Origin: a candidate division WOR-3 bacterium | GTDB lineage: Bacteria; Hydrothermota; UBA3072 | Length of the DNA: 64,000 nt | Assembly (NCBI GenBank): GCA_039804165.1 | Contig: JBDRZZ010000005.1 | Location: 27,290 to 91,289 of the forward strand | Reading direction: 5' to 3' | In this document: positions 1 through 64,000 of the stretch, one piece after another | Position numbering within the stretch: position 1 is the first letter of the stretch | Layout of the letters: each line of letters opens with the position of its first letter | Notes under the pieces: model-generated | The model's input: only the letters and a program-made list of their open reading frames with translations | Told to the model about the DNA's origin: nothing | Databases searched by the model: none | Made by a program: the position numbers and the translations under genes

Positions 1-782
1 TCGGTTAACTTTTTAATGCTTTGGATTTCCGGTCTTTTGTTTAGAGCTAAAATTGTAAGAGAATCCAAATTAAAACTGTCAATTTCAACTTCCATTTTGT
101 CTTCTATCTCTACAACGGAATCAAGAGGAAACCCCAACATTATATTTAAAGCAGAATGGGCCTGAGTAAGACCATTTTTTGCATTTAACAATTCAGTTTT
201 TTGTTTGTTGTATTCTGTTTCTGCTGAAAGTAAGTCAAGTTTTGTAATTCTCCCAACACTATACTGAATCCGAGCAGTATTTAAGTGTGCTTTTGCTCTT
301 TCTAAGGCTTCTTCTGCAATCTTTACTCCTTCTTTTGCAACCACTACTCCATAATAAACTGTAACAAGATCTTTTAATAAGCTAATCTTATCAGCTTGAT
401 ATTGGAAATCTTGAATTTCTTTGCTTCTTTCCCCAATTTCTTTCGCAATAAGCCTCTTCCCAAATGTAAAAACGGGAAAAGTAATTTGAAGGGAATTTTT
501 GAAATTGTCAGGATACCCAAGAGATATGTACTGCTTGCCAAAGGGTGTTTCCATCTCAAATTGTGGAACACTTAAGAGTCTTGTATAACTGGATTGAAAA
601 TTGACTGTAGGATAGAAAGAAGCCCAAGATTCTCTCATTACAAGCTCTGCTTTTTTAACTTCAAGTTCTGAGATTGTGAGCTCTCTATTTTTGGAAAGAG
701 CAATTTCTTTTGCTTCCTTAAAAGTTAAAGAGAATAAGCCAAAATTTAGTAATAGAAGAAAGGGAATTTTAATTCTTAGCAT
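1..782 (-). CDS. Outer-membrane efflux protein, TolC family. Partial: the N-terminal part only, and the gene runs off the window start
   Basis: Minus-strand translation starts at ATG 782-780, overlapping the tetR stop as ATGCTAA. It reads MLRIKIPFLLLLNFGLFSLTFKEAKEIALSKNRELTISELE...LALNKRPEIQSIKKLTE, a lipoprotein-like signal followed by TolC-type repeats. It is absent from the ORF track because it runs off the window edge. Confidence 0.6.
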   Translation of the reverse strand, partial: MLRIKIPFLLLLNFGLFSLTFKEAKEIALSKNRELTISELEVKKAELVMRESWASFYPTVNFQSSYTRLLSVPQFEMETPFGKQYISLGYPDNFKNSLQITFPVFTFGKRLIAKEIGERSKEIQDFQYQADKISLLKDLVTVYYGVVVAKEGVKIAEEALERAKAHLNTARIQYSVGRITKLDLLSAETEYNKQKTELLNAKNGLTQAHSALNIMLGFPLDSVVEIEDKMEVEIDSFNLDSLTILALNKRPEIQSIKKLT

Positions 783-1357
783 TTGACCTCCTCTTTCACT
801 CCATTTAAGAGAACAGAAATAGCAGTATTTTTCAATGTTTTTGAGTCAGAGTGTTCAATAGCTAAAATCATTGCAACAATTATTTCATAAAGGTCGTTAA
901 GATTTAATTTACTATTAGGCATATACTTCTGGATAGCTTTTACAGCTTCTTTTTCGAAAGACTTAATCAATTTAATCACAGATTCATTTATTTTTTGAAA
1001 ACACTCAGTAGGGATATGACTTCCTTTGAAGCCTTTTTGGACCTTACCAAATCTAATAAAAAATTCGTCCCTTCTTATAAATTTCTCAAAATAATCAAAA
1101 ACTTCAAAAATCATGTCGAAAAAAGCTTTGCCAGATTTAATAATGCTTTGCACTGTTTCTATAATTTTCCTATGAGCTTCTTCAAAAATTTCTATAAAGA
1201 GAGTAGCCTTAGAATCAAAATAAAGATAAATCGTTCCTTTCGCAACATTGCAAGCTTTAGCTACTTCTTCCATTGTGACAGCATAATACCCTTTTTTTGC
1301 GAAAAGTTCTTTCGCAACCTCCATTATTTGTTTCTTTCTAACTGACTGGTCAGTCAT
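776..1357 (-). CDS. TetR/AcrR family transcriptional regulator
   Basis: N-terminal HTH (MEVAKELFAKKGYYAVTMEEVAKACNVAKGTIYLYFDSK). The -35 TTGACA and -10 TATATT lie only about 10 nt upstream of the ATG, so the mRNA would be nearly leaderless. Confidence 0.85.
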   Translation of the reverse strand: MTDQSVRKKQIMEVAKELFAKKGYYAVTMEEVAKACNVAKGTIYLYFDSKATLFIEIFEEAHRKIIETVQSIIKSGKAFFDMIFEVFDYFEKFIRRDEFFIRFGKVQKGFKGSHIPTECFQKINESVIKLIKSFEKEAVKAIQKYMPNSKLNLNDLYEIIVAMILAIEHSDSKTLKNTAISVLLNGVKEEVKC

Positions 1358-1492
1358 AGCAAATGATAATATATGGGTATCTTTTCAGTTGTCAAGGGGT
1401 ATTTTTATAGAAAATTCTTATTATAGGGAAATTCTATTGAATGGGGAGTGGTTTATACTTTTATTGAAGCATTATGGTTTTCTGAAATAAAC

Positions 1493-1520
1493 AAAAAGAA
1501 GCGGGACCGCTTCTTTTTGT
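1493..1520 (-). terminator. Rho-independent, bidirectional terminator downstream of the surface-protein gene
   Basis: aaaaagaagcgg-gac-ccgcttcttttt stem-loop flanked by A/T runs on both strands. Confidence 0.5.
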
Positions 1521-1540
1521 TTTGTTAAAAAATTCTTGTT

Positions 1541-3784
1541 TTACCTAATTAACACCGTTTTTACTTCTTTTCTAATATCAGGGCCTTTCATTAAAACAAA
1601 GTATATATCAGTTGGGATGTTTAATACTTTTAGAGATGTCTGGTAATATCCGGGTTTCATTATTCTGTGGATGAGCGTTCCGACTTCTATTCCTGCTTTG
1701 TTGTATACTTTTATCTCAACCAGCCCTTCTTTTGCTAAAGAGAATAAGATTTCTCCACTTCCAAATTTCGCATTTATATTTGAGACAAGAGGAAGTTCTC
1801 CTATACCGGAACCTTCATCTATAACCACGATCGGGTTTGAGCTTCCAGAAATATTTGAATTTGAAGTGTCCGTAACCGTTATTATTAACTCAGAACAAGC
1901 TATCTGAGCAATAAATGAGAACGAATCGACCGGGTTGAGAAGAGTTTGTATCTCTCCGCCTGGGAATACAACCCCAGGTTTACTTGCACTTAACCTTACG
2001 TCAATCGGCAACCCAAAATTGGTGATATTACCAAAGGTATCAAGAGCTATTACCCGAATATTCGTTGTGTCATTTAAACTTATCGTATCCACTTTGGCAG
2101 AAAGAAGTTCCACGAGGAATCTATCCAAACCACTGGAAAGCCAAGTTATTTCGGAAGATGTTCCTGTATGGCTTTCTTTATCTAAGGCTTTTACACCGTT
2201 TATCTTTTCTGCTTTCTTGTTTGTAACATAAACTGTGCAGATCCCTGCAACAAAAGAGCTTTCTGGAATGTTTGCAGAAAGTTCATTTAAAGTGTCTCCT
2301 AAGATAATCCATGAAACTTGGGAGGGTTCTGCTGTAGTTCCAATAAGGGAAAGTGTAACTGGATCAGGGTTTGTGTAAAAGGTAATTGTATTATCATACC
2401 TATCTTTAGCGGTTATTTCAACCATAGCATATTCGGAGACATAAAGAGTATCAGGTTTAACTGAAAGAGAGAAATGGTGAAGGGTAAAAGGTCCTTCATT
2501 GAAGACAACCACTATATCTGCATGGCCTCCAGTGTAAGCCATTATATGAGCGGTATCAGCTTCTGTGGCACAGGAAGTATAATCTATCTTTACATTATTG
2601 CTATCTGATAAGGTTCTCGCTCCTAAGGTTCCCTTTCCATCTATTTTAATAAATAAAACATCTGTTGTATCAGCTGCATCAATATGATTCCCATACTGGT
2701 CAAGCTTTTCTGCTGTAAGTGTAATAGAACTCCCTGCAGGGATAAAAGCTGAGTCAGGTGAAAGAACTACACTAGCAAGAGGAGCAGGGATTTGAGTTAT
2801 ATGAATAGTATCGGAGGCTACTCCACTTGTTCCTGTAACTGTATAAACACCAGCCACCGTTGAGGAAAGGTAATTCACTTCTGCTATTCCATTAGGATCA
2901 ACATTTACGGTATCCGGGGCAACAATACCCGCTCCTTCGGAGCAGGTAAAAATCACCTCATACATTAAATTTTCATAGTAATTAGCATAAGCACTCGGAT
3001 TGCCATACTGGTCAAAAAGCTGAATCCTTAACGGTTCTATTTCAGTTTTATTAGAAACGACAACAGTTGAATCTTCAGCACTCAGAACTGCACTCGTTGG
3101 ACTTCCACCAATTGTAGTAATATAAGTCTCATCCGTAAAGCCACCTTCTTTTGTTGTGGCTGTTATTGTATCTACCGCAATTAAATCATCCGTGGTATAG
3201 ACCATCTGAATCTTATTCTCAGGAGTCAATGACCTTGGGCCAATAGTTCCTAAACCAGAAGTAGTAAAACTAATATCCGTTGTGTCCGTTGCATCTATGT
3301 GATTTCCATAAGCATCTACTAACTCAGCAACTACTATTACTTGATTTGTAACAGGAACCACAGTATCCACGGGTGTAATCCTCACTCCATTTAAATCACC
3401 AGCTACTACCTCGATATCAAGAGTATCCCGGACATATTGCCATCCTCCTCCCCACGTCCGATATCTATACCATCCATAAACTTTATTGATTCCAGCAGTG
3501 TGTCCTGCAGTAAATACTGTGTATGCGTGACCAGCTCCATCTGTTGTATCTACTAAAGGAGATACAGAACCATCGCCCTGGATTACCGAAAAAGTAACAA
3601 TTCTATTAGCATAAGGATTTCCATTCCATAAAGCAGTCGCAGTTAAATTTAAAGAGCTATCAACCTTAATTGATTGTCCTTCCGGTGTTATATTGAGAGT
3701 TCTTTGAGCACTTGCTTTACCAATGAAACCAAACATAAGAATTAATGAGAAGATAAGCAATCCCTTTCTTATATTAAACTTCAT
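1541..3784 (-). CDS. Secreted cell-surface protein with multiple bacterial Ig-like (Big) domains and a C-terminal sorting-domain-like beta-sandwich
   Basis: Signal peptide MKFNIRKGLLIFSLILMFGFIGKASAQ. Repeated ...DAYGNHIDATDTTDISF / ...DQYGNHIDAADTTDVLF / ALDTFGN motifs. C-terminus EGLVEIKVYNKAGIEVGTLI...GYYQ...DIYFVLMKG resembles T9SS/Por-type CTD or FlgD Ig-like sorting domains. Confidence 0.65.
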   Translation of the reverse strand: MKFNIRKGLLIFSLILMFGFIGKASAQRTLNITPEGQSIKVDSSLNLTATALWNGNPYANRIVTFSVIQGDGSVSPLVDTTDGAGHAYTVFTAGHTAGINKVYGWYRYRTWGGGWQYVRDTLDIEVVAGDLNGVRITPVDTVVPVTNQVIVVAELVDAYGNHIDATDTTDISFTTSGLGTIGPRSLTPENKIQMVYTTDDLIAVDTITATTKEGGFTDETYITTIGGSPTSAVLSAEDSTVVVSNKTEIEPLRIQLFDQYGNPSAYANYYENLMYEVIFTCSEGAGIVAPDTVNVDPNGIAEVNYLSSTVAGVYTVTGTSGVASDTIHITQIPAPLASVVLSPDSAFIPAGSSITLTAEKLDQYGNHIDAADTTDVLFIKIDGKGTLGARTLSDSNNVKIDYTSCATEADTAHIMAYTGGHADIVVVFNEGPFTLHHFSLSVKPDTLYVSEYAMVEITAKDRYDNTITFYTNPDPVTLSLIGTTAEPSQVSWIILGDTLNELSANIPESSFVAGICTVYVTNKKAEKINGVKALDKESHTGTSSEITWLSSGLDRFLVELLSAKVDTISLNDTTNIRVIALDTFGNITNFGLPIDVRLSASKPGVVFPGGEIQTLLNPVDSFSFIAQIACSELIITVTDTSNSNISGSSNPIVVIDEGSGIGELPLVSNINAKFGSGEILFSLAKEGLVEIKVYNKAGIEVGTLIHRIMKPGYYQTSLKVLNIPTDIYFVLMKGPDIRKEVKTVLIR

Positions 3785-4045
3785 AAACCTCCTCCTTAAA
3801 TTTTATTTTTATATAGTGGATTATTATAATTAATAATAATTTAGAAAAAGTCAACAGTTTAATTTTTTCTAACTTTTTTATATTTAAAATATAGGAAAAT
3901 TAGTCCAACAAAAAGATGTTTCAAGGTTTATGAATCTAATTCTGAATTCAAGATGGGATTTATATTCTATTCAAGTTAAAGGGCTAATTCCAAAATAAAA
4001 TCCGCCTTTTAATCCTAATATTTTAAGAATAAGAAGAGAGGGTTA

Positions 4046-4930
4046 TTATTCAGAGGTTTTGTGCTTTAAGAGAGCCCAATTGGCGGACCCAATAATTCCT
4101 GCTTTATCTTGTAATTTTGCAATTTTTATTTTAACTTTTTTAAAGCTAAGGGACTCCAAAGATTGATTTTTTTTGATTAATTTTAAGATCATATTTCCTG
4201 CTTTTGCTATACCTCCTCCTATTATAACTAAATCTGGGTCTAAGGCTTTAACAATGTTATTAATTCCAACTCCAAGATAGAAGCCAAAATCATTTACTAC
4301 CTTTAAGGCTATTGTTTTTCTTTTTCTTGCTTCATCAAAGATTTCTTTAACACTTTTCTCTTTTCCTGAAAGGACTTTATAACGATTAGATATGGCATAG
4401 CCTCCAACAAAAGCTTCAAGACAACCTTTGTTTCCACACCGACATTCAGGACCCTCTAAGTCAATTATCATGTGCCCAAATTCTGAGGCGAACCCTTGAG
4501 TTCCTTTATATACTTTTTTATCTATCACGATGGCTCCACCGACTCCTGTCCCAAGAGTTAAACCCACAACAATTTTGGCATTTTTTCCATTTCCAGCTAG
4601 GACTTCTCCAAAGATGTAAGCATTGGCATCATTGAACACATAAACAGGGAATTTTGTTTTCTTTCTTAGATATTCTTGTAGTTCAAACCCGTAGATAGAG
4701 GATAAACTTGTTACATTGTATACTTTTCCATCCTCAATGAATCCAGGGAATCCAACACCAATTACAGAAAAATGGAAGGAATTATAACTTTTAATTATAT
4801 CTACCAACTCTTCTAAAATTTTTTCTTGATTAGAAGGAAGAGTTTTAAATTCCTTTACTTTATTTTTTAAAACAAGCCCTGTTTTTATGTTCGTGGATCC
4901 AACATCTATTCCTAAAGCTAATTCTTTCAA
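4046..4930 (-). CDS. ROK-family sugar kinase (glucokinase/mannokinase-like)
   Basis: LALGIDVGSTNIKTGLV ATP-binding N-terminus, CRCGNKGCLE zinc motif and GGGIAKAG. The ORF-track start (TTG at 5029) adds a lysine-rich, non-HTH extension. A TTG at 4930 preceded by GGAGG is the more likely start. No wHTH is present, so this is a kinase rather than a ROK repressor. Confidence 0.7.
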   Translation of the reverse strand: MKELALGIDVGSTNIKTGLVLKNKVKEFKTLPSNQEKILEELVDIIKSYNSFHFSVIGVGFPGFIEDGKVYNVTSLSSIYGFELQEYLRKKTKFPVYVFNDANAYIFGEVLAGNGKNAKIVVGLTLGTGVGGAIVIDKKVYKGTQGFASEFGHMIIDLEGPECRCGNKGCLEAFVGGYAISNRYKVLSGKEKSVKEIFDEARKRKTIALKVVNDFGFYLGVGINNIVKALDPDLVIIGGGIAKAGNMILKLIKKNQSLESLSFKKVKIKIAKLQDKAGIIGSANWALLKHKTSE

Positions 4931-5185
4931 TTTTTGATATCCTCCTCTTTGGTTTGATTTATTTTTATGATGTTTGATTGAGTTCCTAATTCTTGTTTTT
5001 AAAAATATCTTTTTTTTGTGTTTTGTCAATATGGCGAAAAACCTAAGAGCCTATAAGTCAAATAGATATCCCAAATAAAAAATAGAAAAGTTTAACTAAT
5101 TTGTTTTCCTTTTCCTTATTATAATTTAAGGTTTTGTATTATTTCTATTATTGTAAGCTACTGAAATTTAATTGTTTATTTACTC

Positions 5186-5215
5186 TTGACAAATAGAAAA
5201 AGTTTATTATATATT
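5186..5215 (+). promoter_or_regulatory. Sigma70-type promoter of the mannan phosphorylase operon
   Basis: TTGACA (5186-5191), a 17-nt spacer, then TATATA/TATATT. RBS AAGAGGAG and a GTG start at 5236. Confidence 0.45.
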
Positions 5216-5235
5216 CTCCGAAAAGAGGAGAATTT

Positions 5236-7683
5236 GTGAAATTTGGATATTTCGATGATGAGAATAGAGAGTATGTAATTACAACTCCAAAAGTTCCTTA
5301 TCCCTGGATAAATTATCTTGGATATGATAATTTTTTCTCTTTGATTTCCAATACAGGTGGGGGATATAGTTTTTATAAAGATGCGAGACTTAGGAGGATA
5401 ACTCGGTATCGTTATAACAATATTCCTTTAGATGAGGGTGGAAAATATTTTTATATAAATGAAAATGGGGATGTTTGGTGCCCAGGGTGGAGGCCTGTTA
5501 AGGTTAGTTTGGATAAATATGAATGTCATCATGGTCTTGGTTATACAAAAATTATTGGGAGAAGAAATGGACTTGAAGCGGAAGTTTTGTATACCGTTCC
5601 ATTAGGGTTTGATGGGGAGGTTGAATGGGTTCACTTAGTAAATAAATCAAATTATAAGAAAAAATTTAAACTTTTCTCTTTTGTTGAGTTTTGTCTCTGG
5701 AACGCCTTGGATGATATGACAAATTTCCAAAGGAACTTTTCAACTGGAGAAGTGGAGATTAAAGGTTCGGTCATTTATCACAAAACTGAATATAGAGAAA
5801 GAAGAAATCATTTTGCTTTTTATTCGGTAAATTCAGAGATAGAAGGTTATGACACGCAATTAGAAGATTTTCTTGGACTTTATAATGGGCTTTCTTCTCC
5901 AGTAGCAGTTTTTGAAGGTAAGCCAAGAAATTCAGAAGCTCATGGTTGGCAACCTATTGCTTCTCATTGTATTGGAGTGGAACTTTTACCTGGAGAAGCA
6001 AAAGATTACATATTTATTCTTGGTTATGTGGAAAATTCTCCTGAGGAGAAATGGGAAAGTCCAGGAGTTATTAACAAAAAGAAAGCTGAAGAGATGATAA
6101 ATAAAATAAAGACAAAAGAGGATGTAGAAAGAGAATTATCTTCTATAAAGAAGTTTTGGGATGAGCTTCTTTCAGTTTATGAACTTGAACATCCGGATGA
6201 GAAACTTGTAAGGATGGTAAATATTTGGAATCCCTATCAGTGTATAATAACATATCATATGGCAAGAAGTGCTTCGTATTTTGAATCTGGTATTGGAAGA
6301 GGAATTGGTTTTAGAGATTCAAATCAGGATCAATTGGGTTGTATACATCAAATACCTGAGAAATCAAAACAGAGGATTCTTGATCTTGCTGCAACTCAGA
6401 AAGAGGATGGTAGTGCTTATCATCAATATCAACCTCTAACAAAGAGAGGAAACAATGAGATTGGAAGCAATTTCAACGATGATCCTCTTTGGCTCATAGC
6501 TTCTGTAGCTGCTTATATAAAAGAAACTGGAGATTATTCTATTTTAGAAGAGTCTGTTCCTTTTGATAATGACGAAAGTAAAAAAGGAAGTTTGTTTGAG
6601 CATATTAAAAGGTCCTTTTATCATGTTGTTAACAATTTGGGTCCTCATAATTTACCTTTAATAGGGAGAGCCGATTGGAATGATTGTCTCAATCTTAACT
6701 GTTTTTCAACAAATCCTGATGAAAGCTTCCAGACGACCACAAATAAAGAAGGGAAAGTAGCGGAGTCCATTTTAATTGCAGGGATGTTTGTTTATTATGG
6801 AAAAGAATTTAAAAAAATATGTGAGAATATTGGAGAAAAAGAAGAGGCTGAAAAAGCAGAAGAACATATAAATAGGATGATAGAAAATATAAAGAAGTAT
6901 GGATGGGATGGAGAATGGTTTTTACGGGCTTATGATGATAATGGAAATAAAGTTGGAAGTAAGGAAAATGAGGAGGGTCAGATATTTATAGAACCTCAAG
7001 GGTTCTGTGTAATGGCAGAGATTGGTCTTGAAGATGGAAAGGCAATAAAAGCTTTAGATTCGGTGAAAGAAAGACTTGACTGTGAATATGGGATTGTTTT
7101 ATTAAACCCTGCTTATACAAAATATTATTTGAATCTAGGTGAGGTTTCTTCTTATCCTCCTGGTTATAAAGAGAATGCCGCAGTTTTTTGTCATAATAAC
7201 CCTTGGATTATGATTGCCGAGACTGTTTTAGGAAGAGGAGATAGAGCTTTTGAGTATTACAAAAAAATTGCTCCGGCTTATCTTGAGGATATAAGTGAAA
7301 TTCATAAAACAGAGCCTTATGTTTACTCTCAGATGATTGCTGGGAAAGATGCTTATAAAAAAGGTGAAGCAAAGAATTCCTGGCTTACTGGAACTAGTGC
7401 TTGGAATTATGTAGCAATAACTCAGTATATTCTTGGGATAAGACCTGATTATGATGGTCTTATTGTTGACCCTTGTATTCCTTCTAATTGGGAAGGTTAT
7501 AAAGTTAATAGAAAATTCAGAAATGCAACTTATCAGATTGAGGTTAAAAATCCTGAGAAGGTTTCTAAGGGAGTAAAAATTTTAAGAGTGGATGGAGAAA
7601 AGATTCAGGGAAATAAAGTTCCAGTTTTTGGGGATGGAAAAGTGCATAGAGTTGAAGTAATACTTGGAAGAAAGGAGGCATAA
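5236..7683 (+). CDS. GH94 disaccharide phosphorylase (cellobiose phosphorylase-like)
   Basis: N-terminus [29 protein letters not shown]...[25 protein letters not shown] is the GH94 signature. About 815 aa. Confidence 0.85.
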
Positions 7684-9494
7684 TGAGTATTATTGATATA
7701 AGTATTATAATAGCTTATTGCGTTATTGTAGTTATTATTGGATTTGTCGTTAAGAAGTGGGCTTCGGAAGATATTAGATCTTATTTTCTTGGAGGAAATA
7801 AACTTCCATTTTATGTTTTAGGAGTTGCAAACGCTTCAGGTATGTTTGATGTAACAGGGACGATGATGTTGGTTACCTGGACTTTTATTTATGGTGTAAA
7901 AGGAGCGTTTTTGCCTTGGGTTTGGCCTGTATTTAATCAGGTTTTCTTAATGATTTATCTCTCTATGTGGTTGCGCCGGTCTAATGTTATAACAGGAGCG
8001 GAATGGATAAGGACAAGGTTTGGGCATGATCTTGGAGCAAAACTTGCTGATATAAGTGTGGTTGTTTTTGCTATTATCAGTGTTATTGGATTTCTTGCTT
8101 ATGATTTTCAAGGGATAGGAAAATTTGGACAGATAATTCTTCCCTGGAAGCTTTCTGCAAATACTTATGCAATGATATTTATGGGTGTTGCAAGTATTTA
8201 TACAATTATGGGTGGAATGCTTGCAGTCACAATAACTGACCTATTTCAGTATTTTCTTATGACAATTACCTCTATTGGAATCGCATTTATTGCGATTAAA
8301 CATTCATCCCCTCTTCTTATAAAAAATTTAGTTCCTGATGGTTGGTTAAGTTTAAGATTTGGTTGGAGAAATCTTGGATTAGATTGGGCGAATTTAATTC
8401 CAGAGATAAATAACAAAATAGCGAGTGATGGTTTTTCTCTGGCTGGGATTGCCTTAATGATGATGCTTTTTAAAGGTTTTCTTGTAAGTGCAGCAGGACC
8501 TGCACCGAATTATGACATGCAAAGAATTCTTGCAACAAGAAATCCAAAGGAAGCTTCTTTAATGAGTTGGTTTGTCTCTGTTGTTCTTTATTTCCCGAGA
8601 TATCTACTTGTCACTGGTATTTGTGTTTTGGGTCTTATTTATTTTAGCCCTCAACTAAAAGCGATGGGAAGTGGAGTGGATTTTGAGCAAATTCTTCCAT
8701 ATGTAATCCACAACTTTGTTCCTGTTGGTCTTTTAGGGCTTCTTCTTGCAGGACTTTTAGCAGCCTTTATGAGCACTTATGATGGAACGGTAAATTGTGG
8801 TGCTTCTTATATTGTTAATGATATTTATAGAAGATACATAAATCCAAAAGCTCCTGCTAAGAGATATGTTACGATAAGCTACATAAGTTCTTTTGTTATC
8901 ATTGCTCTTGGGATTATTTTTGGAATTATGGGAAAATCAATTTACCAAATTACAATGTGGCTTGTGGCTGGTCTTTGGGGAGGGTATACAGCCCCAAATG
9001 TTCTTAAGTGGCATTGGTGGAGATTTAATGGTTATGGATACTTTTGGGGGATGATTTCTGGGATAGTTGCTGCTCTATTCTTGCCAATTCTTTTTGGGAA
9101 TCCAGATGTTTTATTTGGGGTGCAATTTAATCTTGCTCTTTTCCCACTTATTCTCGTAATAAGCACGGTTGCTTCTATCTTAGGAACCCTTCTTACTGAG
9201 CCAGAGAAAGACGAGATTTTAATGGATTTCTACAAGAAGGTTCGTCCTTGGGGTCTTTGGAAACCTATTTATGAGAAAGTTAAGAAAGAAGATCCTAATT
9301 TTGAAAGGAATAAGAATTTCTTTAGAGATATGATAAATGTTATTGTGGGTATTATATGGCAGACAAATTTTGTATTAATTCCTATCTATCTTGTTTTAAG
9401 AGAATTCGTTCCTATGTATGTAAGTATTGGTTTGCTTATTGTAACCTCAATATTTTTGAAGTTCAACTGGTATGATAAACTGGAGAAAGAATAG
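7683..9494 (+). CDS. Sodium:solute symporter (SSF family) transporter
   Basis: Polytopic membrane protein, 603 aa, with SSF-like topology. The start overlaps the GH94 stop (TAATG). Confidence 0.75.
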   Translation: MSIIDISIIIAYCVIVVIIGFVVKKWASEDIRSYFLGGNKLPFYVLGVANASGMFDVTGTMMLVTWTFIYGVKGAFLPWVWPVFNQVFLMIYLSMWLRRSNVITGAEWIRTRFGHDLGAKLADISVVVFAIISVIGFLAYDFQGIGKFGQIILPWKLSANTYAMIFMGVASIYTIMGGMLAVTITDLFQYFLMTITSIGIAFIAIKHSSPLLIKNLVPDGWLSLRFGWRNLGLDWANLIPEINNKIASDGFSLAGIALMMMLFKGFLVSAAGPAPNYDMQRILATRNPKEASLMSWFVSVVLYFPRYLLVTGICVLGLIYFSPQLKAMGSGVDFEQILPYVIHNFVPVGLLGLLLAGLLAAFMSTYDGTVNCGASYIVNDIYRRYINPKAPAKRYVTISYISSFVIIALGIIFGIMGKSIYQITMWLVAGLWGGYTAPNVLKWHWWRFNGYGYFWGMISGIVAALFLPILFGNPDVLFGVQFNLALFPLILVISTVASILGTLLTEPEKDEILMDFYKKVRPWGLWKPIYEKVKKEDPNFERNKNFFRDMINVIVGIIWQTNFVLIPIYLVLREFVPMYVSIGLLIVTSIFLKFNWYDKLEKE

Positions 9495-9559
9495 AAGATA
9501 GAATTCAAGAATTGGGTTTTTGGGATGAGGGGTTTTGAAAAATTAAGAAGGAGGAATTT

Positions 9560-10969
9560 ATGAAATCAGAAAATAGTTCTTTATCCATAAGAGAAAAAAT
9601 TTGTTATGGTTTTGGAGACCTTGCCTCAGTTCTTTATTGGCAAACTTTTATGTTATATTTTACTTATTTCTACACAGACATTTTTCTTATCCCTGCTGCT
9701 TCTGCGGCTTATCTTTTTCTTTTGAGTAGAATCTGGGATGGAATAAACGATCCTATAATGGGAATGATTGCAGATCGGACAAAAACAAGATGGGGAAAAT
9801 TCAGACCTTATTTACTTTGGATTGCTTTCCCTTTTGCTGTTGTGGGCGTTCTTACTTTTACTGTCCCTAATCTTGGCACTACTGGGAAACTAATCTGGGC
9901 CTATATAACTTTCAATCTTATCATGATGCTTTATACAGCGATTAATATACCTTACACAGCCTTACTTGGTGTTATCTCTCCTGATTCAAAGGAGAGGACT
10001 ACAGTCTCTTCTGTGAAATTCATTTTTGCATTTTTGGCAGGAACAATAGTTTCTTTTACCTTGCTTCCAATGACAAAGGCTCTTGGTAAAGGTAATGACG
10101 CAAAAGGTTGGCAGTATTCTTTTATAATATATGGAATTGCAGCGATTATCTTCTTCCTCATTACTTTTGCTGGAACTAAAGAGAGAGTTCAGCCTCCTAA
10201 GACTCAAAAATCTTCTGTTAAGAAGGATATATTTGAATTAATCACGAATGGTCCATGGCTTATTCTTCTTGCAACAACAATAACTTTTATTCTTTTTGTT
10301 GCTGTTCGCAGTAGTGTTACAGTGCATTATTTTAAATATGTTATTGGGACAAGGGAAATTTTTATTCCGTTTTTAGGGAAAATAAAGTGTGATTTCAATA
10401 AGTTGGCTTCCTATTTTAATGGGGTTGGGCAAATTTCAGCACTTATTGGAGCTCTTTTGGTAAATTGGGTTGCAAAGCGAATTGGGAAAAAGAGAGCTTT
10501 TATTACACTATTCATTATCGCAATTTTTAGCACAGCAATCTTCTATTTTTTGACTCCTACACAAATTGCTTTAATTTTCCTTTTTCAGTTTACAGGTTCT
10601 ATAAGTGGTGGTCCTCTAAGTGTTCTTCTTTGGGCAATGTATGCTGATACAGCAGATTATGCTGAATGGAAAAGAGGGAGGAGAACAACGGGTCTTGTAT
10701 TTTCTGCTTCTACAATGTCTCAGAAAATTGGATGGGCTCTTGGGGCTTTTGTTGCTCTTCGCCTTATGTCTGGGGTTGGTTTCCAGCCTAATGTAGAGCA
10801 AACCCCAGAGAGTCTCAGAGGTTTACTCCTACTTTTTAGTTTAATTCCTGCTGGACTTGGGATTTTGTCTCTTCTAATTTTGTCGTTTATATACCCATTA
10901 AGTGACAAAAAAGTTGAACAAATTGGTATGGAGTTGAAAGAAAGAAGAAAGTTAACTGAGGAAGTATAA
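9560..10969 (+). CDS. MFS glycoside-pentoside-hexuronide (GPH):cation symporter
   Basis: MelB/GPH signature region GFGDLASVLYWQTFMLYFTYFYTDIFLIPAA...DGINDPIMGMIADRTKTRWGKFRPYLLW. Confidence 0.8.
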   Translation: MKSENSSLSIREKICYGFGDLASVLYWQTFMLYFTYFYTDIFLIPAASAAYLFLLSRIWDGINDPIMGMIADRTKTRWGKFRPYLLWIAFPFAVVGVLTFTVPNLGTTGKLIWAYITFNLIMMLYTAINIPYTALLGVISPDSKERTTVSSVKFIFAFLAGTIVSFTLLPMTKALGKGNDAKGWQYSFIIYGIAAIIFFLITFAGTKERVQPPKTQKSSVKKDIFELITNGPWLILLATTITFILFVAVRSSVTVHYFKYVIGTREIFIPFLGKIKCDFNKLASYFNGVGQISALIGALLVNWVAKRIGKKRAFITLFIIAIFSTAIFYFLTPTQIALIFLFQFTGSISGGPLSVLLWAMYADTADYAEWKRGRRTTGLVFSASTMSQKIGWALGAFVALRLMSGVGFQPNVEQTPESLRGLLLLFSLIPAGLGILSLLILSFIYPLSDKKVEQIGMELKERRKLTEEV

Positions 10970-10980
10970 GGAGGGAGAGA

Positions 10981-11979
10981 ATGGGTGTAAGAATAATTGG
11001 GAAATCTTTACCTAATATTCCTTGGCAAGATAAACCCAAGGGTTCTAAGGATGTTGTTTGGAGGTATGATAAAAATCCAGTTATTGGGAGAGAAGCCCTA
11101 AATGGTGCAAGAATTTTTAATAGTGCTGTAATTCCTTATAAAGAAGAATTTATTGGCGTTTTTAGGGTTGAGCATAGAAATGGTTATCCTAAATTGCATC
11201 TTGGTAAGAGTAAGGATGCGATTAAATGGAAGATCGAAGAAGAGCCAATAAAGTTCTTAAAAGAAGATGGTTCTTCGGCAAAGCCTATTCTTTATGGTTA
11301 TGATCCGCGAGTTGTAGAAATTGAAGGCATCTATTATATAACTTGGTGTAATTATTTTTATGGACCAACAATAGGTATTGCCAAGACCGAGGATTTTAAG
11401 ACTTTTATTCAGCTTGAAAACGCTTATCTTCCTTTCAATCGTAATGGGGTTTTATTTCCAAGAAGAATAAATGGGAATTTTGTAATGCTAAATCGTCCAA
11501 GTGATAATGGTCATACTCCTTTTGGAGATATTTTCTTAAGTCAAAGTCCAGATATGACATATTGGGGGAAACATAGGCTTGTAATGAGAGCTGGGCACTA
11601 TTGGTGGAAGAATTTAAAAATTGGAGCAGGTCCTATTCCCATAGAGACAACAGAAGGTTGGTTGATGATTTACCATGGAGTTTGTCAAACCTGTAGTGGT
11701 TATATTTATAGTATGGGAGCAGCTCTCTTAGACATTGATGAACCTTATAAGGTTCTTGTTGATTGTGAAAACTTTTTGTTAACCCCGGAGGAGCCTTATG
11801 AAAGAGTTGGTTTTGTTCCGAGTGTTGTTTTTCCTTGTGCTACGCTTCATGATGCAGAAACAGGTAGAATAGCGATATTCTATGGGGCTGCAGATACCAC
11901 TTGTGCGCTTGCTTTTACTAAAGTGGATGAACTTGTTGAATACATAAAAGCAAATCCTTCTAAGCCTTTGGATTGGTAA
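10981..11979 (+). CDS. GH130 beta-mannoside phosphorylase (mannosylglucose- or mannooligosaccharide-phosphorylase type)
   Basis: GH130 core (DPRVVEIEGIYYITWCNY...GVLFPRRINGNFVMLNRPSD...GAGPIP). Its genomic pairing with a cellobiose 2-epimerase is typical of the epimerase/phosphorylase mannan pathway. Confidence 0.85.
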   Translation: MGVRIIGKSLPNIPWQDKPKGSKDVVWRYDKNPVIGREALNGARIFNSAVIPYKEEFIGVFRVEHRNGYPKLHLGKSKDAIKWKIEEEPIKFLKEDGSSAKPILYGYDPRVVEIEGIYYITWCNYFYGPTIGIAKTEDFKTFIQLENAYLPFNRNGVLFPRRINGNFVMLNRPSDNGHTPFGDIFLSQSPDMTYWGKHRLVMRAGHYWWKNLKIGAGPIPIETTEGWLMIYHGVCQTCSGYIYSMGAALLDIDEPYKVLVDCENFLLTPEEPYERVGFVPSVVFPCATLHDAETGRIAIFYGAADTTCALAFTKVDELVEYIKANPSKPLDW

Positions 11980-11980
11980 A

Positions 11981-14377
11981 ATGCAGTTTGGTTATTTTGA
12001 CGATAAGAATAAAGAATATGTTATAGAGCGCCCAGATACTCCAAAATCTTGGAGCAATTATCTTGGTTCTACTGAATATGGAGCGATAATAACGAACAAT
12101 GCAGGAGGATATAGCTTTTTTAAATCCAGTGCTCAGGGTAGATTTATTAGATTGCGTTTTAATTCAATCCCAATGGATCAGCCGGGACGCTATATCTACA
12201 TTCATGATTGTGAAAGTAAGGACTATTGGTCTAGTTCTTGGCAACCTGTGGGTAAGCCCCTTGAACTTTATAAATCTATCTGTAGGCATGGAACTGCTTA
12301 TACGGTTATTTCCTCTGAATATTCAAAGATAAGAACTGAAACAACTTATTTTGTTCCTTTAGATCGTTATTTTGAATTTTGGCTTTTTAAGATTATAAAT
12401 AAGGATTCTAAGAAACGTTCCTTAAGGTTATTTACTTTTGTAGAATACGCCAATAATTGGTTTGTGTGGCAGGATCTTATTAATCTCCAATATACCTTAG
12501 GTATTTTGAGTATGGAGGTTGTGGATAATATAATTGATCATGGGATTAATGTTCTTTTACCTGACGATACAAGAGGCGATTTTGAGAGTCACGATGGGAA
12601 TAGACACACTTTTCTTGGGGTTAGTGGGGTAGAGGTAAGCGGGTATGACACTGATAGAGATATTTTTATTGGACCTTATCGTTCTTATCATAATCCTTTG
12701 GTTGTAGAAGAAGGAAGATGTAGAGGTTCTCTTGCAAAGGGAGATAATGGTTGTGGAACTTTGCAAATTGATCTTGATTTAGAACCAGAAGAAGAGAAGG
12801 AATTTGTTGTCATTATGGGAATTGGTAAGGCAAAAGTGGAAGGGAAACAGGCGATTTGTGAGTTTAAGGACATTAGGAAAGTGTATGAAGAGTTTGATAA
12901 ACTAAAAAAATATTGGCATAGCCGTTTAGAAGGGATGAGTGCTCTAACACCTGATTCTGAATTCAATAGTATGATAAATATGTGGAATCCTTTTAATTGT
13001 CTTATTACTTATACCTGGTCGAGAGCTGCGAGCCTTGTTTATAGTGGAGAACGAGATGGCCTTGGATATAGGGATACAGTTCAAGATATTTTAGGAGTCT
13101 TACATTTAATTCCTGAAGAAGCAGGAAAGAGATTAGAACTTATGATAACAGGACAAGTTTCAACAGGTGGGGCGATGCCTCTTGTGAAACCTTGGTCCCA
13201 TAGTCCAGGAAAAGAAAAACCGCCTTCTCCAAAAGAGTACCGTTCCGATGATTGTCTTTGGTTATTTAATACAATTCCTGCTTATGTTAAAGAAACAGGA
13301 GATATTTCTTTTTATGATAAAGTTCTTCCTTATGCAGATAAAGGAGAAGATACTGTTCTTGGTCATATGAAGAAAGCGATTCAATTTAACCTAAGCCATC
13401 TTGGTGTTCATGGACTACCTTGTGGTTTATATGCCGACTGGAATGATTGCTTGTCAGTTGGTTATGAAGGGGAATCGGTTTTTGTGGCATTTCAGGTTCG
13501 GTATGCTTTAAAAACATATATAGAAATTTGTGAAATGTTGAACAGAAAAGAAGAGGTAGCTTGGGCAGAATCTTACCTTAAAAAATTAGATGAAAATATT
13601 GGAAAATATGCTTGGGATGGAGAGTGGTTCATTAGGGCTTACAAAGATGATGGAATGAAAATTGGTTCAAAGGAGAATGAAGAAGGTCGGATTTGGCTAA
13701 ATCCTCAATCTTGGGCAGTAATAAGTGGATATGCAACTAAAGAACAAAGCATAAAAGTGATGAAGGTTGTGAGAGAAAATCTTGCTACAGAGTATGGAAT
13801 TATGCTTGTGGATCCGCCTTTTGAGAAGACTGACCATAGGGTTGTGAAAGCATCCCTTTTCAATAAAGGAATGAAAGAAAACTCTTCTATATTCTGTCAT
13901 ACTCAAGGCTGGGCAATAATGGCTGAAGCAATGCTTGGGAATGGAGAACAGGCTTACAAATATTATCGTGCTTATTTACCTGCGGCTTACAACGCAAAAG
14001 CTGAGATTAGGCAGATCGAACCTTATGTTTACTGTCAATATACTCACAGCAAATACAGTCCTCGTTATGGAGCTTCCCGTATACCTTGGTTGACTGGTTC
14101 GGCAGCTTGGGCTTATTATGTGGCTACTCAATACATTCTTGGGATTCAGCCGGATTACCATGGGCTTAGGATTGATCCTTGTATTCCTTCTTCTTGGAGA
14201 GAGTATAAAGTTAGAAGAAAATTTAGAAATAAGATTCTTGAAATCAAAGTGGAGAATAAAACTGGAGTCCAAAAAGGAGCAAAAAGAATCATAATTAATG
14301 GAGAGGAAATAGAAGGTAATTTCATTCCAATTGATAAGTTAAAGGAGAATAATACGGTTTTTGTAGAAATGGGATAG
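11981..14377 (+). CDS. Second GH94 phosphorylase (cellobiose/cellodextrin phosphorylase-like paralog)
   Basis: MQFGYFDDKNKEYVIERPDTPKSWSNYLG...GGYSFFKSSAQGRFIRLRFNSIPMD. 798 aa. Confidence 0.85.
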   Translation: MQFGYFDDKNKEYVIERPDTPKSWSNYLGSTEYGAIITNNAGGYSFFKSSAQGRFIRLRFNSIPMDQPGRYIYIHDCESKDYWSSSWQPVGKPLELYKSICRHGTAYTVISSEYSKIRTETTYFVPLDRYFEFWLFKIINKDSKKRSLRLFTFVEYANNWFVWQDLINLQYTLGILSMEVVDNIIDHGINVLLPDDTRGDFESHDGNRHTFLGVSGVEVSGYDTDRDIFIGPYRSYHNPLVVEEGRCRGSLAKGDNGCGTLQIDLDLEPEEEKEFVVIMGIGKAKVEGKQAICEFKDIRKVYEEFDKLKKYWHSRLEGMSALTPDSEFNSMINMWNPFNCLITYTWSRAASLVYSGERDGLGYRDTVQDILGVLHLIPEEAGKRLELMITGQVSTGGAMPLVKPWSHSPGKEKPPSPKEYRSDDCLWLFNTIPAYVKETGDISFYDKVLPYADKGEDTVLGHMKKAIQFNLSHLGVHGLPCGLYADWNDCLSVGYEGESVFVAFQVRYALKTYIEICEMLNRKEEVAWAESYLKKLDENIGKYAWDGEWFIRAYKDDGMKIGSKENEEGRIWLNPQSWAVISGYATKEQSIKVMKVVRENLATEYGIMLVDPPFEKTDHRVVKASLFNKGMKENSSIFCHTQGWAIMAEAMLGNGEQAYKYYRAYLPAAYNAKAEIRQIEPYVYCQYTHSKYSPRYGASRIPWLTGSAAWAYYVATQYILGIQPDYHGLRIDPCIPSSWREYKVRRKFRNKILEIKVENKTGVQKGAKRIIINGEEIEGNFIPIDKLKENNTVFVEMG

Positions 14378-14380
14378 TGA

Positions 14381-15592
14381 ATGGAACCTTCAACCTCTTT
14401 TGATACTTATTATAAAGAGATTGAGGGAGAATTAAGAACTAATATTCTTCCTTTTTGGGATAAGACAATTGATTTAGAAAATGGTGGATTTTTTGGAAGA
14501 ATTTTGAATAATGGAGAGGTGAAAAAGAAATCTCCAAAAGCATCTGTTCTAAACACAAGAATTCTCTGGACATACTCTGCTGTATACAGAAAATTTAGAG
14601 AAAAAAGATATATGGAATTAGCCCAAAGAGCTTATAGTTATCTAAAGGATTTTTTTTATGATAAGGAAAAAGGAGGAATTTTTTGGCTTCTTGATTGCAA
14701 AGGTAATCCTATTGATACAAAGAAACAGATCTACGCTCAAGCTTTTTGTTTATATGCTCTAAGTGAATTTTATAAAATTTATAGAGAAAAAGAAGTTTTA
14801 GATTGGACAAGTGAGATTTTTGAGTTGATAGAGAAATATAGTTTTGACCCTGAATATTTGGGTTATTTTGAGGCTATGGATAGAAATTGGAATTGGATAG
14901 AAGATGTTAGATTAAGTGAAAAGGATCAAAATGAAAGAAAAACAACTAATACTCATCTTCATCTCTTAGAAGCATACACAAATTTTCTTGAGGTAAAAAA
15001 GGACGAAAGAGTAAAAACTCGATTAAAACAGTTAGTTCAAATTTTTCTTGATAAAATTATAGATCCAGCAACTGGACATTTTAATTTATTTTTTGATGAA
15101 AAATGGAATAAAAAGTCACAGGTTTTTTCCTATGGTCATGACATTGAAGGTAGTTGGTTAATTTGGAAAGCTTCTTCTTTATTAGGAGACGAATCTCTTA
15201 AGAGGAAAGTTAAGGAAGCTTCTTTAAGGCTTGCCGAGGCAACTTTAAGGGATGGGGTAGACTCTTCTGGTGGAGTAATGAACGAAGGGAATATAATGGG
15301 TGTTTTTGACTCTGATAAACACTGGTGGGTTCAAGCTGAAGCTATGGTAGGTTTCTTTAATGCATTTGAGTTGTCAGGGGATGATAAATTTTTTAATGCA
15401 TCTTGGGATTCCTGGAATTTTATAAAAAAATATATTATAGATTATAAAAATGGAGAATGGTTCTTTAGAGTAAATAGAGAAGGGATCCCTTATTATGAAG
15501 AAGACAAAGTCGGACCTTGGAAATGTCCTTACCATAATTCAAGAGCTTGCTTAGAATTAATGGAAAGGTTGGGGCCTTTTAGAAACAATTAA
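14381..15592 (+). CDS. Cellobiose 2-epimerase / N-acylglucosamine 2-epimerase (AGE) family
   Basis: AGE-family (alpha/alpha)6 barrel. TNILPFWDKTIDLENGGFFGRI...QAFCLYALSEFY...GHDIEGSWLIW. Confidence 0.8.
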   Translation: MEPSTSFDTYYKEIEGELRTNILPFWDKTIDLENGGFFGRILNNGEVKKKSPKASVLNTRILWTYSAVYRKFREKRYMELAQRAYSYLKDFFYDKEKGGIFWLLDCKGNPIDTKKQIYAQAFCLYALSEFYKIYREKEVLDWTSEIFELIEKYSFDPEYLGYFEAMDRNWNWIEDVRLSEKDQNERKTTNTHLHLLEAYTNFLEVKKDERVKTRLKQLVQIFLDKIIDPATGHFNLFFDEKWNKKSQVFSYGHDIEGSWLIWKASSLLGDESLKRKVKEASLRLAEATLRDGVDSSGGVMNEGNIMGVFDSDKHWWVQAEAMVGFFNAFELSGDDKFFNASWDSWNFIKKYIIDYKNGEWFFRVNREGIPYYEEDKVGPWKCPYHNSRACLELMERLGPFRNN

Positions 15593-15608
15593 GGGAGGAA
15601 GAATAAAA

Positions 15609-16811
15609 ATGAAGAGATTTTTAAAAGAATTATTGTTGTTTGGAGTTTTTTTTCTTGGAGAAGGTTTAGTTGCTCTTGATGATGGGTTAGCTCGAACACC
15701 CCCTATGGGATGGAATAGCTGGAACAGTTTTCAGACAAACGTTAATGAAGAAGTAATAAAAGAGATTGTAGATGCTATGATAAGAACAGGAATGAGAGAT
15801 GCTGGGTATGAATATATAATTATAGATGATGGTTGGGAGGCTATGGAAAGAGATAAAGAGGGAAAAATAGTTCCAGATCCAAAGAAATTCCCAAAAGGGA
15901 TGAAAGCCTTGGGAGATTATATTCACTCTAAGGGATTTAAATTTGGGATTCATAATGATGCTGGAACAAGAACTTGTGCAGGTTATCCTGGTGGACGAGG
16001 GCATGAATTTTTGGATGCAAAGACTTATGCTTCTTGGGGCGTTGATTATTTAAAATATGATTGGTGTAATACAGGTTCAGCGAATGCAGAAGAAACTTAT
16101 AAAACAATGAGGGATGCATTAAAAGCGACTGGTAGACCAATTATTTTTAGCATTTGCGAATGGGGAAGCAATAAACCTTGGTTGTGGGGTAAAGATGTTG
16201 GTCATTTATGGAGGACAACAGGAGATATAATGAATTGTTATGATTGCCAAGGAGTTTATTCTTTGGGGTGGAAGGTAATTTTGGATGAGCAGGTTGGTCT
16301 TGAGAAATATGCTGGACCTGGACACTGGAATGATCCCGATATGTTAGTGGTTGGAATGGAGGGTTTGAGCTTAGCTGAATCTAGGTCTCATTTCTCTTTA
16401 TGGTGTATTTTGGCAGCTCCTCTAATAGCGAGTAATGATATAAGAAATATGTCTGAAGAGATTAGGCAAATTCTTACCAATAAAGAAGTCATTGCCATAG
16501 ACCAGGATTCATTGGGAAAACAAGGTTATAAGATAATGGATCATCCTGGAAAGGAAATTTGGGTAAAGGAGCTTTCGGGAGGGGCCTGGGCTGTTTGTTT
16601 CCATAATACAGGAGAAGAACCTCTTAAAATGAAAATTATCTGGGGTCATCTCTGGATTTTAAGGGGTAAATACAATAAGTATAAAGTTAGAGATCTTTGG
16701 GAAAAGAAAGATTTAGGAATAATAGATCTTGAGAAGAAAGGAGATGAGTTTTATATAAAAGAGATTTCTCCTCATGATGTTTTGCTTTTAAAATTTACCC
16801 CCATTAAGTGA
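15609..16811 (+). CDS. GH27 alpha-galactosidase, probably secreted
   Basis: N-terminal hydrophobic signal, then ARTPPMGWNSWNSF...YEYIIIDDGWE...YLKYDWC (GH27 catalytic region). Confidence 0.85.
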   Translation: MKRFLKELLLFGVFFLGEGLVALDDGLARTPPMGWNSWNSFQTNVNEEVIKEIVDAMIRTGMRDAGYEYIIIDDGWEAMERDKEGKIVPDPKKFPKGMKALGDYIHSKGFKFGIHNDAGTRTCAGYPGGRGHEFLDAKTYASWGVDYLKYDWCNTGSANAEETYKTMRDALKATGRPIIFSICEWGSNKPWLWGKDVGHLWRTTGDIMNCYDCQGVYSLGWKVILDEQVGLEKYAGPGHWNDPDMLVVGMEGLSLAESRSHFSLWCILAAPLIASNDIRNMSEEIRQILTNKEVIAIDQDSLGKQGYKIMDHPGKEIWVKELSGGAWAVCFHNTGEEPLKMKIIWGHLWILRGKYNKYKVRDLWEKKDLGIIDLEKKGDEFYIKEISPHDVLLLKFTPIK

Positions 16812-16859
16812 GTATTAGGAAGAGTTGACAAATTTCCTCTTTTTTGTTATTCTTAATTA

Positions 16860-17957
16860 ATGGTTGATTTTCTTACAGAAATCTTTAAAGGGCTAGGGAA
16901 AGAAGAAACTCAAAAAGTTAAAGAATTATTTGAGGAAGTTACTTTTGAAGAAGATAGTCCAATAATTAAAGAGGGAGAGTTTGGAGGGGAAGTTTACATT
17001 CTGAAAGAGGGAAGAGCTTTGGTGACGAAAAAAGGCAAATTTCTTGCGGAATTACATCCAGGGGATATTTTTGGGGAAATGTCTCTCTTAGAAGAAAAAG
17101 TTCATTCAGCCACTGTTTTTTCAAGAGAAAAAGTGACTCTTCTAAGAGCGAATAAAGATAGTTTCTATAAACTTCTAACTATAAATCCTAAGATTTCGAT
17201 TTATCTTCTTAAGATGCTTTCGAGTAGATTAAGATCCATTGACGAAGACATTGTAGAGAAAGCCCTACAGGAGGAAAGGCTTGCGGTTCTTGGTAAGCTT
17301 GGTTCTACAATAATTCATGATATAAAATCTCCTCTTGCTGCTATCAAAGCTTACGCAGAACTTTTGAAAGAGAAAGAGGATGATAGAGTTAGAAGATATG
17401 CTGAGTCAATTAATAAAGCAGCTAATTTTGCTCTTGAGATGATAGAAGATATTTTGGAGTTTGGGAGAGATAAAAGTTCTTTGGATGTAAGAAAAGTTAA
17501 CATTTACGATTTCCTCAAAGAAGTTGTTGAACTATTTGGAGAAGATTATGATGGGAAGGAAATTGAGTTTAAAATCGAAGTTCCTTCTTATTTGAGTTTT
17601 GAATTTGATCCTTTTAAGTTGAAAAGAGTGTTTATAAATCTTCTGAAGAATGCAAAAGAGGCTATTAAGAATAAAGGAACAGTTGAAATTGGAGCAAAAG
17701 AGATAGGGGATGGGGTAGAGTTATATGTAAAAGATACAGGAGTCGGAATGCCTCCAAATATAAAGGATAGAATTTTTGAGCCATTTTTTACTTATGGGAA
17801 GAGAGGGATAGGTTTGGGTATGAGTGTTGTGAAAAAGATTGTTGACGAACATAATGGGAAAATAGAGGTTGAGAGTATAGAAGGGAAGGGAACAACATTT
17901 AAGATTTTTTTGTTTAAGGAGGAAAGGAATGATCAAAGAATTGATAGAGAAGAATAG
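16860..17957 (+). CDS. Cyclic-nucleotide-binding (CAP_ED) domain fused to a histidine kinase (HisKA + HATPase_c). Soluble
   Basis: cNMP-binding fold (GEFGGEVYILKEGRALV...GDIFGEMSLL), H-box STIIHDIKSPLAAIKAY, and an ATPase domain with G-boxes (DTGVGMP, GLGMSVV). No transmembrane segments. Confidence 0.75.
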   Translation: MVDFLTEIFKGLGKEETQKVKELFEEVTFEEDSPIIKEGEFGGEVYILKEGRALVTKKGKFLAELHPGDIFGEMSLLEEKVHSATVFSREKVTLLRANKDSFYKLLTINPKISIYLLKMLSSRLRSIDEDIVEKALQEERLAVLGKLGSTIIHDIKSPLAAIKAYAELLKEKEDDRVRRYAESINKAANFALEMIEDILEFGRDKSSLDVRKVNIYDFLKEVVELFGEDYDGKEIEFKIEVPSYLSFEFDPFKLKRVFINLLKNAKEAIKNKGTVEIGAKEIGDGVELYVKDTGVGMPPNIKDRIFEPFFTYGKRGIGLGMSVVKKIVDEHNGKIEVESIEGKGTTFKIFLFKEERNDQRIDREE

Positions 17958-18498
17958 AAGTTATCGGCGTTTCGAGAAGAATTTTAAAATTTCGAAAAAA
18001 ACACTAATTGAATTAGTTGGGCTTGCAAGACTTGGGGCATCCGCTGCAAATCTTCAGCCTCTTAAGTATATTATTTCAAATACAAAAGAAAAGAATGAGA
18101 AAATCTTTTCCTGCACAAAATGGGCAACTTATTTAACGAATTGGGAAGGGCCTTCTCCAAGTGAGAGACCCTCAGCGTATATTCTAATTCTTGGTGATAC
18201 TCAAATTACTTCTTCTTTCGGTTGTGATCATGGAATCGCGGCCCAGAATATTCTTCTTGGAGCTGTTGAAAAAGGATTAGGAGGATGCATTTTAGGAGCT
18301 CTTGATAGAAAAACCTTGCATAAGAATCTTAATATTCCTTCTCGTTATCAAATCTTACTTGCAATTGCTCTTGGTAAGCCGAAAGAAAAAGTTGTAATTG
18401 AAACCGCTAAAAATGGAAATATAAGATATTGGAGAGACAAAAAAGGTATTCATCACGTTCCCAAAAGATCTCTTAAGGAGTTAATTCTTGATTTGTAA
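17929..18498 (+). CDS. Nitroreductase-family flavoprotein
   Basis: RSYRRFEKNFKISKKTLIELVGLARLGASAANLQP N-terminus typical of NfsB/NfnB-like nitroreductases. Overlaps the upstream kinase by 29 nt. Confidence 0.75.
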   Translation: MIKELIEKNRSYRRFEKNFKISKKTLIELVGLARLGASAANLQPLKYIISNTKEKNEKIFSCTKWATYLTNWEGPSPSERPSAYILILGDTQITSSFGCDHGIAAQNILLGAVEKGLGGCILGALDRKTLHKNLNIPSRYQILLAIALGKPKEKVVIETAKNGNIRYWRDKKGIHHVPKRSLKELILDL

Positions 18499-18523
18499 AG
18501 TTTTTCCTCTCTATAAAGAGCTC

Positions 18524-18552
18524 TTGACAAAGGAATTCTTTCTTTTATATTA
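18524..18552 (+). promoter_or_regulatory. Sigma70-type promoter for tRNA-Gly/tRNA-Cys/rpsT
   Basis: TTGACA (18524-18529), a 16-17-nt spacer, then TATATT. Confidence 0.4.
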
Positions 18553-18564
18553 TTTTTTAAATAA

Positions 18565-18636
18565 GCGGGAATAGCTCAGCGGTAGAGCGTCACCTTGCCA
18601 AGGTGAAAGTCGCGGGTTCAAATCCCGTTTCCCGCT
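18565..18636 (+). tRNA. tRNA-Gly (anticodon GCC)
   Basis: Cloverleaf gcgggaa/ttcccgc acceptor stem, anticodon loop ccttGCCaagg and TPsiC arm gcgggttcaaatcccgt. No encoded CCA. Confidence 0.9.
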
Positions 18637-18644
18637 TTTTATTT

Positions 18645-18716
18645 GGCGGCATAGCCAAGTGGAAAGGCAACGGTCTGCAAAACCGTTACACCCCGGTTCG
18701 AATCCGGGTGCCGCCT
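18645..18716 (+). tRNA. tRNA-Cys (anticodon GCA)
   Basis: ggcggca/tgccgcc acceptor stem, anticodon loop gtctGCAaaac and TPsiC arm ccggttcgaatccgg. Confidence 0.9.
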
Positions 18717-18755
18717 GAAAGAGAAAAGATTTTATTTAAAAATGGAGGTTTCTTA

Positions 18756-19013
18756 ATGCCGAATACGAAATCAGCTAAGAAAAGAGTAAGAATATCAGAA
18801 GAGAGAAGGAGAAGAAATAAGGGTGTTAAGACCCGAATCAAAAATATTGGAAGGAAAATAAGAGAAGAGAAAGATCCTGAAAAAGCGAAAGAGTTACTAA
18901 AATTAGCTTATTCGGTGATAGATAAAGCTGTTAAAAAGGGTGTCCTTCATAGAAATACTGCGGCACGGAAGAAGTCAAAGTTATCTAAGGTAGTCCAGCT
19001 TAAGGCGATATAG
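18756..19013 (+). CDS. rpsT: 30S ribosomal protein S20
   Basis: MPNTKSAKKRVRISEERRRRNKGVKTRIKN... with RBS GGAGG. The ORF-track entry 18603..19013 is over-extended across the tRNA genes. Confidence 0.9.
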   Translation: MPNTKSAKKRVRISEERRRRNKGVKTRIKNIGRKIREEKDPEKAKELLKLAYSVIDKAVKKGVLHRNTAARKKSKLSKVVQLKAI

Positions 19014-19725
19014 CAAGGACAAGCCCATATACCTTTTTGAAACCTACTTCTTTTAATTTCTTAGCACATTCATTTAAAGTGCTTCCTGTTGTTAAAACGT
19101 CATCTATTATGATGATGCTTTTTCCTTTTTCTAATTTTAATTTTTTTAATTCTTTTTCCTTTATTTTATAAGCTTCTTTTACATTATTTATTCTTTTTTC
19201 TTCTGGTAGTTTTGTTTGAGAGGGTATGTTAGAAGCCTTATATAATAATTCTACACATTTTAAGGAAGAAATCTTTGCAAATTCCTTTGCAAGAAGCTCA
19301 CTTTGATTGTATCCCCTTTCTCTTGTTTCTGCTCTTCTCATTGGCACCCAGGTTAGATAATCTATTTTCCCTAAGTGAGAATGAGCGAGATAAGAGGAGT
19401 ATAGTTTTCTTGCAAGTTTGGAAGAAAGGACCGGTCTATTTTTGTATTTATAAATTTTTATTATTTCCGAAAAAGGAAAAACATAATTTCCTGAGCTAAT
19501 TAAAAAATCGAAAGATGGTCTTTCTCTTCTACAAAATTTACATGTTTTTCCGTTTTTTATAGGTCTTCCACAAAATTTGCATTTCTTTGATGAAATGAAA
19601 TAAACTTTATCGAAGCATCTTTGACAAATAACCTCTCTTTTTTTTAATTCATTATTGCATATCATACATAAAGGTGGGAATATAAAATTTTCTAAATCTT
19701 TGAATATTTTAAACAACTGAATCAC
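19000..19725 (-). CDS. comF: ComF-family protein (phosphoribosyltransferase-like, competence protein F)
   Basis: N-terminal Cys4 zinc-finger-like motif (CMICN...CQRCF...CKFCGR...CKFC) and a C-terminal PRTase motif IIIDDVLTTGSTL. Confidence 0.7.
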   Translation of the reverse strand: MIQLFKIFKDLENFIFPPLCMICNNELKKREVICQRCFDKVYFISSKKCKFCGRPIKNGKTCKFCRRERPSFDFLISSGNYVFPFSEIIKIYKYKNRPVLSSKLARKLYSSYLAHSHLGKIDYLTWVPMRRAETRERGYNQSELLAKEFAKISSLKCVELLYKASNIPSQTKLPEEKRINNVKEAYKIKEKELKKLKLEKGKSIIIIDDVLTTGSTLNECAKKLKEVGFKKVYGLVLAISP

Positions 19726-20902
19726 TTTTAACCAAGGTTAAAAGAGAAATAGAAATGGTTGAAATTAAAAGAGAACTTCCACCATAGCTTAAAAAAGGAA
19801 GGGGTAAACCCACAACTGGTAAAAGTCCCACAGTCATTGCAATATTTATTATTACTTGGGATGAAAAATAGAAGAAAATTCCATAAGCAAGGTATTTGCT
19901 AAATGGCTTTTCAGCTTGTTGGGCGATGTAAAGAATACGGAGGAGAAACAAAGTAAATATTATAATTACAGCAAAAGTGCCTATAAATCCAAATTCTTCT
20001 CCTAAAACAGAAAAAATGAAGTCTGTTCTTGTTTGGGGGAGAAATCCAAGATTTTTAATTACTCCGTTTAAATATCCTTTTCCCCAAAGACCTCCAGAAC
20101 CTATGGAGATTTTTGATTGAAGTAGTTGCCACCCTGCACCGGTGGGATCCTTAGAGGGATTTAAAAAATTGAGAAGTCTTGCTTTTTGATATGGTTTTAG
20201 AAATTTTGTGATAACAGGTGCAGATGCACCTACTCCTGTATTAAAAAGAAAAATCAAAATAGAAGACTTTAAATCTAATTTTGCCAATAATATTGTTGTA
20301 ATAAGTAGGATCATAAATAGAATCCAAGAAATTAGATGGAATCCGCACAAAATGGAAATTAGAGGCGAAAGGAGTAGGATATAAAGAGGGATGGTTATAT
20401 TTATAGTCCATATTAAGCCTAAAAATGTGAAGAGAAAAATGGCTGATGTGCCGATATCTGGTTCTATAAAAACAAGAAATGTTGGGATACCAGCAACTAT
20501 AATGGGTAATCTTAGATCTTTAATATTTACTTTTTTATCTTCAAACTCTGAAAGTATTTTTGCGATAAAGATTATGAAGAAAATTTTCATCAACTCGGAA
20601 GGTTGAAATTGAAAACCTCTCATTCTTATCCACCTTCCATCACTATTTGGCAGAAAAATTACAATAATTAAGAGAAATAAGCCTATTAAATATAAGAATA
20701 AAGAAATTTCTTTTAACCTGTGTAAGGATAAAAAGAGAAGGAGTGGGCTTAACAATAAAGAGATTCCAACCCAAATTAAATGGTTTTTAAAGAAAATAGG
20801 ATTTTTTGGATAATTTGCTGTATATTGGAGTAAAATTCCAATACTTACCAGTAATAAAAAAAGAATTAGTAAATTTTTATCAAACTTTATCTCTTTAAAC
20901 AT
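19709..20902 (-). CDS. SEDS-family peptidoglycan glycosyltransferase (RodA/FtsW)
   Basis: Ten-TM protein with the SEDS motif region (QPSELMKIFFIIFIAKIL). 397 aa. Confidence 0.8.
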   Translation of the reverse strand: MFKEIKFDKNLLILFLLLVSIGILLQYTANYPKNPIFFKNHLIWVGISLLLSPLLLFLSLHRLKEISLFLYLIGLFLLIIVIFLPNSDGRWIRMRGFQFQPSELMKIFFIIFIAKILSEFEDKKVNIKDLRLPIIVAGIPTFLVFIEPDIGTSAIFLFTFLGLIWTINITIPLYILLLSPLISILCGFHLISWILFMILLITTILLAKLDLKSSILIFLFNTGVGASAPVITKFLKPYQKARLLNFLNPSKDPTGAGWQLLQSKISIGSGGLWGKGYLNGVIKNLGFLPQTRTDFIFSVLGEEFGFIGTFAVIIIFTLFLLRILYIAQQAEKPFSKYLAYGIFFYFSSQVIINIAMTVGLLPVVGLPLPFLSYGGSSLLISTISISLLTLVKSDSVV

Positions 20903-22403
20903 TTTCCCATCCTTTTAATATAATTTTCTCAGGATAAATTTCTAAATATGCGTTTATTTTCATAGAAGCTGGAGGTATTTCTCTTATTTCTGTAATAAGA
21001 ATAGAGGCTTTTTCATTGGAAAGAAAAGAAGAATTTCCCTCGTTAAAGTAGTTTACATTCCTAATTAAGAAAATTGGAAAATAATTTCCAATTCCAAAAG
21101 GCTCCATTTTTTTTATCAATTTTTGTAAATCAGGAGTTATTTCTTCAAGTTTGAGTTCTACAGTAGGTGGCTTCTCTTTTTTATATTCTTTAAGAAGGAG
21201 TTCCATTTTTTCTTTAAATTCTTCTATATTTTCTCTTTCTAAAGTGAAGCCACAAGCCGATTTATGCCCTCCATAGTCAATCAATAAATATTCTAATTTT
21301 TTGAGAAGAGAAAGTAAGTCAGAATCGCTTGGGCCTCTACATTCACCTCTAATTGATGAACCTGTAGAGTAAATTACTACAACAGGGGCTTTACAGAAAT
21401 CCTTAGCTCTATTTGCCAGTCCACTTGCTATCTTATAATTGAGGTTTTTTCTAAATACAACTCTTTTTCCATTTTCCAATTCTTCCTTTATTGCCAAGAA
21501 TTCCTCTCGCACATTTTTATCCCAAGCTTTATAGTTAGATTTTAAGATTCCATAAATTCTATCTGCTTCTTCTATTGAATCCGCAGAGAAAAACTTAAAT
21601 ATAAGATTACTTTTTCCTGAAGAGATGGGTTTTAATTCGTTCAAAATGTCATTCTTATTTGAGAATAAAGAAAAAGGGGGTTTCTTTGCTTCTTTTAATA
21701 ATTTCAATCCTTCACAATATAAAATTCTATTCTCATCCACTAAAGGAACTTTATCTACAATTGTTCCTATAAAAGCAAGAATTGGAATCTCAGGGATTTT
21801 TTTTGTCCAAGTTTTGGCTTTTTCTCCTTTATATTCATAATAAATACAATCCGCAAATTTAAAAGCCACCCCAGCTCCGGCAAGATTCTTGTAACCAAAA
21901 GGTAAAAATTTTGGATTTAGAAAAGGAACTTTTGGTATTTTTTCTTTTAATTCGTGGTGATCTGTTATTATTACTTCCATCCCTTTACTTTTTAGATACT
22001 CTACTTCTTCAAAGCTATCTGTCCCAGAATCAACTGTTATTATTAAATCTATTCCTTGCTCTTGAGCTTTGTCAATTCCCCCTTTGGATAGACCATAGCC
22101 TTCTTTTTCTCTATTCGGAATATAATAGGAAACTTCAATATCAAATAAGTCTTTAAAAAGAAATTTCATAATTAAAGTAGAAGTTATACCGTCGATATCT
22201 TCGTCTCCCCATATAAGTATTCTTTTCCCCTTTTTTATAAATTCTTTTACCATTTCTATTTCGGGTTTTAAAATTTCATAACAAGGACGGAGGTGATCAA
22301 AGGATGGATTTATAAATCTTTCTAGTGTCTCATCATCATATACTTCTCTTTTTCTCAAGAGTTCTTTAATACCCTCTGATAAATTGTCAAATTTTATATT
22401 CAT
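20895..22403 (-). CDS. recJ: Single-stranded-DNA-specific exonuclease RecJ (DHH/DHHA1). Short form
   Basis: RILIWGDEDIDGITSTLIM...EGYGL...DLIITVDSGT...VIITDHHE DHH motifs, then a DHHA1 GGGH-like region (GGHKSACG). Confidence 0.75.
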   Translation of the reverse strand: MNIKFDNLSEGIKELLRKREVYDDETLERFINPSFDHLRPCYEILKPEIEMVKEFIKKGKRILIWGDEDIDGITSTLIMKFLFKDLFDIEVSYYIPNREKEGYGLSKGGIDKAQEQGIDLIITVDSGTDSFEEVEYLKSKGMEVIITDHHELKEKIPKVPFLNPKFLPFGYKNLAGAGVAFKFADCIYYEYKGEKAKTWTKKIPEIPILAFIGTIVDKVPLVDENRILYCEGLKLLKEAKKPPFSLFSNKNDILNELKPISSGKSNLIFKFFSADSIEEADRIYGILKSNYKAWDKNVREEFLAIKEELENGKRVVFRKNLNYKIASGLANRAKDFCKAPVVVIYSTGSSIRGECRGPSDSDLLSLLKKLEYLLIDYGGHKSACGFTLERENIEEFKEKMELLLKEYKKEKPPTVELKLEEITPDLQKLIKKMEPFGIGNYFPIFLIRNVNYFNEGNSSFLSNEKASILITEIREIPPASMKINAYLEIYPEKIILKGWENV

Positions 22404-23083
22404 TTCCTTTCAATTATTATATCATCAAATGGTTCTTTTTGAAAAACTTTTGCCTTACCCCTTTTTATTACTTCAAGAAGAGCAAAAAATAGTCCAATTT
22501 TTTCTTCCTTTTTGGTATCTTCTATAAGACTTGAGAAGAGAAATCTTTTAAACCTTTTTAGGGTATTTGTTATTTTCTCAATAAGATTATCTATATGAAA
22601 TAGAATCGTTGCAGGTGGATTAAATGAGGATTTCTTTTTTATCTCTTTTAAGAGGGAATTTAACTCCTCAATTGAAATAGGAATTTCTTTCTCTACATTT
22701 ACCAAAGGTCTTCCAAACATCGTATTTGCAATTTTTAATTTTTCCCCTAAATAAATTCCTGCTTCTTTGAATTTTTTGTATTTAGAAAGTTTCTCGATCA
22801 AGGATTCCTTTGTTTCGAAATCTTCTTCAGATTCTTCTCTTTTCTCTTCATAAGAGAGTTCTTTTGCTTTTATCGAGAGAAGAGTAGCAGCATATCTTAT
22901 AAAATCTCCAGCACCATCAAAGTCTATTTTTTGAAGATCTTTTACAAAGAGTAAGTATTCCCTTGTTATACGGGAAAGAGAAATATCTCGAATGGAGACT
23001 TCTTGCTTTTTTACAAGATAAAGTAATAAGTCAAGGGGACCTTCAAATTCTTCGCAAAAAACCTGATAACTTTCAGTGATCAT
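22400..23083 (-). CDS. scpA: Segregation and condensation protein A
   Basis: FEGPLDLLLYLVKKQEVSIRDISLSRITREYL is the canonical ScpA N-terminus. No scpB is adjacent. Confidence 0.8.
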   Translation of the reverse strand: MITESYQVFCEEFEGPLDLLLYLVKKQEVSIRDISLSRITREYLLFVKDLQKIDFDGAGDFIRYAATLLSIKAKELSYEEKREESEEDFETKESLIEKLSKYKKFKEAGIYLGEKLKIANTMFGRPLVNVEKEIPISIEELNSLLKEIKKKSSFNPPATILFHIDNLIEKITNTLKRFKRFLFSSLIEDTKKEEKIGLFFALLEVIKRGKAKVFQKEPFDDIIIERK

Positions 23084-24681
23084 AATTGACCCAATATTAC
23101 TTTTGCAATATTATAAATATGATAATTTATTCTATCAAAATCATTCAATAAATCAAGATGTAGAGCACTTGTATCTATGCTTTCTTTTTTTCCTTCTTTT
23201 AGACGGTTTATGTGACTTTCTTTATAATTCTTTAAGAGTTCTTGAGTCTTTTCTTGTGAAAGAAGGAGCTTTTTTGCTATATTTTTGTCCATCTTAGAGA
23301 GTGCGTTTTCTACCTCTTTTATATTTAAAAGAGTCATTTTATAGCACTCTTTTATTTCTTTAAATCCCTCTTTTGAAAAATAGTAAGCCCATTTTATTTT
23401 CTTTTCTGCGCTTCTCATAATACTTTTACTAATTAGGTCTCCTATATGCTCAATCTCATTTTGTATTTTGAGAATTGTTACGCATTTATTACTTTCTTTA
23501 ACTGATAGTTCTTCTCCAAGGAGTTTGGAGGTGTAGGCGATTAGTTCTTCTTGATTTTTGTCAATTATGTTGTCTTTAGAAATTATAAGTCTTCTCAATG
23601 GATCGTTATTTTTTTCTAAAACTTCTAATGATTCTTCGAGCATACTTCTTGTTATCTCAATGGATTCCTTAAGAACCTCATAGGATTTTGAGATTGCCAC
23701 TGGAGAAGAGGAGAGGTAAAGAGGATCAAGTTTTAGCTTGGATTTCTCTTCCCCAAAAATCTTCTTTAAAAAAGCTCCAAGAGGGAAACATAGAGGGATT
23801 AGAAATATTCCCCAAGAATTTACAAGTGTATGGAAATTGGCAATTTCTCTTCCAGTAGGAATTAAGTTTTTGGGAAAGAAAAGCATATAGGAGGATAGAA
23901 GCACAAAGAGAAGTTTTAGAAAGAAGTAGCCTACCCCCATTGCCTTTCCGGAAGAAGAAGAAAATCTTGTAGAGCTAAGCAGGATTGAGAAAGTTGTTCC
24001 GATATTTATTCCAAGAATTATAGGTATAACTTTTGATAAGTCTAAGATTCCTGCAAAAGCAATGAGTAATCCAAGAGCTCCTGCACTTGAATATAGCAAA
24101 AAGGTGAGGAATGCAGAAAAAGAGAAAAGCAAAACAGGGTTGATTTTTACAGCAAATAAATCCTTAAGAGGTTGAATGTTTTCTCTTATTAACCAGATAG
24201 AAAAAAATATTAAACCAAAACCAAATAGAATTCTTCCAAGATAACTCCATTTTTTCTTAGATTGCCATAGAATGAAACCTAAAAGAACAATAAATGGGCT
24301 ATATTGAATTATTTCTGTTGCTATAATTTGGACTGTAAAAGTAGAACCAAGAGCTGCTCCTAAAAGTATAATAAGGGAAGTGGATAGTTCTATAAGAGAG
24401 GATTCAAGTAAGCTAAGTAACATTACACCTGTTAGGGTACTAGATTCAAATAAAATTGCAAGAATTATTCCTGAAGTATAAGCGAGAATTGGATTTTTTG
24501 TTGTTTTCCAGAGCATTTGTCTTATTTTTTCACCACTTAATCGGGAAAAACCTTTATTTGTATGATCAAGACCTGTTAAGATGAGAATTATTCCTATTAT
24601 TACAGATAACATAAATTTTATTAAATTTTCTCTTTGAACCTGAAATTGAGTATTAAAAAATATTGTAATCGAGAAACTCAT
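23080..24681 (-). CDS. Na+/phosphate cotransporter family protein (NptA-like) with a C-terminal PhoU-like domain
   Basis: N-terminal Na/Pi-cotransporter repeats (ILAYTSGIILAILFESSTLTGVMLLSLLESS...) and a C-terminal helical PhoU-like segment. Confidence 0.7.
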   Translation of the reverse strand: MSFSITIFFNTQFQVQRENLIKFMLSVIIGIILILTGLDHTNKGFSRLSGEKIRQMLWKTTKNPILAYTSGIILAILFESSTLTGVMLLSLLESSLIELSTSLIILLGAALGSTFTVQIIATEIIQYSPFIVLLGFILWQSKKKWSYLGRILFGFGLIFFSIWLIRENIQPLKDLFAVKINPVLLFSFSAFLTFLLYSSAGALGLLIAFAGILDLSKVIPIILGINIGTTFSILLSSTRFSSSSGKAMGVGYFFLKLLFVLLSSYMLFFPKNLIPTGREIANFHTLVNSWGIFLIPLCFPLGAFLKKIFGEEKSKLKLDPLYLSSSPVAISKSYEVLKESIEITRSMLEESLEVLEKNNDPLRRLIISKDNIIDKNQEELIAYTSKLLGEELSVKESNKCVTILKIQNEIEHIGDLISKSIMRSAEKKIKWAYYFSKEGFKEIKECYKMTLLNIKEVENALSKMDKNIAKKLLLSQEKTQELLKNYKESHINRLKEGKKESIDTSALHLDLLNDFDRINYHIYNIAKVILGQL

Positions 24682-25253
24682 CTTATTTCAAAGTATATTG
24701 TCACAATTCCTTTTTGATTTTCTTGGGGAAGAGTAGGAGAAAGAGGTTGAAATTCCCATTCTTGGACCGCTTCAATTGCGCTTTTATCAAATGAAAGACC
24801 TCCTGTCTTTATAACTTTAATGCTTTTGATTTTTCCTTCTGGTGTTACTTCTATTTCCAATTTTACTTCAGTATTTTCATTTTCATCTTTAGGATATTTC
24901 GGATTTTCAAAATGGATTAATTTCCTTTTCGAGAGTTCTCCAGAAATTCTATACCCACTACTTTTTCCCTTTTCTTCTATTTCTCCTTCTTTATAAGGAG
25001 GTTTTAGAAGAGGAGACAAACCTTTTTTAGGTTTATTTTCTATTATGGGGAGATCTCCAATGGAAGAAAAAACATCTTCTGCTCCACCTACTTCCCGATT
25101 TACTTCTCTTTCTTCTATTTCTTCTGTTTCAAAGCCAAGAGTTAAGATTTCTCCTCCTAAGGGTTTAAGTTTAAAAGTAATAACGGAGAGAAGAAGGATT
25201 AAAGTTGAATATGTTAAGATAGTTAATGTTAGAGAGGTTAATTTTGTTTTCAC
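24678..25253 (-). CDS. tonB: TonB-family energy transducer
   Basis: N-terminal TM anchor, a Pro/Glu/Lys-rich linker, and a C-terminal TonB domain (EVKLEIEVTPEGKIKSIKVIKTGGLSFDKSAIEAVQEWEFQP). Confidence 0.65.
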   Translation of the reverse strand: MKTKLTSLTLTILTYSTLILLLSVITFKLKPLGGEILTLGFETEEIEEREVNREVGGAEDVFSSIGDLPIIENKPKKGLSPLLKPPYKEGEIEEKGKSSGYRISGELSKRKLIHFENPKYPKDENENTEVKLEIEVTPEGKIKSIKVIKTGGLSFDKSAIEAVQEWEFQPLSPTLPQENQKGIVTIYFEIR

Positions 25254-25642
25254 TCTAATTTTGGGGTTGTGGCTATTACAAGTTTGCTTGCGCCACTTCT
25301 TCTGACCATTTCCATTACTTTTACAGCCATCTCTATAGGGAGTTCACGATCTGCTTTTATTAAGATTATCTTTTCTATATCATCTTTAAGCAAATATGGA
25401 AGGTTAGAAATTTGGACTGGGTTTTCTCCAAGATAAACGGCCCCACTTTTTGTTATCGTTATTATTACTTTTTCTTCACTTACAGCTTCCTTTGTAGTCG
25501 TTCTTGGAAGATGAACTTGAATTCCAGGTTGAATTATATAAGTGGAAGTAAGGAGGAAGAAAACAAGAAGCAATAAGACAATATCTGCTATAGAGATTAT
25601 GGGGAATACAGAGATTCTTTTAAATCTTGAGTTCATTTCCAT
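25250..25642 (-). CDS. exbD: ExbD/TolR biopolymer transport protein
   Basis: ISIADIVLLLLVFFLLTST TM segment plus an ExbD periplasmic domain. Confidence 0.8.
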   Translation of the reverse strand: MEMNSRFKRISVFPIISIADIVLLLLVFFLLTSTYIIQPGIQVHLPRTTTKEAVSEEKVIITITKSGAVYLGENPVQISNLPYLLKDDIEKIILIKADRELPIEMAVKVMEMVRRSGASKLVIATTPKLE

Positions 25643-25645
25643 TTG

Positions 25646-26233
25646 TTACTCCAAGAATATTGATATTTCGGAGATTGCTTTATTTATATCTCTTAGAATA
25701 GAATTCATTTTATCGGATAACCCATTATAGATTAGGATAAACAAAATTCCAACTGGTAACCCTGCTGCAGTGGTAACAAGAGCCTCCCAAATTCCTCCTG
25801 CAAGATTGGAAGGGTTCACACTTCCTCCTAAGATTTCAATTTGCATAAACGCCTTTATCATTCCTAAAACGGTTCCAAGAAAGCCGAGCATAGGAGCTAT
25901 GGATCCCATTGAAGCTATAACTCCGAGGCCATTTTCCAAATTCTTTAGCTCTTCAGATGCGGTTGCAAACATAGATTCTTTTTTCCCTGAGATAATTCCT
26001 TTTGCTATTACTCTTGTTACAGGAACATCATAATTTTTGGATTCTTTAACTGCCTCTTCTATGTTTTTCTCCTTTAGCCAAGCACAAATTTTTTTTAGCA
26101 AGTTATCGATTGAGATTTGACTTTTTTTATAGTAAAGGAATCTCTCAATAGAGAAGTAAATTCCTACAAAAAGGGTAATTCCTATGGGGATCATTGTCCA
26201 TCCGCCTTTTATTAGAATCTCCATTAAACTCAT
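25646..26233 (-). CDS. exbB: ExbB/TolQ/MotA proton-channel protein
   Basis: Three-TM MotA/TolQ/ExbB topology with the conserved C-terminal channel region (GLPVGILFILIYN). Confidence 0.8.
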   Translation of the reverse strand: MSLMEILIKGGWTMIPIGITLFVGIYFSIERFLYYKKSQISIDNLLKKICAWLKEKNIEEAVKESKNYDVPVTRVIAKGIISGKKESMFATASEELKNLENGLGVIASMGSIAPMLGFLGTVLGMIKAFMQIEILGGSVNPSNLAGGIWEALVTTAAGLPVGILFILIYNGLSDKMNSILRDINKAISEISIFLE

Positions 26234-26335
26234 TTCTCCTCCTTTTAATTTTTTATATTTTATTTAAAATCTCTTCCAAAGTCAAGTTTATTTCATTGGA
26301 GAAAAATTTTAAAAAGAAATAAGTTTATTTTGTGA

Positions 26336-27604
26336 TTACCGAGAGTACCTAATCTTTATTGAGTTCTTATGGGCAGATAGTCCCTCAATTTCTGCGAGTT
26401 TTTCAGCTATTGGTCCTATTTCTTTGAATCCTTCTTTTGTTACTCTTAATGTCGTTTGGAGTTTCAAAAAATCTTTAACACCAAGACCTCCTGTGTATTT
26501 GGAAGCAGTATTTGTGGGTAAAGTGTGATTAAGTCCACTTGAGTAATCTCCAAGAGCTTCAACAGAATATTTTCCAATAAATAAAGAGCCGTAGTTCCTA
26601 AGCTTATTTAAAACATTTTTTGGATTTTTTATGTGTAATTCTAAATGTTCCGGAGCCATTTTATTTGCAAAGATAATTCCTTCCTCCATATTTTCTAAGA
26701 GAACTATGAGCCCTTTATTTTCTATGGATACTCTTGCTATTTCTTTTGTTTGAAGATTTTCTATTTGTTTATTTATTTCCTTTATTACTTTGGATGCAAG
26801 TTCTTTAGAAGTTGTGGCAAGGATTGGGAATGCTTCCTTATCGTGTTCGGCTTGGGATAGTAAATCCATAGCTATTAGTTCTGGTTCTCCACTTTCATCT
26901 GCAATTATCATTATTTCTGTTGGTCCTGCTATGAAGTCTATCCCTACATCTCCGAAAACTTCCTTTTTTGCAGATGCTACATATTTGCTTCCTGGACCGA
27001 CTATTTTATCAACTTTTTTAATGCTTTCAGTTCCATAAGCTAAGGCTGCAATTGCTTGGATTCCTCCTATTTTGTAGATTTCTTTTATTTTGAGAAAATA
27101 AGCAGTTGCTAAAATTAAAGGGTGAATACTATTTTCAAATCTTGGAGGGGAGACTACGGCTATTTCAGATACTCCGGCTACTTGAGCAGGTATTGCACAC
27201 ATAATCAAGGTAGAAACCAAGGGGAAATTCCCACTCGGGACATAAATTCCTATTCTTTCAATCGGAATTACTCTTTGTCCTGTAAATACACCTTTTTGAA
27301 TTTCAAATTCGAAATCTTTAAATTGCTCTTTTTGCTTTTCTGAAAATTTTTTTATATTTTTAGCTGCTTTTTCTATTGCTTTTAAATCTTCTTTTTTTGC
27401 TTTTCTATAAGCATTTTCTATTTCTGATTGACTAACTTTTATTTCCTTTAGAGAGACTTTATCATATTTTTTTGTATATTTTATAAGAGCTTTATCTCCT
27501 TTTTCTTTTATTTCTTTAATTATCTTTTGAATAAACCTTTTATCTTCAATTTTTTTATATTCAAAAAAATCTTCTTTTATTTCCCTATATTTTATAATCT
27601 TCAT
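26336..27604 (-). CDS. hisD: Histidinol dehydrogenase
   Basis: KIVGPGSKYVASAKKEVFGDVGIDFIAGPTEIMIIADESG...LSQAEHD. Confidence 0.9.
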   Translation of the reverse strand: MKIIKYREIKEDFFEYKKIEDKRFIQKIIKEIKEKGDKALIKYTKKYDKVSLKEIKVSQSEIENAYRKAKKEDLKAIEKAAKNIKKFSEKQKEQFKDFEFEIQKGVFTGQRVIPIERIGIYVPSGNFPLVSTLIMCAIPAQVAGVSEIAVVSPPRFENSIHPLILATAYFLKIKEIYKIGGIQAIAALAYGTESIKKVDKIVGPGSKYVASAKKEVFGDVGIDFIAGPTEIMIIADESGEPELIAMDLLSQAEHDKEAFPILATTSKELASKVIKEINKQIENLQTKEIARVSIENKGLIVLLENMEEGIIFANKMAPEHLELHIKNPKNVLNKLRNYGSLFIGKYSVEALGDYSSGLNHTLPTNTASKYTGGLGVKDFLKLQTTLRVTKEGFKEIGPIAEKLAEIEGLSAHKNSIKIRYSR

Positions 27605-27605
27605 T

Positions 27606-28178
27606 TTATATTTCTCTTTCTTTAATAAAATTTTTTAATATATTCATCCCTACCTCAGTTAAGATTGACTCAGGATGGAATTGAATTCCTTCAATGTTAT
27701 ATTTTTTGTGTCTTATTCCCATAACTATGTTGTCTTCTGTCCATGCTGAAAGTTCAAAACAGCTTGGAAGGCTATCCCTTTCTACTATTAAAGAATGATA
27801 ACGAGTGGCAACAAAAGGATTTTCAATATTTTCAAAAATTGTTTTTCCATCATGATAAATTATAGAAGTTTTCCCATGGAGAATTTTCTCAGCTCTTTTA
27901 ACTTTTCCTCCAAAGACTTCTCCAATTACCTGATGCCCAAGGCAAACACCCAAAATAGGAATTTTTCCTTTAAAATGGAGAACGACTTCTGGGCTTATTC
28001 CTGAATCTTTTGGGGTTCCTGGGCCTGGTGAGATAATTATGGTTGTTGGGTTCATTTTCTCTATTTCCTCAATAGAAATTTTATCGTTTCTTTTTACTTT
28101 AATTTTTGCTCCTAATTCTCCCAAATATTGAGCGAGATTATAAACAAAGGAATCGTAATTGTCTATTAAGAGAATCAT
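27606..28178 (-). CDS. trpG: Anthranilate synthase component II / glutamine amidotransferase (TrpG/PabA)
   Basis: [23 protein letters not shown]...GVCLGHQ...QFHPES class-I GATase triad. Confidence 0.85.
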   Translation of the reverse strand: MILLIDNYDSFVYNLAQYLGELGAKIKVKRNDKISIEEIEKMNPTTIIISPGPGTPKDSGISPEVVLHFKGKIPILGVCLGHQVIGEVFGGKVKRAEKILHGKTSIIYHDGKTIFENIENPFVATRYHSLIVERDSLPSCFELSAWTEDNIVMGIRHKKYNIEGIQFHPESILTEVGMNILKNFIKEREI

Positions 28179-29626
28179 TGGGAAAAATCGATTGCTCTTT
28201 TTAAAGCGCTCATTTTGTTAATTGTCTCTTTATATTCGAGTTCAGGAATTGAATCTGCAACTACTCCACCTCCTGCTTGGATATATAACATTCCTTTGTA
28301 TATTACAATTGTCCTTATGGCAATACAAAGATCCATATTTCCTGCGAAACCAAAATACCCTAATGCTCCCGCATAAATTCCTCTTCTTACTGGTTCTAAT
28401 TCATCAATTATTTCCATTGCTCTTATCTTTGGTGCGCCAGAAACAGTTCCTGCCGGAAATGTTGCTGCCACAAGATCAAAAGCATCTTTATCAGAAAGGA
28501 GGTTCCCATTAACCACAGAAATAATGTGCATAACCTGAGCGTATTTTTCAATTCGCATGAATTCTGAAACCTTAACACTTCCAAATTCACAAACTCTTCC
28601 AATGTCATTTCTTGCAAGGTCAACAAGCATCACGTGTTCTGCTAATTCTTTCTCGTCATTTAATAATTCTTTTTCTAAGAGTTTGTCCTCCTCTTCTGTA
28701 TTACCCCTTCTCCTTGTTCCTGCAATTGGGTTGCTTGTCACAAGACCTCCTGGTTCAAGCTTTATTAAAGTTTCTGGAGAAGACCCAAGAATGAATAAAT
28801 CATTGAACCTGAGGTAATACATATAAGGCGAAGGGTTTGTAATCCTGAGAGCTTTGTATATATTCATTGGATCTTTTTTTATTGGAGCTTTAAATCTCTG
28901 AGAGGGAACAACCTGGAATATATCTCCTTTATAAATATATTCTTTTGCCTTTTTCACCATCTCGCAATATTCTTCTTTTGTAAAATTTCCAATAAGTTCT
29001 ATTGGTTCTCCTTCTTTTATTTTATATTCTTTTTCTTCTGCCCCTTTTATAATTTTTACCAGTTCTTCTATTCTTTTGTTTTCTTCTTCCTCATCATTTG
29101 TGCTGTAGAGTATTATGTCCACAGTATCATTTTTATGACTAAAGAGGATTATTTCCGAAGGGAACATAAAATAAGTTTCAGGAGCTTTTATCTCGTCAGG
29201 ATTTTTATCCGGTATTTCTTCAAAAAATCTAACTGTGTCATAGGAAAGATAACCCACTGCTCCTCCTGAGAAACCAGGAATGTATGGATAGTTGGTTACT
29301 ATAGAGATAAGTTCTCTAATTTTATTAAGAGGGTTTCCCTTTTCTTTATATTTTTTTCCATAAACTTCAATTTCTATGTCTTCTTTATAACTTTTTAATA
29401 TAATAAAAGGTCTTCCACCTAAAAGAGAATATTCCCCTCTTTTTTTGAGGTGAACAATTGACTCATAAATAAAACTATAAGGATCTTCTTTATAAATTCT
29501 TTCAAACACTGCCTCAGGAGAAGATTTTGCTTTTATTTTCTTATGTATAAACTTAATTTTTTTCGACAATATTGTTTTTACCACTAATCCTCCTGAGTGT
29601 CCGGATAAACTCAGGGAAGGAAACAT
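28175..29626 (-). CDS. trpE: Anthranilate synthase component I. The start codon is uncertain
   Basis: Chorismate-binding C-terminal domain ([11 protein letters not shown]...GYFGF..). The first ATG overlaps aroA by 74 nt, so the true start is probably downstream. Confidence 0.85.
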
Positions 29627-30860
29627 TGATACACTCTGCTTCCAAGATTGTTGTTTCTCCTTCTGCTAAAAGACCGCCAATTGCTAATGTCATTCCAATT
29701 CTATGATCTCCAAAGCTTTCACAAATATTTCCTTTTAGTTTTACTGGTCCTTCTACTATAAAACCATCTTCTTTTTCTTCAATTTTTGCTCCTAATTTTC
29801 TTAATCCCTCTGTTATTGTATGAATTCTATCGCTCTCTTTTACTCTAAGTTCCTTAGCGTCCCTTACAATTGTTTTCCCCTTCGCCTGGGTTCCTGCAAG
29901 AGCAAGGATAGGAAGTTCATCTATTAGTTTTGGTATAATATCTCCTCCAATTTCTATTCCTTTTAAACTGCTGCCTTTTATAAGTATATCAGCTACTGGC
30001 TCATTACAAATCTCTTTTTTGTTTAAGATAGAAATCTGGGCGCCCATTTTTTTTAGAATTTCAATGATTCCTGTTCTCGTTGGATTTATTCCAACTTGTT
30101 CAATTAAGAGTTCTGAATCTTCTTGGCAAGATGCAAGAACAATGAAAAAAGCCGCTGAGGAAATATCTCCTGGGATAAAAACCTCTTGAGCGTTTAGCTT
30201 ATTTTTTTCTTTTAAGATTATCTTATTGCCCTTAAATTCTACTTTTGCCCCAAATAAATTTAACATTCTTTCTGTATGATCTCTACTTTGAGTAGGCTCT
30301 TCTATTATTGTATTTCCCCTAGCATAAAGGGAAGCGATCAATAAAGAAGATTTCACTTGTGCGCTTGGAATAGGTAACTTATAGTCTATTCCTTTTAACT
30401 TCGTCCCTTTTATTGCAAGAGGTGCATATTCATCGTTATTTCTCCCATATATTATAGCTCCCATCCTTCTAAGAGGCTCAACAATTCTTTTCATAGGACG
30501 GCTGAGGAGGGATTTATCTCCTGTAAGAATAGAGAAGAAATCTTGTCCTGCTAAAAGACCTGCGATTAATCTCATAGATGTTCCTGAATTTCTGCAGTCT
30601 AAAATATTAGATGGTTCAGCTAATCCGGTAAGCCCTTTTCCTTCTATTTCTAATACTTTATTATCTTCTTTAATCTGAACTCCAAGCTCTTTCATAATTT
30701 CTAAGGTGGAGTAACAATCTTCGCATGTTGAATAATTTCTTAGAATTGTTTTCCCTTCAGCGATTGATCCAATTATTAAACCACGATGAGTTATTGACTT
30801 ATCTCCACTTACTCTTATTTTGCCTTTTATCTTGGGAGATTTTGATAAAATGAGTTTCAC
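29553..30860 (-). CDS. aroA: 3-phosphoshikimate 1-carboxyvinyltransferase (EPSP synthase)
   Basis: GKIRVSGDKSITHRGLIIGSIAEGKT...LDCRNSGTSMRLIAGLLAG. Confidence 0.9.
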   Translation of the reverse strand: MKLILSKSPKIKGKIRVSGDKSITHRGLIIGSIAEGKTILRNYSTCEDCYSTLEIMKELGVQIKEDNKVLEIEGKGLTGLAEPSNILDCRNSGTSMRLIAGLLAGQDFFSILTGDKSLLSRPMKRIVEPLRRMGAIIYGRNNDEYAPLAIKGTKLKGIDYKLPIPSAQVKSSLLIASLYARGNTIIEEPTQSRDHTERMLNLFGAKVEFKGNKIILKEKNKLNAQEVFIPGDISSAAFFIVLASCQEDSELLIEQVGINPTRTGIIEILKKMGAQISILNKKEICNEPVADILIKGSSLKGIEIGGDIIPKLIDELPILALAGTQAKGKTIVRDAKELRVKESDRIHTITEGLRKLGAKIEEKEDGFIVEGPVKLKGNICESFGDHRIGMTLAIGGLLAEGETTILEAECINVSFPEFIRTLRRISGKNNIVEKN

Positions 30861-30862
30861 TT

Positions 30863-31684
30863 TTAGTCCTTTACAAGATAACTTCCTAAAATTTTCATAT
30901 AAGTTACGACTTCTTTTAAAGTCTCTACAGCATGGCTACAATTTTCATTTTCAAGACTTCCCCTAAAATCTATATAGAAGAGATAATCGTATGGTTTTCC
31001 AAAGGTAGCTCTAGATTCTAATTTGGTCAGGTCTATATTTCTCAAGGCAAAAATGCTTAGGCAGCGAAACAAGATTCCGGGTTCGTTTTTTACTCCAAAT
31101 ACAAGCATTGTTCTTGCATTTTCTCCTGAGTAGACTTCTTTTTTCTTTGATATTATAAGAAATCTTGTAAAATTATGAGGATGATTTTCAATTCCACTTT
31201 TTAATTTTTTAAAGCCGTAAAGTTTTGCCACTTGAGGTCCTGCTATAATCGCTACATCTTTTCTCTTTTCCTCTTTTACAATTTTTGCTGCGCCTGCGGT
31301 ATCGTAAACTGAGACCACTTTATATTCAGGATGTGAAGAAAGAAATTCTCTGCATTGAGCCAAAGCTTCAGGATGAGACCAAACTTCTTTTATATTTTCT
31401 AACTTTATTCCTTTAGGAGCCAATAGATTATGGACTATTTTTTGCTTCACTTCCCCAATCACCCAAACATCAAACTCAAGAAGTAAATCATAGTTTTGGT
31501 GAAGACTCCCTGTAAGGGAATTTTCCACAGGAACAATTCCATATGTATCTTTTTCTTTTTGAACTCTTTCAAAAATTTCTCTGAATGTTTTAACCCCAAT
31601 TCTTTTCACCTCCTTAGGGAAGAATTTATAGGAGGCAACTTCGCTATTACAACCTGGTTCTCCTTGATATATTACCTTTTTCAT
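30863..31684 (-). CDS. pheA: Prephenate dehydratase (monofunctional, with a C-terminal ACT domain)
   Basis: [15 protein letters not shown]...[14 protein letters not shown]... PDT fold and an ACT domain. No chorismate mutase domain. Confidence 0.85.
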
Positions 31685-32697
31685 AGTTCTCTCCCTACAA
31701 CTTTCGCTATTTTTCTTAAATCTTCCATTAATTCCTGAAAGGTAAGAGGAGTGATTGATTGTTTACCATCTGAAAGTGCGTGGGAAGGATCTGGGTGAAC
31801 CTCTATAATTAATCCGTCAGCCCCAGCTGCAATTGCAGCTCTTGCTAAGGAGGGAACATATCTACTATCTCCAGCAGGATGGCTTGGATCTACAACAATT
31901 GGTAAGTGAGAAAGATTTTTTATTACTGGGATTGTACTTATGTCAAGAGTATAACGAGTATAGGTTTCAAAAGTTCTTATCCCTCTTTCGCATAAAATTA
32001 CGTTTGGATTTCCTTCCGCTTGAATATATTCAGCTGACATAAGCCATTCTTCAATTGTAGCAGATATACCTCTTTTTAAAAGAACAGGTTTGTTAAACCT
32101 TCCAACTGTTTTTAGCAGCTGGAAATTTTGCATATTTCTAGCTCCAATTTGAAGGATATCTGCGTATTTTGCAACAAGTGGGACGTCAACTTCTGAAAGA
32201 ACTTCAGTTATTATGAGAAGACCCGTTTTTTCCCGTGCTTTCCCCAATATTTTTAGTCCCTTTTCTCCTAGCCCCTGAAAACTGTAAGGGGAGGTTCTTG
32301 GTTTAAAAGCACCTCCTCTTAAGATCTTTCCTCCTGCTTTTTTAACTTCTTGTGCTACTTTCAAAACAATTTCTTCTGATTCCACAGCGCAAGGACCAGC
32401 CATAACAACGATTTCTTTCCCTCCAATTGAAACCCCATCTATTTTTACAATTGTATCTTCAGGATGAAATTCTCTACTTCCAAGTTTAAAAGGACTTAAA
32501 ATTGGAGTAATCTTTTCTACGCCTGGAAGAGGTTCAATTGCAAGAATAATCCTTTCTCTATCGGTTGCTCCAATTACATGAATTACAGTTTTTTTTACCC
32601 CTTTAAAAACTTTTGTATCATAACCAAGCTCTTTTATTTTTGCCCTTACTTGGTTTATATCTTCTTTTGTTGCAGTTGAGCTCATCGTTATTACCAT
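31681..32697 (-). CDS. 3-deoxy-7-phosphoheptulonate (DAHP) synthase, type I-beta with an N-terminal ferredoxin-like regulatory domain
   Basis: N-terminal roughly 70-aa regulatory domain, then a KDO8PS-like core ([12 protein letters not shown]...[26 protein letters not shown]...VDPSHPAGD). Confidence 0.85.
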
Positions 32698-32727
32698 ATT
32701 ATTTCCTCCCTAATATATTTAACCTTT

Positions 32728-33507
32728 TCATAGTTTTGTTGCCTCTTTAAGTTGTCGGGTTAAATCTATCAAATTTTCTTTATTTATTATTGCTTCTATT
32801 ATTCTACTTCCTAAAATTACACCATCGGCTTTTCCGTGAAGCATTTTTATTTGCTCTGGGGTTGAGATTCCAAATCCCACAGCTATTGGTAGGTCTGTTA
32901 ATTTTTTTACTTCTTTTAGGAATTTATCAAGATAGCTTGGGAGTCTTTCTCTAATTCCTGTGGTTCCTGTTACTGTAACGCAATACACAAAACCCCTTGA
33001 TACGCTTACAATTTTTTTCCTTCTATTTAATGGAGAGGTAGGGGTTAAAAGAAAGATAAGTTCTGTTTCGTATTCTTTAGATAAAGAAATCCATTCTGAT
33101 GCTTCTTCAACAGGTAAGTCTGGAATTATAAGACCACTTACCCCACTGTCTTTCATATCTTTTATGAATTTTTCCTGTCCGTAGGCAAGTAGGGGATTCA
33201 AATAGCTCATGAAAACAAGAGGGACATTCACTTTTAATTTTTTTACAGCAGAAAGTATTTTCTTTAATGTAGTCCCTTTTGTTAAAGATATTTGTGAGGA
33301 GTGTTGTATTGTGGGGCCATCCGCAATGGGATCTGAAAAAGGTATTCCTATCTCAATTATATCTGCACCACTTTTTGATAGAGTTTTTATAATCTTCATT
33401 GATTCTCCAAGATTTGGAAATCCTCCTGTTACATAAAGAATTAAAGCCATCTCATTTTTTTCTTTTAATTCTTTGAATTTTTCTTGGATTTTTGAAGATC
33501 CCATCAT
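32728..33507 (-). CDS. trpA: Tryptophan synthase alpha chain
   Basis: [48 protein letters not shown]. Confidence 0.9.
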
Positions 33508-34685
33508 AATAGTCCTTCAACAATTTCTAAGTCTTTATCCCCTCTTCCGGAAAGATTAACAATAATTATTTTATCTTTTGGTATATTCTTTCCAATTTTT
33601 ATTGCATAGGCAAGGGCATGAGAACTTTCTAGAGCTGGAATTATTCCTTCGGTTTTTGATAGAATATCAAAAGCTTCTAAGGCTTCTTTATCTTTTACTG
33701 CTGTAAACTCTACAATCCCTTCTTCTTTTAGATAAGCATGTTCTGGCCCTACCCCAGGATAATCCAAACCAGGAGCAATTGAGTGAGTTTCCATTATTTG
33801 TCCGTCTTTATTTTGTAGGAGATAACTCATAGCTCCGTGAAGGGTTCCAATTCCTCCTTTGCATAGACTTGCCGCGTGTTTTTTTGTATCAAGCCCAAGC
33901 CCAGCTGCTTCGACTCCAATCATTTTAATTTTTTCTCCTATAAAGGGATAAAAAATTCCTATGGCATTACTCCCTCCACCTACGCAAGCTATGATTAAAT
34001 CTGGGAGTCTATTTTCTTTTTCTAAAATTTGTGACTTTGTTTCTTTTCCTATCACAGATTGAAAATCTCTTACCATCATTGGATAAGGATGAGGCCCTAC
34101 CACAGAACCAATACAATAGTGAGTTGTTTCTACATTAGTAACCCAATCTCTTATAGCTTCATTTATTGCATCTTTAAGAGTTTTCGAACCTGAGTCCACT
34201 GGAATTACTTCTGCTCCAAGAAGTTTCATTCTAAAAACATTCATTTTTTGTCTTTTTATATCCTTTGTTCCCATATAAACGTGGCACTCTAAACCCAAAA
34301 GGGCGCAAGCTGTTGCAGTTGCTACTCCATGTTGACCTGCCCCAGTTTCAGCAATTACCCTTTCTTTTCCCATTTTTTTTGCTAAGAGAGCCTGACCCAA
34401 GGTATTATTTATTTTATGAGCCCCTGTGTGCATCATATCTTCTCTTTTTAGATATATTTTTGCTCCGCCTACTTTTTGGGTAAGCCTTTCTGCGAAGTAT
34501 AAAGGAGATGGCCTCCCAGCGTATTCCTTTAAATAGTAATTTAACTCATCATTAAAATTTTTGTCTTCTTTAAGAGATTTATATGCTTTTTCTAATTCAG
34601 AGACTGCATTCATTAAAACTTCAGGGATAAACTTCCCTCCAAATCTTCCAAAATATCCTCTTTCATCGGGTAAATTATAATTCAT
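33504..34685 (-). CDS. trpB: Tryptophan synthase beta chain
   Basis: [10 protein letters not shown]...HTGAHKINN...GVGPEH. PLP enzyme. Confidence 0.9.
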
Positions 34686-35115
34686 TTTTACTTTCCTTTA
34701 ATAGATAATTAAGAGCAAGGATATATCCATACCAACCAAGGCCACTGATTTGTCCTTTACATACAGGAGCAATCATACTTGTGTGTCTAAATTCTTCTCT
34801 ACCGTATATATTACTTAAATGGACCTCTACTGTTGGGATTTCCATAGCTTCAATTGCATCTCTAATCGCAATTGAGGTGTGAGTATAACCACCCGGATTT
34901 ATAACTATTCCTGAATATCCTTTTGCCTTATGGATAAATTCCACAATTTCTCCTTCGCTATTTGACTGCTTTATTTCTACCTCAATTTTATTTTCTTTAG
35001 CAAATTTTTTTATCTCTTCATTTATTTTTTCGAGATTCATTTTTCCATAAATTTCCGGTTTTCTTTTGCCTAAAAGATTAAGGTTTGGTCCATGAATTAC
35101 AAGAAATTTTTGCAT
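34675..35115 (-). CDS. aroQ: 3-dehydroquinate dehydratase, type II
   Basis: [24 protein letters not shown]...[16 protein letters not shown]. Confidence 0.9.
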
Positions 35116-36677
35116 TCTACCTCCTTAAAAATTATTTTACCTATTCCTTTTGGAACTGGTAATCTTATTTTTCCATTTCTCACTTTTTTGTCTTGTGCTA
35201 CAAATTTTCTCATCTCTTTATAATTTATATTATCTGGAAGTGATGTTGGCAACTGGTATTTTGAGACTAATTCTTGGATTCTCAAAAAATCTCTTTCTCG
35301 GAGTATTTTTTCTTTTAGGGCTAATTTTGCCTCTTCCACCATTCCAATTGCAATCGCTTCTCCATGAGTATATTTAGAATAATTTGTTAAAGTTTCTATA
35401 ATATGACCTATTGTATGACCATAATTTAGAATTTCTCTTTTCCCTTTTTCTTCCTTTTCGTCTTTTTCTACAACTTCTTTTTTAATCTTGATGCATCTTG
35501 TTACGATTTCTAATAGGGTTGGGATGTCTCTATTTAAGATTTCTTTTTGTTTCTCCTCCAAGAGATAGAAAAGCTTTGCGTCTTTTATTATTCCGTATTT
35601 TATCACTTCCGCCAGGCCGTTTCTGAATTCTTTCTCAGGAAGAGATAAGAGTTTTTTAATATCAACAATAACTTTCTCAGGCTGATAAAATGTTCCAATC
35701 ATATTCTTCCCAAGAGGATGGTCCACGCCGGTTTTCCCACCAATTGAAGAATCTACTTGGGCAATTAAGGTAGTCGGAATGTGAAAAATAGGGATTCCTC
35801 TTTTAAATGTAGAAGCCACAAAAGCTCCCAAGTCACCAATTACCCCTCCTCCGAGAGCCAAGATGGTTCCGGATCTATCCATTTTTTCTTTAAGAAGAAA
35901 ATCATAAACATCTTTTACAGTGTCAAGAGTTTTGTATTTTTCGCCACTGGGAATTGTGAATATTAAAGAATTTAATCCTTTTTTTCTCAATATATTTTCT
36001 ATTTCATAGTAATATAATGAACTAATTAATGGGTTTGATATTACCACTACTTTATTAGTAGGACTTATGTTTAAATAATCTTTTTCAAAAAGATCATATC
36101 CAATGATAATCGGATAAGTTTTAGAACTTGTTTTTATTTTGATTATTTTAAAGAGATTTTTCCCCCACTTTTTTTCAATTTTTAGTTCTTCTATTATTTT
36201 TCTTGCTACTTCTTCTTTTGTAATTGAAGAGGTATCAATTTTTTTATCTGCGAATTCATATATTCCTTTTTTCATCCTTTCGTTATAGATTTTTTCAATG
36301 TTATCTTTATTTTTTATTAAGGGTCTTGTTTCATCATTCTTTAATCTTTCTTTAATAGCGGGAAGAGTAGCATAAAGATAAACCACCTTTCCAATCTTAG
36401 AAAGGAGTTCCCTATTTTCTTTGTCTTTTACTACACCCCCTCCTGTAGCAATCACTGTATTTTTTATATTTTTTATTTCCTGGAGTGTCTGTTTCTCAAT
36501 CTTTCTAAAGTATTTTTCTCCAGACTCTTCAAATATTCTATTTATAGATCTTTTTTCTTTAAAAGTTATATAATCATCCATTGAAAAAAAACAGAGATTA
36601 GTCCTCTTTGAGAGCTCTTTGCCTACAGAATCTTTACCTGAGCCCATAAACCCAATTAGAATTATATTGTTAGACAC
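35097..36677 (-). CDS. Bifunctional shikimate kinase / 3-dehydroquinate synthase (AroK-AroB fusion)
   Basis: N-terminal IILIGFMGSGKDSVGKELSKR (shikimate kinase P-loop) and a C-terminal DHQ synthase (GGGVIGDLGAFVASTFKRGIPIFHIPTTLIAQVDSSIGGKTGVD). GTG start. Confidence 0.85.
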   Translation of the reverse strand: MSNNIILIGFMGSGKDSVGKELSKRTNLCFFSMDDYITFKEKRSINRIFEESGEKYFRKIEKQTLQEIKNIKNTVIATGGGVVKDKENRELLSKIGKVVYLYATLPAIKERLKNDETRPLIKNKDNIEKIYNERMKKGIYEFADKKIDTSSITKEEVARKIIEELKIEKKWGKNLFKIIKIKTSSKTYPIIIGYDLFEKDYLNISPTNKVVVISNPLISSLYYYEIENILRKKGLNSLIFTIPSGEKYKTLDTVKDVYDFLLKEKMDRSGTILALGGGVIGDLGAFVASTFKRGIPIFHIPTTLIAQVDSSIGGKTGVDHPLGKNMIGTFYQPEKVIVDIKKLLSLPEKEFRNGLAEVIKYGIIKDAKLFYLLEEKQKEILNRDIPTLLEIVTRCIKIKKEVVEKDEKEEKGKREILNYGHTIGHIIETLTNYSKYTHGEAIAIGMVEEAKLALKEKILRERDFLRIQELVSKYQLPTSLPDNINYKEMRKFVAQDKKVRNGKIRLPVPKGIGKIIFKEVECKNFL

Positions 36678-37812
36678 TTTTAATCCTCTTTATATAGAAA
36701 TTGTAATTTGCTTTAATGTCTTCCATGCAATCTCCGCCAAATTTTTCCAGAAAGGCGTCGGTTAGGATATATGCAAGAACGCTCTCTCCAATAACTCCAG
36801 CTGCAGGAACAATGCAAGTATCAGCTCTTTCTTTTTGGGCAAAGGTTTGTTTTTTTGTAATGAGGTCTACAGAGCGGAGGGGTTGAGATAGAGTTGGAAT
36901 TGGTTTCATAAATATTCTCACTATGATGTCTTCTCCATTACTCATTCCCCCTTCAATACCTCCAGCTCTATTTGTAAGTCTATAGAATCCCTTTTTCTTA
37001 TCATAAAATATTTCATCATGGACTTCAGAACCAAACATTTCTGTATTTTGAATTCCTTCTCCAATTTCAACAGCTTTTACAGAAGGTATTGACATCATTC
37101 CTCCTGCAATTTTTGTATCAAGCCTTCGATCAAAATGAGTATAACTTCCTATTCCAGGGCAAACTCCTTTTGCGATTATTTCACTTACCCCACCAAGAGA
37201 GTTTCCATTTTTTCTTGCTTCATCAATTAGTTCCATCATCTCTTTCTCTCTTTCGGGATCTCTACATCTTAGAGGAGTATTTTCTATTTCTTCAAAACTC
37301 CTTTTGTTTTCCTTTATTTTTATTTTTCCAATTGAAATGGTATGGGAATAAATTTTTACTCCAAATTCTCTTAAAAAGGTTTTAAATATTGCTCCTGCAG
37401 CTACTCTTCCAGAAGTTTCTCTTGCAGAGGCTCTTTCTAAGATGTCTCTTATATCCTCTCTATTATATTTTAAAGTTCCTGATAAGTCGGCATGTCCTGG
37501 ACGAGGAGAAGTTACTTTCTCTACATTCTTTTCTCCTTCTATTCTCATTATATCTTTCCAGTTTTCAAAATCTCTATTTTGAATTAAAAAAGTTATTGGA
37601 GAACCTATTGTTTCTCCGAATCTTATTCCAGATAAAATTTCGATTTCATCTTTTTCAATTTTCATTCTATTCCCACGTCCATATCCTTTTTGTCGCCTTG
37701 AGAGTTCTTCATTCAAAAAGTCAAGATCTATTTTTAATCCTGCCGGTAGCCCTTCTATTATTACAGTCAGACTTTTACCGTGTGATTCACCAGAGGTTAA
37801 TAATCTAATCAT
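36670..37812 (-). CDS. aroC: Chorismate synthase
   Basis: MIRLLTSGESHGKSLTVIIEGLPAGL...RPGHADL... Confidence 0.9.
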   Translation of the reverse strand: MIRLLTSGESHGKSLTVIIEGLPAGLKIDLDFLNEELSRRQKGYGRGNRMKIEKDEIEILSGIRFGETIGSPITFLIQNRDFENWKDIMRIEGEKNVEKVTSPRPGHADLSGTLKYNREDIRDILERASARETSGRVAAGAIFKTFLREFGVKIYSHTISIGKIKIKENKRSFEEIENTPLRCRDPEREKEMMELIDEARKNGNSLGGVSEIIAKGVCPGIGSYTHFDRRLDTKIAGGMMSIPSVKAVEIGEGIQNTEMFGSEVHDEIFYDKKKGFYRLTNRAGGIEGGMSNGEDIIVRIFMKPIPTLSQPLRSVDLITKKQTFAQKERADTCIVPAAGVIGESVLAYILTDAFLEKFGGDCMEDIKANYNFYIKRIKSV

Positions 37813-38582
37813 TTTTTGAATCCTGCAGCCTTTTTCATTACTTCTATGGGTGCTTTTTTACCTGTCCATATTGTAAAAGCACGAGCACCTTGTAAGACAA
37901 GCATTAAAGAACCATCCACTACTTTGATCCCCTTTTTTTGCTTCATTTTAAATTTATAGTTTATGTCGTAGTAAGTAGAACCTTCTTTAAGTAAATTTAA
38001 AATTTTATCCTGTAAATCTATTGGGGTTGCGTTAAAAATTATATCCATTTCCGGAATTAGTTTTCTAACATTCTTAAGGAGAATGAACTCGGCGTTATAA
38101 ATCTTGGCAAGTTTTTTAGCTTTTTCTGAAATTTTATCAGTAATAAAAAATTGGGAAGGCTCTTTTTTGTTTATTATATAAGAACAAGCATATCCTACTC
38201 CACCTGCTCCAATTAGCATAACTTTTTTATTCTTAAGATTAATTTTATAATGAGAAAGAGACTGGTTAAATCCGTAGACATCTGTATTGAATCCTTTCAG
38301 TTTCCCTTCTTTTATAAGGACAGTGTTTACAGCATCTATTGTTTTTGCTTCTTGAGAGATTTCATCAAGATATTGAATTATTTCTTTTTTATAAGGAATT
38401 GTAACATTGAAACCTCTAAAGCCAAGAGCGCGAAATCCATAAATGGCTTCTTTTAACTTTTCTTTTTTAATTGGAAAACTAAGATAAATTCCCTCAATAT
38501 TAAGGGCTTTAAATGCGGCGTTATGCATATGGGGTGATAATGTTATTTTTAGAGGATAGCCTATTATTCCTGTAATTAACAA
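37809..38582 (-). CDS. aroE: Shikimate 5-dehydrogenase
   Basis: GIIGYPLKITLSPHMHNAAFKALNIEGIYL...GAGGVGYA. TTG start preceded by GGAGG. Confidence 0.85.
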   Translation of the reverse strand: MLITGIIGYPLKITLSPHMHNAAFKALNIEGIYLSFPIKKEKLKEAIYGFRALGFRGFNVTIPYKKEIIQYLDEISQEAKTIDAVNTVLIKEGKLKGFNTDVYGFNQSLSHYKINLKNKKVMLIGAGGVGYACSYIINKKEPSQFFITDKISEKAKKLAKIYNAEFILLKNVRKLIPEMDIIFNATPIDLQDKILNLLKEGSTYYDINYKFKMKQKKGIKVVDGSLMLVLQGARAFTIWTGKKAPIEVMKKAAGFKK

Positions 38583-39187
38583 GTTCTCACCTCCTCAATG
38601 AATTTTTTAACTTTTTCTTTATCTTTTTTACCCTCTATTTTTTCAACTCCTGTAGATACATCAACACCATAAGGAGAAAGCATTTTTATTACAATTTTGA
38701 CATTTTCAGGGGAAAGACCTCCGGCAATTATTAGAGTTTTTTTAATTCCTCTTGCAATTTCCCAATTGAATGTTTTTCCGCTTCCTTTTCCTGGATCGAG
38801 AATATATGCTGAGACAGAATATGGTTCCATTTTTTTTATGAGATTTTCTTTTGAATCAAAAGGAGAGATAGAGATTCGCTTTATAACTTTTCTATTCACT
38901 TTATTACAATACTCTGGAGATTCATCACCATGTAATTGAACCACATCTAAAGGGACAAATTCCGCTATTTCGTTAACTTCTGAAAGAGGAGCATCCATAA
39001 AAACTCCAACTACTGTAATAAATGGGGGAAGTTTTTTTACTATCTCTTTGGCCTTTTGTGGTGTGATTCTTCTTTTCGATTCTGCGAAGACAAAACCTAT
39101 TGCGTCTGCTCCAAGTTCTGAAACCATTAGGGCGTCTTCCTCGTTTGTAATTCCGCAAATTTTTAGTTTTGTTCTTCTTGTAGCCAT
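38576..39187 (-). CDS. trpF: N-(5'-phosphoribosyl)anthranilate isomerase
   Basis: KLKICGITNEEDALMVSELGADAIGFVF...VQLHGDE. Confidence 0.85.
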   Translation of the reverse strand: MATRRTKLKICGITNEEDALMVSELGADAIGFVFAESKRRITPQKAKEIVKKLPPFITVVGVFMDAPLSEVNEIAEFVPLDVVQLHGDESPEYCNKVNRKVIKRISISPFDSKENLIKKMEPYSVSAYILDPGKGSGKTFNWEIARGIKKTLIIAGGLSPENVKIVIKMLSPYGVDVSTGVEKIEGKKDKEKVKKFIEEVRTC

Positions 39188-40254
39188 TTTTTTCCTTCTT
39201 CCATTACATTAATAAAATTTTTCTTTTTACCATCTTTCACTGATTTTATTACATATCTAAGAGCACTCTCTAAGTTTTTATATAATTTATTCTTAAAAGG
39301 ATTGAATTTCTGGATCGCATAATATAAATAAGGATTTTCTGTGATAACGTCTTTTGTTGTCTTTAATTGAGAATTAAAAGTTGTGCTTGCCATTTCCTTT
39401 AATTCTTCATACTTATACTCTCCATTCATTAAAGCTTTCATAAATATTATGTTAATTACATGGGATAAACCAAGGATATAGGAAATTTTTTTGTCGTGTT
39501 CTTCAAGGGAAGTTTCTATAATTGATACGCTTGTATCTTTAAAGAATTTTTTTACTTTTTCATCTGCAAAATTATTTCCACAATTACAGATGCAGATTAT
39601 TCTATCAGAAAGGGTGCTTACTTTTGGTCCAAACATAGGATGAATGCTTGTGTAGGCTATTTTGTGTTTAATGGCTTTTTTGATTGCAGATTTTAAAGGG
39701 CTTTTTAAACTTGCTATATCAAAGACGATCCCTTTGAAATTCAATTTGATTATCTTCTCGATAATTTCTGGCATAACTTCAAAAGGAGTGGCTATTAAAA
39801 TACAGGTTGCTTTATTAATTGCATCTTCCAAATTGTCAAAGCATTTAAAATCTTTTGATTTCCCTTTTGTATCATAAATTAGCACATGATGCCCTTGATT
39901 CGTGAAAAAGTTTGCGAACCATCTTCCCATTTCTCCAAGTCCACCAATGATTAGAATGTCTTCTTTATCTCCTGTGTATGAAGGGGATTGTAGTTTTTCC
40001 TGCTGGAGCTTAGATTCCGTTATTATATGTTGCATAATAGCCTTTACCAAATCCTTTGAAAGTTTCTCTTTTGAAGCTGCCTGAAGAGCGTTTTTTATAA
40101 CCTCTTTTTCTACCTTCCAGTCCCTTAAAGGGATTCCCTTTTCTTTTTTCCTTTTTCCTATTTCTTTTGTTATTGAAAGTCTTTTTCCTATAAGTTTAAT
40201 TATTTCTCTATCGACCTTTTTTACTTCTTTTCTAAGTTTTTCAATTTCTTCCAT
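39163..40254 (-). CDS. tyrA: Bifunctional chorismate mutase (AroQ class) / prephenate dehydrogenase (T-protein)
   Basis: N-terminal CM_2 helix bundle (LRKEVKKVDREIIKLIGKRLSITKEIGKRKKEKGIPLRD) and a Rossmann-fold PDH (ILIIGGLGEMGRWFANFF). Confidence 0.8.
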   Translation of the reverse strand: MEEIEKLRKEVKKVDREIIKLIGKRLSITKEIGKRKKEKGIPLRDWKVEKEVIKNALQAASKEKLSKDLVKAIMQHIITESKLQQEKLQSPSYTGDKEDILIIGGLGEMGRWFANFFTNQGHHVLIYDTKGKSKDFKCFDNLEDAINKATCILIATPFEVMPEIIEKIIKLNFKGIVFDIASLKSPLKSAIKKAIKHKIAYTSIHPMFGPKVSTLSDRIICICNCGNNFADEKVKKFFKDTSVSIIETSLEEHDKKISYILGLSHVINIIFMKALMNGEYKYEELKEMASTTFNSQLKTTKDVITENPYLYYAIQKFNPFKNKLYKNLESALRYVIKSVKDGKKKNFINVMEEGKKWLQEEQN

Positions 40255-40256
40255 TT

Positions 40257-41036
40257 TTACCTTCCAAGAAGTTCTTTTATTTTTTCTCCAGGTTCTCTTT
40301 CCCTTAATAGTGTTTCTCCAACTAAAATTGCGTTAAATCCTGCTTCTTCTAAGATTTGGACGTCCTCTCTTTTTTTAATACCACTTTCACTCACTGTTAT
40401 ATATTTCTCAGGGATAAATTTCTTTAAATTTATTGAGTTGTCAATAGATGTTTTGAATGTTTCGAGATCTCTATTGTTTATCCCTATTATCTCTGCTTCG
40501 GTAGAGAAGACTTTCTGTAGTTCTTCTTTTTTGTGGATCTCTACAAGGGGATAAAGTCCAAGGTCTTTTGCAAGTTGGATAAATTTTTTTAATTGTTCTA
40601 ATTCAAGGATTCTTGCTATTAAAAGGATTGCATCAGCTCCAAGATAGGCGGATTCATATATTTGATATTCGTCTATGATGAAATCTTTTCTTAATATAGG
40701 GAGCCCAACTCCTCCTTTTACAAGAGGTATGTCACTATCTTTGCCCCAGAAGAATTTTGCATCAGTTATAATAGATATTGCACTCGCCCCAGAACTTTCA
40801 TATTCCCTTGCTATAGCAATAGGATCAAGATTTTCCATTATTATTCCAGAAGAAGGAGACATTCTTTTTATTTCAGCAATTAGAGAAATTTTGTTTCCCT
40901 CTAAAGCTTTCTTAAAATCTCTTGTTTCTTTTGGTATTTTTTGGATAAAAGTTCTAAGAGGAATGAAACTCCTTCTTTTCTCAATTTCTACTTTTTTAAA
41001 ATCGAGGATCTTTTTTAGAATATTTTTTTCTATCAT
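40257..41036 (-). CDS. trpC: Indole-3-glycerol phosphate synthase
   Basis: SLIAEIKRMSPSSGII...ILLIARIL...IGINNRDLETF. Confidence 0.9.
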   Translation of the reverse strand: MIEKNILKKILDFKKVEIEKRRSFIPLRTFIQKIPKETRDFKKALEGNKISLIAEIKRMSPSSGIIMENLDPIAIAREYESSGASAISIITDAKFFWGKDSDIPLVKGGVGLPILRKDFIIDEYQIYESAYLGADAILLIARILELEQLKKFIQLAKDLGLYPLVEIHKKEELQKVFSTEAEIIGINNRDLETFKTSIDNSINLKKFIPEKYITVSESGIKKREDVQILEEAGFNAILVGETLLREREPGEKIKELLGR

Positions 41037-42043
41037 AGAGCTATCTTCTTTAATAGGTCTAATTTTCTTAATGCTTCTCCTGAATCGATGGATTCCTTTG
41101 CTTTTTCGATACCTTCCTCTAAGGAGTTTGCTTTCCCTGCAATATATATAGCTGCTCCTGCATTTAGCAAAGTAACATCTCTTTTAGGACCTTTTTCTCC
41201 TTTGAGAATACTAACTGTTATTTTTGCATTTTCTTCTGGGGTTCCTCCTTTAAGTTCTTCTAAATTTGCCCTTTTTATTCCAAAGTCTTCCGGTGTTATT
41301 GTATATTCTATTATTTCCCCCATTTTTAATTCACTTACAAAAGTTTTTCCTGTTGTTGTTATTTCATCTAAGCCATCTTCTCCATGCACAACCATACAGT
41401 GAATTGATCCAAGATTAAGAAGAACGTTAGCAATTGTGGAGGTTAATTCTTTAGAATAAACACCCAATAGTTGTCTTTTTGCTCCTGCAGGATTTGTTAA
41501 AGGACCAAGGATATTAAATATTGTTCTAATTCCCATCTCTCTTCTTGGCCCAATTGCGTATTTCATAGCGGGATGTAAAAGAGGTGCAAATAGGAATCCA
41601 AATCCTGCTTCTTGTATACACTTTTCTACTTTTTCTGGTGGATTTTCAATATTGATTCCGAGCTCTTTTAACAAATCTGCACTTCCGCATCTACTTGATA
41701 CAGAACGATTTCCATGTTTTGCGACTTTACAATTTGCTCCTGCAGCAACAAATGCGCTTATTGTGGAGATATTGAATGTTCCTACTCCATCACCACCTGT
41801 TCCACAGGTATCTATGAGGCATTCAATAGGAACATTTATCTTTGTTACTTTTTCTCTCATAGCTCTTACAAATCCAGTTATTTCATCAACGGTTTCTCCC
41901 TTCATCCTCATTCCGGTTATGAGCGAGGCTATTTGAGCATCTGTTGTTTCTCCGTTCATAATTGAAAGAGCCACTTTATATGCCTCTTCCTGAGTTAGAT
42001 TTTCTTCTTCTACAACTTTTTTAATTGCATCTTTAATGTTCAT
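41033..42043 (-). CDS. trpD: Anthranilate phosphoribosyltransferase
   Basis: DTCGTGGDGVGTFNISTISAFVAAGAN...KHGNRSVSS. Confidence 0.9.
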   Translation of the reverse strand: MNIKDAIKKVVEEENLTQEEAYKVALSIMNGETTDAQIASLITGMRMKGETVDEITGFVRAMREKVTKINVPIECLIDTCGTGGDGVGTFNISTISAFVAAGANCKVAKHGNRSVSSRCGSADLLKELGINIENPPEKVEKCIQEAGFGFLFAPLLHPAMKYAIGPRREMGIRTIFNILGPLTNPAGAKRQLLGVYSKELTSTIANVLLNLGSIHCMVVHGEDGLDEITTTGKTFVSELKMGEIIEYTITPEDFGIKRANLEELKGGTPEENAKITVSILKGEKGPKRDVTLLNAGAAIYIAGKANSLEEGIEKAKESIDSGEALRKLDLLKKIAL

Positions 42044-43245
42044 TTTCTATACCTCCTTAATTCGCTTAAAACTTCGTCAAAAGAAATATTACTCTTTGCC
42101 AAAGCAAAGGTCGCGAGGTATAATAAATTTGCAGCCTTTAATTTAATCTCTTCTTTATCTTTTCCTTCTAAAAGTTCCTTATTTAAGTCTTCATAGGAGA
42201 CTCGGTTTTTAGGATCTCTTATCTTGTCTTTAATTATTTTATACAATTCTTTCAAATTAAAGTTCTTCTCTCCAAAACAAGTGTAAGTTTCGAGGTGACA
42301 AGCAACTCCTTTTTGTTGAACTGTGGCAAGTAGGGTATCTCTATCACAATCAGCTCTTATTTTTAGAAGCTTTTGGATGTTTCCAGAAGTTTCTCCTTTC
42401 ATCCAAAGTTTTCCCCTCGAGCGAGAAAAATAGCACATATTACCTGTTTCAAAAGTTTTTCTTAAAGAATCTTTATTTGAATATGCAAGCATTAAAACTT
42501 GACCTTCATCATCTTGAGTAATTGTTGGTAAGAGGTCTGTTTTCCAATTAAGAGATTCTATAAACCCATCTTTTAAAGAAATTTTTCCTGTATATAGAGC
42601 CATTCCAAGTTGGACATCACATCCCAAGTTAGCTAATTCTTTTATTTCTTCAATTGTGCTTACACCTCCTGCTACTGTAACTTTATTTTTTGTCTCTTTT
42701 AACAATTTCTTTACAATCTCAAGGTTTATACCTTTTAAGGTTCCTTCTTTTTCTACACAGGTAAATAAAAATTCGGAGGCAAATTCTTCTAAATCTTTTA
42801 TCGCTTTATAAAGAGAAATTCCTGTAGAGTGCTTCCAACCTCTTGTTACAATTATTTCATTTAAAGCATCTATGGCTATTATTATTTTCCCCTTACCTAC
42901 TTTTTTTTTGAGCTCTTTTAAGAAGGTCTTGTTTATCTTATCATTTTCAAAAGCCTTAGACCCAATTATAACCTTTTTTGCCCCAAGAGAAATCATCTCT
43001 TTGGCTTTTTCTACACTTCTAATTCCACCTCCAACCCTGCATTCAGCTATTTTTAGGATATTTTTGATAATTTCTTTATTTTCTCCTTTTTCCATCGCGG
43101 CATCAAGGTCAATCACTGCGATTTCTCCATATTTATCGAATTCTTCTGCCAATTTTAGAGGTTGGCTATGTTCCAACATTTTTTCTTTTCCTCTTCTCAG
43201 TTGGACAGCTTTTCCTTCCATTAAATCAATAGAAGCCACAATCAT
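42040..43245 (-). CDS. Trifunctional fusion: ProFAR isomerase (HisA) + phosphoribosyl-AMP cyclohydrolase (HisI) + a short phosphoribosyl-ATP pyrophosphatase-like tail (HisE)
   Basis: Residues 1 to about 228 form the HisA barrel (MIVASIDLMEGKAVQLRRGK...VGGGIRS...). Residues about 235-327 are HisI (VLMLAYSNKDSLRKTFETGNMCYFSRSRGKLWMKGETSGN...CDRDTLLATV). Residues about 328-401 are HisE-like (LKELYKIIKDKIRD...SYEDL...AANLLYLATFALAKSNISFDEVLSELRRYRK). It is a single ORF in one frame. Confidence 0.8.
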   Translation of the reverse strand: MIVASIDLMEGKAVQLRRGKEKMLEHSQPLKLAEEFDKYGEIAVIDLDAAMEKGENKEIIKNILKIAECRVGGGIRSVEKAKEMISLGAKKVIIGSKAFENDKINKTFLKELKKKVGKGKIIIAIDALNEIIVTRGWKHSTGISLYKAIKDLEEFASEFLFTCVEKEGTLKGINLEIVKKLLKETKNKVTVAGGVSTIEEIKELANLGCDVQLGMALYTGKISLKDGFIESLNWKTDLLPTITQDDEGQVLMLAYSNKDSLRKTFETGNMCYFSRSRGKLWMKGETSGNIQKLLKIRADCDRDTLLATVQQKGVACHLETYTCFGEKNFNLKELYKIIKDKIRDPKNRVSYEDLNKELLEGKDKEEIKLKAANLLYLATFALAKSNISFDEVLSELRRYRK

Positions 43246-43994
43246 CTAACGGTAATCCCCCTTTCTTTTAGATATTTCTTTATATCTTTTATTTTATATT
43301 CACCATAATGAAGTAGAGATGCAAGTAAAACACTGGAAGCTTTTCCTTTTAGAATGGCAAGGGCTACTTGTTCGAGATTCCCTGCTCCTCCTGAGGCGAT
43401 TACGGGAATATTCACTGCTTCTGAGACCATTTTAGTGAGTTCAAGATCATAACCTTCTTTGGTTCCATCCTTATCTATTGAATTAAGAAGAATTTCTCCT
43501 GCTCCTAATTCTTCACCTTTTTTTGCCCATTCTATTACAGATAATCCTGAGTTAAATCTACCTCCGTGAGTATATGCTATCCATTTGTTCCCTTTTCTTT
43601 TAGCGTCTATTGAAAGCACGATACATTGAGAACCAAAAATTTTAGCTCCTTCACTTATTAAGGAGGGATTTTTTATGGCACTTGTGCAGATTGAGACTTT
43701 ATCTGCCCCAGCATTTAAGACTTTTCTTATATCTGAAACAGAACGGATCCCCCCTCCCACAGTTAGAGGGATAAAGACTTCTTCAGAGACCTTTTTTACA
43801 ACTTCTATCAAGATTTCTCTACTTTTGTAAGATGCCCCTACATCTAAAAACATAAGTTCATCTGCTCCATCTTTGTAATAAGTTCTTGCAAGTTCAACAG
43901 GGTCTCCAACGCTATTTAGATTTTTAAATTTCACTCCTTTTACAACCTTCCCATTTTCTACATCAAGACAAGGGATGATTCTTATCGCTAACAT
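43242..43994 (-). CDS. hisF: Imidazole glycerol phosphate synthase, cyclase subunit
   Basis: MLAIRIIPCLDVENGKVVKGVKF. Start taken at the internal ATG 43994, because the track start is a TTG four codons upstream. Confidence 0.9.
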   Translation of the reverse strand: MLAIRIIPCLDVENGKVVKGVKFKNLNSVGDPVELARTYYKDGADELMFLDVGASYKSREILIEVVKKVSEEVFIPLTVGGGIRSVSDIRKVLNAGADKVSICTSAIKNPSLISEGAKIFGSQCIVLSIDAKRKGNKWIAYTHGGRFNSGLSVIEWAKKGEELGAGEILLNSIDKDGTKEGYDLELTKMVSEAVNIPVIASGGAGNLEQVALAILKGKASSVLLASLLHYGEYKIKDIKKYLKERGITVR

Positions 43995-44587
43995 TTTTCT
44001 ACCCAATTTCTTAGGAGTTTTAGACCCATTTCTCCACTTTTTTCAGGATGAAATTGAACTCCTATTATATTACCTTTTTCTATTATTGAAGGATAATTCT
44101 TATAGTAATTGGTAGTAGCTACAATTATTTCAGAATCGATAGGTTCTACAAAATAACTGTGCAAAAAATAAAAATAAGTTTTATTTTTGATTCCTGTAAG
44201 GAGAGGAGAATTCTTTTTAATTTCTATTTCGTTCCATCCTATTTGAGGAACTTTACCTTTTTCAAATTTAAGACATTTCCCCTTAAAGATTCCAAAGCCT
44301 TTTGATTCTTTAGATTCCATACTTTCTTCGAAGAGAAGTTGCATACCAAGGCAGATGCCCAAAAAAGGTCTATTATTAATTAGCCAATTCTTTATTATTT
44401 CATAAAAACCATTTTCTTTTAATTTATTTATTGCTGCTTCAAAAGCCCCAACTCCTGGAAGAACAATTTTATTAATTTCTTTTAAATCTTTTGGCTCCGT
44501 TGCTACTATAGTCTCTTTTTTTAGAAAATTAAAAGCTTTCTTTACCGAGTGGAGATTCCCTGCACCATAATCAATTATTGCTATCAT
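43988..44587 (-). CDS. hisH: Imidazole glycerol phosphate synthase, glutamine amidotransferase subunit
   Basis: MIAIIDYGAGNLHSVKKAF...GICLGMQ...QFHPEKS. Confidence 0.9.
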   Translation of the reverse strand: MIAIIDYGAGNLHSVKKAFNFLKKETIVATEPKDLKEINKIVLPGVGAFEAAINKLKENGFYEIIKNWLINNRPFLGICLGMQLLFEESMESKESKGFGIFKGKCLKFEKGKVPQIGWNEIEIKKNSPLLTGIKNKTYFYFLHSYFVEPIDSEIIVATTNYYKNYPSIIEKGNIIGVQFHPEKSGEMGLKLLRNWVEKC

Positions 44588-45176
44588 TTTCTATTACTCC
44601 TTTTGTGCTCGGTATGTCTTCAATTGCTCTTTTATCCAATGAGCAAGCCATTTTCATTGCCTTTCCAAAAGCCTTAAAAATGGCTTCAATTTTGTGGTGG
44701 TCGTTTCTGCCATAAGGCATCCTTACTACAAGATTTGCCCCAAGATTTGTAGCGAATCCATAGAAGAAATCTTCGATAAGGTCTGTGTCTAAGTCTCCGC
44801 AAAATCTCCTTTTAAATTTTGCTTCAAATTGGAGATATGGTCTTCCGCTTATGTCCACAGCTACAACAGCAAGGGCCTCATCCATTGGATAAACAAAATA
44901 TCCTGCCCTATTAATTCCCCTTTTGTCTCCAAGAGCTTTTTTGAAGCTAAGACCAAGGGTAATCCCACAATCTTCTACAAGGTGATGTTGATCTACGTTT
45001 AAATCGCCAATTGCTTTTATTTGTAAATCAAAAAGACCGTGTTTAGCGAAATTCTCCAGGGAGTGATTTAAAAATCCAATTGGAGTTTCAATCTTGTAAG
45101 TTCCGCTCCCATCAATATTTAATTCAACTTTTATCTCTGTTTCTTTTGTTTTTCTTTCAACAGATGTTTTTCTCAT
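44571..45176 (-). CDS. hisB: Imidazoleglycerol-phosphate dehydratase (monofunctional)
   Basis: KTKETEIKVELNIDGSG...DQHHLVEDCGITLG...RNDHHKIEAIFKAFG. Confidence 0.9.
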   Translation of the reverse strand: MRKTSVERKTKETEIKVELNIDGSGTYKIETPIGFLNHSLENFAKHGLFDLQIKAIGDLNVDQHHLVEDCGITLGLSFKKALGDKRGINRAGYFVYPMDEALAVVAVDISGRPYLQFEAKFKRRFCGDLDTDLIEDFFYGFATNLGANLVVRMPYGRNDHHKIEAIFKAFGKAMKMACSLDKRAIEDIPSTKGVIENDSNN

Positions 45177-46221
45177 TTATAACCTCTCTCAATCTTTCAA
45201 TAAAAATTTTATTTTCTTTGGTTTTTCCAATTGTTACCCTCAATGTGTTTTTCAATCTTGGGTTGTCGAAGTATCTTAAAAGGACTCCCTTTTTATAAAG
45301 TTCTTCAAATAGTTCTTTTCCAGAAAGAAATTTTGTTTTAAAAAGGATAAAATTAGTGTAAGAAGGAATGGGTTCAATTCCTGGAAGATCTTGTAATTTG
45401 GAGAAAATATTCTCTCTTTCTTTTATGATTTTTTTTACAACCTCTTCTTTATATTCCTTATTTTTTAATAAAACCTCTCCCGCCACCTGGCTGAATATTC
45501 CCAAGGAGAAGGGAAGCTTTGCCTTTTGAATTTGGCTTGCTAAAGTTTCATTACTTAAAAGATAGCCGATTCTAAGGCCTGCCAGTCCAAAAGCTTTAGA
45601 TAGAGTTCTAATTATAACGAGATTTTCATATTTATTTAATAGGGGAACTGCGGTTTCCTTTGAGAATTCGAAATAAGCTTCGTCTAAAACTAAAACTCCA
45701 TTTATATTTTTTGCAATTTCTTCTATTTCTGGAAGAAAAATTGTTGTTCCTGTAGGATTGTTTGGGACTGCTAAAACGACCATTTTTGAATTTTTTCCTT
45801 TTTTGATTATTGATCTTATATCAAAACTGAAATCTTCTAAAAGGGGAACCTCTATTATTGTTAGATTCATAATTTTAGCAAGATAAGTGTATATTGGAAA
45901 ACTTGGAGAAACGAAAGTAACTTTATCTTTTTTTTCACAGAATGTTTGGAAGACTGCTTGAATTATTTCATTTGAGGCATTCCCTGCCACTATTCCATTT
46001 TTGGGAAAATTATTATATTTAGCAATTGCTTCAACTAAAGGATTGGCAGTTCGTGGCGGATATCTATTCCAGTTTATTTTAAGCATTCTTTTTAATATTT
46101 CTTTTTTTAAATTTAAAGGAACATCATAAGGAGACTCATTTTGATTTAGCTTTACTTCATATTTCTCTTGTGGAACTTTGTATTCTTTCAATTCCTGAAT
46201 TTCTTTTCTTACATATTTCAT
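45157..46221 (-). CDS. hisC: Histidinol-phosphate aminotransferase
   Basis: Class-II aminotransferase (NESPY...YPP...LSKAFGLAGLRIGY PLP lysine). First gene of the supraoperon, with RBS AGGTGGT. Confidence 0.85.
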   Translation of the reverse strand: MKYVRKEIQELKEYKVPQEKYEVKLNQNESPYDVPLNLKKEILKRMLKINWNRYPPRTANPLVEAIAKYNNFPKNGIVAGNASNEIIQAVFQTFCEKKDKVTFVSPSFPIYTYLAKIMNLTIIEVPLLEDFSFDIRSIIKKGKNSKMVVLAVPNNPTGTTIFLPEIEEIAKNINGVLVLDEAYFEFSKETAVPLLNKYENLVIIRTLSKAFGLAGLRIGYLLSNETLASQIQKAKLPFSLGIFSQVAGEVLLKNKEYKEEVVKKIIKERENIFSKLQDLPGIEPIPSYTNFILFKTKFLSGKELFEELYKKGVLLRYFDNPRLKNTLRVTIGKTKENKIFIERLREVINEKNIC

Positions 46222-46483
46222 AAAACCACCTTAACTTTGCATAATGATTTTCTCTAATTTATACAAAACACAATTCTTTTCAAGGGAGTTTCTAAAAAAA
46301 AGAGGTTTATTAAAAATATTTTTTTGAGATTTAAGAATTAAATTAAAGGGAAATTTTTCTTTTAAGTAAAAGAGTAATTTGGAAGTGAAGATAAAAAAAT
46401 TCCCTTTTTGGAGGGATGAAAAGAGACCTCCTTTCGAGATTTTTTGATTTTAAAAGGAAGATTGAATTAATCATAATAAAATA

Positions 46484-46511
46484 ATTATAAAAAGAAGTAA
46501 AGTTATGTCAA
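46484..46511 (-). promoter_or_regulatory. Near-consensus sigma70-type promoter at the head of the aro/trp/his supraoperon (distal candidate, about 255-nt leader)
   Basis: Minus strand TTGACA-N16-TATAAT (plus 46506-46511 and 46484-46489). An alternative proximal TGnTATAAA-like -10 lies near 46240. Confidence 0.4.
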
Positions 46512-46607
46512 GTGCTAAGAGAAATCTTTGTTTTTAAGGAAATAATCTAAAAAATTCTCTTGACGAAAATTAAAAATATATTAGTGTTATAGAAAGGAGA
46601 GGTTTAT

Positions 46608-47351
46608 ATGCTTAAATTAATAATTACCTCTGATTACGAAGAAATGAGTAAACTTGCCGCAAAATTAATAGCCGAAGAAATAAAGAAAAGAGAGCAAATT
46701 GTGTTAGGGCTCGCCACAGGAAATACGCCGCTTGGAACTTATAAAGAACTTATCAGATTACACAAAGAGGAGGGCCTTGATTTTTCAGATGTGATTACCT
46801 TTAACTTAGATGAATATCTTGGGCTTTCTCCAACAGATAGAAGAAGTTATAATTTTTATATGTGGGAAAATTTGTTTTATGAAATAAATATAAGACGAGA
46901 GAATGTTCATATTCCAAGAGGTGACACTTCAAATCCTGAAGAATTTTGTAAGTGGTATGAAGAGGAGATCAAGAGAGTGGGGGGGATTGATTTACAACTT
47001 CTTGGAATAGGTCGGGATGGTCATATTGGTTTTAATGAGCCAGGTTCGTCTTTTTCTGGGAGAACGCGGGTTAAAAAGCTTGCAGAAGTAACAATTAGAG
47101 ATAATGCGAGATTTTTTGATAATAAGATAGAAGATGTTCCTCATTATGCGATTTCAATGGGGATTGGCACAATTTTGGAAGCTGAAAAGATAATTCTTAT
47201 TGCAAATGGGGAACATAAAGCAGAAATTTGTGCCCGGTTTATAGAAGGTCCTGTTACAAAGCAGGTTCCTGCTTCTTCTTTACAATTGCATTCTGATGTT
47301 ACTGTGATTCTTGATAAAGCTGCGGCTTCCCGGCTTGAAAGAACAAGATGA
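46608..47351 (+). CDS. nagB: Glucosamine-6-phosphate deaminase
   Basis: VLGLATGNTPLGTYKELIRLHKEEGLDFSDVITFNLDEYLGL...GIGRDGHIGFNEPGS. Confidence 0.85.
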   Translation: MLKLIITSDYEEMSKLAAKLIAEEIKKREQIVLGLATGNTPLGTYKELIRLHKEEGLDFSDVITFNLDEYLGLSPTDRRSYNFYMWENLFYEINIRRENVHIPRGDTSNPEEFCKWYEEEIKRVGGIDLQLLGIGRDGHIGFNEPGSSFSGRTRVKKLAEVTIRDNARFFDNKIEDVPHYAISMGIGTILEAEKIILIANGEHKAEICARFIEGPVTKQVPASSLQLHSDVTVILDKAAASRLERTR

Positions 47352-48184
47352 AGGAAAGAAAAGTAAAAATTGCCTGGTATGGGAAACATTTTGGGGAAGA
47401 ACCACCTTTAGTGGGAGAGCTTTCTTTTGGGAATGGAAAAAATGGAGCTGGCACAATTTTCTTTTCCGGATGCAATCTTCATTGTGTTTTTTGTCAGAAT
47501 TATCAGATTTCTCAAGAAAATCTTGGGAGGGAATATTCCATTTTAGACTTAGCTGAGATTATGCTTGGGCTTGAGAGAGATGGTGCGCTTAATATTGATC
47601 TTGTTACTCCTACAATTTGGTGGAAAGAGATAAAAGAAGCTATTGTTATTGCTCGGAGAAAAGGGCTTTCTATTCCAATTGTTTGGAATTCGAATGCTTA
47701 TGAAAGTGTAAATATGCTTAGAGAAATGAAAGGTTTTGTTGATATTTATCTACCTGATTTTAAATATATGGATGATAAATTGGCAATGAAATATTCAAGA
47801 GCTTTTGGTTATTCTAAAATAGCTGAGAAAGCAATTAGGGAAATGTATAATCAGGTCGGTAATTTATATTTGAAGGACCAAATTGCAAAAAGAGGTTTAA
47901 TCATTCGGCATTTAATTCTCCCTGGGTATTTAGATAATAGTTTTTGTGTTCTAAAGAAAATTGCAGAGATTGATAAAGAGATTTATGTAAGCTTAATGAC
48001 TCAATATTACCCTCTGTATCTTGCAAAAAATTTTCCTGAAATAAATCGTTCTCTTACTGAAGATGAAATTATCTACTCAGAGAATAAGAGACTGGAACTA
48101 GGGCTTTTAAATGGTTGGAACCAAGAAAGAGGTTCTGGAGAGGTATTTTTGCCAGACTTTAGGAAACAAAATCCCTTTTCCTAA
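47348..48184 (+). CDS. Radical SAM protein (PflA/PflX-like activating-enzyme family)
   Basis: CNLHCVFCQN is a CxxxCxxC motif. The start overlaps the nagB stop (ATGA). Confidence 0.7.
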   Translation: MKERKVKIAWYGKHFGEEPPLVGELSFGNGKNGAGTIFFSGCNLHCVFCQNYQISQENLGREYSILDLAEIMLGLERDGALNIDLVTPTIWWKEIKEAIVIARRKGLSIPIVWNSNAYESVNMLREMKGFVDIYLPDFKYMDDKLAMKYSRAFGYSKIAEKAIREMYNQVGNLYLKDQIAKRGLIIRHLILPGYLDNSFCVLKKIAEIDKEIYVSLMTQYYPLYLAKNFPEINRSLTEDEIIYSENKRLELGLLNGWNQERGSGEVFLPDFRKQNPFS

Positions 48185-48188
48185 CTTA

Positions 48189-48367
48189 GGGTCAGGTCTT
48201 GATTTTTGAATTTACTCCAAATTTTAATAACTTTAGGGTTTCGATACCAACTTACAAAAATCTTAAGAGGATTCTCTATCAACATAAGTTATAGAAAGGA
48301 AGACAATCCTTCGGCAATCTAAAAATTATCTAGAAATCATAGGAATTCAAAAATCAAGACCTGACCC
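48189..48367. repeat. 179-bp element bounded by 24-bp perfect inverted repeats. It may be a long hairpin/bidirectional terminator, a structured RNA or a MITE-like element
   Basis: gggtcaggtcttgatttttgaatt (48189-48212) is exactly complementary to aattcaaaaatcaagacctgaccc (48344-48367). It fills the convergent intergenic space between the radical-SAM gene and the PAS kinase gene. Confidence 0.6.
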
Positions 48368-48375
48368 CAAAGGTA

Positions 48376-49470
48376 TTAACTTTTGGGGATAAAGAGGGTG
48401 AATTTAGAACCTTTATCCTTTTCGCTTTCTACTTCGATCCAACCACCCATTCCTCTTATTACGCTGTTGACAAAGAAAAGTCCTATTCCTGAGCCTCCTT
48501 CGTCTCCATTTTCTTCTGTTTTTGTTGTAAAGAAAAGTTCAAAGATTTTTTCTTTTACCGCAGGTTCCATACCGCATCCATTATCAGAAACTGATATAGC
48601 GACATATTCTTTTTCCTTTTCGTCTTTCTCAAGGCGGAAGATATTTCTGACTTCAAAGTGAATTTTACCCTCGTTTGATTCTCCAATTGCATCTTTTGCG
48701 TTCATTAGTAGGTTTATAAGCACTTGATGAAGTTGGTCTGGGTCTCCTATTACTAAGGGTTCTGGATCAAAATAAGAAGCTGTAATTGTTAATTTTTTGG
48801 ATAATGCTTGTTGACCTAAATGAACTACTTCTTTTACCACATCAATTACATTAAAGAGTTTCTTCTCTCCTCTAATTTTTCTTGTGTTAGAGAGAAGAGC
48901 TTTTAAGAGATTTTTTATTCTCCTTACCCCATCCGCACCTAATTGGACGTCCTCAAGGACTTCAGGGTCCTTTATGTATTCTAAGGCAGCATTAATTCCA
49001 TATGAAACTTCCATTAATAAATTGTTTGCTTCATGGGCTATTCCCCCAATAAGTTGTCCAATTGTTGCAAGCCTTCTTGAAGAAAGCATCCTTTTTTGGA
49101 GTATTTCTAATTTTGAGACATCTTTTGCCATTGATAAACCCCTAATTTGTGAACTCAAATTAAGGAAAATAGAACTCCATTCGTAAATTCTTTTACTTCC
49201 AAATTCAGGCTTTATTTCTATATTTTGGATGATTATAAAAGGCTCTTTTTCATCAAAGGCTTCTCCTTCAATATTTCCCTCTTTTTGAGCTTTAATTGAT
49301 TCCTGTAACTCACGCATAAGTGTTGGTTCTAAGATTTCCTTTATTGGTTTTCCAAATTCTTGTTCTGCCCTTCCATTCCAGAAAAGAATTTTGTAATCTT
49401 TGTCCCAAGCGATAAGAGGAACAGGAATAAAATCAAGTAAAAATCCCAATTCTTTTTCTATCTCTATCAT
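48376..49470 (-). CDS. Cytoplasmic PAS-domain sensor histidine kinase (orphan, no adjacent response regulator)
   Basis: PAS-like N-terminus, H-box LIGGIAHEANNLL, then N/G1/G2 boxes (DNGCGM, GSGIGL). No TM segments. Confidence 0.8.
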   Translation of the reverse strand: MIEIEKELGFLLDFIPVPLIAWDKDYKILFWNGRAEQEFGKPIKEILEPTLMRELQESIKAQKEGNIEGEAFDEKEPFIIIQNIEIKPEFGSKRIYEWSSIFLNLSSQIRGLSMAKDVSKLEILQKRMLSSRRLATIGQLIGGIAHEANNLLMEVSYGINAALEYIKDPEVLEDVQLGADGVRRIKNLLKALLSNTRKIRGEKKLFNVIDVVKEVVHLGQQALSKKLTITASYFDPEPLVIGDPDQLHQVLINLLMNAKDAIGESNEGKIHFEVRNIFRLEKDEKEKEYVAISVSDNGCGMEPAVKEKIFELFFTTKTEENGDEGGSGIGLFFVNSVIRGMGGWIEVESEKDKGSKFTLFIPKS

Positions 49471-49487
49471 AAAAGGTTTCTAAAAAT

Positions 49488-49540
49488 AAAGGGAAGAGAG
49501 TAGGACTTTCTACTCTCTAAACCCTTTATTTTTGTTTTAT
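49488..49540 (-). terminator. Rho-independent terminator after the Hfq-like gene
   Basis: aaaggg-aag-agagagtag-gacttt-ctactctct-aaa-cccttt, followed by T-runs on both strands. Confidence 0.55.
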
Positions 49541-49542
49541 TT

Positions 49543-49740
49543 TTATTCCTCCCAGTCTTTCACTTCAAGATGAGAAATCGCACGATGGGAGACGAAAACA
49601 GATCGGTTGTTCGCCATTGGGGTTTCCACTTTTAGAAATAAACCTCTATCATTTCTTCCAGTTACAGTCCCTTCAAACTTTGATCCATCTATCGTTATTA
49701 TCTTTACATGTCTTCTTAACCCCCTTTTCCAGTCCACCAT
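49543..49740 (-). CDS. Divergent Hfq-like / Sm-fold small protein (65 aa)
   Basis: VKIITIDGSKFEGTVTGRNDRGLFLKVE aligns with the Sm1 motif, and VFVSHRAISHLEV matches the Hfq Sm2 motif YKHAIS. RBS AAAGGAGGAG. Confidence 0.5.
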   Translation of the reverse strand: MVDWKRGLRRHVKIITIDGSKFEGTVTGRNDRGLFLKVETPMANNRSVFVSHRAISHLEVKDWEE

Positions 49741-49764
49741 TTCTCCTCCTTTATTTTTTACTTT

Positions 49765-49902
49765 TTAACAATAACCTACAGTTCCATCACCGCTTAAGAC
49801 AATCATTCCAATTTCTGGATTACTTAAATTTTCTAATTTTGTTCCCTTTTTCAAAGACCCAACAAAACTTAATAAGATTAATAATACATTTAAAGTAACC
49901 AT
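49765..49902 (-). CDS. Unannotated 45-aa peptide with a hydrophobic N-terminus (MVTLNVLLILLSFVGSLKKGTKLENLSNPEIGMIVLSGDGTVGYC)
   Basis: ATG preceded by AAAGGAGGT at 7-nt spacing and TAA stop. Lies between a sigma54 promoter and the Hfq-like gene. Too short for the ORF track. Confidence 0.45.
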   Translation of the reverse strand: MVTLNVLLILLSFVGSLKKGTKLENLSNPEIGMIVLSGDGTVGYC

Positions 49903-49938
49903 ACGTACACCTCCTTTTATTCTTTTGTAATTTTTATA

Positions 49939-49955
49939 CGCAATACTCGTTCCAA
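49939..49955 (-). promoter_or_regulatory. Sigma54 (-24/-12) promoter
   Basis: Minus strand TTGGAACGAGTATTGCG matches TGGCAC-N5-TTGC with one mismatch and exact GG/GC spacing. An IHF-like site AATCAAATACTTA lies at 49974-49986. Confidence 0.5.
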
Positions 49956-50007
49956 AAAGATTAAGTTATTGAAAATCAAATACTTATATTGTTAAAAAGA
50001 GAAAATT

Positions 50008-50025
50008 TGTGACATTTATGTCATA
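50008..50025. promoter_or_regulatory. Palindromic upstream activator site 1 (TTGTGACA-N4-TGTCATAAAA)
   Basis: tgtgacatttatgtcata is near-dyad-symmetric (GTGACA/TGTCAT), about 55 bp upstream of the -24 element. Confidence 0.45.
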
Positions 50026-50072
50026 AAAAATTGCTTAATCTTTAGAAAGTATTGAAATTGCTGAATTTTTAT

Positions 50073-50090
50073 TGTGACAAAAATGTCATA
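50073..50090. promoter_or_regulatory. Palindromic upstream activator site 2 (second copy)
   Basis: tgtgacaaaaatgtcata, with the same flanks (ttGTGACA...TGTCATAAAA), 65 bp from copy 1 and immediately after the activator-gene stop. Confidence 0.45.
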
Positions 50091-50114
50091 AAAGGGACAG
50101 AAGAGGCGTAAAAT

Positions 50115-53100
50115 TTACTTTTTTATTTCAAATTCTTTAATTAGTCTATATAGATGTCTTTTTGAAATTTTTAAGTTTTCTGCGGTTTTTTTTATATCCC
50201 AATTTGTTTCTTCAAGAGCTAAAAGGATTGTTTCTCTTTCCCATTTTTTCTTTATCTCTGGCCATGAGACCTTTTTCTCTTCTATTTTTTCTCTTTTTAC
50301 TTCTTCTGGTAGGTCTTCTTCTTTTATATATTCTCCTTTACATTTAATTATAGAAATTTCTACAATATTTCTTAATTCTCTAATATTTCCGGGGAAGGGA
50401 TAATTTTTCAAAATCTCAATTGCTTCTTCTGTAAAGCCCTTTATCTTCTTTTCTCTTTTTTCTCTAAATATTTTTAAATAATGTTCAAGTAAAATGGGGA
50501 TATCAATTTTTCTTTCCCTTAGGGGAGGGATTGATATGTTTATTTGGTTTAAACGATAAAGGAGGTCTTCTCTAAATTCTCTTAAGAAAGCCATTTGTTC
50601 GATATCCTTATTTGTTGCAGAAATAATTCTAACATCGACCTTTCTTATTTCTGTTTCTCCCACCCTTCTAATTTCTCCAAGGTCTGTAACTCGCAAGAGT
50701 CCTGCTTGGATTGAAGGAGGAGCATCTCCAATCTCATCCAAGAAGAGAGTTCCTCCGTTTGCCTCTTCGCACATTCCCTTTTTGTCTTTTATTGCTCCGG
50801 TGAATGAACCCTTTTTGTGACCAAATAATTCACTCTGAAGCAAGGTTTCTGTTAGGGAACTACAATCCACAGTTACAAAGGGCCTATTTTTTCTTTTGCT
50901 TAAAGAGTGGATCGTTCTTGCAATAAGTTCTTTTCCAGTTCCTGTTTCTCCTGTGATTAAAACATTTACATCTGTTGGAGCAATTTCTTCTATTGTTTTA
51001 TATATCTTTTGCATTGGTTCTGAAATCCCAATTATTGAATGGAAAGAATGTGGAGGGGAAGTCATTTTTCTTAACCGAGCTAACTCCTCTTTTATTTGGT
51101 AAAGGAGATCTCCTTTTGCAAAAAGAATGCCGAGAATCCTTCCAATTGACTGTAAGAACTCTTTATCAGAAGGAAGGAAAATGTCTTTTTTTATTGTTGA
51201 ATCAAGATAAAGAACTCCATAAATTTTGTTTTTATAAGTTATTGGAACACATAAAATTGAACGGATTTTATTTCTCTGAATGGAATCCATTTTGTAAAAT
51301 CTTTCATCTATTGTTGCATCTCCTGTGATTATGACTTCTCCTTTTATAACTTTTTCAGTTATTGTTTTTGAGATCTTCCTTGCGTCCTGGAGAGTTATTT
51401 CATCTATGTTGTAAGAAGAAACAATAATATTTTTATCATTCTCTTTTAAAATTAGAGCTCCTCTTTCTGCATTTAGAAATTCTGTAATTGTGGATAAAGC
51501 TTCATCAAACCTTTTTTCCGAGTCAATTGAAGAAAGGAGTTTACTTATTTCGTCATAGGTGTAGATATATCCTTTTCTTAATGAAGTTTTTCTAGCGCAT
51601 TCTGCAAGAAGTTTGGTTGTTTCATTTAAGAAAAGTTCTGATTTTAGCTCCTTAAAAACTTCCTCTGCTTTTTTTAATTCTTCAATTGCTTCTTCTATTC
51701 TATTTTTTTGAAGTAAAATGGTTCCTTTTTTCAATTGTGTTTGAGCAATGTGGAAAGGTAGGCTAATCTTAGAGAAAAGCTTAATTGCTTTATCGCAAAA
51801 CCTTGGTTCCTCGTTTATAAAACCCCAAGAAGAAAGAAGCTTCCCTTTTTCAAAATTTGATTTTAAGGAAGAGATTTTCTCAAAATAAGGTTTTAGAGTT
51901 TCTACTGCCTCTTCTTTTTTTCCTTCTAAGAATAAAACTTCCGAAAGTTGTCGAGCAATATCTCTTTCATCTCTTGGGTCTCCTTTTGTTCTTTTTAAAA
52001 CCTCTCTAAAAATCTTCTCAGCTTCTTTTAGTTCTCCTTTCCATCTAAGAATTGTTCCTTCTAAGTCTCTTAAGTCATATTTTTCTTCTTTTAATTCATT
52101 TCTTAATCTTTCAACCTCAAGCCAATTTCCTTTATATAGCTCTCCTTCAAGTAATTTTGCCTTTAAGAAAGGTTGAAGCTTTCCATGCCTATTTTTAAAA
52201 TCTTCTATTTTCTCTTTTAATTTTTCCCAAAAACCAGTATTAAGATAAAGAATAGATAAACTTGTTAGACAAGGAGATTCAAGTTCTCCAATTTTTAATT
52301 TTTTGAAAATTGAAAGGGCCTCTTCAAGTTGTTTTAAAGCTTCCTTATAGTTATCAAGGCGTAAAAGGGAAATTCCTTTATATGTTATAAATATTGCTTC
52401 ATTTACAAAATCTCGTTCTTTTTTAGATATCTCAAGACATTTCTCAAAATATTCAATTGCCTCTTCATGTTCTTCTTTCTGTTGATTCGCAATCCCTCCA
52501 AGGGTTAAGAAATGTCTTTTTAAGGTAGGGGAGAGGTCTTTTTTTAGTTCCTCTTCAACAATTTTTAATGTTTTCTCAAAATCTCCTTTTGCGCAGAGAA
52601 ACCTTCCTTCAACAAATTTTAATTTTGGTGGTAATTCTTTTGCTTCATTTTTGTATTCCAAAATGAGTTTTTCTGCCTCTTCTATTCTTTCCTGTCTTAC
52701 AAGAAAATAACCTAACCAATAAATCCCTTCTTCTTTTAATTTTCCCTTTGCAAATTTAATTCCTTCTCTAAAATATTTTTCAGCTTCTTCTTTATTCTCA
52801 AGCCTATCAAAAATAGCTCCAATTTTTAATAAATAAAAAGGATTCTCTTTTTTCTTTTCTAAAAGTTCTTTGTAAATGGATAGGGCTTCATTTATCTTTC
52901 CTCCTAATTCAAAAACTCTTCCAAGAACCATCCGAAGAATTGGCTCATCTTTTAAAAGAAGAGCTTCTTGTAAAAATTTTCCAGCTTCCTGATAATCTTT
53001 CTCTTTTATTTTCTTTTTTGCTATTTTTATTAAAGATTCTCTATATTCTTTTTCTTTACCTAAGTCTTTTTCAAGAAGATGTAAAGACTCAGGAGTGGAG

Positions 53101-54740
53101 ATTCTTTTTTTTATTCTTTTATAAAGTTCTTCCTTTTCTTTTTGGGTCAGTTTTTTATAGAAGAAATCTCTTGTCCAATTAGAAAGAAATTGAATTCCTT
53201 TCTTATCTTTTTTTAATATGTTCTTTGAGGAAAGAGAATTAACCAAAGTGTAAGGATTTTTTATTTCAAAAATTGAAATTGAATTTAAAGGGAAGCTTTC
53301 CTGGAAAATGGATAGTTTTTTTAATAGTTCCTTTTCTTCTAAGGGAAGCTTTTCGAGTTTTGCTTTTAAATTTTCTTCAATACCTTTTGGTAAGGAAATA
53401 GATAAGGGAAGTTTCTCATTAAAGAAAATTTCATCTCCTTTTCTTTCAATTGCTCCTTCTAAAATGAGATTCTCGATTAGCTGATTTAAAATAAGAGGAT
53501 TCCCTTCGCTTTGTTTAAGGAGAAAAGAAGTTAGCTCTTTTTTATTTATAATCTTATTAGGAAAATTTTTGTTAATAATGAATTCAATTTCTTCTTTGTT
53601 TAAGGGAGAAAGGGTAAAAGAAGTTGTAATATCTTCTAATTCTTCTAATTCGTTTTCTTTATCAGGGCTGCTTATCACAATTAAAATAGGGCTTAACCTT
53701 ATTGTTGTTTTATTTTCTTTTAAGATAACTTTTATTTCCTGAAGAGAAGCATTATCAATAAATATAACAATGGGTTCTGTTATTCTTTCTTCTTTAAAGA
53801 AAAGATGGATTTCTCCGGAACTCATTTCTTTTATGTTTATTCCCTTTATAAGAGCTCTTATTTTGAATTCCCTTAAAAGAGCTGTTTTGCCAATTCCTTT
53901 TTCTCCTTTTATTAATAAAATGTGAGGCTCAGGCAGGTTGGAAAGATAAAACTCGAAATCCTTTATTTCTTTTTCTCTTCCAGAAAAAATTGTAATAAAT
54001 GAGAGCTTTCTTTCTTCTATTGTGGTTCCAAGAAGAATTTCTCTTTTTACATCTTCTATATTCTTAATCCTATTTTCAATTTGGGGTTCAATCATCCTCT
54101 GAATTAGAAAGTTTAATTCCTCTGGAATTAAAGGATTATATCTTTCTGGTGGGGGAAGACGGTTTTTTAGTTTTTCCTCTATTATTTTTGACAGGTTTCC
54201 TTTAAATGCTTTTTCTCCTGTTAAAATCTCGTAAAGAATTATGCCAATAGAGTAAATGTCAGAAGAAAAAGAAGGGACTTCTGTAAAGGCTTCTGGAGAT
54301 GTATATGTAGGAGTAATTATTTCCGGATTATATCCTGGATCGATCAACTTGACGTTATTTCTTTCATCCACAAATATGTGATTTGGTTTAAGATCGCCAC
54401 AGACAATTCCACGAGAATGTAGAACTGAAAGAGCATCAAGAATGGAGTTAAGAATATTTTTGATTTTGTCGAAATCTTCTTTTTGAGACGGTTTTACTTT
54501 GAAGACTTTGTCGATTGTTGGAGAAGAGATTTTTTCCATTGAAAAGCCACATTTTTCACCATCTTCAAACCACTCGTAAACAGTTACAAAATGAGGGTCT
54601 CTAATTTCAGAGAGAAGTTTAAATTGTTCGTAAAGTAAATCCTTCTTTAGAAGTTCTCCAACTTTGTATACAATTTCTCCTTTTTCGTAAATCTTTGCAA
54701 AATTTCCTTTTTTAATAAGATTAAATTTAGTTAAATCCAT
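50115..54740 (-). CDS. Giant multidomain sigma54-dependent transcriptional activator: Ser/Thr-kinase-like domain, AAA_16/STAND-type P-loop NTPase, TPR array, GAF, sigma54-interaction AAA+ domain and Fis-type HTH
   Basis: Kinase-like motifs (CGDLKPNH, DPG, SPE, DIYSIG). Walker A GEKGIGKT. About 500 aa of TPR-like repeats. GAF (ILCVPITYKNKIYGVLYLD). EBP core (VLITGETGTGKE, GSFTGA, LFLDEIGD). C-terminal HTH (ISKRHLYRLIKEF). No receiver domain. Confidence 0.85.
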   Translation of the reverse strand: MDLTKFNLIKKGNFAKIYEKGEIVYKVGELLKKDLLYEQFKLLSEIRDPHFVTVYEWFEDGEKCGFSMEKISSPTIDKVFKVKPSQKEDFDKIKNILNSILDALSVLHSRGIVCGDLKPNHIFVDERNNVKLIDPGYNPEIITPTYTSPEAFTEVPSFSSDIYSIGIILYEILTGEKAFKGNLSKIIEEKLKNRLPPPERYNPLIPEELNFLIQRMIEPQIENRIKNIEDVKREILLGTTIEERKLSFITIFSGREKEIKDFEFYLSNLPEPHILLIKGEKGIGKTALLREFKIRALIKGINIKEMSSGEIHLFFKEERITEPIVIFIDNASLQEIKVILKENKTTIRLSPILIVISSPDKENELEELEDITTSFTLSPLNKEEIEFIINKNFPNKIINKKELTSFLLKQSEGNPLILNQLIENLILEGAIERKGDEIFFNEKLPLSISLPKGIEENLKAKLEKLPLEEKELLKKLSIFQESFPLNSISIFEIKNPYTLVNSLSSKNILKKDKKGIQFLSNWTRDFFYKKLTQKEKEELYKRIKKRISTPESLHLLEKDLGKEKEYRESLIKIAKKKIKEKDYQEAGKFLQEALLLKDEPILRMVLGRVFELGGKINEALSIYKELLEKKKENPFYLLKIGAIFDRLENKEEAEKYFREGIKFAKGKLKEEGIYWLGYFLVRQERIEEAEKLILEYKNEAKELPPKLKFVEGRFLCAKGDFEKTLKIVEEELKKDLSPTLKRHFLTLGGIANQQKEEHEEAIEYFEKCLEISKKERDFVNEAIFITYKGISLLRLDNYKEALKQLEEALSIFKKLKIGELESPCLTSLSILYLNTGFWEKLKEKIEDFKNRHGKLQPFLKAKLLEGELYKGNWLEVERLRNELKEEKYDLRDLEGTILRWKGELKEAEKIFREVLKRTKGDPRDERDIARQLSEVLFLEGKKEEAVETLKPYFEKISSLKSNFEKGKLLSSWGFINEEPRFCDKAIKLFSKISLPFHIAQTQLKKGTILLQKNRIEEAIEELKKAEEVFKELKSELFLNETTKLLAECARKTSLRKGYIYTYDEISKLLSSIDSEKRFDEALSTITEFLNAERGALILKENDKNIIVSSYNIDEITLQDARKISKTITEKVIKGEVIITGDATIDERFYKMDSIQRNKIRSILCVPITYKNKIYGVLYLDSTIKKDIFLPSDKEFLQSIGRILGILFAKGDLLYQIKEELARLRKMTSPPHSFHSIIGISEPMQKIYKTIEEIAPTDVNVLITGETGTGKELIARTIHSLSKRKNRPFVTVDCSSLTETLLQSELFGHKKGSFTGAIKDKKGMCEEANGGTLFLDEIGDAPPSIQAGLLRVTDLGEIRRVGETEIRKVDVRIISATNKDIEQMAFLREFREDLLYRLNQINISIPPLRERKIDIPILLEHYLKIFREKREKKIKGFTEEAIEILKNYPFPGNIRELRNIVEISIIKCKGEYIKEEDLPEEVKREKIEEKKVSWPEIKKKWERETILLALEETNWDIKKTAENLKISKRHLYRLIKEFEIKK

Positions 54741-54790
54741 AAATTATTTTTATAATTTAATCAAAATATGTGAAATACACAAGAGGGGAG

Positions 54791-54836
54791 GAGAAGATAA
54801 TAAAACCTCTTTACTTTTATCTTCTTTTTTGTAAAA
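54791..54836 (+). other. Terminator-like hairpin plus T-run immediately upstream of phoB
   Basis: gagaagataa-N16-ttatcttctt stem, followed by ttttttgtaaaat. Confidence 0.35.
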
Positions 54837-54846
54837 TATAAAAAAT

Positions 54847-55527
54847 ATGGGTAAAATAATTGTGGTTGTAGATGATGAGGTTGATATTGTAGAGCTTATT
54901 TCTGTTAACCTGGGAAAAGTAGGCTTTAAAGTTGAAGGTTTTTATAATGCAGGTGACTTTTTAAATTTTCTTAAAAAGAGAACCCCTGACCTTATTATTC
55001 TTGATTTAATGTTGCCTGACGCGGATGGTTTTGAGGTTTGTAAATATTTAAAATCTGAGGAGAAATATGGAAATATTCCAATTATAATGGTAACAGCAAA
55101 AGGTGAAGAGGTGGATAAGATTTTAGGTCTTGAGATTGGAGCTGATGATTATATCACAAAGCCTTTTTCTACAAGGGAATTAATTGCAAGGGTTAAGGCG
55201 GTTTTAAGAAGGTTTGAGAAAGAGGATAAATTTGAGGTTATTAAGATAGGGGGAAACGTGGAAATTCTTCCTAATAAGTATAAGGTTATTGTTTCTGGCA
55301 AAGAAATTGAGCTTACTTCAACCGAGTTTAAAATTTTGGTTTTGCTTGCTAAGAGGAAAGGGTGGGTTTTTTCCCGAGACCAGATTCTAAATTATCTATA
55401 TGAAGGGGAGAGACTCGTATTTGACAGAACTATTGATGTTCACATAGCACATCTTAGGGAAAAACTTGGCAAATATGGAGGTTTTATTAAAAGTGTGAGG
55501 GGTATAGGATATAAAATAGAAGAATGA
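54847..55527 (+). CDS. phoB: OmpR/PhoB-family response regulator
   Basis: REC domain (VVVDDE...DLIILDLMLPDADG...ITKPF) plus a winged-helix output domain. Followed by phoR and pst genes. Confidence 0.85.
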   Translation: MGKIIVVVDDEVDIVELISVNLGKVGFKVEGFYNAGDFLNFLKKRTPDLIILDLMLPDADGFEVCKYLKSEEKYGNIPIIMVTAKGEEVDKILGLEIGADDYITKPFSTRELIARVKAVLRRFEKEDKFEVIKIGGNVEILPNKYKVIVSGKEIELTSTEFKILVLLAKRKGWVFSRDQILNYLYEGERLVFDRTIDVHIAHLREKLGKYGGFIKSVRGIGYKIEE

Positions 55528-57260
55528 AGAATATATTTTTTAGAATCTTTTTTGGGCAGTTAATTTTGATTAGTTGTGTTTCTTTATTTTTTGTTTTGTT
55601 TTCTTTTGGTTTAGTAAAAAGGTATTATGTTAATACTCTTACCGAAAACCTTGAAAAAATTGCTCTTTCTCTTAGAAGGACCTTAACTCCTTATCTTGTT
55701 TGTGAAAAATTCTCTTCTTTAGATTCTCTTGCAAAGTATATTGGAAAAGAGATAAAGGTGAGAATTACTGTAGTTGACTTAAAAGGGGTTGTTCTTGCTG
55801 ATTCCGAAGAGAATCCTGAGAAAATGGAAAACCACGGAACAAGGCCAGAAATATTACAAGCTTTTTATGGAAAAACCGGGATTTCTCTTCGTTTTAGCAA
55901 AACTTTTGGTAAAGATATGTTATATGTTGCTATTCCTATTAAAGATGAAAAAGGTGAGGTGTTTGGAGTTATAAGGTTGAGTTTATTTTTCACTCAGATA
56001 GATGAGCTAATAGGTGCTTTTGTTAGAAATTTACTTATTGTTGTTTTTTCGCTTTTATTTTTTTCTATTTTTGTATCTTTTTTTTATTCTAAATCTCTTG
56101 CAAAACCCATTGGTGAGCTTGTAAGTATAGCCGATGAAGTAGCTAAAGGTAATTTTGAACTTGAGGTTTTTGTAGAAGGTAAGGGAGAATTAAAGAGGCT
56201 TGCCGAAAGCTTTAATAGTATGCTCACTCGTATTAGAGAATTGGTTTCTAAATTATCAGAACAAAGAGATTCTCTTGATATTGTTATTTCTTCTATTGGA
56301 GAAGCTCTTCTTGTGATTAACTCGGATGAAAAGATAGTGATTGTTAATGATAGTTTTAAAGAGATTTTTAATGTAAGTGAAGTAAAAAATAAATATTATT
56401 GGGAGGTTTTTAGAGAACCTCAGTTTGGAGAAATTATAGAAGAAGTAAAAAAGAAAAGAGATAGCGTAGTAAAGGAAATAAAAATTGGAGAGAGATATTT
56501 TATATGCACTGCTAACTTTTTAAAAAAATATAATGAAGTTGTAATTACTCTTCACGAAATAACCGAGAAAAAGAAAACCGAATTAATGAAAAAAGATTTT
56601 ATTTCAAATGTCTCTCATGAACTCCGGACACCTTTAACTGCTATTAAGGGTTTTGTTGAAACTCTTTTAGAAACTCAAAAGGGTGATGGTAAGAGATATC
56701 TTGAAATAATAAGAAAGCAAACAGATCGTCTCATTAATATTGTTAAAGATTTACTTAGACTTTCTGAACTTGAAGAAATTGAAGAAGGGAAGATTAAAAT
56801 TGATTTTTCACAGGTGGATTTAAAGAAATTGATAAAGGATGTTTTAAGTATTTACGAAAAAGAAATGAAAGATAAGGGCTTGCGCTTGGTTGTTTCTATA
56901 GATAGAAGCGTTTCTAAGATTAAAGGTGATCCATTTAAACTCGAGCAGCTTTTTATGAATTTAATTGAGAATGCTATTAGGTATACAGATAAAGGAGAAA
57001 TAAAAATAAATGCAAGAAGAGAAAAGAGAGCGATTGTTATTGAAGTTTCTGATACAGGAATTGGAATATCCGAGGAACATTTACCAAGAATTTTTGAAAG
57101 ATTCTACGTTGTGGATAAGTCTCGTTCCCGTGAATATGGAGGGACAGGTCTTGGGCTATCCATTGTGAAGCATATTGTCCAATTACATCAAGGAGAGATA
57201 AGGGTTGAGAGTAAAAAAAATAAAGGAACAAAATTTACCATTATTTTGCCGGAGAATTAG
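55524..57260 (+). CDS. phoR: Phosphate-regulon sensor histidine kinase (PhoR-like: TM, HAMP, PAS, HisKA, HATPase)
   Basis: H-box SHELRTPLTAIKGF and ATPase boxes (DTGIGI, GGTGLGLSIVK). Overlaps phoB with ATGA. Confidence 0.8.
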   Translation: MKNIFFRIFFGQLILISCVSLFFVLFSFGLVKRYYVNTLTENLEKIALSLRRTLTPYLVCEKFSSLDSLAKYIGKEIKVRITVVDLKGVVLADSEENPEKMENHGTRPEILQAFYGKTGISLRFSKTFGKDMLYVAIPIKDEKGEVFGVIRLSLFFTQIDELIGAFVRNLLIVVFSLLFFSIFVSFFYSKSLAKPIGELVSIADEVAKGNFELEVFVEGKGELKRLAESFNSMLTRIRELVSKLSEQRDSLDIVISSIGEALLVINSDEKIVIVNDSFKEIFNVSEVKNKYYWEVFREPQFGEIIEEVKKKRDSVVKEIKIGERYFICTANFLKKYNEVVITLHEITEKKKTELMKKDFISNVSHELRTPLTAIKGFVETLLETQKGDGKRYLEIIRKQTDRLINIVKDLLRLSELEEIEEGKIKIDFSQVDLKKLIKDVLSIYEKEMKDKGLRLVVSIDRSVSKIKGDPFKLEQLFMNLIENAIRYTDKGEIKINARREKRAIVIEVSDTGIGISEEHLPRIFERFYVVDKSRSREYGGTGLGLSIVKHIVQLHQGEIRVESKKNKGTKFTIILPEN

Positions 57261-57310
57261 GTTTGTAAGTTTTGTTTTTATAGGGTCGATTAATAAGTCA
57301 ATTTTTAATC

Positions 57311-57349
57311 TTAACAAATACTTAATACTGAATTAATAAGAAATTAACC
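57311..57349 (+). promoter_or_regulatory. Pho-box-like array upstream of the porin gene: four 6-bp direct repeats at 11-bp periodicity
   Basis: TTAACA-aatac-TTAATA-ctgaa-TTAATA-agaaa-TTAACC. This matches the Bacillus-type PhoP box TT(A/T/C)ACA with 5-nt spacers. Confidence 0.5.
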
Positions 57350-57441
57350 ACTCTATTTATGGTAGATTGTGAAGACTAAGTTGTATGTTTGACTTCATTA
57401 AATGGTGTATTATAAACCTTTAACTCAAAAAGGAGGTTTTT

Positions 57442-58446
57442 ATGAAGAAGTTTAGTTTAGTAGTCGGTTGGAGTTGCCTGATTTTATTGATTGTTGCTCC
57501 TATAGGTCTAAAGGGAGGAGAAACGAAAATCTCTATGACGTTGTGGAATAGATATACTGCTGAAAGAAGCGAAGGGAAATTTACCAAAAGTGCATTTACC
57601 TTAGAGAGAGGTTATTTTGGTGTTGAACCCACTTTTACAGATAGGATAAAAGGTAGATTCACAATTGATGTTTTCTCTTCTGATAAATTTGCAGATGGAG
57701 CTGGACTTAAGTTGAAATACGCTTATCTTAATTTTACGCAAGTTTTGCCAATACCAGAGAGCGATATCCAGGTTGGGTTACTAAAGCATTATTTTGGAAC
57801 TGTCTATGACTGGGAGTATATTTCTATTCGGAAAGCCCTGGAGGACGAGAGAAAAGTAGCTTCATCCGCAGATTATGGACTTGCTCTTTTTGGTTATATT
57901 CCGCATGGTTTTGGAGAATATGCAATTTCAATTTTAAATGGAGAAGGATATAATAAGACAGGGAGTGCCCTTGACAAAGAACCTGAAATTGCAGGTAACT
58001 TGAGAGTTATTCCTTTACCAGGATTAACTATTGGAGGCTCTATTCTTTATGAAAATAAGGAAAGTGATCGATTTGCCTATGTAGGTGTAGGACGTATTGC
58101 AAGAGGTCCATTTGAAATCTGGGGAGAGTATCTTATTCAAGATAAAAGCGATATTAAGAGTAATGGTTGGATGATTATGCCAATCTTAAAGCTTCAGAAT
58201 TTAGCAAAATTGGATGTGGACATTATTGGAAGATTTGATAAATGGGACGGCAATACCGAATTAGAAAATGATGGAGATATGACTATTACCTGTGGGATAA
58301 ACTGGAATCTCGTTAGAGACGAAAAGAATAAATCTTGTGTTTTCCTTCAAATTCAGGGAGAGAAGACTATTTTCGAAAATGAAGCTATAAGTGATATTAA
58401 TCAGCTTTTGATTCAACTCCAATGGAAATTCAGCAATACCATATAA
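57442..58446 (+). CDS. Outer-membrane beta-barrel porin, possibly phosphate-selective
   Basis: Signal peptide, alternating amphipathic beta-strands and a C-terminal aromatic residue region (LQWKFSNTI). Pho-box upstream and pstS downstream. Confidence 0.45.
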   Translation: MKKFSLVVGWSCLILLIVAPIGLKGGETKISMTLWNRYTAERSEGKFTKSAFTLERGYFGVEPTFTDRIKGRFTIDVFSSDKFADGAGLKLKYAYLNFTQVLPIPESDIQVGLLKHYFGTVYDWEYISIRKALEDERKVASSADYGLALFGYIPHGFGEYAISILNGEGYNKTGSALDKEPEIAGNLRVIPLPGLTIGGSILYENKESDRFAYVGVGRIARGPFEIWGEYLIQDKSDIKSNGWMIMPILKLQNLAKLDVDIIGRFDKWDGNTELENDGDMTITCGINWNLVRDEKNKSCVFLQIQGEKTIFENEAISDINQLLIQLQWKFSNTI

Positions 58447-58453
58447 AAGACTC

Positions 58454-58492
58454 TTAACAAAAACTTAACATTTAATTAATGGTTTTTTAATG
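58454..58492 (+). promoter_or_regulatory. Second Pho-box-like array upstream of pstS
   Basis: TTAACA-aaaac-TTAACA-tttaa-TTAATG-gtttt-TTAATG with exact 11-bp periodicity, about 30 nt upstream of the pstS RBS. Confidence 0.5.
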
Positions 58493-58522
58493 ATTGGATA
58501 GAATAATAAAAGGAGGTTTAAA

Positions 58523-59341
58523 ATGAAAAAGAGTGGAATTTTTAATCTTGTAAAAGTGTGGATGGTTCTTTTAGGTTTCTCCGGTTTTGCTGCTTCAAAG
58601 AGGATAAATATCACGGGTTCCACCACTGTTTTACCAATTGCCCAAAGAGAGGCAGAAGCTTTTATGGATCTTTATCCAGATATTTCAGTCTCTGTCCGAG
58701 GCGGTGGTTCTGGAGTAGGAATTACAGCACTTATTGATGGAAGAACAGATATAGCAAATTCTTCAAGGGCTATTCAAACGAAAGAACTTAAAATTGCTCG
58801 AGAGAAAGGTGTAAATGTTTATGCGAATGTGATAGCTCGGGATGGAATTGCAATTGTTGTTAACCCTAAAAACCCTATAGATTCTATTACATTGGAAGAT
58901 TTAAAGAAGATTTATACTGGAGAGATTAGTAATTGGGAAGCTCTTGGAGGACCATCTAAACCTATAGTTGTTATTTCTCGGGATTTCTCTTCAGGAACTT
59001 TTGAAGTTTTTAAAGACCTTGTTCTTAAAGGAGGAAAGGTAAAAGATGATGCTTTGATGCTTGCTTCAAATAAAGCCGTTGCTACAACTGTAGCAGAAAC
59101 TCCAGATGCGATTGGTTATATTGGTCTTGGGTATATTTCTGAGGAAGTAAAAGTTTTGAAGATTGATGGAGTTTTTCCTAATAAAGAAACAGTTCAAAGT
59201 GGGAAATATAAACTATCGCGTGCTCTTTTTATGTATACGAATGGTGAACCTAAAGGCATCATAAAAACTTTTATAAATTTTGTATTATCCAGAGAGGGGC
59301 AGAGAATTGTTGAAGAAGAAGGATTTGTGCCAGTTAAATGA
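58523..59341 (+). CDS. pstS: Phosphate ABC transporter substrate-binding protein
   Basis: Signal peptide, then TVLPIAQREAEAFMDLYPDISVSVRGGGSGVGITALIDGRTDIANSSRAI. Confidence 0.9.
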   Translation: MKKSGIFNLVKVWMVLLGFSGFAASKRINITGSTTVLPIAQREAEAFMDLYPDISVSVRGGGSGVGITALIDGRTDIANSSRAIQTKELKIAREKGVNVYANVIARDGIAIVVNPKNPIDSITLEDLKKIYTGEISNWEALGGPSKPIVVISRDFSSGTFEVFKDLVLKGGKVKDDALMLASNKAVATTVAETPDAIGYIGLGYISEEVKVLKIDGVFPNKETVQSGKYKLSRALFMYTNGEPKGIIKTFINFVLSREGQRIVEEEGFVPVK

Positions 59342-59394
59342 AGTCAAATACCTCCTTATTTATGGGTTTGTTGTTGACACAGCTGAAAAAAACC

Positions 59395-59422
59395 AAGAGG
59401 TGGGGGGTAGGCCCCACCTCTT
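59395..59422 (+). other. GC-rich 11-bp perfect stem-loop between pstS and pstC. Likely an mRNA-stabilising or partial-terminator hairpin
   Basis: aagaggtgggg-ggtagg-ccccacctctt. It stands out in an AT-rich genome. pstC downstream lacks an obvious SD. Confidence 0.5.
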
Positions 59423-59433
59423 AAATAATAAAA

Positions 59434-60300
59434 ATGTTGAAAGAAAAGATTTTTAAATATTTGACTGAGGCAGCAGCTTTATGTTCTATTATTTTTCTTT
59501 TTGGAATAATATTCAGTGTATTTAAGGAAGGATATGTTATATTTTCTGAAGTGGGTTTTCTTAAATTTATTTTTGGTAAATCCTGGCACCCCGTTTATTC
59601 TCCTCCAGAATTTGGAATCTTGGGACTTATTGTTGGTTCGGTGATTGTCACTTTTGGAGCCTTGATTATTTCCGTTCCACTTGGTTTGGGCTCCGCCATT
59701 TATATTTCAGAGCTTTCTTATCCAAAAGCTAAGGAAGTTTTAAAACCAATTATAGAGCTTCTTGCAGGTATTCCTTCAGTAATTTACGGTTTATTTGGTA
59801 TGGCTTTTTTGGGACCTTTCCTTGCAAGGATTTTTGGTTTGGAAGTGGGTTTAAATGCTTTTACCGCTTCAATAATTCTTGGGATAATGGTGATTCCCAT
59901 AATTTCAAGTATTTCGGAGGATGCGATAAATGCGGTTCCAAAGGATTTAAGGGAAGCATCTTTTGCTCTTGGAGCAAATAAATGGGAGACAATAATTCAT
60001 ATAATACTTCCCGCAGCAAAGTCAGGAATCATTGCTTCAATAGTTCTTGGGTTTGGAAGAGCAATTGGAGAAACAATGGTTGTTTTGATGGTAGCAGGGG
60101 GATCAGCAAAGATACCCCATTCAATATTTCAACCAGTTCGTCCTATGACTTCTACGATCGCGGCGGAAATGGGAGAAGCAACCGTTGGTAGTTTACACTT
60201 CCATGCTTTATTTGGAATAGCGATTGTCCTTTTTTTAATAACGTTTTTTTCTAACCTTTTAACTGAATGGGTGATTAGAAAGGCAAAGGGTAAAAAATGA
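59434..60300 (+). CDS. pstC: Phosphate ABC transporter permease PstC
   Basis: Six-TM permease with an EAA-like loop (ISEDAINAVPKDLREASFALGANKWETI). Confidence 0.9.
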   Translation: MLKEKIFKYLTEAAALCSIIFLFGIIFSVFKEGYVIFSEVGFLKFIFGKSWHPVYSPPEFGILGLIVGSVIVTFGALIISVPLGLGSAIYISELSYPKAKEVLKPIIELLAGIPSVIYGLFGMAFLGPFLARIFGLEVGLNAFTASIILGIMVIPIISSISEDAINAVPKDLREASFALGANKWETIIHIILPAAKSGIIASIVLGFGRAIGETMVVLMVAGGSAKIPHSIFQPVRPMTSTIAAEMGEATVGSLHFHALFGIAIVLFLITFFSNLLTEWVIRKAKGKK

Positions 60301-61151
60301 AGATTAGAAAACTGAAAGAATTTTTAGGAATAAATGCTTTAAGAATAGCAATACTTATAAGCATATTGTTTTTATTTTTGTTTATTGGTATTGTTTTTTC
60401 TAAAGGAGTTAAAATGATTTCCTTTTCTTTTCTTCTTGAGCCACCACGGGATGGAATGACAAAAGGTGGAATATTTCCGGCTATAATTGGGACTTTATAT
60501 TTGACAGTTCTTGCTGTTTTATTTGCTTTTCCTTTAGGGGTTCTATCAGCCATTTATCTTGTTGAGTATTCAAAAGAAAATTTTCTTGTTACTATTATAA
60601 GAACAGCTATAGGAACCTTGGCAGGTATTCCCTCTATAATTTTTGGACTATTTGGTCTTGCAATCTTTGTAATAACTTTTGGATTTGGAGTTTCTATTCT
60701 TTCTGGTTCTCTAACTTTAGGAATAATGATTTTGCCAATGGTTATTAAAGCTTCGGAAGAAGCTTTAAAGGCAGTTCCTCATAGTTTTAGGGAAGCTGCT
60801 TATGCTCTTGGAGCGACTAAAAGACAAACTATTCTTAAAGTTATTGTTCCCACAGCACTACCAAGTATAATGACAGGTGTGATTATTAGCATTGGGAGAG
60901 CCGCAGGTGAAACAGCTCCTATTCTTTTTACTGCAGCAACTTTCTATACTAGAAGATTACCCAGATCCGTTTTTGATGAGGTTATGGCTCTCCCATATCA
61001 TATTTACGCCTTAATGACAGAAGGGACAAGGCCAGAATCTCAAGTTCCTATTGCTTATGGAACTTCAGTTATTCTTTTAACACTTGTTTTAGCGATTAGT
61101 TCTCTTTCTATTATTATTAGATACAGAATTAGGAGGCAAAGGAAATGGTGA
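60297..61151 (+). CDS. pstA: Phosphate ABC transporter permease PstA
   Basis: Permease with an EAA loop ([28 protein letters not shown]). Confidence 0.9.
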
Positions 61152-61900
61152 AGAATAGACTAAAAGTTGAGAGATTAAATCTTTGGTTTGGAGAGAAGCA
61201 AATCCTAAAAGATATTTCTTTTTCTATACCTGATAAAAAGGTAACAGCGATTATCGGTCCCTCAGGTTGTGGAAAAACAACTCTTTTAAGATGTTTTAAT
61301 AGGATGAACGATCTTGTAGAAAACGTAAAGATTAAAGGCAAGATTTTCTTGGATGGTTACAATATATATGAAGAAACAGATTTATCATCTTTAAGAATGA
61401 AAGTAGGGATGGTTTTTCAAAAGCCAAATCCTTTTCCTAAGTCAATTTTTGAGAATGTTGCTTTTGGGCTTCATATTAAAGGAATAAGAGATAAAAATAG
61501 AATAATGGAGATTGTAGAGAATAGTTTAAAAAGAGCTTGGCTTTGGGAAGAAGTTAAGGACCGCTTAAGCTCTTCCGCAATGGAACTTTCGGGTGGACAA
61601 CAACAGAGACTCTGCATTGCAAGAGCTCTTGCAACGGATCCAGAGGTTATTCTATTTGATGAACCAACCTCTGCTCTTGATCCAAAAGCTACAGCAAAAA
61701 TAGAAGAGTTAATTGTAGAACTTAAAAATTCTGTGACTGTTATCCAAGTAACCCATAACATAGGTCAAGCCGCGAGAATTTCTGATTTTACTGCTTTTCT
61801 TTATCTTGGTGAGTTAGTTGAGTTTGGCCCTACAGAAAAATTATTTACAGTTCCTCAAGATAAAAGAACGGAAGAATATCTTGAGGGTAAATTTGGATAA
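61145..61900 (+). CDS. pstB: Phosphate ABC transporter ATP-binding protein
   Basis: Walker [10 protein letters not shown], signature LSGGQQQRL and Walker [12 protein letters not shown]. Confidence 0.9.
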
Positions 61901-61911
61901 GAGGTGTTAAA

Positions 61912-62577
61912 ATGTTGGAAGAAAGAATAAAATCTTTAAAAAAAGAGATAATAAATTATGCTTCTTTGGTTGAGGTAATGATTGAAAAAAGTATTCAAGG
62001 CTTAGTAAAGAGACAAAAAGAACTGCTTAAGGAAGTTATTGAGAAAGACGAGGAAAAAGCAAATGAGATGGAGATGAAGATTGAAGAGCACTGTATTGAA
62101 ACCTTGGCTCAGTTTGAACCGAGGGCTAAGGACCTAAGGTTAATTGTTGCAGCTTTAAAGATGAACAACGATTTGGAGAGAATGGCTGATCATGCTGTAA
62201 ATATAGCTGGTAACGCTTCTTTTTTGATTGAACTTCCAAGAGAGGCTTTTATAGAAGAAATTCTAACTATGGCAGAAAAGACTAAGAAAATGTTAAAGGA
62301 TAGTGTGGACTCTTTTATTGAGGGAGATACCCAAAAAGCTGAGGATGTTTGTAAAAGAGATGATGAGGTGGATGAACTTCAGGATAAGATAATCAAAGCC
62401 CTTGTTTCGAATATGTGCGTTGAGCCAGATTCGCTTGCCTCGATAGACCAGAGAGTGCATCTTCTTATAATAGCTAAAAATTTGGAGAGAATAGCGGATC
62501 TTTCCACTAACATATGTGAAGATACGATTTATTTAGAGAAAGGAAAGGACATAAAACACCACAGAGGATTTAAATAA
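61912..62577 (+). CDS. phoU: Phosphate-transport system regulatory protein PhoU
   Basis: Two PhoU repeats with conserved D/E-x-x-x-D motifs (NNDLERMADHAVNIA / AKNLERIADLSTNI). Confidence 0.85.
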   Translation: MLEERIKSLKKEIINYASLVEVMIEKSIQGLVKRQKELLKEVIEKDEEKANEMEMKIEEHCIETLAQFEPRAKDLRLIVAALKMNNDLERMADHAVNIAGNASFLIELPREAFIEEILTMAEKTKKMLKDSVDSFIEGDTQKAEDVCKRDDEVDELQDKIIKALVSNMCVEPDSLASIDQRVHLLIIAKNLERIADLSTNICEDTIYLEKGKDIKHHRGFK

Positions 62578-62661
62578 AGGTTTTTTGGTTGAAATTAACC
62601 TTGACTTTTTTTATTTTTATTCTAAAATAGGTTAATGAAATCTTTAAAGAGAGGTGTTTAA

Positions 62662-62916
62662 ATGGAAGAAAAGAAAATAGGTGTTATAACTCATTATTTT
62701 GGAAAGATCTCCGTTGGAATAATTGAATTATCAGGCCCTTTAAGGGTTGGGGATACTATTCACATAAAAGGGGCTCATGATGATTTCGTGCAGAAGGTAG
62801 AGACAATGGAGATAGAACATAAAGCAGTGGCTTCTGCAGATAAAGGAGATCTGGTAGGGATAAAGGTTACAAATAAAGTGCATCCTAAGGATGAAGTATA
62901 TTTGGTTGTGGAATGA
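62662..62916 (+). CDS. Small (84 aa) beta-barrel-like protein of unknown function
   Basis: MEEKKIGVITHYFGKISVGIIELSGPLRVGDTIHIKGAHDDF... Reminiscent of EF-Tu domain-2-like small barrels. The family was not recognised with confidence. Confidence 0.35.
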   Translation: MEEKKIGVITHYFGKISVGIIELSGPLRVGDTIHIKGAHDDFVQKVETMEIEHKAVASADKGDLVGIKVTNKVHPKDEVYLVVE

Positions 62917-63002
62917 AATTAGGATAGCTTCTTCTTAAAAAGCTAATTTTTCCTGTTTTCCCCTCAAGATTGTATTATTTCAGTTTAAGAGAAGGAGGCG
63001 AA

Positions 63003-63317
63003 ATGCCTGAAGCTTTTATAAAAGAAATAAAAGAAGCAGAAAAAAAGGCAGAAGAGGTGGTTCAAAAAGCAAAAGATGAAACTGTAAAGATGATTGAGAA
63101 AGCTAGGGAAGAGGCGGAAATAATTATAGAAAAGAGCAAAGAGAAAGTGAAGGAATTACTCAAAGAGAAAAGAATGGAAGGGAAAAAAGAAGCAGAAGAG
63201 GAAAAGAAGAAATTGGATATAGAAATCGATAAGGAGATTGCAGAAATTAAAGATAGGGCTTATAAGAAAATGGAAGAAGCAAAGAAAATGATAATAGAAA
63301 GGATTTTAAAGGGCTAA
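63003..63317 (+). CDS. A/V-type ATPase peripheral-stalk subunit (H/G-like coiled-coil)
   Basis: Start MPEAFIKEIKEAEKKAEE preceded by GAAGGAGG. Charged coiled-coil of about 100 aa, typical of V-ATPase subunit H/G. The track start at 62970 is over-extended. Confidence 0.5.
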   Translation: MPEAFIKEIKEAEKKAEEVVQKAKDETVKMIEKAREEAEIIIEKSKEKVKELLKEKRMEGKKEAEEEKKKLDIEIDKEIAEIKDRAYKKMEEAKKMIIERILKG

Positions 63318-64000
63318 ATGCCTCAGAAGGAACTTAAAAAGGTTAGTTTTGTTATATACGAAGAAGATAAAGAGGCCTTCTTAAGAGAACTCCAAGAAAA
63401 GGAAATTTTTCATATAAGTGATTTGCGATCTTCTTCTCTGGCGGAAAAATTTCCCGATTTAATTCCTGAGGAGAGATTTAAGGATGGAGAAGCTGAAGAA
63501 CTTATTAAAAAACTTGAAAAAATTTTAGATTTGCTTAAGCCTTATGTAAATGAGGAAAAAGGCCTACTTGGACAATTTATAGATTTGAAAATTTCTGTTT
63601 CAACTGAAGAGTATAAAAGAGTAGTTGAGAGCTTTAATCTCAAAGAAATTGATGAAATTTATAATTGGGGAGAGGAGTTGTATCATCTTAAAAATAAATT
63701 AGTAGAACTTACTGATAAGTTAAATTTTTATGAAGAGTGGAAAGCATTAAAGATAAAATTGTCTGATTTAGAAGTTCTAAAAAATGTTACTTTGAAGATA
63801 TATAAGTTATCTGTGGAAGAAGAAGAATTAAAGGAAAAAATTAAAGAATTACCGGTGGATTTCTATACTATTTTCGAGAAAGAAAAGAAAAAGGGAATGA
63901 TTTTTTTGATTTATAAAGGGTTTGAAGAGGATTTTAGAAGGATTTTGGCTGATTATCAAGTTGAAGAAGTGAATTTTAAGGGAGAAAAGGAAGAACCAGA
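63318..64000 (+). CDS. V-type ATPase subunit I (a-subunit). N-terminal cytoplasmic domain only; partial, runs off the window end
   Basis: ATG at 63318 immediately after the TAA of the preceding gene. MPQKELKKVSFVIYEEDKEAFLRELQEKEIFHISDL... matches the hydrophilic N-terminal domain of subunit I. Confidence 0.6.
   Translation, partial: MPQKELKKVSFVIYEEDKEAFLRELQEKEIFHISDLRSSSLAEKFPDLIPEERFKDGEAEELIKKLEKILDLLKPYVNEEKGLLGQFIDLKISVSTEEYKRVVESFNLKEIDEIYNWGEELYHLKNKLVELTDKLNFYEEWKALKIKLSDLEVLKNVTLKIYKLSVEEEELKEKIKELPVDFYTIFEKEKKKGMIFLIYKGFEEDFRRILADYQVEEVNFKGEKEEP

What the first reader, a model, noticed from the sequence alone, without database searches (positions are those of the whole stretch)
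49939..50090. Complete sigma54 regulatory architecture in the intergenic region: two identical palindromic UAS sites, an IHF-like site, and a -24/-12 promoter
On the minus strand, TTGGAACGAGTATTGCG (plus 49939-49955) matches the sigma54 consensus TGGCAC-N5-TTGC with correct GG/GC spacing. Upstream of it are two 18-bp near-dyads with shared extended flanks (ttGTGACA-N4-TGTCATAAAA) at 50008-50025 and 50073-50090, 65 bp apart, which is typical of paired enhancer-binding-protein sites. An IHF-like WATCAANNNNTTR match (AATCAAATACTTA, 49974-49986) lies between them and the promoter, where a DNA-bending site would be expected. The UAS pair begins only a few nucleotides after the stop codon of the giant activator gene, so activator, enhancer and target promoter form one compact unit.
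Basis: partly seen in the sequence, partly recalled or inferred. Interest (0 to 1): 0.7.

Follow-up and report, generated by a model that had tools for sequence, protein, structure and literature searches.

The report
Conserved sigma-54 promoter beside giant activator
The stretch between a 1541-residue activator gene and two tiny genes in an uncultured WOR-3 bacterium is very probably a textbook sigma-54 control region, because every part of it recurs in eleven related genomes; the wiring is ordinary, but the sensor protein and its two tiny target genes are uncharacterised.

Summary
All elements sit at the stated coordinates. Within-window statistics are weak: one site within two mismatches of the sigma-54 consensus, against 2.2 expected by chance. 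The decisive evidence is comparative.

In 11 orthologous loci (42-69% identical activators) the same parts recur in the same order and spacing:
- two or three 18-bp dyads, TGTGACA-N4-TGTCACA, 65-66 bp and about 21 bp apart;
- a palindromic IHF-like block;
- TGGAAY-N5-TTG[C/T];
- a GGAGG ribosome-binding site and the start codon.

In one sub-clade the unit has moved to a divergent position. There the dyad has changed to GGTGCG-N9-CGCACC, and the activator's recognition helix has changed with it (RRHLYRLIK to RRSLQLKIK). This ties the dyads to this activator.

The promoter drives a short, terminator-bounded operon that encodes a 45-aa hydrophobic, glycine-rich peptide and a 65-aa Sm/Hfq-fold protein of a very small family.

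- the two dyads are not identical;
- a decayed third site lies next to the stop codon;
- the "IHF site" is a symmetric element, so its binding protein is uncertain;
- most orthologues have GT rather than GC at -12, as do Salmonella pspA and hydN.

The rpoN gene and the transcription start could not be tested. This is a new member of a known kind.

The parts
50115..54740 (-). Gene for the 1541-aa enhancer-binding protein. Domain order: atypical Ser/Thr-kinase-like domain, STAND P-loop NTPase (AAA_16/nSTAND3), TPR array, GAF, sigma-54 AAA+ domain with a GSFTGA loop, Fis-type HTH.
   Evidence: Pfam domains. PF02954 (HTH_8) appears in the precomputed domain list of the identical protein P0001. Invariant motifs across 25 orthologues are. 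It is the only GAFTGA-like motif in the six-frame translation of the window.
50093..50110 (.). Decayed third upstream site (UAS1 remnant). Only one half-site, GGGACA, is retained. Its centre is about -174 from the predicted start and 20 bp from the centre of UAS2.
   Evidence: It aligns with a recognisable third dyad (2-3 mismatches to the consensus) in L084, L085 and L087, a perfect one in L088, and a more degenerate copy in L082, L083 and L090 (alignment A2; dyad scan).
50073..50090 (.). Distal dyad UAS2, TGTGACAAAAATGTCATA. It is one mismatch from the palindrome TGTGACA-N4-TGTCACA. Its centre is about -153.5.
   Evidence: It is conserved in orthologous loci, 65-67 bp (65-66 in all but one locus) from the proximal dyad.
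50008..50025 (.). Proximal dyad UAS3, TGTGACATTTATGTCATA. Its centre is about -88.5, which is 62.5 bp upstream of the T of TGG.
   Evidence: The distance from the dyad centre to TGG is 59.5-64.5 bp in all eight cassette loci where it was measured.
49962..49986 (.). Conserved palindromic block, TAAGT-N15-ACTTA with inner TTGA-N3-TCAA, centred at about -46. It contains the exact IHF-consensus match AATCAAATACTTA (49974-49986, + strand). It is a putative site for a DNA-bending HU/IHF-family protein or for another dimeric protein.
   Evidence: One search gives the exact match, one of 2 in the window against 9.9 expected. Searches show the block conserved at the same distance from TGG. In the 11 loci scored (L092 was not) the IHF consensus is matched exactly in 3 and with one mismatch in 4 more.
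49940..49954 (-). Sigma-54-type -24/-12 element, TGGAACGAGTATTGC. GG is at 49953-49952 and GC at 49941-49940.
   Evidence: TGGAAY-N5-TTGY is present once at the syntenic place in each of the 11 orthologous loci. TGGAA, T and TTG are invariant in alignment A2.
49927..49929 (-). Predicted transcription start, 11-13 nt downstream of the C of GC. The 5' UTR would be about 26 nt.
   Evidence: Inferred from the usual geometry of sigma-54 promoters. It was not measured.
49910..49914 (-). Shine-Dalgarno sequence GGAGG, 7 nt upstream of the start codon of the peptide gene.
   Evidence: It is invariant in alignment A2.
49765..49902 (-). First gene of the target operon, a 45-aa peptide: MVTLNVLLILLSFVGSLKK... 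It has a hydrophobic N-terminus, a Gly-rich tail and a C-terminal Cys.
   Evidence: Orthologous peptides of 44-56 aa occur in all 9 loci that have the cassette downstream of the activator. Variable sites by codon position are 8/2/15, a coding pattern. It has no Pfam, NCBIfam or PADLOC hit.
49543..49740 (-). Second gene, a 65-aa five-stranded small beta-barrel protein with an Sm/Hfq-like fold. It is the only target gene found in both activator clades (11 of the 12 loci; decayed in L091).
49495..49518 (-). Intrinsic-terminator-like hairpin followed by a T-run. It would end the bicistronic transcript.
   Evidence: Comparable hairpins with different stem sequences follow the orthologous gene in L082, L083, L085 and L090.
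48376..49470 (-). PAS-HATPase_c histidine kinase. It is syntenic with the cassette in most loci, but a functional link has not been shown.
   Evidence: Synteny is shown.

Best explanation
The 212-bp intergenic region 49903-50114 is an enhancer-dependent sigma-54 promoter. It is controlled by the giant activator encoded immediately upstream.

Proposed mechanism:
1. Dimers of the activator bind through their C-terminal Fis-type HTH to the 18-bp dyads TGTGACA-N4-TGTCACA. The dyads are centred near -88 and -153, and a decayed third site lies near -174.
2. An unknown signal is read by the N-terminal kinase-like, STAND, TPR and GAF modules. It lets the AAA+ domains assemble into an active ring.
3. 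A conserved palindromic, IHF-consensus-like block centred near -46 is bent by an HU/IHF-family or other dimeric protein. This block is roughly midway between the proximal dyad and the polymerase. The bend brings the ring onto the closed complex of sigma-54 RNA polymerase at TGGAAC-N5-TTGC.
4. ATP hydrolysis opens the promoter.
5. Transcription starts near 49928. It yields a transcript of about 440 nt for a 45-aa hydrophobic, Gly-rich peptide and a 65-aa Sm-fold protein, and it ends at the hairpin at 49495-49518.

What is shown: the presence, order, spacing and evolutionary conservation of all these elements; the identity of the activator's domains; the co-variation of dyad and HTH; and the coding status of the targets.

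What is inferred: binding, bending, dependence on sigma-54, the start site and the inducing signal.
For: Activator:
- PF00158 at 6.3e-67 over its full length, plus AAA_lid_14 and GAF and HTH_8.
- Walker A, Walker B and the GSFTGA loop are invariant in 25 orthologues.

Promoter:
- It is the best sigma-54 consensus match in the window and the only intergenic one.
- No sigma-70-like site was found on that strand in the intergenic region.

Conservation:
- In 8 further loci with the cassette downstream of the activator, the same dyads occur with 65-67 bp (65-66 in all but one locus) and about 21 bp spacing.
- The proximal dyad centre lies 59.5-64.5 bp upstream of TGG.
- The palindromic block, TGGAAY-N5-TTGY, GGAGG and ATG recur in the same order. 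The activators are only 42-69% identical.
- Alignment A2 shows invariant columns clustered in exactly these elements.
- The 15-nt promoter pattern occurs 0.81 times per 64-kb window by chance. It is nevertheless found once at the syntenic place in every locus.

Co-variation:
- In the P0018-P0021 clade the regulatory unit lies divergently upstream of the activator gene (loci L086, L091 and L092, which carry P0020, P0018 and P0019).
- Its dyads are GGTGCG-N9-CGCACC.
- The recognition helix of that clade (P0018-P0021) reads ISRRSLQLKIKKL instead of ISRRHLYRLIK.
- Because the unit has moved there, the dyads cannot be the activator gene's terminator.

-12 variant:
- GT at -13/-12 occurs in validated sigma-54 promoters, for example Salmonella pspA (TGGCACGCAAATTGTATT) and hydN (PMC3844500).

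Transcription unit:
- A terminator follows the second gene here and in 4 orthologous loci.
Against: - No rpoN gene and no HU/IHF gene lie in the 64-kb window. The rest of the genome could not be read, so the existence of sigma-54 in this organism is only implied by the conserved GSFTGA loop.
- Within-window statistics for the -24/-12 match alone are not significant.
- The -24 element is TGGAAC, not TGGCAC, in every orthologue. C(-12) is T in 8 of the 11 orthologues, so the lineage's promoter departs from the proteobacterial consensus at two positions.
- The HTH and dyad co-variation rests on a single evolutionary event between two clades.
- The promoter pattern used to count hits in the loci was derived from those same loci.
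- The IHF-like element is symmetric, whereas IHF sites are asymmetric.
Confidence: 0.82

Rival explanations
1. The dyads are operators for a different dimeric regulator, for example a CRP/FNR-type protein, since TGTGA...TCACA resembles the CRP half-sites.
For: The outer bases of the dyad read TGTGA-N8-TCACA, which recalls the CRP consensus TGTGA-N6-TCACA. Binding by the activator has not been demonstrated.
Against: - The spacing is N8, not N6, in every copy in every locus.
- The dyads always travel with the activator gene, even after it was rearranged to a divergent layout.
- They change sequence exactly where the activator's recognition helix changes.
- They lie 60-130 bp upstream of a -24/-12 element, the usual place for an enhancer. 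They do not overlap a sigma-70 promoter, and none was found there.
Confidence: 0.06
2. The paired palindromes act at the RNA level. They would be a terminator or stabilising 3' structure of the activator mRNA, or a 5' leader structure, and not protein-binding DNA.
For: The two palindromes can pair with each other in RNA. The minimum free energy is -15.6 kcal/mol, z = -2.6 against shuffles, and a U-rich stretch follows.
Against: - The fold is the trivial consequence of two copies of one palindrome.
- The stems are AT-rich and are conserved in sequence rather than by compensatory change.
- In L083, L084, L085 and L090 the dyads lie roughly 370-1100 nt beyond the activator's stop codon. In L084 an unrelated gene lies in between.
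- In L086, L091 and L092 they lie upstream of the activator gene on the other strand.
- They lie upstream of the predicted start, so they would not be part of the target transcript.
Confidence: 0.03
3. The element between enhancer and promoter is not an IHF site. It would be the operator of a separate symmetric dimer, such as a repressor or co-regulator, or simply an intrinsically curved AT-rich spacer. This rival concerns only one part of the model. The rest of the sigma-54 model would stand.
For: - Conservation is dyad-symmetric: TAAGT-N15-ACTTA with inner YTGAT-N-ATCAR.
- The exact IHF consensus is met in only 3 of 11 loci scored.
- No HU/IHF gene lies in the window.
- From general knowledge, heterodimeric IHF is mainly proteobacterial.
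Against: - An exact WATCAANNNNTTR match occurs in a window where that motif is depleted, 2 found against 9.9 expected.
- 7 of 11 loci scored match within one mismatch at the same position.
- The element sits near the midpoint between the proximal dyad and the polymerase site, where a bend is needed because the loop is short, about 70 bp.
- From general knowledge, homodimeric HU/IHF-family proteins are nearly universal and could fit a symmetric site.
Confidence: 0.3
4. The match to the sigma-54 consensus is fortuitous, and the operon is transcribed from a sigma-70/sigma-A-type promoter or by read-through from the activator gene.
For: - 2.2 matches of this quality are expected by chance in the window.
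- AT-rich -10-like hexamers such as TATAAA follow the TTGC here, and TATAAT follows it in L087.
- No terminator is evident after the activator gene.
Against: - TGGAA, T and TTG are invariant at fixed spacing in alignment A2, while the surrounding bases drift.
- No conserved -35-like hexamer is present, and the sigma-70 scan finds nothing on this strand.
- The TA-rich hexamers after TTG are not conserved in position.
- The motif follows the target gene when the cassette moves to a divergent location, where read-through from the activator is impossible.
Confidence: 0.07

Closest known systems
NorR-norVW enhancer of Escherichia coli: a GAF-containing sigma-54 activator with three binding sites (from established knowledge; NorR is also described in PMC2941729)
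   Same: - The activator has GAF, AAA+ and Fis-type HTH domains.
- Several short inverted-repeat sites lie upstream of a -24/-12 promoter.
- The ancestral layout here also has three sites.
- The regulon is apparently a single adjacent operon.
   Different: - The activator here carries about 1050 extra N-terminal residues (kinase-like domain, STAND NTPase, TPR).
- The sites differ: TGTGACA-N4-TGTCACA here.
- The sites are spread over about 85 bp with a 65-bp gap.
- The targets are a micropeptide and an Sm-fold protein, not a detoxifying enzyme.
- The NCBIfam NorR model scores 304 bits against a cutoff of 476, so the protein is not a NorR orthologue.
PspF-pspA promoter of enterobacteria
   Same: - It has two upstream activator sites with an IHF site between them and the promoter.
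- The -24/-12 element has GT at -12: pspA is TGGCACGCAAATTGTATT (PMC3844500) and orthologue L082 here is TGGAACGATTATTGTATT.
- The regulon is small and local.
   Different: - PspF has no sensory domain and is controlled in trans by PspA, whereas this activator has a very large cis-linked sensory region.
- The gene layout is tandem or divergent, depending on the clade.
- The organism belongs to a different phylum.
XylR/Pu and NifA/nifH type IHF-assisted sigma-54 promoters
   Same: The general layout is the same: upstream activating sequences about 90 to 175 bp upstream, a bend site between them and the polymerase, and a -24/-12 core.
   Different: - The NifA site TGT-N10-ACA is not met here; the dyad is TGT-N12-ACA.
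- The TIGR01817 NifA model scores 357 bits against a cutoff of 529. The source annotation 'Nif-specific regulatory protein' is therefore not supported.
- The bend element here is symmetric.
STAND-class transcription activators (MalT, AfsR/LAL family) (from established knowledge)
   Same: A P-loop STAND NTPase plus a TPR-like sensor arm is fused to a DNA-binding output in one very large polypeptide.
   Different: - The output here is a sigma-54 AAA+ motor plus a Fis-type HTH, not a LuxR or OmpR-type HTH acting on sigma-70 polymerase.
- A kinase-like domain and a GAF domain are added.

Membership tests
Sigma-54 (-24/-12) promoter | GG and GC doublets exactly 10 nt apart within TGGCAC-N5-TTGC | tested here: met
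   TGGAACGAGTATTGC at 49940-49954(-). It matches 10 of 12 specified positions and is the best site in the window. One -24 position differs, C to A.
Sigma-54 (-24/-12) promoter | Intergenic position, oriented towards a gene, at a sensible distance from its start | tested here: met
   The T of TGG lies 52 nt upstream of the ATG at 49902. The same distance is 40-52 nt in the orthologues. The other 15 TGG-N8-TTGC matches in the window are intragenic.
Sigma-54 (-24/-12) promoter | Conservation of the GG and GC elements in orthologous promoters | tested here: inconclusive
   TGGAA and TTG are invariant in all loci examined. However, C(-12) is T in 8 of the 11 orthologues. GT at this position occurs in validated promoters, pspA and hydN (PMC3844500).
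Sigma-54 (-24/-12) promoter | The genome encodes sigma-54 (rpoN) | not testable with these tools
   No RpoN-box motif occurs in the six-frame translation of the window. Indirect support is the invariant GSFTGA loop in 25 orthologous activators.
Sigma-54 (-24/-12) promoter | Transcription starts 11-13 nt downstream of the GC and depends on rpoN and an activator | not testable with these tools
   This requires 5'-end mapping and genetics.
Bacterial enhancer-binding protein (NtrC/NifA class) | AAA+ sigma-54 interaction domain with Walker A, Walker B and a GAFTGA loop | tested here: met
   PF00158 at 6.3e-67 over positions 1-167 of 168. GETGTGKE, LFLDEIG and GSFTGA are present and invariant.
Bacterial enhancer-binding protein (NtrC/NifA class) | C-terminal Fis-type HTH that recognises inverted-repeat enhancer sites 80-200 bp upstream | tested here: met
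   PF02954 is listed for the identical protein P0001. Dyads are centred at about -88, -153 and -174. Dyad and recognition helix co-vary between clades. Physical binding was not tested.
NifA (the name given by one source) | Score above the curated cutoff of the NifA equivalog model, and the UAS TGT-N10-ACA | tested here: not met
   TIGR01817 scores 356.7 bits against a cutoff of 528.85. The dyad is TGT-N12-ACA. No nif genes lie nearby.
IHF binding site | Asymmetric consensus WATCAANNNNTTR placed between enhancer and promoter | tested here: inconclusive
   There is an exact match at 49974-49986. Across the 11 loci scored, the match is exact in 3 and within one mismatch in 7. However, the conserved block is palindromic, and no HU/IHF gene lies in the window.
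CRP/FNR-type operator | TGTGA-N6-TCACA spacing | tested here: not met
   The spacing is N8 in all copies in all loci.
Hfq/Sm (LSm) proteins (for the 65-aa product) | Five-stranded Sm barrel and membership of the Hfq or LSM sequence families | tested here: inconclusive

The most novel reading that the evidence does not exclude
The cassette would be a self-contained, NLR-like alarm circuit peculiar to one WOR-3 lineage. A STAND/TPR/GAF/kinase-like receptor is fused directly to a sigma-54 motor. Its whole regulon appears to be one tightly silent promoter. That promoter drives a lineage-specific Sm-fold protein and, in most members, a 45-aa hydrophobic, Gly-rich, Cys-terminated micropeptide that could be a membrane-active effector or a secreted signal. 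On this reading the near-zero basal activity of a sigma-54 promoter serves to keep a potentially harmful or signalling micropeptide off until the giant sensor fires. That would be a new type of sensor and effector pairing, not another metabolic sigma-54 regulon.
Probability: 0.15. Interest if true: 0.65.

Novelty: new member of a known kind. Interest (0 to 1): 0.4.

Why it matters
The finding gives a fully specified, testable cis-regulatory map (operator sequence, spacing, bend site, core promoter, transcript ends) for a sigma-54 circuit in WOR-3. WOR-3 is a phylum that is almost entirely uncultured, and no paper in the searched library mentions WOR-3 together with sigma-54.

It suggests a lineage-specific core promoter, TGGAAC-N5-TTG[T/C], which could be used to predict further sigma-54 promoters in these genomes.

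It links an unusually large sensor, which combines kinase-like, STAND, TPR and GAF modules with a sigma-54 motor, to a single small target operon. That operon encodes two uncharacterised micro-proteins. The regulator-to-target link, which is usually the hard part, can therefore be tested directly.

The mechanism itself is textbook, so the value lies in the members of the circuit, not in a new principle.

Tried and rejected
- The genome-contig scan with the whole activator used 8-residue exact patterns and found only an unrelated kinase.
Orthologous loci were obtained instead through the look-up of encoding contigs.
- An exact look-up of the window's activator protein found nothing, although the identical protein is in the protein collection.
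- My first sigma-54 pattern had the wrong spacing, 9 N instead of 8, and missed the site. It was corrected.
- I looked for rpoN and HU/IHF in the window by signature motifs and found none.
- Literature searches for WOR-3 with sigma-54, for kinase-fused activators, and two WOR-3 genome papers gave nothing on sigma factors.
- PADLOC gave only generic domain hits: RtcR/PspF-type AAA-HTH and PD-T4-6-type kinase. There is therefore no evidence for membership of a known defence system.
- NCBIfam gave no equivalog above its cutoff.
- I considered a RiPP reading, with the peptide modified by the neighbouring radical-SAM gene at 47348-48184. I dropped it because that gene is adjacent in only 3 of 9 loci, lies on the opposite strand, and resembles glycyl-radical activases only weakly.
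- I considered the terminator or RNA-structure reading of the dyads and rejected it (together with the positions of the dyads in the other loci).
Full report
**What is in the sequence**

On the minus strand a 1541-codon gene (50115-54740) ends with TAA at 50117-50115. It is followed by 212 bp of non-coding DNA. Next come a 45-codon ORF (49902-49765) with GGAGG 7 nt before its ATG, a 65-codon ORF (49740-49543), a hairpin followed by a T-run (49518-49495), and a PAS-HATPase_c histidine kinase gene (49470-48376).

- TGGAACGAGTATTGCG at 49954-49939 on the minus strand.
- The dyads TGTGACATTTATGTCATA at 50008-50025 and TGTGACAAAAATGTCATA at 50073-50090. These are the only two TGACA-N4-TGTCA sites in the window. 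They lie inside a 22-nt direct repeat with 65-bp spacing.
- AATCAAATACTTA at 49974-49986, an exact WATCAANNNNTTR match.

**Is it more than chance?**

Judged from the window alone, only partly.
- One site within two mismatches of TGGCACG-N4-TTGCW was found, where 2.23 are expected. 92 of 100 shuffles gave at least one.
- Dyad-like sites at up to 3 mismatches number 3 against 0.97 expected.
- The IHF motif is rarer than expected in this window, 2 against 9.9. A hit in a chosen 40-bp stretch is therefore unlikely, at roughly 0.005.
- The sigma-54-like site is the only one of the 16 TGG-N8-TTGC matches that is intergenic.
- The sigma-70 scan finds nothing on the minus strand of the spacer.

**The neighbouring gene**

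Its product has these parts in order:
- a protein-kinase-like domain at residues 36-226, which aligns only from position 45 of the Pfam kinase profile;
- a STAND-type P-loop NTPase (AAA_16, nSTAND3);
- a long TPR array;
- a GAF domain;
- a full-length sigma-54 interaction domain (PF00158, 6.3e-67);
- an AAA lid and a Fis-type HTH.

It carries the only GAFTGA-like loop, GSFTGA, in the six-frame translation of the window. An identical protein is recorded from a candidate division WOR-3 metagenome-assembled genome. About 24 full-length orthologues, 42-69% identical, exist. Walker A, Walker B and GSFTGA are invariant in them.

The protein reaches no curated equivalog cutoff. NifA, the name given by one source, scores 357 bits against a cutoff of 529.

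**Comparative test**

Eleven orthologous loci were fetched. In eight of them (L082-L085, L087-L090) the activator gene is followed, as in the window, by a 44-56-aa peptide gene. In most it is also followed by a 62-65-aa gene and a PAS kinase gene. The genes on the outer sides differ from locus to locus, so this cassette is the conserved unit.

Upstream of the peptide gene every locus has the same series of elements:
- Dyads fitting TGTGACA-N4-TGTCACA. They are perfect in L082, L088, L089 and L090.
- Distal and proximal dyads 65-67 bp apart (65-66 bp in all loci but L083), often with a third dyad 20-21 bp further upstream.
- A proximal dyad centre 59.5-64.5 bp upstream of TGG.
- A block TTAAGTnYTGATnATCARnAACTTA.
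- The core element TGGAAY-N5-TTG[C/T].
- GGAGG and ATG.

In the MAFFT alignment of eight regions (A2) the invariant columns cluster in exactly these elements, and the spacers drift.

The alignment also shows that the window has a decayed third site, 50093-50110, between the distal dyad and the stop codon.

The pattern TGGAAY-N5-TTGY is expected 0.81 times per 64-kb window by chance. It occurs once at the syntenic position in every orthologous locus. The pattern was derived from these sequences, so the count is illustrative rather than an independent test.

**A natural rearrangement as a control**

In the sub-clade of P0018-P0021 nothing related follows the activator gene (loci L086, L091 and L092, carrying P0020, P0018 and P0019). 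Instead, a unit of the same design lies divergently upstream of it. The unit consists of two dyads, a TAAGT...ACTTA palindrome and TGGAAYnnTTTTTGT.

In L086 and L092 this unit drives a 74-78-aa homologue of the 65-aa protein, with no peptide gene. There the dyads read GGTGCG-N9-CGCACC instead of GTGACA-N4-TGTCAC.

The C-terminal recognition helix of exactly these activators reads ISRRSLQLKIKKL. In all activators associated with TGTGACA dyads it reads ISRRHLYRLIK.

This has three consequences:
1. It ties the dyads to this activator and argues against another regulator such as CRP. The CRP spacing of N6 is in any case not met, since every copy has N8.
2. It excludes the idea that the dyads are the activator gene's terminator. 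The RNA fold of the region has z = -2.6, which merely reflects two copies of a palindrome pairing with each other.
3. It identifies the Sm-fold protein gene as the common target of the regulator.

The caveat is that this is a single evolutionary event between two clades.

**The core promoter**

GG and GC have the canonical spacing. The predicted start is near 49928, which gives a 26-nt leader.

Two departures from the proteobacterial consensus are fixed or common in this lineage. TGGAAC replaces TGGCAC in every locus. C(-12) is T in 8 of the 11 orthologues, while the window itself has GC.

GT at -13/-12 is found in validated sigma-54 promoters, for example Salmonella pspA (TGGCACGCAAATTGTATT) and hydN (PMC3844500). 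The L082 promoter, TGGAACGATTATTGTATT, resembles pspA closely.

**The "IHF site"**

The exact consensus match is real, and the block is conserved in position. Its centre is near -46, close to the midpoint between the proximal dyad (-88) and the polymerase site. A bend would be needed there because the loop is short.

The conserved pattern is dyad-symmetric, however. The IHF consensus is matched exactly in only 3 of the 11 loci scored and within one mismatch in 7. No HU/IHF gene lies in the window.

I therefore call it a conserved architectural or operator element, most simply read as a site for an HU/IHF-family dimer. A separate regulator remains a live alternative, at about 0.3.

**The targets**

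The peptide ORF is coding. Across six orthologues, the variable sites in the first 19 codons fall 8/2/15 by codon position. The hydrophobic N-terminus MVTLNILLILLSFINSLKK is conserved, while the Gly-rich tail varies in length and keeps the reading frame.

The 65-aa protein is much more conserved than the activator...GRNDRGLFLKVDTPMANNRSVFVSHKAISHLEIEGWK is nearly invariant. It belongs to a tiny family, with 6 representatives at E<1e-10 among 1.84 billion proteins.

A terminator-like hairpin follows this gene here and in four orthologous loci. The stem sequences differ among them. The sigma-54 transcript is therefore probably bicistronic, about 440 nt long.

**Verdict**

- the number and identity of the sites;
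- the nature of the bend element;
- the statistical basis of the promoter call;
- lineage-specific deviations of the core promoter.

The mechanism is the standard enhancer, bend and closed-complex remodelling scheme. In layout it is closest to NorR-norVW (a GAF-containing activator with three sites) and to PspF-pspA (an IHF site between the activator sites and a TTGT promoter). It is not an orthologue of either.

I rate it a new member of a known kind.
- a giant regulator that fuses STAND, TPR, GAF and kinase-like modules to a sigma-54 motor;
- its one apparent target operon, which encodes two orphan micro-proteins;
- a clean natural example of HTH and operator co-variation.

Three things could not be tested with these tools: rpoN in the genome, the transcription start and protein-DNA binding.

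Noticed in passing
window 49543-49740 (-); homologues in L082-L088, L090, L086 (2425-2661, -), L092 (2436-2660, -): A 65-aa protein is much more conserved than the activator next to it. It is predicted as a five-stranded Sm/Hfq-like barrel with a conserved (V/I)F(V/I)SHxAISH motif. Its family has only about 6 representative clusters among 1.84 billion proteins. It is the one target gene found with the sigma-54 unit in both activator clades, in all loci but L091, where it has decayed.
   Followed up: partly
window 49765-49902 (-); L082 8110-8244, L083 8301-8444, L087 7846-8013, L088 7844-8002, L089 9180-9350: A micropeptide of 44-56 aa has a conserved hydrophobic N-terminus with no basic n-region. 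Its variable tail is Gly-rich (GGGPNDGGGG in the distant clade). In the six closest loci, including the window, a Cys is the very last residue. No family match was found, and it is absent from the P0018-P0021 clade.
   Followed up: partly
window 54060-54740 (-), activator residues 1-226: The kinase-like domain is atypical. The Gly-rich loop is degenerate (KKGNFAKIY). CGD replaces HRD, DLKPNH has His where the Mg-binding Asn is expected, and DPG replaces DFG. All of these are invariant in 25 orthologues. It may be a non-RD kinase or a pseudokinase used as a sensor.
   Followed up: no
window 50028-50044 and 50055-50071: A second direct repeat lies in the spacer between the two dyads, 27 bp apart: AAATTGCTTAATCTTTA and AAATTGCTGAATTTTTA. 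It shares a CTTAAT/ATTAAG motif with the arm of the palindromic block. It is partly conserved in the orthologues (CAGnAATT ... AGTAAATT in alignment A2).
   Followed up: no
whole window: TGG-N8-TTGC is over-represented, 16 found against 5.5 expected, with no shuffle reaching 16. All copies except the one under study are inside genes. TGGACTATTTTTTGC occurs twice, at 22482(-) and 31431(+). WATCAANNNNTTR is depleted, 2 against 9.9 expected.
   Followed up: no
window 60213-60227 (+): TGGAATAGCGATTGT matches the lineage's promoter pattern. It lies about 70 nt before the start of the second pst permease gene (60297), inside the preceding gene. No dyads lie nearby, so it is probably chance.
   Followed up: no
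window 54847-62577 (+): A Pho-type cluster lies divergent from the activator gene. It has an OmpR-family response regulator, a Cache-HAMP-PAS histidine kinase, an unassigned 334-aa ORF, then a phosphate-binding protein, two permeases, an ABC ATPase and PhoU. On the other side, at 42040-46221 (-), lie histidine-biosynthesis genes (hisIE/hisF-like, hisA/F, hisH, hisB, hisC-like). Neither neighbourhood is conserved in the orthologous loci.
   Followed up: partly
L084 7824-8222; L089 7664-8804: The spacer between the activator gene and its enhancer tolerates insertions: a PDDEXK_3 gene in L084 and two unassigned genes (191 and 185 aa) in L089. The enhancer-promoter unit stays intact next to the target gene. 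The enhancer therefore belongs to the target, not to the 3' end of the activator gene.
   Followed up: partly
L091 2500-2700 (-): In this locus the Sm-fold gene behind the divergent sigma-54-like promoter has decayed to a 21-codon remnant. The next gene is a signal-peptide protein of 223 aa. L086 has a related secreted protein of 559 aa after its Sm-fold gene, and L092 has a 239-aa gene in the same position whose sequence was not examined. A secreted protein may thus be part of the regulon in that clade.
   Followed up: no
window 47348-48184 (+); L082 10073-10686 (-); L084 10549-10620 (-): A radical-SAM gene lies convergent to the PAS kinase in the window and in two of the eight orthologous cassette loci. 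It gives weak hits to glycyl-radical and NrdG-type activases. A link to the Cys-terminated peptide was considered and not supported.
   Followed up: partly

What the first reader, a model, noticed from the sequence alone, without database searches (positions are those of the whole stretch)
50115..54740. 1541-aa chimeric sigma54 activator: kinase-like + STAND/AAA_16 NTPase + TPR + GAF + EBP + HTH, with no receiver domain
Translation shows one uninterrupted frame encoding six modules in series. (1) A roughly 250-aa protein-kinase-like fold. (2) A P-loop NTPase with Walker A GEKGIGKT, of the AAA_16/STAND type seen in PknK/MalT/AfsR-like regulators. (3) About 500 aa of TPR-like helical repeats. 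(4) A GAF domain. (5) A canonical sigma54-interaction AAA+ module (GETGTGKE, GSFTGA, DEIGD). (6) A Fis-type HTH. Standard enhancer-binding proteins use a REC, GAF, PAS or V4R input. Fusion of a PknK-like kinase/STAND/TPR signalling ATPase to an enhancer-binding protein is, to my knowledge, not a described architecture. It would couple two ATPase engines and a possible kinase activity to sigma54 activation. Its binding sites and target promoter lie immediately downstream (see next findings), which makes this a self-contained regulatory system.
Basis: partly seen in the sequence, partly recalled or inferred. Interest (0 to 1): 0.8.

Follow-up and report, generated by a model that had tools for sequence, protein, structure and literature searches.

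The report
Giant kinase-STAND-TPR-GAF sigma-54 activator
This is a real 1541-residue transcription activator from an uncultured WOR-3 bacterium that joins a degenerate kinase-like domain, a STAND ATPase switch, TPR repeats and a GAF domain to a standard sigma-54 activator, and it most likely switches on a tiny two-gene operon next door; the domain combination is unstudied but turns out to be common in sequence databases, so it is less novel than it first looked.

Summary
One uninterrupted ORF on the minus strand (50115-54740, 1541 aa) encodes a Hanks-kinase fold, a P-loop STAND NTPase, about 520 aa of TPR hairpins, GAF, a sigma-54 AAA+ module and a Fis-type HTH, with no receiver domain. It is not a frame-fusion artefact: 24 full-length orthologue clusters of the same length come from independent WOR-3-type assemblies.

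The adjacent target is also real. Two copies of an 18-bp palindrome (TGTGACA-N4-TGTCACA) and a TGGAAC-N5-TTGC -24/-12 element sit between the gene's stop codon and a small two-gene operon. This layout recurs in all 8 orthologous loci that keep the operon downstream. A paralogous clade uses a different palindrome.

Two points of the interpretation need correcting.
- **Novelty.** The architecture is well populated. About 100 of the 150 best 50%-identity representatives found with the input module alone carry the same kinase-to-sigma-54 fusion. The 120 best-scoring 90%-identity clusters found with a relative, Acidobacteriota where named, also have it, under generic names.
- **Kinase.** The domain here is degenerate: Gly-loop lost, alphaC Glu to Gln, catalytic-loop Asn to His, DFG to DPG, short activation segment. 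A pseudokinase role is more likely than catalysis.

I found no paper describing this class. Verdict: real, coherent and testable, an unstudied variant of known kinds. Interest is moderate.

The parts
50115..54740 (-). Whole gene: 1541-aa kinase-like / STAND / TPR / GAF / sigma-54 AAA+ / HTH activator. It is identical to an NCBI protein named 'MAG: sigma 54-interacting transcriptional regulator [candidate division WOR-3 bacterium]'.
54021..54740 (-). Hanks-type kinase-like domain (aa 1-240). The beta3 Lys26, Asp116-x-Lys118 and Asp134 are kept. The Gly-loop is degenerate, alphaC Glu is Gln39, catalytic-loop Asn is His121, DFG is DPG, and the activation segment is very short.
   Evidence: Pfam Pkinase at 84 bits; AF2 model plus Foldseek best hits to PknB/PknE/Stk1; motif tally
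53151..53987 (-). STAND nucleotide-binding oligomerisation domain (aa ~252-530). It has Walker A GEKGIGKT (279-286), Walker B-like VIFID329N, an invariant GNP (413-415), and winged-helix hairpins.
   Evidence: AAA_16 and nSTAND3 above cutoff; invariant columns; AF2 secondary structure; best fold match 6mfv PH0952
51576..53144 (-). Arm plus TPR sensor region (aa ~533-1055), about 26 helices forming roughly 13 helical hairpins.
   Evidence: TPR_12/TPR_2/TPR_8 and related families; matches to consensus TPR proteins; AF2 model all-helical with pLDDT>90
51126..51518 (-). GAF domain (aa 1075-1205), directly N-terminal to the AAA+ module as in NifA/NorR/FhlA.
   Evidence: Pfam GAF at 52.9 bits; NCBIfam NifA/NorR/FhlA models align from about aa 1063
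50274..51035 (-). Sigma-54 interaction AAA+ domain plus lid (aa 1236-1489): Walker A GETGTGKE, GAFTGA-loop GSFTGA, Walker B LFLDEIGD, and conserved Arg residues.
   Evidence: Sigma54_activat at 224.9 bits and AAA_lid_14 at 86 bits; invariant columns in 14 sequences
50130..50240 (-). Fis-type HTH (HTH_8, aa 1501-1537).
50073..50090 (.). Distal enhancer site: 18-bp palindrome TGTGACAAAAATGTCATA, centred about -153 from the inferred transcription start.
   Evidence: The window holds only 2 matches against 0.04 expected. Every clade-A locus whose sequence covers this region has 2-3 copies, with 65-67 bp spacing.
50008..50025 (.). Proximal enhancer site: TGTGACATTTATGTCATA, centred about -88.
49939..49954 (-). 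Sigma-54-type -24/-12 promoter TGGAACGAGTATTGCG, about 37 nt before the ATG of ORF1.
   Evidence: It occurs exactly once, at the same relative position, in all 8 clade-A loci.
49765..49902 (-). ORF1: 45-aa peptide with a hydrophobic N-terminus and a C-terminal Cys, preceded by AAGGAGG. It is the first gene of the inferred target operon.
49543..49740 (-). ORF2: conserved 65-aa hypothetical protein, the second gene of the target operon. A homologue is also the first gene behind the promoter in the paralogous clade B.
   Evidence: weak sub-threshold DUF6982 hit
49495..49518 (-). Terminator-like hairpin plus T-run after ORF2.
48376..49470 (-). PAS + HATPase_c protein (364 aa). It is conserved directly downstream of ORF2 in the 7 clade-A orthologous loci that keep ORF2 downstream, and may be a read-through member of the unit.

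Best explanation
The gene encodes a functional bacterial enhancer-binding protein. Its signal-input region is a complete TPR-type STAND switch (NOD + arm + TPR sensor), capped at the N-terminus by a degenerate Hanks-kinase-like domain and followed by a GAF domain that abuts the AAA+ ring module.

**Shown.**
- The six domains are present and conserved.
- The sigma-54-contact (GAFTGA-type) loop and the ATPase motifs of the EBP module are intact.
- Two 18-bp palindromes and a -24/-12 element lie between the gene and a small operon, ORF1 (45 aa) and ORF2 (65 aa), followed by a PAS-HATPase gene.
- This cis layout is conserved in orthologous loci while the surrounding intergenic sequence is not.
- A paralogous clade has its own palindrome, placed in front of an ORF2 homologue.

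**Inferred.**
- The HTH binds the palindromes at about -88 and -153.
- In the resting state the STAND NOD is closed (ADP form), held by NOD-TPR contacts as in PH0952 and MalT. The GAF domain adds proximal control of the AAA+ domain, as in NorR and NifA.
- An unknown ligand or partner bound by the TPR and/or GAF domain opens the NOD. ATP-dependent STAND multimerisation then raises the local concentration of the AAA+ modules, so they form the active hexamer.
- The hexamer remodels sigma-54 holoenzyme at TGGAAC-N5-TTGC and turns on ORF1-ORF2.
- The kinase-like domain most likely acts as a non-catalytic or weakly catalytic nucleotide-binding or dimerisation module, not as a signalling kinase.
For: - **Domains.** Pfam and NCBIfam hits. 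AF2 models with pLDDT 86.7 and 89. Foldseek best hits are PknB-type kinases for aa 1-240 and the TPR-STAND PH0952, 6mfv, for aa 245-1065 at E 5.3e-15 against 1.2e-9 for the next hit.
- **Purifying selection on the whole architecture.** 24 full-length orthologue clusters. Invariant columns include Walker A of both ATPases, the STAND GxP motif, the T-G of the GSFTGA loop (its other four positions are nearly invariant), the D-E of Walker B, and the Arg residues of the EBP module.
- **Enhancer sites.** The palindrome occurs 2 times in 64 kb against 0.04 expected, both copies in the 212-bp gap after the gene. Eight related loci carry 2-3 copies at the equivalent place, spaced 65-67 bp apart.
- **Promoter.** A single TGG(A)A(C/T)-N5-TTG(C/T) lies 40-50 nt before the ORF1 ATG in 8 of 8 loci.
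- **Gene order.** EBP, ORF1, ORF2, PAS-HATPase is kept in 7 fetched orthologous loci as well as the window.
- **Paralogous clade B.** L002/L014, L011, L015 and L016 have GGTGCGA-N7-TCGCACC plus a divergent -24/-12 element. In L002/L014 and L015 this sits in front of a detected ORF2 homologue. Neither palindrome occurs next to the other clade's genes.
- **STAND switch model.** It is taken from PH0952/MalT work (PMC6468293, PMC4381067).
- **Degenerate kinase.**
Against: - There is no experimental data of any kind; the source is a metagenome-assembled genome.
- rpoN is not in the window, and I could not check the rest of the genome.
- In 4 of 8 orthologous loci the -12 element reads TTGT rather than the canonical TTGC.
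- The single-window promoter match is not significant on its own: 23 matches at <=2 mismatches against 14.4 expected. Its weight comes only from conservation.
- The STAND Walker B lacks the second acidic residue (D329-N330), and its Asp is not invariant across the clade, so the hydrolysis step of the switch is uncertain.
- The kinase domain keeps Lys26, Asp116 and Asp134, and its substitutions (Gln39, His121, Pro135) are themselves invariant. An unusual but active phosphotransferase is therefore not excluded.
- The signal is unknown.
- The function of ORF1 and ORF2 is unknown.
Confidence: 0.65

Rival explanations
1. The N-terminal domain is an active Ser/Thr kinase. Activation is gated by auto- or trans-phosphorylation, for example of the GAF-AAA+ linker or of a partner, so the protein truly couples kinase signalling to sigma-54.
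For: The beta3 Lys, the catalytic-loop Asp-x-Lys, the metal-binding Asp of DxG and the APE Glu are invariant in 26 of 26 WOR-3 sequences. The fold is that of a canonical PknB-like kinase. A distant full-length relative, P0026, has fully canonical motifs.
Against: In 26 of 26 sequences the Gly-rich loop is K-x-G-x-x-A, alphaC Glu is Gln, catalytic-loop Asn is His and DFG is DPG. The activation segment is six residues with no Ser/Thr. Among 208 other kinase-EBP fusions collected here, only 100 keep the catalytic Asp, so the family tolerates dead kinases.
Confidence: 0.25
2. This is a peptide or small-protein feedback circuit. The TPR sensor binds the product of its own target operon: either the ORF1 peptide, as in RRNPP regulators such as PlcR-PapR, or the ORF1/ORF2 proteins, as PspA-C do for PspF. 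That would give auto-induction or feedback inhibition.
For: A 42-52 aa peptide gene with a conserved hydrophobic N-terminus, a variable middle and a C-terminal Cys in 7 of 8 loci lies directly behind a TPR-containing regulator and under its promoter. ORF2 travels with both paralogue clades.
Against: The evidence is purely positional. No binding was tested. ORF1 has no positively charged n-region typical of signal peptides, and its Lys-Lys follows the hydrophobic stretch. I saw no ORF1 counterpart in the two clade-B loci I read. No processing or export genes were identified.
Confidence: 0.12
3. The long ORF is an assembly or frameshift artefact that joins a PknK-like gene to a NifA-like gene.
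For: None beyond its unusual length. The source is a MAG.
Against: There are 24 orthologue clusters of 1518-1561 aa with 98-100% coverage from JGI, ENA, NCBI and Logan assemblies. Sixteen loci occur in species-representative genomes. About 100 deeper relatives have the same domain order.
Confidence: 0.01
4. It is a NifA orthologue, that is a nitrogen-fixation regulator. JGI's automatic name for several orthologues is 'Nif-specific regulatory protein'.
For: The best NCBIfam model is TIGR01817 nifA, covering aa 1063-1477.
Against: The score is 356.7 against a cutoff of 528.85. The match covers only the GAF-AAA+ part. The ORFs I scanned around the gene and in the window include no nif genes. The conserved target is a pair of tiny ORFs.
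Confidence: 0.02
5. It is a STAND-type anti-phage defence protein (Avs-like or kinase-type defence) rather than a housekeeping regulator.
For: STAND NTPases and Ser/Thr kinases occur in defence systems. PADLOC gives domain-level hits to PD-T4-6 kinases and to RtcR-type EBPs.
Against: The hits cover single domains only, and no defence-system model matches the architecture. ORF1, ORF2 and the PAS-HATPase gene have no PADLOC hit. The protein has a complete EBP output with cognate enhancer and promoter. The genes scanned around it are housekeeping: pst, amino-acid biosynthesis and two-component systems.
Confidence: 0.03

Closest known systems
Uncharacterised database family of kinase-STAND-GAF-sigma-54 activators (mostly Acidobacteriota, 1.5-2.2 kaa; NCBI name 'sigma 54-interacting transcriptional regulator')
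   Same: Same domain order: Pkinase, AAA_16/nSTAND P-loop, long helical region, GAF, Sigma54_activat, HTH_8. One full-length relative, P0026 (28% identity over 99% of the length), also has clear TPR and TPR_MalT hits.
   Different: Identity is only 25-32%. The WOR-3 clade is shorter (about 1540 aa), has strong classical TPR signatures, and has its own set of invariant kinase-site substitutions. No member has been studied experimentally as far as I could find.
MalT (E. coli) and PH0952 (P. horikoshii): TPR-type STAND transcription activators
   Same: NOD (NBD-HD-WHD with P-loop and GxP) followed by an arm and a TPR sensor. PH0952 is the best structural match. The published mechanism is inducer-dependent release of NOD-sensor autoinhibition, ADP to ATP exchange and multimerisation (PMC6468293, PMC4381067).
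   Different: In MalT and PH0952 the effector is a simple DNA-binding domain acting on sigma-70-type transcription. Here the effector is a second ATPase, an AAA+ sigma-54 remodeller, plus a GAF domain, and there is an extra kinase-like domain at the other end.
PknK (M. tuberculosis): STAND Ser/Thr kinase
   Same: An N-terminal Hanks kinase is followed by a MalT-like STAND/TPR region (named as a STAND kinase in PMC4381067; listed as kinase + MalT-like domain in PMC1262709).
   Different: PknK is reported as a functional serine-threonine kinase (PMC4381067) and, from my own knowledge, has no DNA-binding or EBP output. Here the kinase motifs are degenerate and the C-terminus is a full GAF-EBP.
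GAF-containing enhancer-binding proteins NifA, NorR, FhlA
   Same: GAF-AAA+-HTH_8 order and strong sequence similarity over aa ~1063-1540. In those proteins the GAF domain controls the AAA+ domain (established knowledge, not tested here).
   Different: None of their curated models reaches its cutoff. They lack the about 1060-aa kinase/STAND/TPR extension.
'Dual protein kinases' of cyanobacteria and others (Ser/Thr kinase + AAA_16 + GAF + HisKA/HATPase)
   Same: The same input cassette (Pkinase, AAA_16, GAF) is fused to a different output. These turned up as more distant hits (P0033-P0051; about 10 of the 150 representatives). They are described in PMC1262709.
   Different: The output is a histidine kinase rather than a sigma-54 activator.

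Membership tests
Bacterial enhancer-binding proteins (sigma-54 activators) | AAA+ sigma-54 interaction domain with Walker A and Walker B | tested here: met
   Sigma54_activat at 224.9 bits (cutoff 20.2). In GETGTGKE and LFLDEIGD, the G, E, GTGK and FLDE residues are invariant across 14 sequences.
Bacterial enhancer-binding proteins (sigma-54 activators) | GAFTGA loop that contacts sigma-54 | tested here: met
   GSFTGA at aa 1311-1316. T1314 and G1315 are invariant and the other positions are >=90% conserved.
Bacterial enhancer-binding proteins (sigma-54 activators) | C-terminal Fis-type HTH and cognate upstream enhancer sites about 80-150 bp from a -24/-12 promoter | tested here: met
   HTH_8 at 28.3 bits (cutoff 22). 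Two palindromes lie at about -88 and -153, against 0.04 expected by chance. The layout is conserved across loci. Binding itself was not tested.
Bacterial enhancer-binding proteins (sigma-54 activators) | sigma-54 (rpoN) encoded in the same genome | not tested
   There is no RpoN-box in the six-frame translation of the 64-kb window.
STAND NTPases, TPR-sensor (MalT/PH0952/PknK) type | P-loop NBD of the AAA_16/STAND type | tested here: met
   AAA_16 at 42.5 bits (cutoff 32.6) and nSTAND3 at 30.8 bits (cutoff 27.2). The G, G, G, K, T positions of GxxGxGKT are invariant.
STAND NTPases, TPR-sensor (MalT/PH0952/PknK) type | NOD = NBD + helical domain (GxP) + winged-helix domain, followed by arm and repeat sensor | tested here: met
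   G413 and P415 of GNP 413-415 are invariant. The AF2 model shows beta-hairpin winged helices and then about 26 helices. The best PDB fold match is 6mfv PH0952, E 5.3e-15 over 703 columns.
STAND NTPases, TPR-sensor (MalT/PH0952/PknK) type | Walker B hhhhD(D/E) | tested here: inconclusive
   VIFID329-N330: the first Asp is present in the window protein but is not invariant in the clade, and the second acidic residue is absent.
STAND NTPases, TPR-sensor (MalT/PH0952/PknK) type | Inducer-dependent ADP/ATP switch and multimerisation | not testable with these tools
   This needs biochemistry. It is inferred from PMC6468293.
Hanks-type Ser/Thr protein kinases (catalytically active) | Bilobal kinase fold | tested here: met
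   Pkinase at 84 bits. Foldseek hits to PknB, PknE and Stk1 have target-normalised TM-scores of 0.65-0.76.
Hanks-type Ser/Thr protein kinases (catalytically active) | beta3 Lys, catalytic Asp (HRD) and metal-binding Asp (DFG) | tested here: met
   D116 and D134 are kept in 26 of 26 WOR-3-clade sequences, and K26 in 25 of 26, the other being an alignment gap.
Hanks-type Ser/Thr protein kinases (catalytically active) | GxGxxG loop, alphaC Glu, catalytic-loop Asn, DFG Phe, phosphorylatable activation loop | tested here: not met
   In the 26 clade sequences the loop is K-x-G-x-x-A in most, Glu is Gln in 26/26, Asn is His in 26/26 and Phe is Pro in 26/26. The activation segment YNPEII has no Ser/Thr.
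NifA (TIGR01817 equivalog) | Score above the curated cutoff | tested here: not met
   356.7 bits against a cutoff of 528.85.
Response-regulator-type EBPs (NtrC class) | N-terminal receiver domain | tested here: not met
   No Response_reg among the 25 best Pfam families shown, nor in the Pfam list stored for the identical database protein. NtrC-type models align only from about aa 1205-1231 onward.

The most novel reading that the evidence does not exclude
Two nucleotide-driven oligomerisation machines are wired in series in one polypeptide. A STAND apoptosome-like switch, with a pseudokinase as an extra nucleotide or partner sensor, would nucleate assembly of an AAA+ sigma-54-remodelling ring. 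The circuit would close on itself because the TPR sensor reads the small Cys-terminated peptide (ORF1) or the 65-aa protein (ORF2) that it induces. That would be an RRNPP-like or Psp-like feedback loop outside Firmicutes and Proteobacteria, duplicated into two insulated paralogous circuits in some WOR-3 genomes.
Probability: 0.1. Interest if true: 0.7.

Novelty: new variant of a known kind. Interest (0 to 1): 0.4.

Why it matters
Enhancer-binding proteins must hexamerise to work, and how diverse inputs control that step is a central question in sigma-54 biology. STAND proteins are the textbook case of ligand-triggered ATP-dependent multimerisation, seen in MalT, Apaf-1 and NLRs. A natural fusion of the two offers a way to ask whether STAND assembly can license AAA+ ring formation. 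There are at least about 100 deep clusters of such fusions, most of the named ones in Acidobacteriota, plus this compact WOR-3 clade.

The WOR-3 version is a convenient entry point. It is the shortest. Its enhancer (an 18-bp palindrome, two copies), its promoter and its two-gene target sit within 600 bp of the gene. A paralogue with a different palindrome provides a built-in specificity control.

The work also corrects automatic names such as 'Nif-specific regulatory protein', and it shows that the kinase domain in this class is often a pseudokinase. On the other hand, nothing here overturns a principle. EBPs are known to be modular, and the function of the target genes is unknown.

Tried and rejected
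1. **Plus-strand reading.** It is full of stops; the gene is on the minus strand.
2. **Literature.** Nine full-text searches and several papers were read for any description of a kinase- or STAND-fused EBP. None was found. The 2005 survey of prokaryotic kinase architectures lists kinase+MalT-like and kinase+GAF+HisK but no sigma-54 fusion. The myxobacterial kinome paper (PMC2572974) is not held, so I could not check my recollection that myxobacterial kinomes include such fusions.
3. **rpoN.** There is no RpoN-box in the window, and no paper links WOR-3 and rpoN. This stays unresolved.
4. **NifA and other named EBP equivalogs.** All score below their cutoffs.
5. **Defence-system reading.** PADLOC gives only single-domain hits.
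6. **Organism names for relatives.** The cluster look-up returned no organism names. The genome-contig scan gave 'candidate division WOR-3' and 'Candidatus Stahlbacteria', plus unnamed MAGs.
7. **ORF2 function.** There are only 5 lineage-restricted hypothetical homologues and a sub-threshold DUF6982 hit.
8. **Full-length query.** This turned out to be the cleaner test, because the query then lacks the sigma-54 domain.
9. **First palindrome pattern.** My first regular expression assumed an N5 spacer and found nothing. The true spacer is N4.


Full report
**1. Observation**

The window has one long ORF at 50115..54740. The window is AT-rich, with 33% G+C.

Pfam finds, all above gathering score:
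- Pkinase, aa 36-226, 84 bits.
- AAA_16 and nSTAND3, from aa 252.
- Several TPR families between about aa 578 and 961. TPR_12 scores 90 bits in six stretches.
- GAF, aa 1075-1205.
- Sigma54_activat, aa 1236-1402, 225 bits.
- AAA_lid_14, aa 1408-1489.
- HTH_8, aa 1501-1537.

No receiver domain appears among the Pfam families listed.

An AF2 model of aa 1-560 (pLDDT 86.7, pTM 0.77) matches bacterial Hanks kinases best: PknB, PknE and Stk1, with target-normalised TM-scores of 0.65-0.76. A model of aa 245-1065 (pLDDT 89) matches the TPR-sensor STAND protein PH0952 (6mfv) best. That hit has E 5.3e-15 over 703 columns, against 1.2e-9 for the next hit.

The protein is identical to an NCBI entry named 'MAG: sigma 54-interacting transcriptional regulator [candidate division WOR-3 bacterium]'.

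**2. Not an artefact**

Twenty-four clusters at 90% identity are 42-69% identical to the window protein over 98-100% of its length. They are 1518-1561 aa long and come from JGI, ENA, NCBI and Logan assemblies.

A scan of species-representative genomes with N-terminal patterns found 16 loci. Those that carry an organism name are 'candidate division WOR-3' or 'Candidatus Stahlbacteria'. Several MAGs carry two copies.

**3. State of each module**

*EBP module.* The key residues of Walker A (GETGTGKE) and Walker B (LFLDEIGD), the T-G of the GSFTGA loop, and the Arg residues of the FRxDLxYRL and GNxREL motifs are invariant in a 14-sequence alignment; the other loop positions are at least 90% conserved. 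That alignment includes a 28%-identical relative. This module looks fully functional.

*STAND module.* The P-loop residues (GxxGxGKT) and the G and P of the GxP (GNP) motif are invariant. The Walker B reads VIFID-N, without a second acidic residue, and its Asp is not invariant.

*Kinase-like module.* I aligned it to M. tuberculosis PknB, using the sequence from memory only to index columns. The 26 WOR-3-clade sequences keep the HRD Asp, the following Lys, the DxG Asp and the APE Pro-Glu in all 26, and the beta3 Lys in 25, the other being an alignment gap. All 26 have:
- alphaC Glu replaced by Gln;
- catalytic-loop Asn replaced by His;
- DFG replaced by DPG.

The Gly-rich loop is K-x-G-x-x-A in most of them. 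The PDB alignments confirm CGDLKPNH against YRDLKPEN and DPG against DFG. The segment between DPG and the P+1 Thr is only YNPEII, with no phospho-acceptor.

I therefore read the domain as a pseudokinase or at best an atypical kinase. The invariance of the substituted residues argues that it is still under selection for some nucleotide- or partner-binding role.

**4. What it controls**

Downstream of the stop codon on the same strand lie:
- two copies of the 18-bp palindrome TGTGACA-N4-TGTCA(T/C)A, at 50073-50090 and 50008-50025;
- TGGAACGAGTATTGCG at 49954-49939;
- an AAGGAGG ribosome-binding site;
- ORF1, 45 aa, 49902-49765;
- ORF2, 65 aa, 49740-49543;
- a terminator-like hairpin at 49518-49495;
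- a PAS-HATPase_c gene at 49470-48376.

The palindrome occurs only at these two places in 64 kb, against 0.04 expected. The promoter-like match is not significant on its own.

In the 8 clade-A loci compared (the window plus seven fetched loci, 50-68% protein identity where measured), the same four-gene order is kept. Each locus has exactly one TGG(A)A(C/T)-N5-TTG(C/T) at 40-50 nt before the ORF1 ATG. Each also has 2-3 palindromes spaced 65-67 bp apart, about 50 bp upstream of that promoter. The rest of the intergenic DNA differs in sequence and in length, from about 200 to about 1300 bp.

With the start inferred about 11 nt after the -12 GC, the sites centre near -88 and -153. These are typical enhancer distances.

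A second paralogue clade of about 1552 aa (L002/L014, L011, L015, L016) lacks this arrangement. It has a different palindrome, GGTGCGA-N7-TCGCACC, and a divergent TGGAA(T/C)-N5-TTG(T/C) element. In L002/L014 and L015 these lie in front of an ORF2 homologue of 34-47% identity. Neither palindrome appears next to the other clade's genes. The HTH recognition helices also differ: ISRRHLYRLIK against ISRRSLQLKIKK.

This regulator-site co-variation is the strongest in-silico evidence that these proteins are working enhancer-binding proteins, and that the ORF2-type gene is their conserved target.

**5. Mechanism proposed**

*Shown:* the anatomy above.

*Inferred from established family knowledge:* TPR-type STAND proteins rest as ADP-bound closed monomers, held by NOD-sensor contacts. 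Inducer binding releases these contacts, ATP replaces ADP, and the protein multimerises (PMC6468293, PMC4381067). EBPs are active only as AAA+ hexamers. GAF domains next to the AAA+ module gate it in NorR, NifA and FhlA (general knowledge).

The simplest model is two-tier control. A signal read by the TPR and/or GAF domain opens the STAND NOD. STAND multimerisation on the paired enhancer sites concentrates the AAA+ modules. These form the ring that remodels sigma-54 holoenzyme at the ORF1 promoter.

The signal and the role of ORF1 and ORF2 are unknown.

**6. Comparison with what is known, and novelty**

*In databases it is common.* A HMMER search of 1.84 billion 50%-identity representatives with aa 1-1200 only, which has no sigma-54 domain, gave 144 hits at E<=1e-30. 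Of the best 150:
- about 100 contain a sigma-54 AAA+ module;
- 97 contain the kinase plus the sigma-54 module;
- 80 of those have a G..G.GK[ST] P-loop between kinase and GAF;
- about 10 carry a HisKA/HATPase output instead.

A word-indexed search with one relative (P0027) listed 120 clusters of 1773-2185 aa, all with Pkinase+AAA_16+GAF+Sigma54_activat and nearly all with HTH_8. NCBI names several of them 'sigma 54-interacting transcriptional regulator', in Vicinamibacteria, Blastocatellia, Acidobacteriia and other Acidobacteriota.

*In the literature I could search, nothing describes the class*.

My conclusion is that the gene is a WOR-3 member of a large, generically annotated and experimentally untouched family. 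That family combines two well-understood kinds, MalT/PknK-type STAND proteins and GAF-type EBPs. This fits 'new variant of a known kind'.

**7. Rivals**

- An active kinase is possible but disfavoured (section 3).
- A peptide or small-protein feedback loop is attractive but untested.
- A fusion artefact, a NifA orthologue and a defence STAND are rejected.

**8. Limits**

- rpoN was not found in the window and could not be searched in the rest of the genome.
- Half of the orthologous promoters have TTGT at -12.
- All functional statements are inference from sequence.

Noticed in passing
window 49765-49902 (-); L001 11301-11444; L003 10844-11002; L005, L007, L008, L010, L013: ORF1 is a conserved small-peptide family of 42-52 aa. 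It has the N-terminus M(V/I)xLNILL(I/V)LLxFINSxKK, a variable middle, a (G/E)x(V/I)V(L/I)SGG core, and Cys as the very last residue in 7 of 8 loci. No Pfam or PADLOC hit. It could be a membrane-anchored or exported peptide.
   Followed up: partly
window 49543-49740 (-): ORF2 is a 65-aa, beta-rich-looking hypothetical protein (NCBI locus tag ABIN61_03545). Only 5 lineage-restricted homologue clusters were found, plus a sub-threshold DUF6982 hit. A homologue is the first gene behind the sigma-54 promoter of the paralogous EBP clade as well.
   Followed up: partly
L002/L014 5795-5884, L011 5046-5066, L015 1325-1345, L016 5911-5931: A paralogous EBP clade of about 1552 aa uses a different palindrome, GGTGCGA-N7-TCGCACC, and a divergent sigma-54-type promoter. 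In L002 the operon continues into large proteins, one with no Pfam hit and one with only faint or weak BNR/CHU_C hits plus FlgD_ig. Some MAGs carry two copies of the gene; in co34_552 and co34_518 one copy has the clade-B palindrome.
   Followed up: partly
window 48376-49470 (-): A soluble PAS + HATPase_c protein of 364 aa has no HisKA hit in the window copy and only a weak one in L003. It follows ORF2 in the clade-A loci that keep ORF2 downstream, yet the EBP has no receiver domain, so its partner is unknown.
   Followed up: no
window 54741-54780 (-): The EBP gene has no Shine-Dalgarno sequence. The only sigma-70-like -10 on its strand ends 6 nt before the ATG, which suggests a leaderless or non-SD start.
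   Followed up: no
P0056-P0322 (relatives, not in the window): In 208 other kinase-to-sigma-54 fusions the catalytic HRD Asp is kept in only 100 (Asn 51, Gly 19, Ala 16, Ser 15). Pseudokinase domains are therefore widespread in this protein class.
   Followed up: partly
window 54847-61151 (+): An OmpR-type response regulator, a Cache/HAMP/PAS histidine kinase, a 334-aa ORF with no Pfam hit, and PstS-like/PstC/PstA-like genes lie divergent from the EBP gene. This looks like a Pho-type phosphate module. It is not conserved next to the orthologues examined (L001-L003), so it is probably unrelated.
   Followed up: no
window 37809-46221 (-): There is a long co-directional block of histidine, tryptophan and aromatic amino-acid biosynthesis genes. 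It includes a 401-aa fusion of a His_biosynth (HisA/HisF-type) domain with PRA-CH (HisI) at 42040-43245.
   Followed up: no

Follow-up and report, generated by a model that had tools for sequence, protein, structure and literature searches.

A non-RD kinase domain with an intact catalytic triad and conserved active-site substitutions in a STAND-GAF-sigma-54 activator of candidate division WOR-3

The 1541-residue activator encoded in the 64,000-nt window (the whole stretch of DNA that was analysed) begins with a domain whose degenerate-looking catalytic motifs had been taken to indicate either a non-RD atypical kinase or a scaffold pseudokinase. Based on profile alignment and a structural model, we find that residues 1–245 form a true kinase domain of the Hanks type and the non-RD class. 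The reading that we favor, with moderate confidence, is that this domain binds ATP, is locked in its conformation and serves the STAND-GAF-sigma-54 activator as a regulatory module, and that any phosphotransfer is at most weak or unusual.

RESULTS

Domain architecture of the activator

The activator is identical to P0001, which is recorded as 'sigma 54-interacting transcriptional regulator [candidate division WOR-3 bacterium]' and for which HTH_8 (PF02954) is listed. We established its domain architecture from N-terminal kinase-like domain to C-terminal HTH (Table 1). The kinase-like domain had originally been placed at 50115..50870, but since the ORF lies on the minus strand, the N-terminal domain occupies the opposite end of the gene; positions 50115..50870 translate to the C-terminal 251 amino acids, comprising the GSFTGA loop, Walker B, lid and HTH of the sigma-54 module.

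The segment that follows the kinase-like domain has the Walker A/B P-loop NOD of a STAND NTPase and, C-terminal to it, a candidate repeat-type sensor. Walker B reads VIFID-N at about residues 325–330, and the hhhhD(D/N) pattern is conserved in the family. In the AF2 model, this module has a beta-alpha-beta core with helical and beta-hairpin/helix elements. Its best PDB match is the STAND-TPR protein 6MFV, with RuvB, CED-4, Apaf-1 and Avs3 next; because the TM-scores are low (0.34–0.43), the match applies to the modules, not to their overall arrangement. An Rfam search of the window returned two tRNAs and nothing else.

Table 1. Features of the activator gene and of the adjacent region (positions in the window)
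Feature	Position	Strand	Basis or remark
Whole gene, 1541-aa kinase-like / STAND NTPase / TPR / GAF / sigma-54 AAA+ / HTH activator	50115..54740	(-)	ORF list; Pfam and NCBIfam domains
Kinase-like domain, aa 1-245	54006..54740	(-)	Pkinase E 1.5e-23; AF2 pLDDT 90.1; Foldseek PknB/Stk1 TM 0.75-0.80
Glycine-rich loop KKGNFAKIY, aa 10-18	54687..54713	(-)	Aligned to StkP GRGGMADVY
Lys26, beta3 (VAIK) lysine	54663..54665	(-)	Aligned to StkP VAVK lysine; 28/28 in family; predicted strand 23-29
Gln39 at alphaC glutamate (PKA Glu91) position	54624..54626	(-)	Profile r-g-q versus StkP Q-R-E
Catalytic loop CGDLKPNH, aa 114-121	54378..54401	(-)	HRD is C-G-D; Asp116, Lys118, His121 invariant
DPG (for DFG), aa 134-136	54333..54341	(-)	Asp134 and Pro135 invariant
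Activation segment and P+1 loop YNPEIITPTYTSPE, aa 137-150	54291..54332	(-)	Short, proline-rich; gap versus StkP
Subdomain IX DIYSIG, aa 161-166	54243..54260	(-)	Translation; StkP alignment
STAND-type NTPase module, aa 250-560	53061..53993	(-)	AAA_16 and nSTAND3 matches; AF2 pLDDT 88
STAND Walker A GEKGIGKT	53883..53906	(-)	Conserved in family
TPR repeat region, aa ~561-1060, candidate sensor	51561..53060	(-)	TPR_12, TPR_2 and other TPR matches across aa ~578-961
GAF domain, aa 1065-1205	51126..51548	(-)	Pfam GAF E 7e-14; NifA/NorR/FhlA-like alignments
Sigma-54 AAA+ domain, lid, HTH, aa 1230-1541	50118..51053	(-)	Sigma54_activat E 6e-67; AAA_lid_14
Sigma-54 Walker A GETGTGKE	50928..50951	(-)	Motif search
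GSFTGA loop	50793..50810	(-)	GSFTGA instead of GAFTGA in 26/27 family members
Sigma-54 Walker B LFLDEIG	50727..50747	(-)	Motif search
Candidate enhancer (UAS) palindrome 1, ATGACAtttttGTCACA	50073..50089	(-)	Conserved in four genomes
Candidate enhancer (UAS) palindrome 2, ATGACAtaaaTGTCACA	50008..50024	(-)	Conserved in four genomes
Sigma-54 type -24/-12 element, TGGAACGAGTATTGC	49940..49954	(-)	Relaxed TGG-N8-TTGC search
45-aa ORF, hydrophobic N-terminus, C-terminal Cys	49765..49902	(-)	Orthologous 47-48-aa ORFs in L001, L003
65-aa ORF, second gene behind promoter	49543..49740	(-)	Highly conserved in L001, L003
Soluble PAS-HisKA-HATPase histidine kinase	48376..49470	(-)	Syntenic with cassette in three genomes

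The N-terminal domain has a kinase fold

The prediction of a kinase-like N-terminal domain is borne out by four lines of evidence. The domain scores 84 bits with the Pfam Pkinase model (PF00069), whose cut-off is 31.7; its AF2 model is confident, with a pTM of 0.87 in addition to the high pLDDT; the best PDB folds found by Foldseek are those of PknB, Stk1, PknA and PknE (E ∼1e-16); and a family profile aligns residues 3–245 to StkP of Streptococcus pneumoniae with an E of 5e-40. We used the family profile because the single-sequence Pfam and PDB alignments begin only at residue ∼35–45 and leave out the N-lobe. That unaligned N-lobe would be the one reason to suspect that the motifs are misassigned, or that the region lacks a kinase fold altogether. 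The probability of either is negligible, because the StkP profile alignment covers the glycine-rich loop and beta3, the AF2 model has a five-stranded N-lobe with alphaC at a pLDDT of ∼90, and Foldseek relates the domain to PknB. The register of every motif is thus fixed by the alignment to StkP, and alignments to PKA and Stk1 agree with the assignment of the motifs. Both fold and motif assignment are established by this analysis.

Catalytic motifs are partly kept and partly replaced

All motif strings quoted in the original prediction occur in the 1541-aa product, and most were read correctly. The HRD motif has indeed lost His and Arg and kept Asp, DFG is present as DPG, the subdomain IX motif is found where it should be, and both catalytic aspartates, Asp116 and Asp134, align to their StkP and PKA equivalents, as does the beta3 lysine, which had been suspected to lie in IVYKV (residues 23–27). 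The triad of Lys26, Asp116 and Asp134 is therefore present, and it is invariant in the family. The term 'non-RD' also holds, since Gly directly precedes the catalytic Asp in 29 of 30 family domains, following position 114. Two readings need correction. The glycine-rich loop, described as reduced, has lost its first glycine (Lys10), but retains the second (Gly12, invariant) and Phe14, while replacement of the third by alanine (Ala15) also occurs in the active kinase StkP. The SPE sequence at residues 148–150 is no degenerate APE; bacterial Hanks kinases normally have SPE here, as seen in StkP and in 188 of ∼430 other domains.

Three deviations had gone unflagged: Gln39 in place of the alphaC glutamate, His121 in place of the catalytic-loop asparagine (PKA Asn171), and a deletion of about 11 residues from the activation loop. 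Gln is found at position 39 in all 29 family domains compared, whereas 226 other domains have Glu. His121 is likewise invariant in the family, and because the adjacent position 120 (Asn here) varies among T, S, N and Q in relatives, a relocated catalytic Asn is excluded. The activation loop is ∼11–12 residues shorter than that of StkP and has no phospho-acceptor. Every family member retains Thr143, Pro149 and Glu150. On a published list of six critical positions (PMC4718504), two, Glu91 and Asn171, are thus replaced. Judging from the aligned sequence, Cys114 (at the HRD-His position) and Pro135 (at the DFG-Phe position) also replace two of the four residues of the regulatory spine.

The unusual residues are fixed in the clade

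We established the conservation of individual residues across the family. Among 30 domains, G12, K26, Q39, D116, K118, H121, D134, P135, T143, E150, D161 and R224 are invariant. Invariant in the family, too, are the adenine-pocket/C-spine residues I17 and F123, the hinge residue E69 and the substrate-binding segment TPxYxxPE. In 27 family members, 9 of the 10 canonical ATP-binding and catalytic positions are invariant, compared to 37 of all 245 positions (P = 1.5e-7). Pairwise identity averages 0.65 in the kinase-like domain, higher than in the STAND (0.53), TPR (0.51) and HTH (0.55) domains. We compared identity per domain rather than dN/dS, since the orthologous proteins are only 60–70% identical and synonymous sites are expected to be saturated.

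These comparisons argue that the kinase-like domain is under strong constraint, with its odd residues Gln39, His121 and Pro135 fixed, and that selection has frozen the catalytic core, that is, Lys26, Asp116, Lys118, Asp134, Thr143 and the pair of Glu150 (the APE Glu) with Arg224. Chance occurrence of the motifs can be rejected, given the E values of the Pkinase and StkP alignments and the recurrence of the motifs in 27–30 homologues. The clade is confined to WOR-3 or unclassified MAGs, and the named sources are all candidate division WOR-3 MAGs; close loci number four among 185,579 species genomes, all of them uncultured MAGs.

Relatives with the same architecture form a series

Deeper relatives share the architecture and differ in the state of the kinase-like domain. 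P0186 and P0026 are canonical, with HGD..N, DFG, the alphaC Glu and GxGxxG, and score 172–178 bits with Pkinase. P0091 is intermediate at 115 bits, with FGDLTPSH and DIG and with the alphaC Glu kept, and the clade of the 1541-aa activator scores 75–95 bits. A MalT-like TPR Pfam model matches all three of the named relatives. By sequence, P0186/P0026, P0091 and the Gln/His/Pro clade form an evolutionary series within one constant architecture. Other proteins of the kinase-AAA_16-GAF-sigma54/HisKA type have lost catalytic residues outright (P0027, HKN/DVT; P0028, CGA/DFS; P0029, GFG; P0034, HGG/DFI), which indicates that such proteins can work with a dead domain and counts against the locked-module reading.

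Kinase, pseudokinase or locked module

A pseudokinase is defined by the lack of at least one of the VAIK-Lys, HRD-Asp and DFG-Asp (bSTK atlas; PMC12599244). Because Lys26, Asp116 and Asp134 are all present and invariant, the formal definition does not apply, and by this residue criterion the domain is a non-RD atypical kinase domain. The scaffold alternative in the original prediction is weakened accordingly, also by the invariance of the active-site positions and by the higher conservation of this domain than of the STAND, TPR and HTH parts. We consider it unlikely that the domain is a catalytically dead scaffold with no need for nucleotide, whose fold offers an interaction or dimerisation surface for STAND/AAA+ assembly. 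Four changes in the ATP/Mg shell, the truncated activation loop, the many true pseudokinases among kinase-AAA_16-GAF relatives and the published CP1 family of the same architecture, ∼40% of which are pseudokinases (PMC12599244), would all fit such a scaffold. A scaffold, however, has no reason to preserve Lys26, Asp116, Lys118, Asp134, Gly12 and the residues of the adenine pocket in all members, some as little as ∼38% identical, nor to conserve active-site positions far more than the remainder of the domain.

In the locked-module reading that we favor, the replacement of the first loop glycine by Lys10, Glu by Gln39, Asn by His121, Phe by Pro135 and the activation loop by a short, proline-rich linker, all fixed in the family, amounts to a rewiring of the shell that positions ATP and Mg2+. 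By analogy to STRADalpha, in which a His at the Asn171 position contacts ATP and binding is cation-independent (PMC4718504), the domain most likely still binds nucleotide, with metal dependence probably altered or reduced. ATP is also bound without the Lys-Glu bridge by HER3 and JAK2 JH2 (PMC4718504). The domain would probably hold one rigid conformation and serve as a regulatory or effector module of the STAND switch, and any phosphotransfer would probably be slow, with the activator or a close partner as its substrate. In the proposed order of events, a signal sensed by the TPR and/or GAF parts would lead the STAND NTPase to open and form multimers. The sigma-54 AAA+ domains would then come together on the pair of palindromes just downstream of the gene, and a TGGAAC-N5-ATTGC promoter would fire, with expression of two small ORFs and possibly also of the PAS histidine kinase. 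The proposed choice between signaling by phosphorylation and NTPase switching is in any case too sharp, because an intact STAND P-loop module and a sigma-54 AAA+ module are present either way.

The invariance of Asp116, Lys118 and Thr143, residues of phosphotransfer rather than ATP binding, runs against the locked-module reading and suits a fully active kinase equally well or better. It is possible, if somewhat unlikely, that the domain is a fully competent non-RD Ser/Thr kinase in which Gln39, His121, Pro135 and Lys10 are tolerated or shift the metal preference, possibly toward Mn2+ through a His/Asp site; it would phosphorylate the activator or a partner once STAND multimerisation gathers the kinase domains. 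The invariant triad, Lys118, Thr143 and TPxYxxPE segment speak for competence, the canonical state of P0026 and P0186 agrees with it, and a non-RD motif combined with the lost phospho-acceptor makes sense in a kinase whose active configuration is constitutive. CASK, active without Mg ligands (PMC4718504), provides a precedent, and STAND kinases such as PknK are known (PMC4381067). Competence is harder to reconcile with the replacement of the catalytic-loop Asn and alphaC Glu in every member, with the loss of two regulatory-spine residues, and with the content of the window, where a search found no second kinase domain and no substrate, phosphatase or FHA partner came to notice.

A more elaborate proposal, speculative and quite improbable in our judgment, is an active kinase with a His121/Asp134-based site (Mn2+-dependent or cation-independent) that is switched on by STAND multimerisation, gates the GAF-AAA+ output and controls the C-terminal-Cys peptide and the 65-aa protein, possibly with an autoregulatory loop in which the TPR region senses the peptide. 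If this were true, the protein would be a self-contained circuit from Ser/Thr phosphorylation to sigma-54.

A conserved candidate promoter lies downstream of the gene

The strict sigma-54 consensus (TGGCAC-N5-TTGC) and its degenerate form had no match. The element found by the relaxed search (Table 1) is kept as CTGGAAc/tgATTATTGc/t in L001, L003 and L004, and the two palindromes lie 55–135 bp upstream of it; the conservation of promoter and palindromes is established here. Fifteen other TGG-N8-TTGC matches that we checked all lie inside long ORFs and were set aside. On adjacency and conservation, the promoter is the candidate target of the activator. The 45-aa ORF, which has no family match, is probably the first target gene behind it; the 65-aa ORF has only a sub-threshold match to DUF6982. 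L002, a single paralogue locus, is without the cassette.

Two other connections were rejected. The Pho genes (phoB, phoR, pstSCAB, phoU), which are transcribed divergently from the activator, are not linked to it, since the upstream neighbours differ at orthologous loci. Nothing supports a kinase of the lanthipeptide type that would modify the small peptide with the terminal Cys: lyase and cyclase domains are absent, and the radical-SAM gene nearby is similar to glycyl-radical activases.

DISCUSSION

Fusions of kinase-like domains to STAND ATPases and sigma-54 activators in bacteria were catalogued only in 2025. The clade described here offers a clean natural test case, in which an architecture of ∼1500 residues occurs with a canonical non-RD domain (P0026, P0186), an intermediate one (P0091) and the Gln/His/Pro variant. 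Comparison of the three forms could reveal how an enhancer-binding protein benefits from a kinase fold, and also whether His can take the role of the metal-binding Asn; such experiments have a ready read-out in the conserved sigma-54 promoter and the two palindromes next to the gene. For annotation, the lesson is that neither 'pseudokinase' nor 'kinase' should be assigned from motif inspection alone.

Comparison with known systems

Our search of the literature by Pfam names found nothing on a kinase and sigma-54 fusion, and a sigma-54 regulon survey makes no mention of activators with kinase domains. By architecture, the protein is not new in kind; it is a variant, specific to its lineage, within a class of kinase/pseudokinase-ATPase fusions that was described recently. 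The class is the CP1 family (bSTK atlas, bioRxiv 10.1101/2025.01.12.632604; review PMC12599244; representative WP_248060551.1), whose members join a cytosolic kinase-like domain, its catalytic motifs degraded to varying degree, to a predicted ATPase of the COG3899/AAA_16 type, frequently together with a PAS or FhlA-type (GAF and sigma-54 activator) module, and of which none is experimentally characterised (bSTK atlas; PMC12599244). Here, AAA_16/nSTAND3, GAF, Sigma54_activat and HTH are found on one polypeptide. CP1 is found mainly in cyanobacteria and proteobacteria, whereas this clade comes from WOR-3 or unclassified MAGs only. Moreover, CP1 pseudokinases lose the VAIK-Lys, HRD-Asp or DFG-Asp, all three of which are kept here; the changes instead affect Glu91, Asn171, the DFG Phe and Gly50, with the activation-loop deletion in addition.

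STRADalpha resembles the domain in its His at the Asn171 position, which there contacts the ATP phosphates in place of the cation, and its ATP binding stabilises an active-like, allosterically signaling conformation (PMC4718504). In STRADalpha, however, the catalytic machinery is gone and GLR stands in place of DFG, so that its Asp is missing, while Asp116, Lys118 and Asp134 are kept here. The partners also differ, and the kinship is no closer than the kinase superfamily.

PknK of Mycobacterium tuberculosis, a canonical active kinase, is not known to carry a sigma-54 module. The activator is like PknK and MalT-type STAND regulators in its succession of an N-terminal kinase or effector, a NOD (P-loop NBD-HD-WHD) and a TPR/SUPR sensor; in these regulators, inducer-dependent opening and multimerisation constitute activation (PMC4381067). 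MalT, however, binds DNA through a LuxR-type domain and depends on sigma-70, unlike the GAF-AAA+-HTH enhancer-binding output found here.

That output is shared with NifA, FhlA and NorR, to which the GAF, Sigma54_activat and HTH_8 region aligns over 410–490 residues, and so is the arrangement of an upstream palindromic candidate enhancer and a -24/-12 promoter. The NCBIfam scores of the 1541-aa activator are nevertheless far below the equivalog cut-offs, its family has the GSFTGA variant of the GAFTGA loop in all but one member, and NifA, FhlA and NorR are without the 1060-residue kinase-STAND-TPR extension at the N-terminus.

Lastly, the non-RD kinases of plant and animal innate immunity, including receptor kinases and EFR, likewise have the Arg before the catalytic Asp replaced (by Gly here, as HGD or CGD), but they keep Asn171, Glu91, DFG and a full-length activation loop, and EFR requires activation-loop phosphorylation (PMC8463890). 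In the activator, Gly at the position of the RD arginine is consistent with regulation that is independent of an activation-loop phosphate neutralising that arginine.

Location and fold of the kinase-like domain

The only long ORF spanning the original prediction (50115..54740, 1541 aa) is on the minus strand, and thus the N-terminus of the activator is at 54740. The kinase-like domain had been placed at 50115-50870, but translation of this interval yields the last 251 aa, comprising the latter half of the sigma-54 AAA+ domain with the lid and the HTH; all of the motif strings that had been quoted are found in the N-terminal domain instead. The AF2 model of this domain, from an input alignment of 17 sequences, predicts beta1-beta3, alphaC, beta4-beta5 and a normal C-lobe (pLDDT 90.1, pTM 0.87), and its top solved structures in Foldseek are M. 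tuberculosis PknB, S. aureus PknB/Stk1, PknA and PknE (E about 1e-16, TM 0.75-0.80), which rejects the possibility that the region has no kinase fold. Single-sequence alignments begin at residue 35-45; we then used a family profile, which aligns aa 3-245 with the active S. pneumoniae kinase StkP (E 5e-40) and sets the motif register, rejecting misassignment of the motifs.

In this register, the loss of His-Arg from HRD with Asp kept, the change of DFG to DPG and the presence of the subdomain IX motif hold as predicted, and the beta3 lysine that was sought is K26. The glycine-rich loop, described as reduced, has indeed replaced its first glycine, but it keeps the second glycine and the Phe and has the same Ala as StkP; thus, by alignment, only the first glycine is lost. 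SPE, scored as a degenerate APE, is no defect, because StkP and 188 of about 430 other sampled kinase domains also carry Ser there. Three further changes had gone unflagged: alphaC Glu to Gln, catalytic-loop Asn to His, and an activation-loop deletion, seen as an 11-12-residue gap relative to StkP in the profile alignment. The original observation was real, though mislocated and in part mis-scored motif by motif.

Features of the activator and its surroundings. Positions are window coordinates or activator residues (aa); residue assignments are from the family-profile alignment with StkP (profile).
Feature	Position	Strand	Basis or remark
Kinase-like domain	about 54006..54740	-	translation
Pkinase	aa 36-226		Pfam, E 1.5e-23
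AAA_16/nSTAND3	aa 252-331		Pfam
TPRs	aa about 578-961		Pfam
GAF	aa 1075-1205		Pfam
Sigma54_activat	aa 1236-1402		Pfam, E 6e-67
AAA_lid_14	aa 1408-1489		Pfam
G-loop Gly1 position	K10		profile
G-loop Gly2	G12		profile
G-loop Phe	F14		profile
G-loop Gly3 position	A15		profile; Ala in StkP too
beta3 Lys	K26		profile
alphaC Glu position	Q39		profile
HRD	C114-G115-D116		profile
Catalytic-loop Lys	K118		profile
Catalytic-loop Asn position	H121		profile
DFG	D134-P135-G136		profile
P+1 loop/APE	T143-P-x-Y-x-S-P-E150		profile
Subdomain IX Asp	D161		profile
Subdomain XI Arg	R224		profile
Family-specific invariants	54546-54572 (aa 57-65)	-	beta4-beta5 of N-lobe
STAND Walker B second acidic residue	53760-53780 (about aa 325-330)	-	Asp or Asn by orthologue
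Sigma-54 contact loop	50793-50810	-	GSFTGA
Possible third, degenerate palindrome	50094-50112	-	
Palindrome ATGACAtttttGTCACA	50073-50089	-	TGACA-N4-TGTCA type; candidate sigma-54 enhancer site
Palindrome ATGACAtaaaTGTCACA	50008-50024	-	TGACA-N4-TGTCA type; candidate sigma-54 enhancer site
-24/-12 element TGGAACGAGTATTGC	49940-49954	-	TGGAAC-N5-ATTGC
45-aa ORF, unannotated	49765-49902	-	hydrophobic N-terminus (MVTLNVLLILLSF...), variable Gly/Pro-rich tail, invariant C-terminal Cys
65-aa ORF, unannotated	49543-49740	-	highly conserved (...GRNDRGLFLKVETPMANNRSVFVSH...); sub-threshold DUF6982 match only
PAS-HisKA-HATPase histidine kinase, soluble	48376-49470	-	AtoS/NtrB-like H-box
Pho regulon block	54847-62577	+	complete
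TGG-N8-TTGC, example sites	22482-22496; 31431-31445	-; +	
Two adjacent tRNA genes	18565-18716	+	sole Rfam matches in window

Conservation and origin of the active site

A word-indexed search yielded 24 full-length orthologues (42-69% identity). When 1.84 billion representatives were scanned exhaustively, only about eight belonged to the family, each either about 1500 aa long or a fragment; close-relative loci number only four among 185,579 species genomes, two of them in one MAG. One genome (L005 and L006; contigs CAZGHN010000001.1 and CAZGHN010000003.1 of the same MAG) encodes two paralogues, both with the full Gln/His/DPG signature, one complete (L002/L005) and the other (L006) truncated by the contig end. 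Mean pairwise identity is 0.79 for the sigma-54 AAA+ domain, 0.74 for GAF, 0.65 for the kinase-like domain, 0.55 for HTH, 0.53 for STAND and 0.51 for TPR.

Across 30 family domains, G12, K26, Q39, D116, K118, H121, D134, P135, T143, P149, E150, D161 and R224 are invariant, and Gly115 is present in 29. Nine of ten ATP or catalytic positions chosen a priori are invariant in 27 family members, compared to 37 of 245 positions overall (P = 1.5e-7, hypergeometric); I17, F123 and E69 of the adenine pocket are likewise invariant. Position 120, Asn in the activator, is T, S, N or Q in relatives, and thus Asn120 is no displaced catalytic-loop Asn. Judged by this conservation, the kinase-like domain is no decaying relic, and its active site, odd residues included, is under purifying selection. 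W57, E59, C64 and G65 are family-specific invariants without a canonical role and could mark an interaction surface.

More distant proteins have the whole architecture (Pkinase, AAA_16, MalT-like TPR, GAF, Sigma54_activat, HTH_8) in common with the activator. Two of these, P0186 and P0026, have GxGxxG, VAxK, alphaC Glu, HGDIKPxN and DFG (Pkinase 172-178 bits), P0091 occupies a middle position (FGDLTPSH, DIG, Glu retained; 115 bits), and scores in the WOR-3 clade are 75-95 bits. The HGD of the canonical-like proteins and this graded series thus indicate that the non-RD state is ancestral and that the ATP/metal shell was reshaped within the existing domain. Catalytic residues are wholly lost in other kinase-AAA_16-GAF proteins (P0027, HKN/DVT; P0028, CGA/DFS; P0029, GFG; P0034, HGG/DFI).

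Proposed role within a two-switch regulator

The alternatives originally posed, a non-RD atypical kinase or a pseudokinase, survived their own refutation tests; the evidence tilts against a dead scaffold, and we consider a nucleotide-free scaffold quite improbable. Because Asp116, Lys118 and Thr143 remain invariant, a competent kinase must be taken seriously as a rival reading, if a less likely one. We regard it as roughly an even prospect that the domain is a nucleotide-binding regulatory module with little or atypical catalysis. Such an atypical non-RD module would be conformationally rigid; a fixed geometry of DFG and the activation segment is favoured by Pro135 and by the activation linker, which is Pro-rich and six residues long. 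Lys10 and His121 would place extra side chains near the phosphates, in place of the usual glycine backbone and Mg ligand. Within the STAND switch, the module may have a regulatory or an effector function, and any phosphotransfer would be weak or unusual at most.

For the model of aa 246-600 (pLDDT 88), the best PDB match is the TPR-containing STAND protein 6MFV, with RuvB, CED-4, Apaf-1 and Avs3 ranking next, and relatives conserve both Walker A (GEKGIGKT) and Walker B (hhhhD-D/N). Thus, with the sigma-54 AAA+ domain, the activator has two NTPase switches regardless of how the kinase-like domain acts. Walker B reads ILLLDD or ILLLDN among orthologues and VIFIDN in the activator, an alternation that hints at slow or no hydrolysis in some members. 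The C-terminal 400-490 aa align with NifA, NorR and FhlA, with scores far under the NCBIfam equivalog cut-offs; an identical protein from a candidate division WOR-3 MAG is deposited under the name of a sigma-54-interacting regulator. A receiver domain is absent from the activator. In 26 of 27 members of the family, the contact loop is GSFTGA rather than GAFTGA; one survey that filtered enhancer-binding proteins on GAFTGA, taking the motif to be invariant, would therefore miss this family.

A candidate target promoter

The 644-bp spacer 3' of the activator gene contains, on the same strand, two palindromes, a -24/-12 element, a strong RBS, the 45-aa and 65-aa ORFs and a hairpin, followed by the histidine kinase gene. 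By sequence, 49940-50112 (-), immediately 3' of the activator gene, reads as a classic sigma-54 control region. Its palindromes and -24/-12 element are kept in four genomes (the window, L001:11085-11310, L003:11950-12175 and L004:12000-12290) while the surrounding spacer diverged, and the RBS and both small ORFs are conserved beside the orthologues in the latter three. The histidine kinase gene follows the cassette in three genomes; downstream of the complete paralogue gene (L002/L005) there is no small-ORF cassette. The promoter with its cassette is probably the activator's direct target, and would make a handy assay; the idea that a small-ORF peptide signals to the TPR sensor is wholly speculative.

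Divergent from the activator gene is a Pho block (PhoB-like regulator, PhoR/PnpS-like kinase, unassigned 334-aa protein, PstS, PstC, PstA, PstB, PhoU), which is probably unrelated, since this adjacency is not kept in orthologous loci. TGG-N8-TTGC occurs 16 times in the window, where shuffled sequence would give 5.5, and two of these sites are identical (TGGACTATTTTTTGC); the sites examined lie within long ORFs.

Comparison with described systems

The domain keeps four of the six key residues for pseudokinase nucleotide binding (Gly52, Lys72, Glu91, Asp166, Asn171, Asp184; PMC4718504). In STRADalpha, His at the Asn171 position touches the ATP phosphates and binding is cation-independent; HER3 and JAK2 JH2 lack the Lys-Glu bridge yet bind ATP, and CASK is active without Mg ligands (PMC4718504). 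In STAND proteins, which include the kinase PknK, inducer binding leads to NOD opening and multimerisation, and effector domains can be N- or C-terminal (PMC4381067).

In the CP1 family of the 2025 bSTK atlas (bioRxiv 10.1101/2025.01.12.632604; companion review, PMC12599244), a cytosolic domain of kinase or pseudokinase type is invariably linked to a COG3899 ATPase, and FhlA-type or PAS modules are often attached. Pseudokinases, defined by loss of VAIK-Lys, HRD-Asp or DFG-Asp, make up about 40% of CP1, and no member is characterised. By this K/D/D criterion, as read from the alignment, the activator's domain is not a pseudokinase. In architecture the activator matches the published description of CP1; its taxonomy differs. 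The protein type is already catalogued, as CP1-like kinase-STAND-FhlA fusions, and the WOR-3 form represents a lineage-specific variant, recognisable by its distinctive set of fixed residues.
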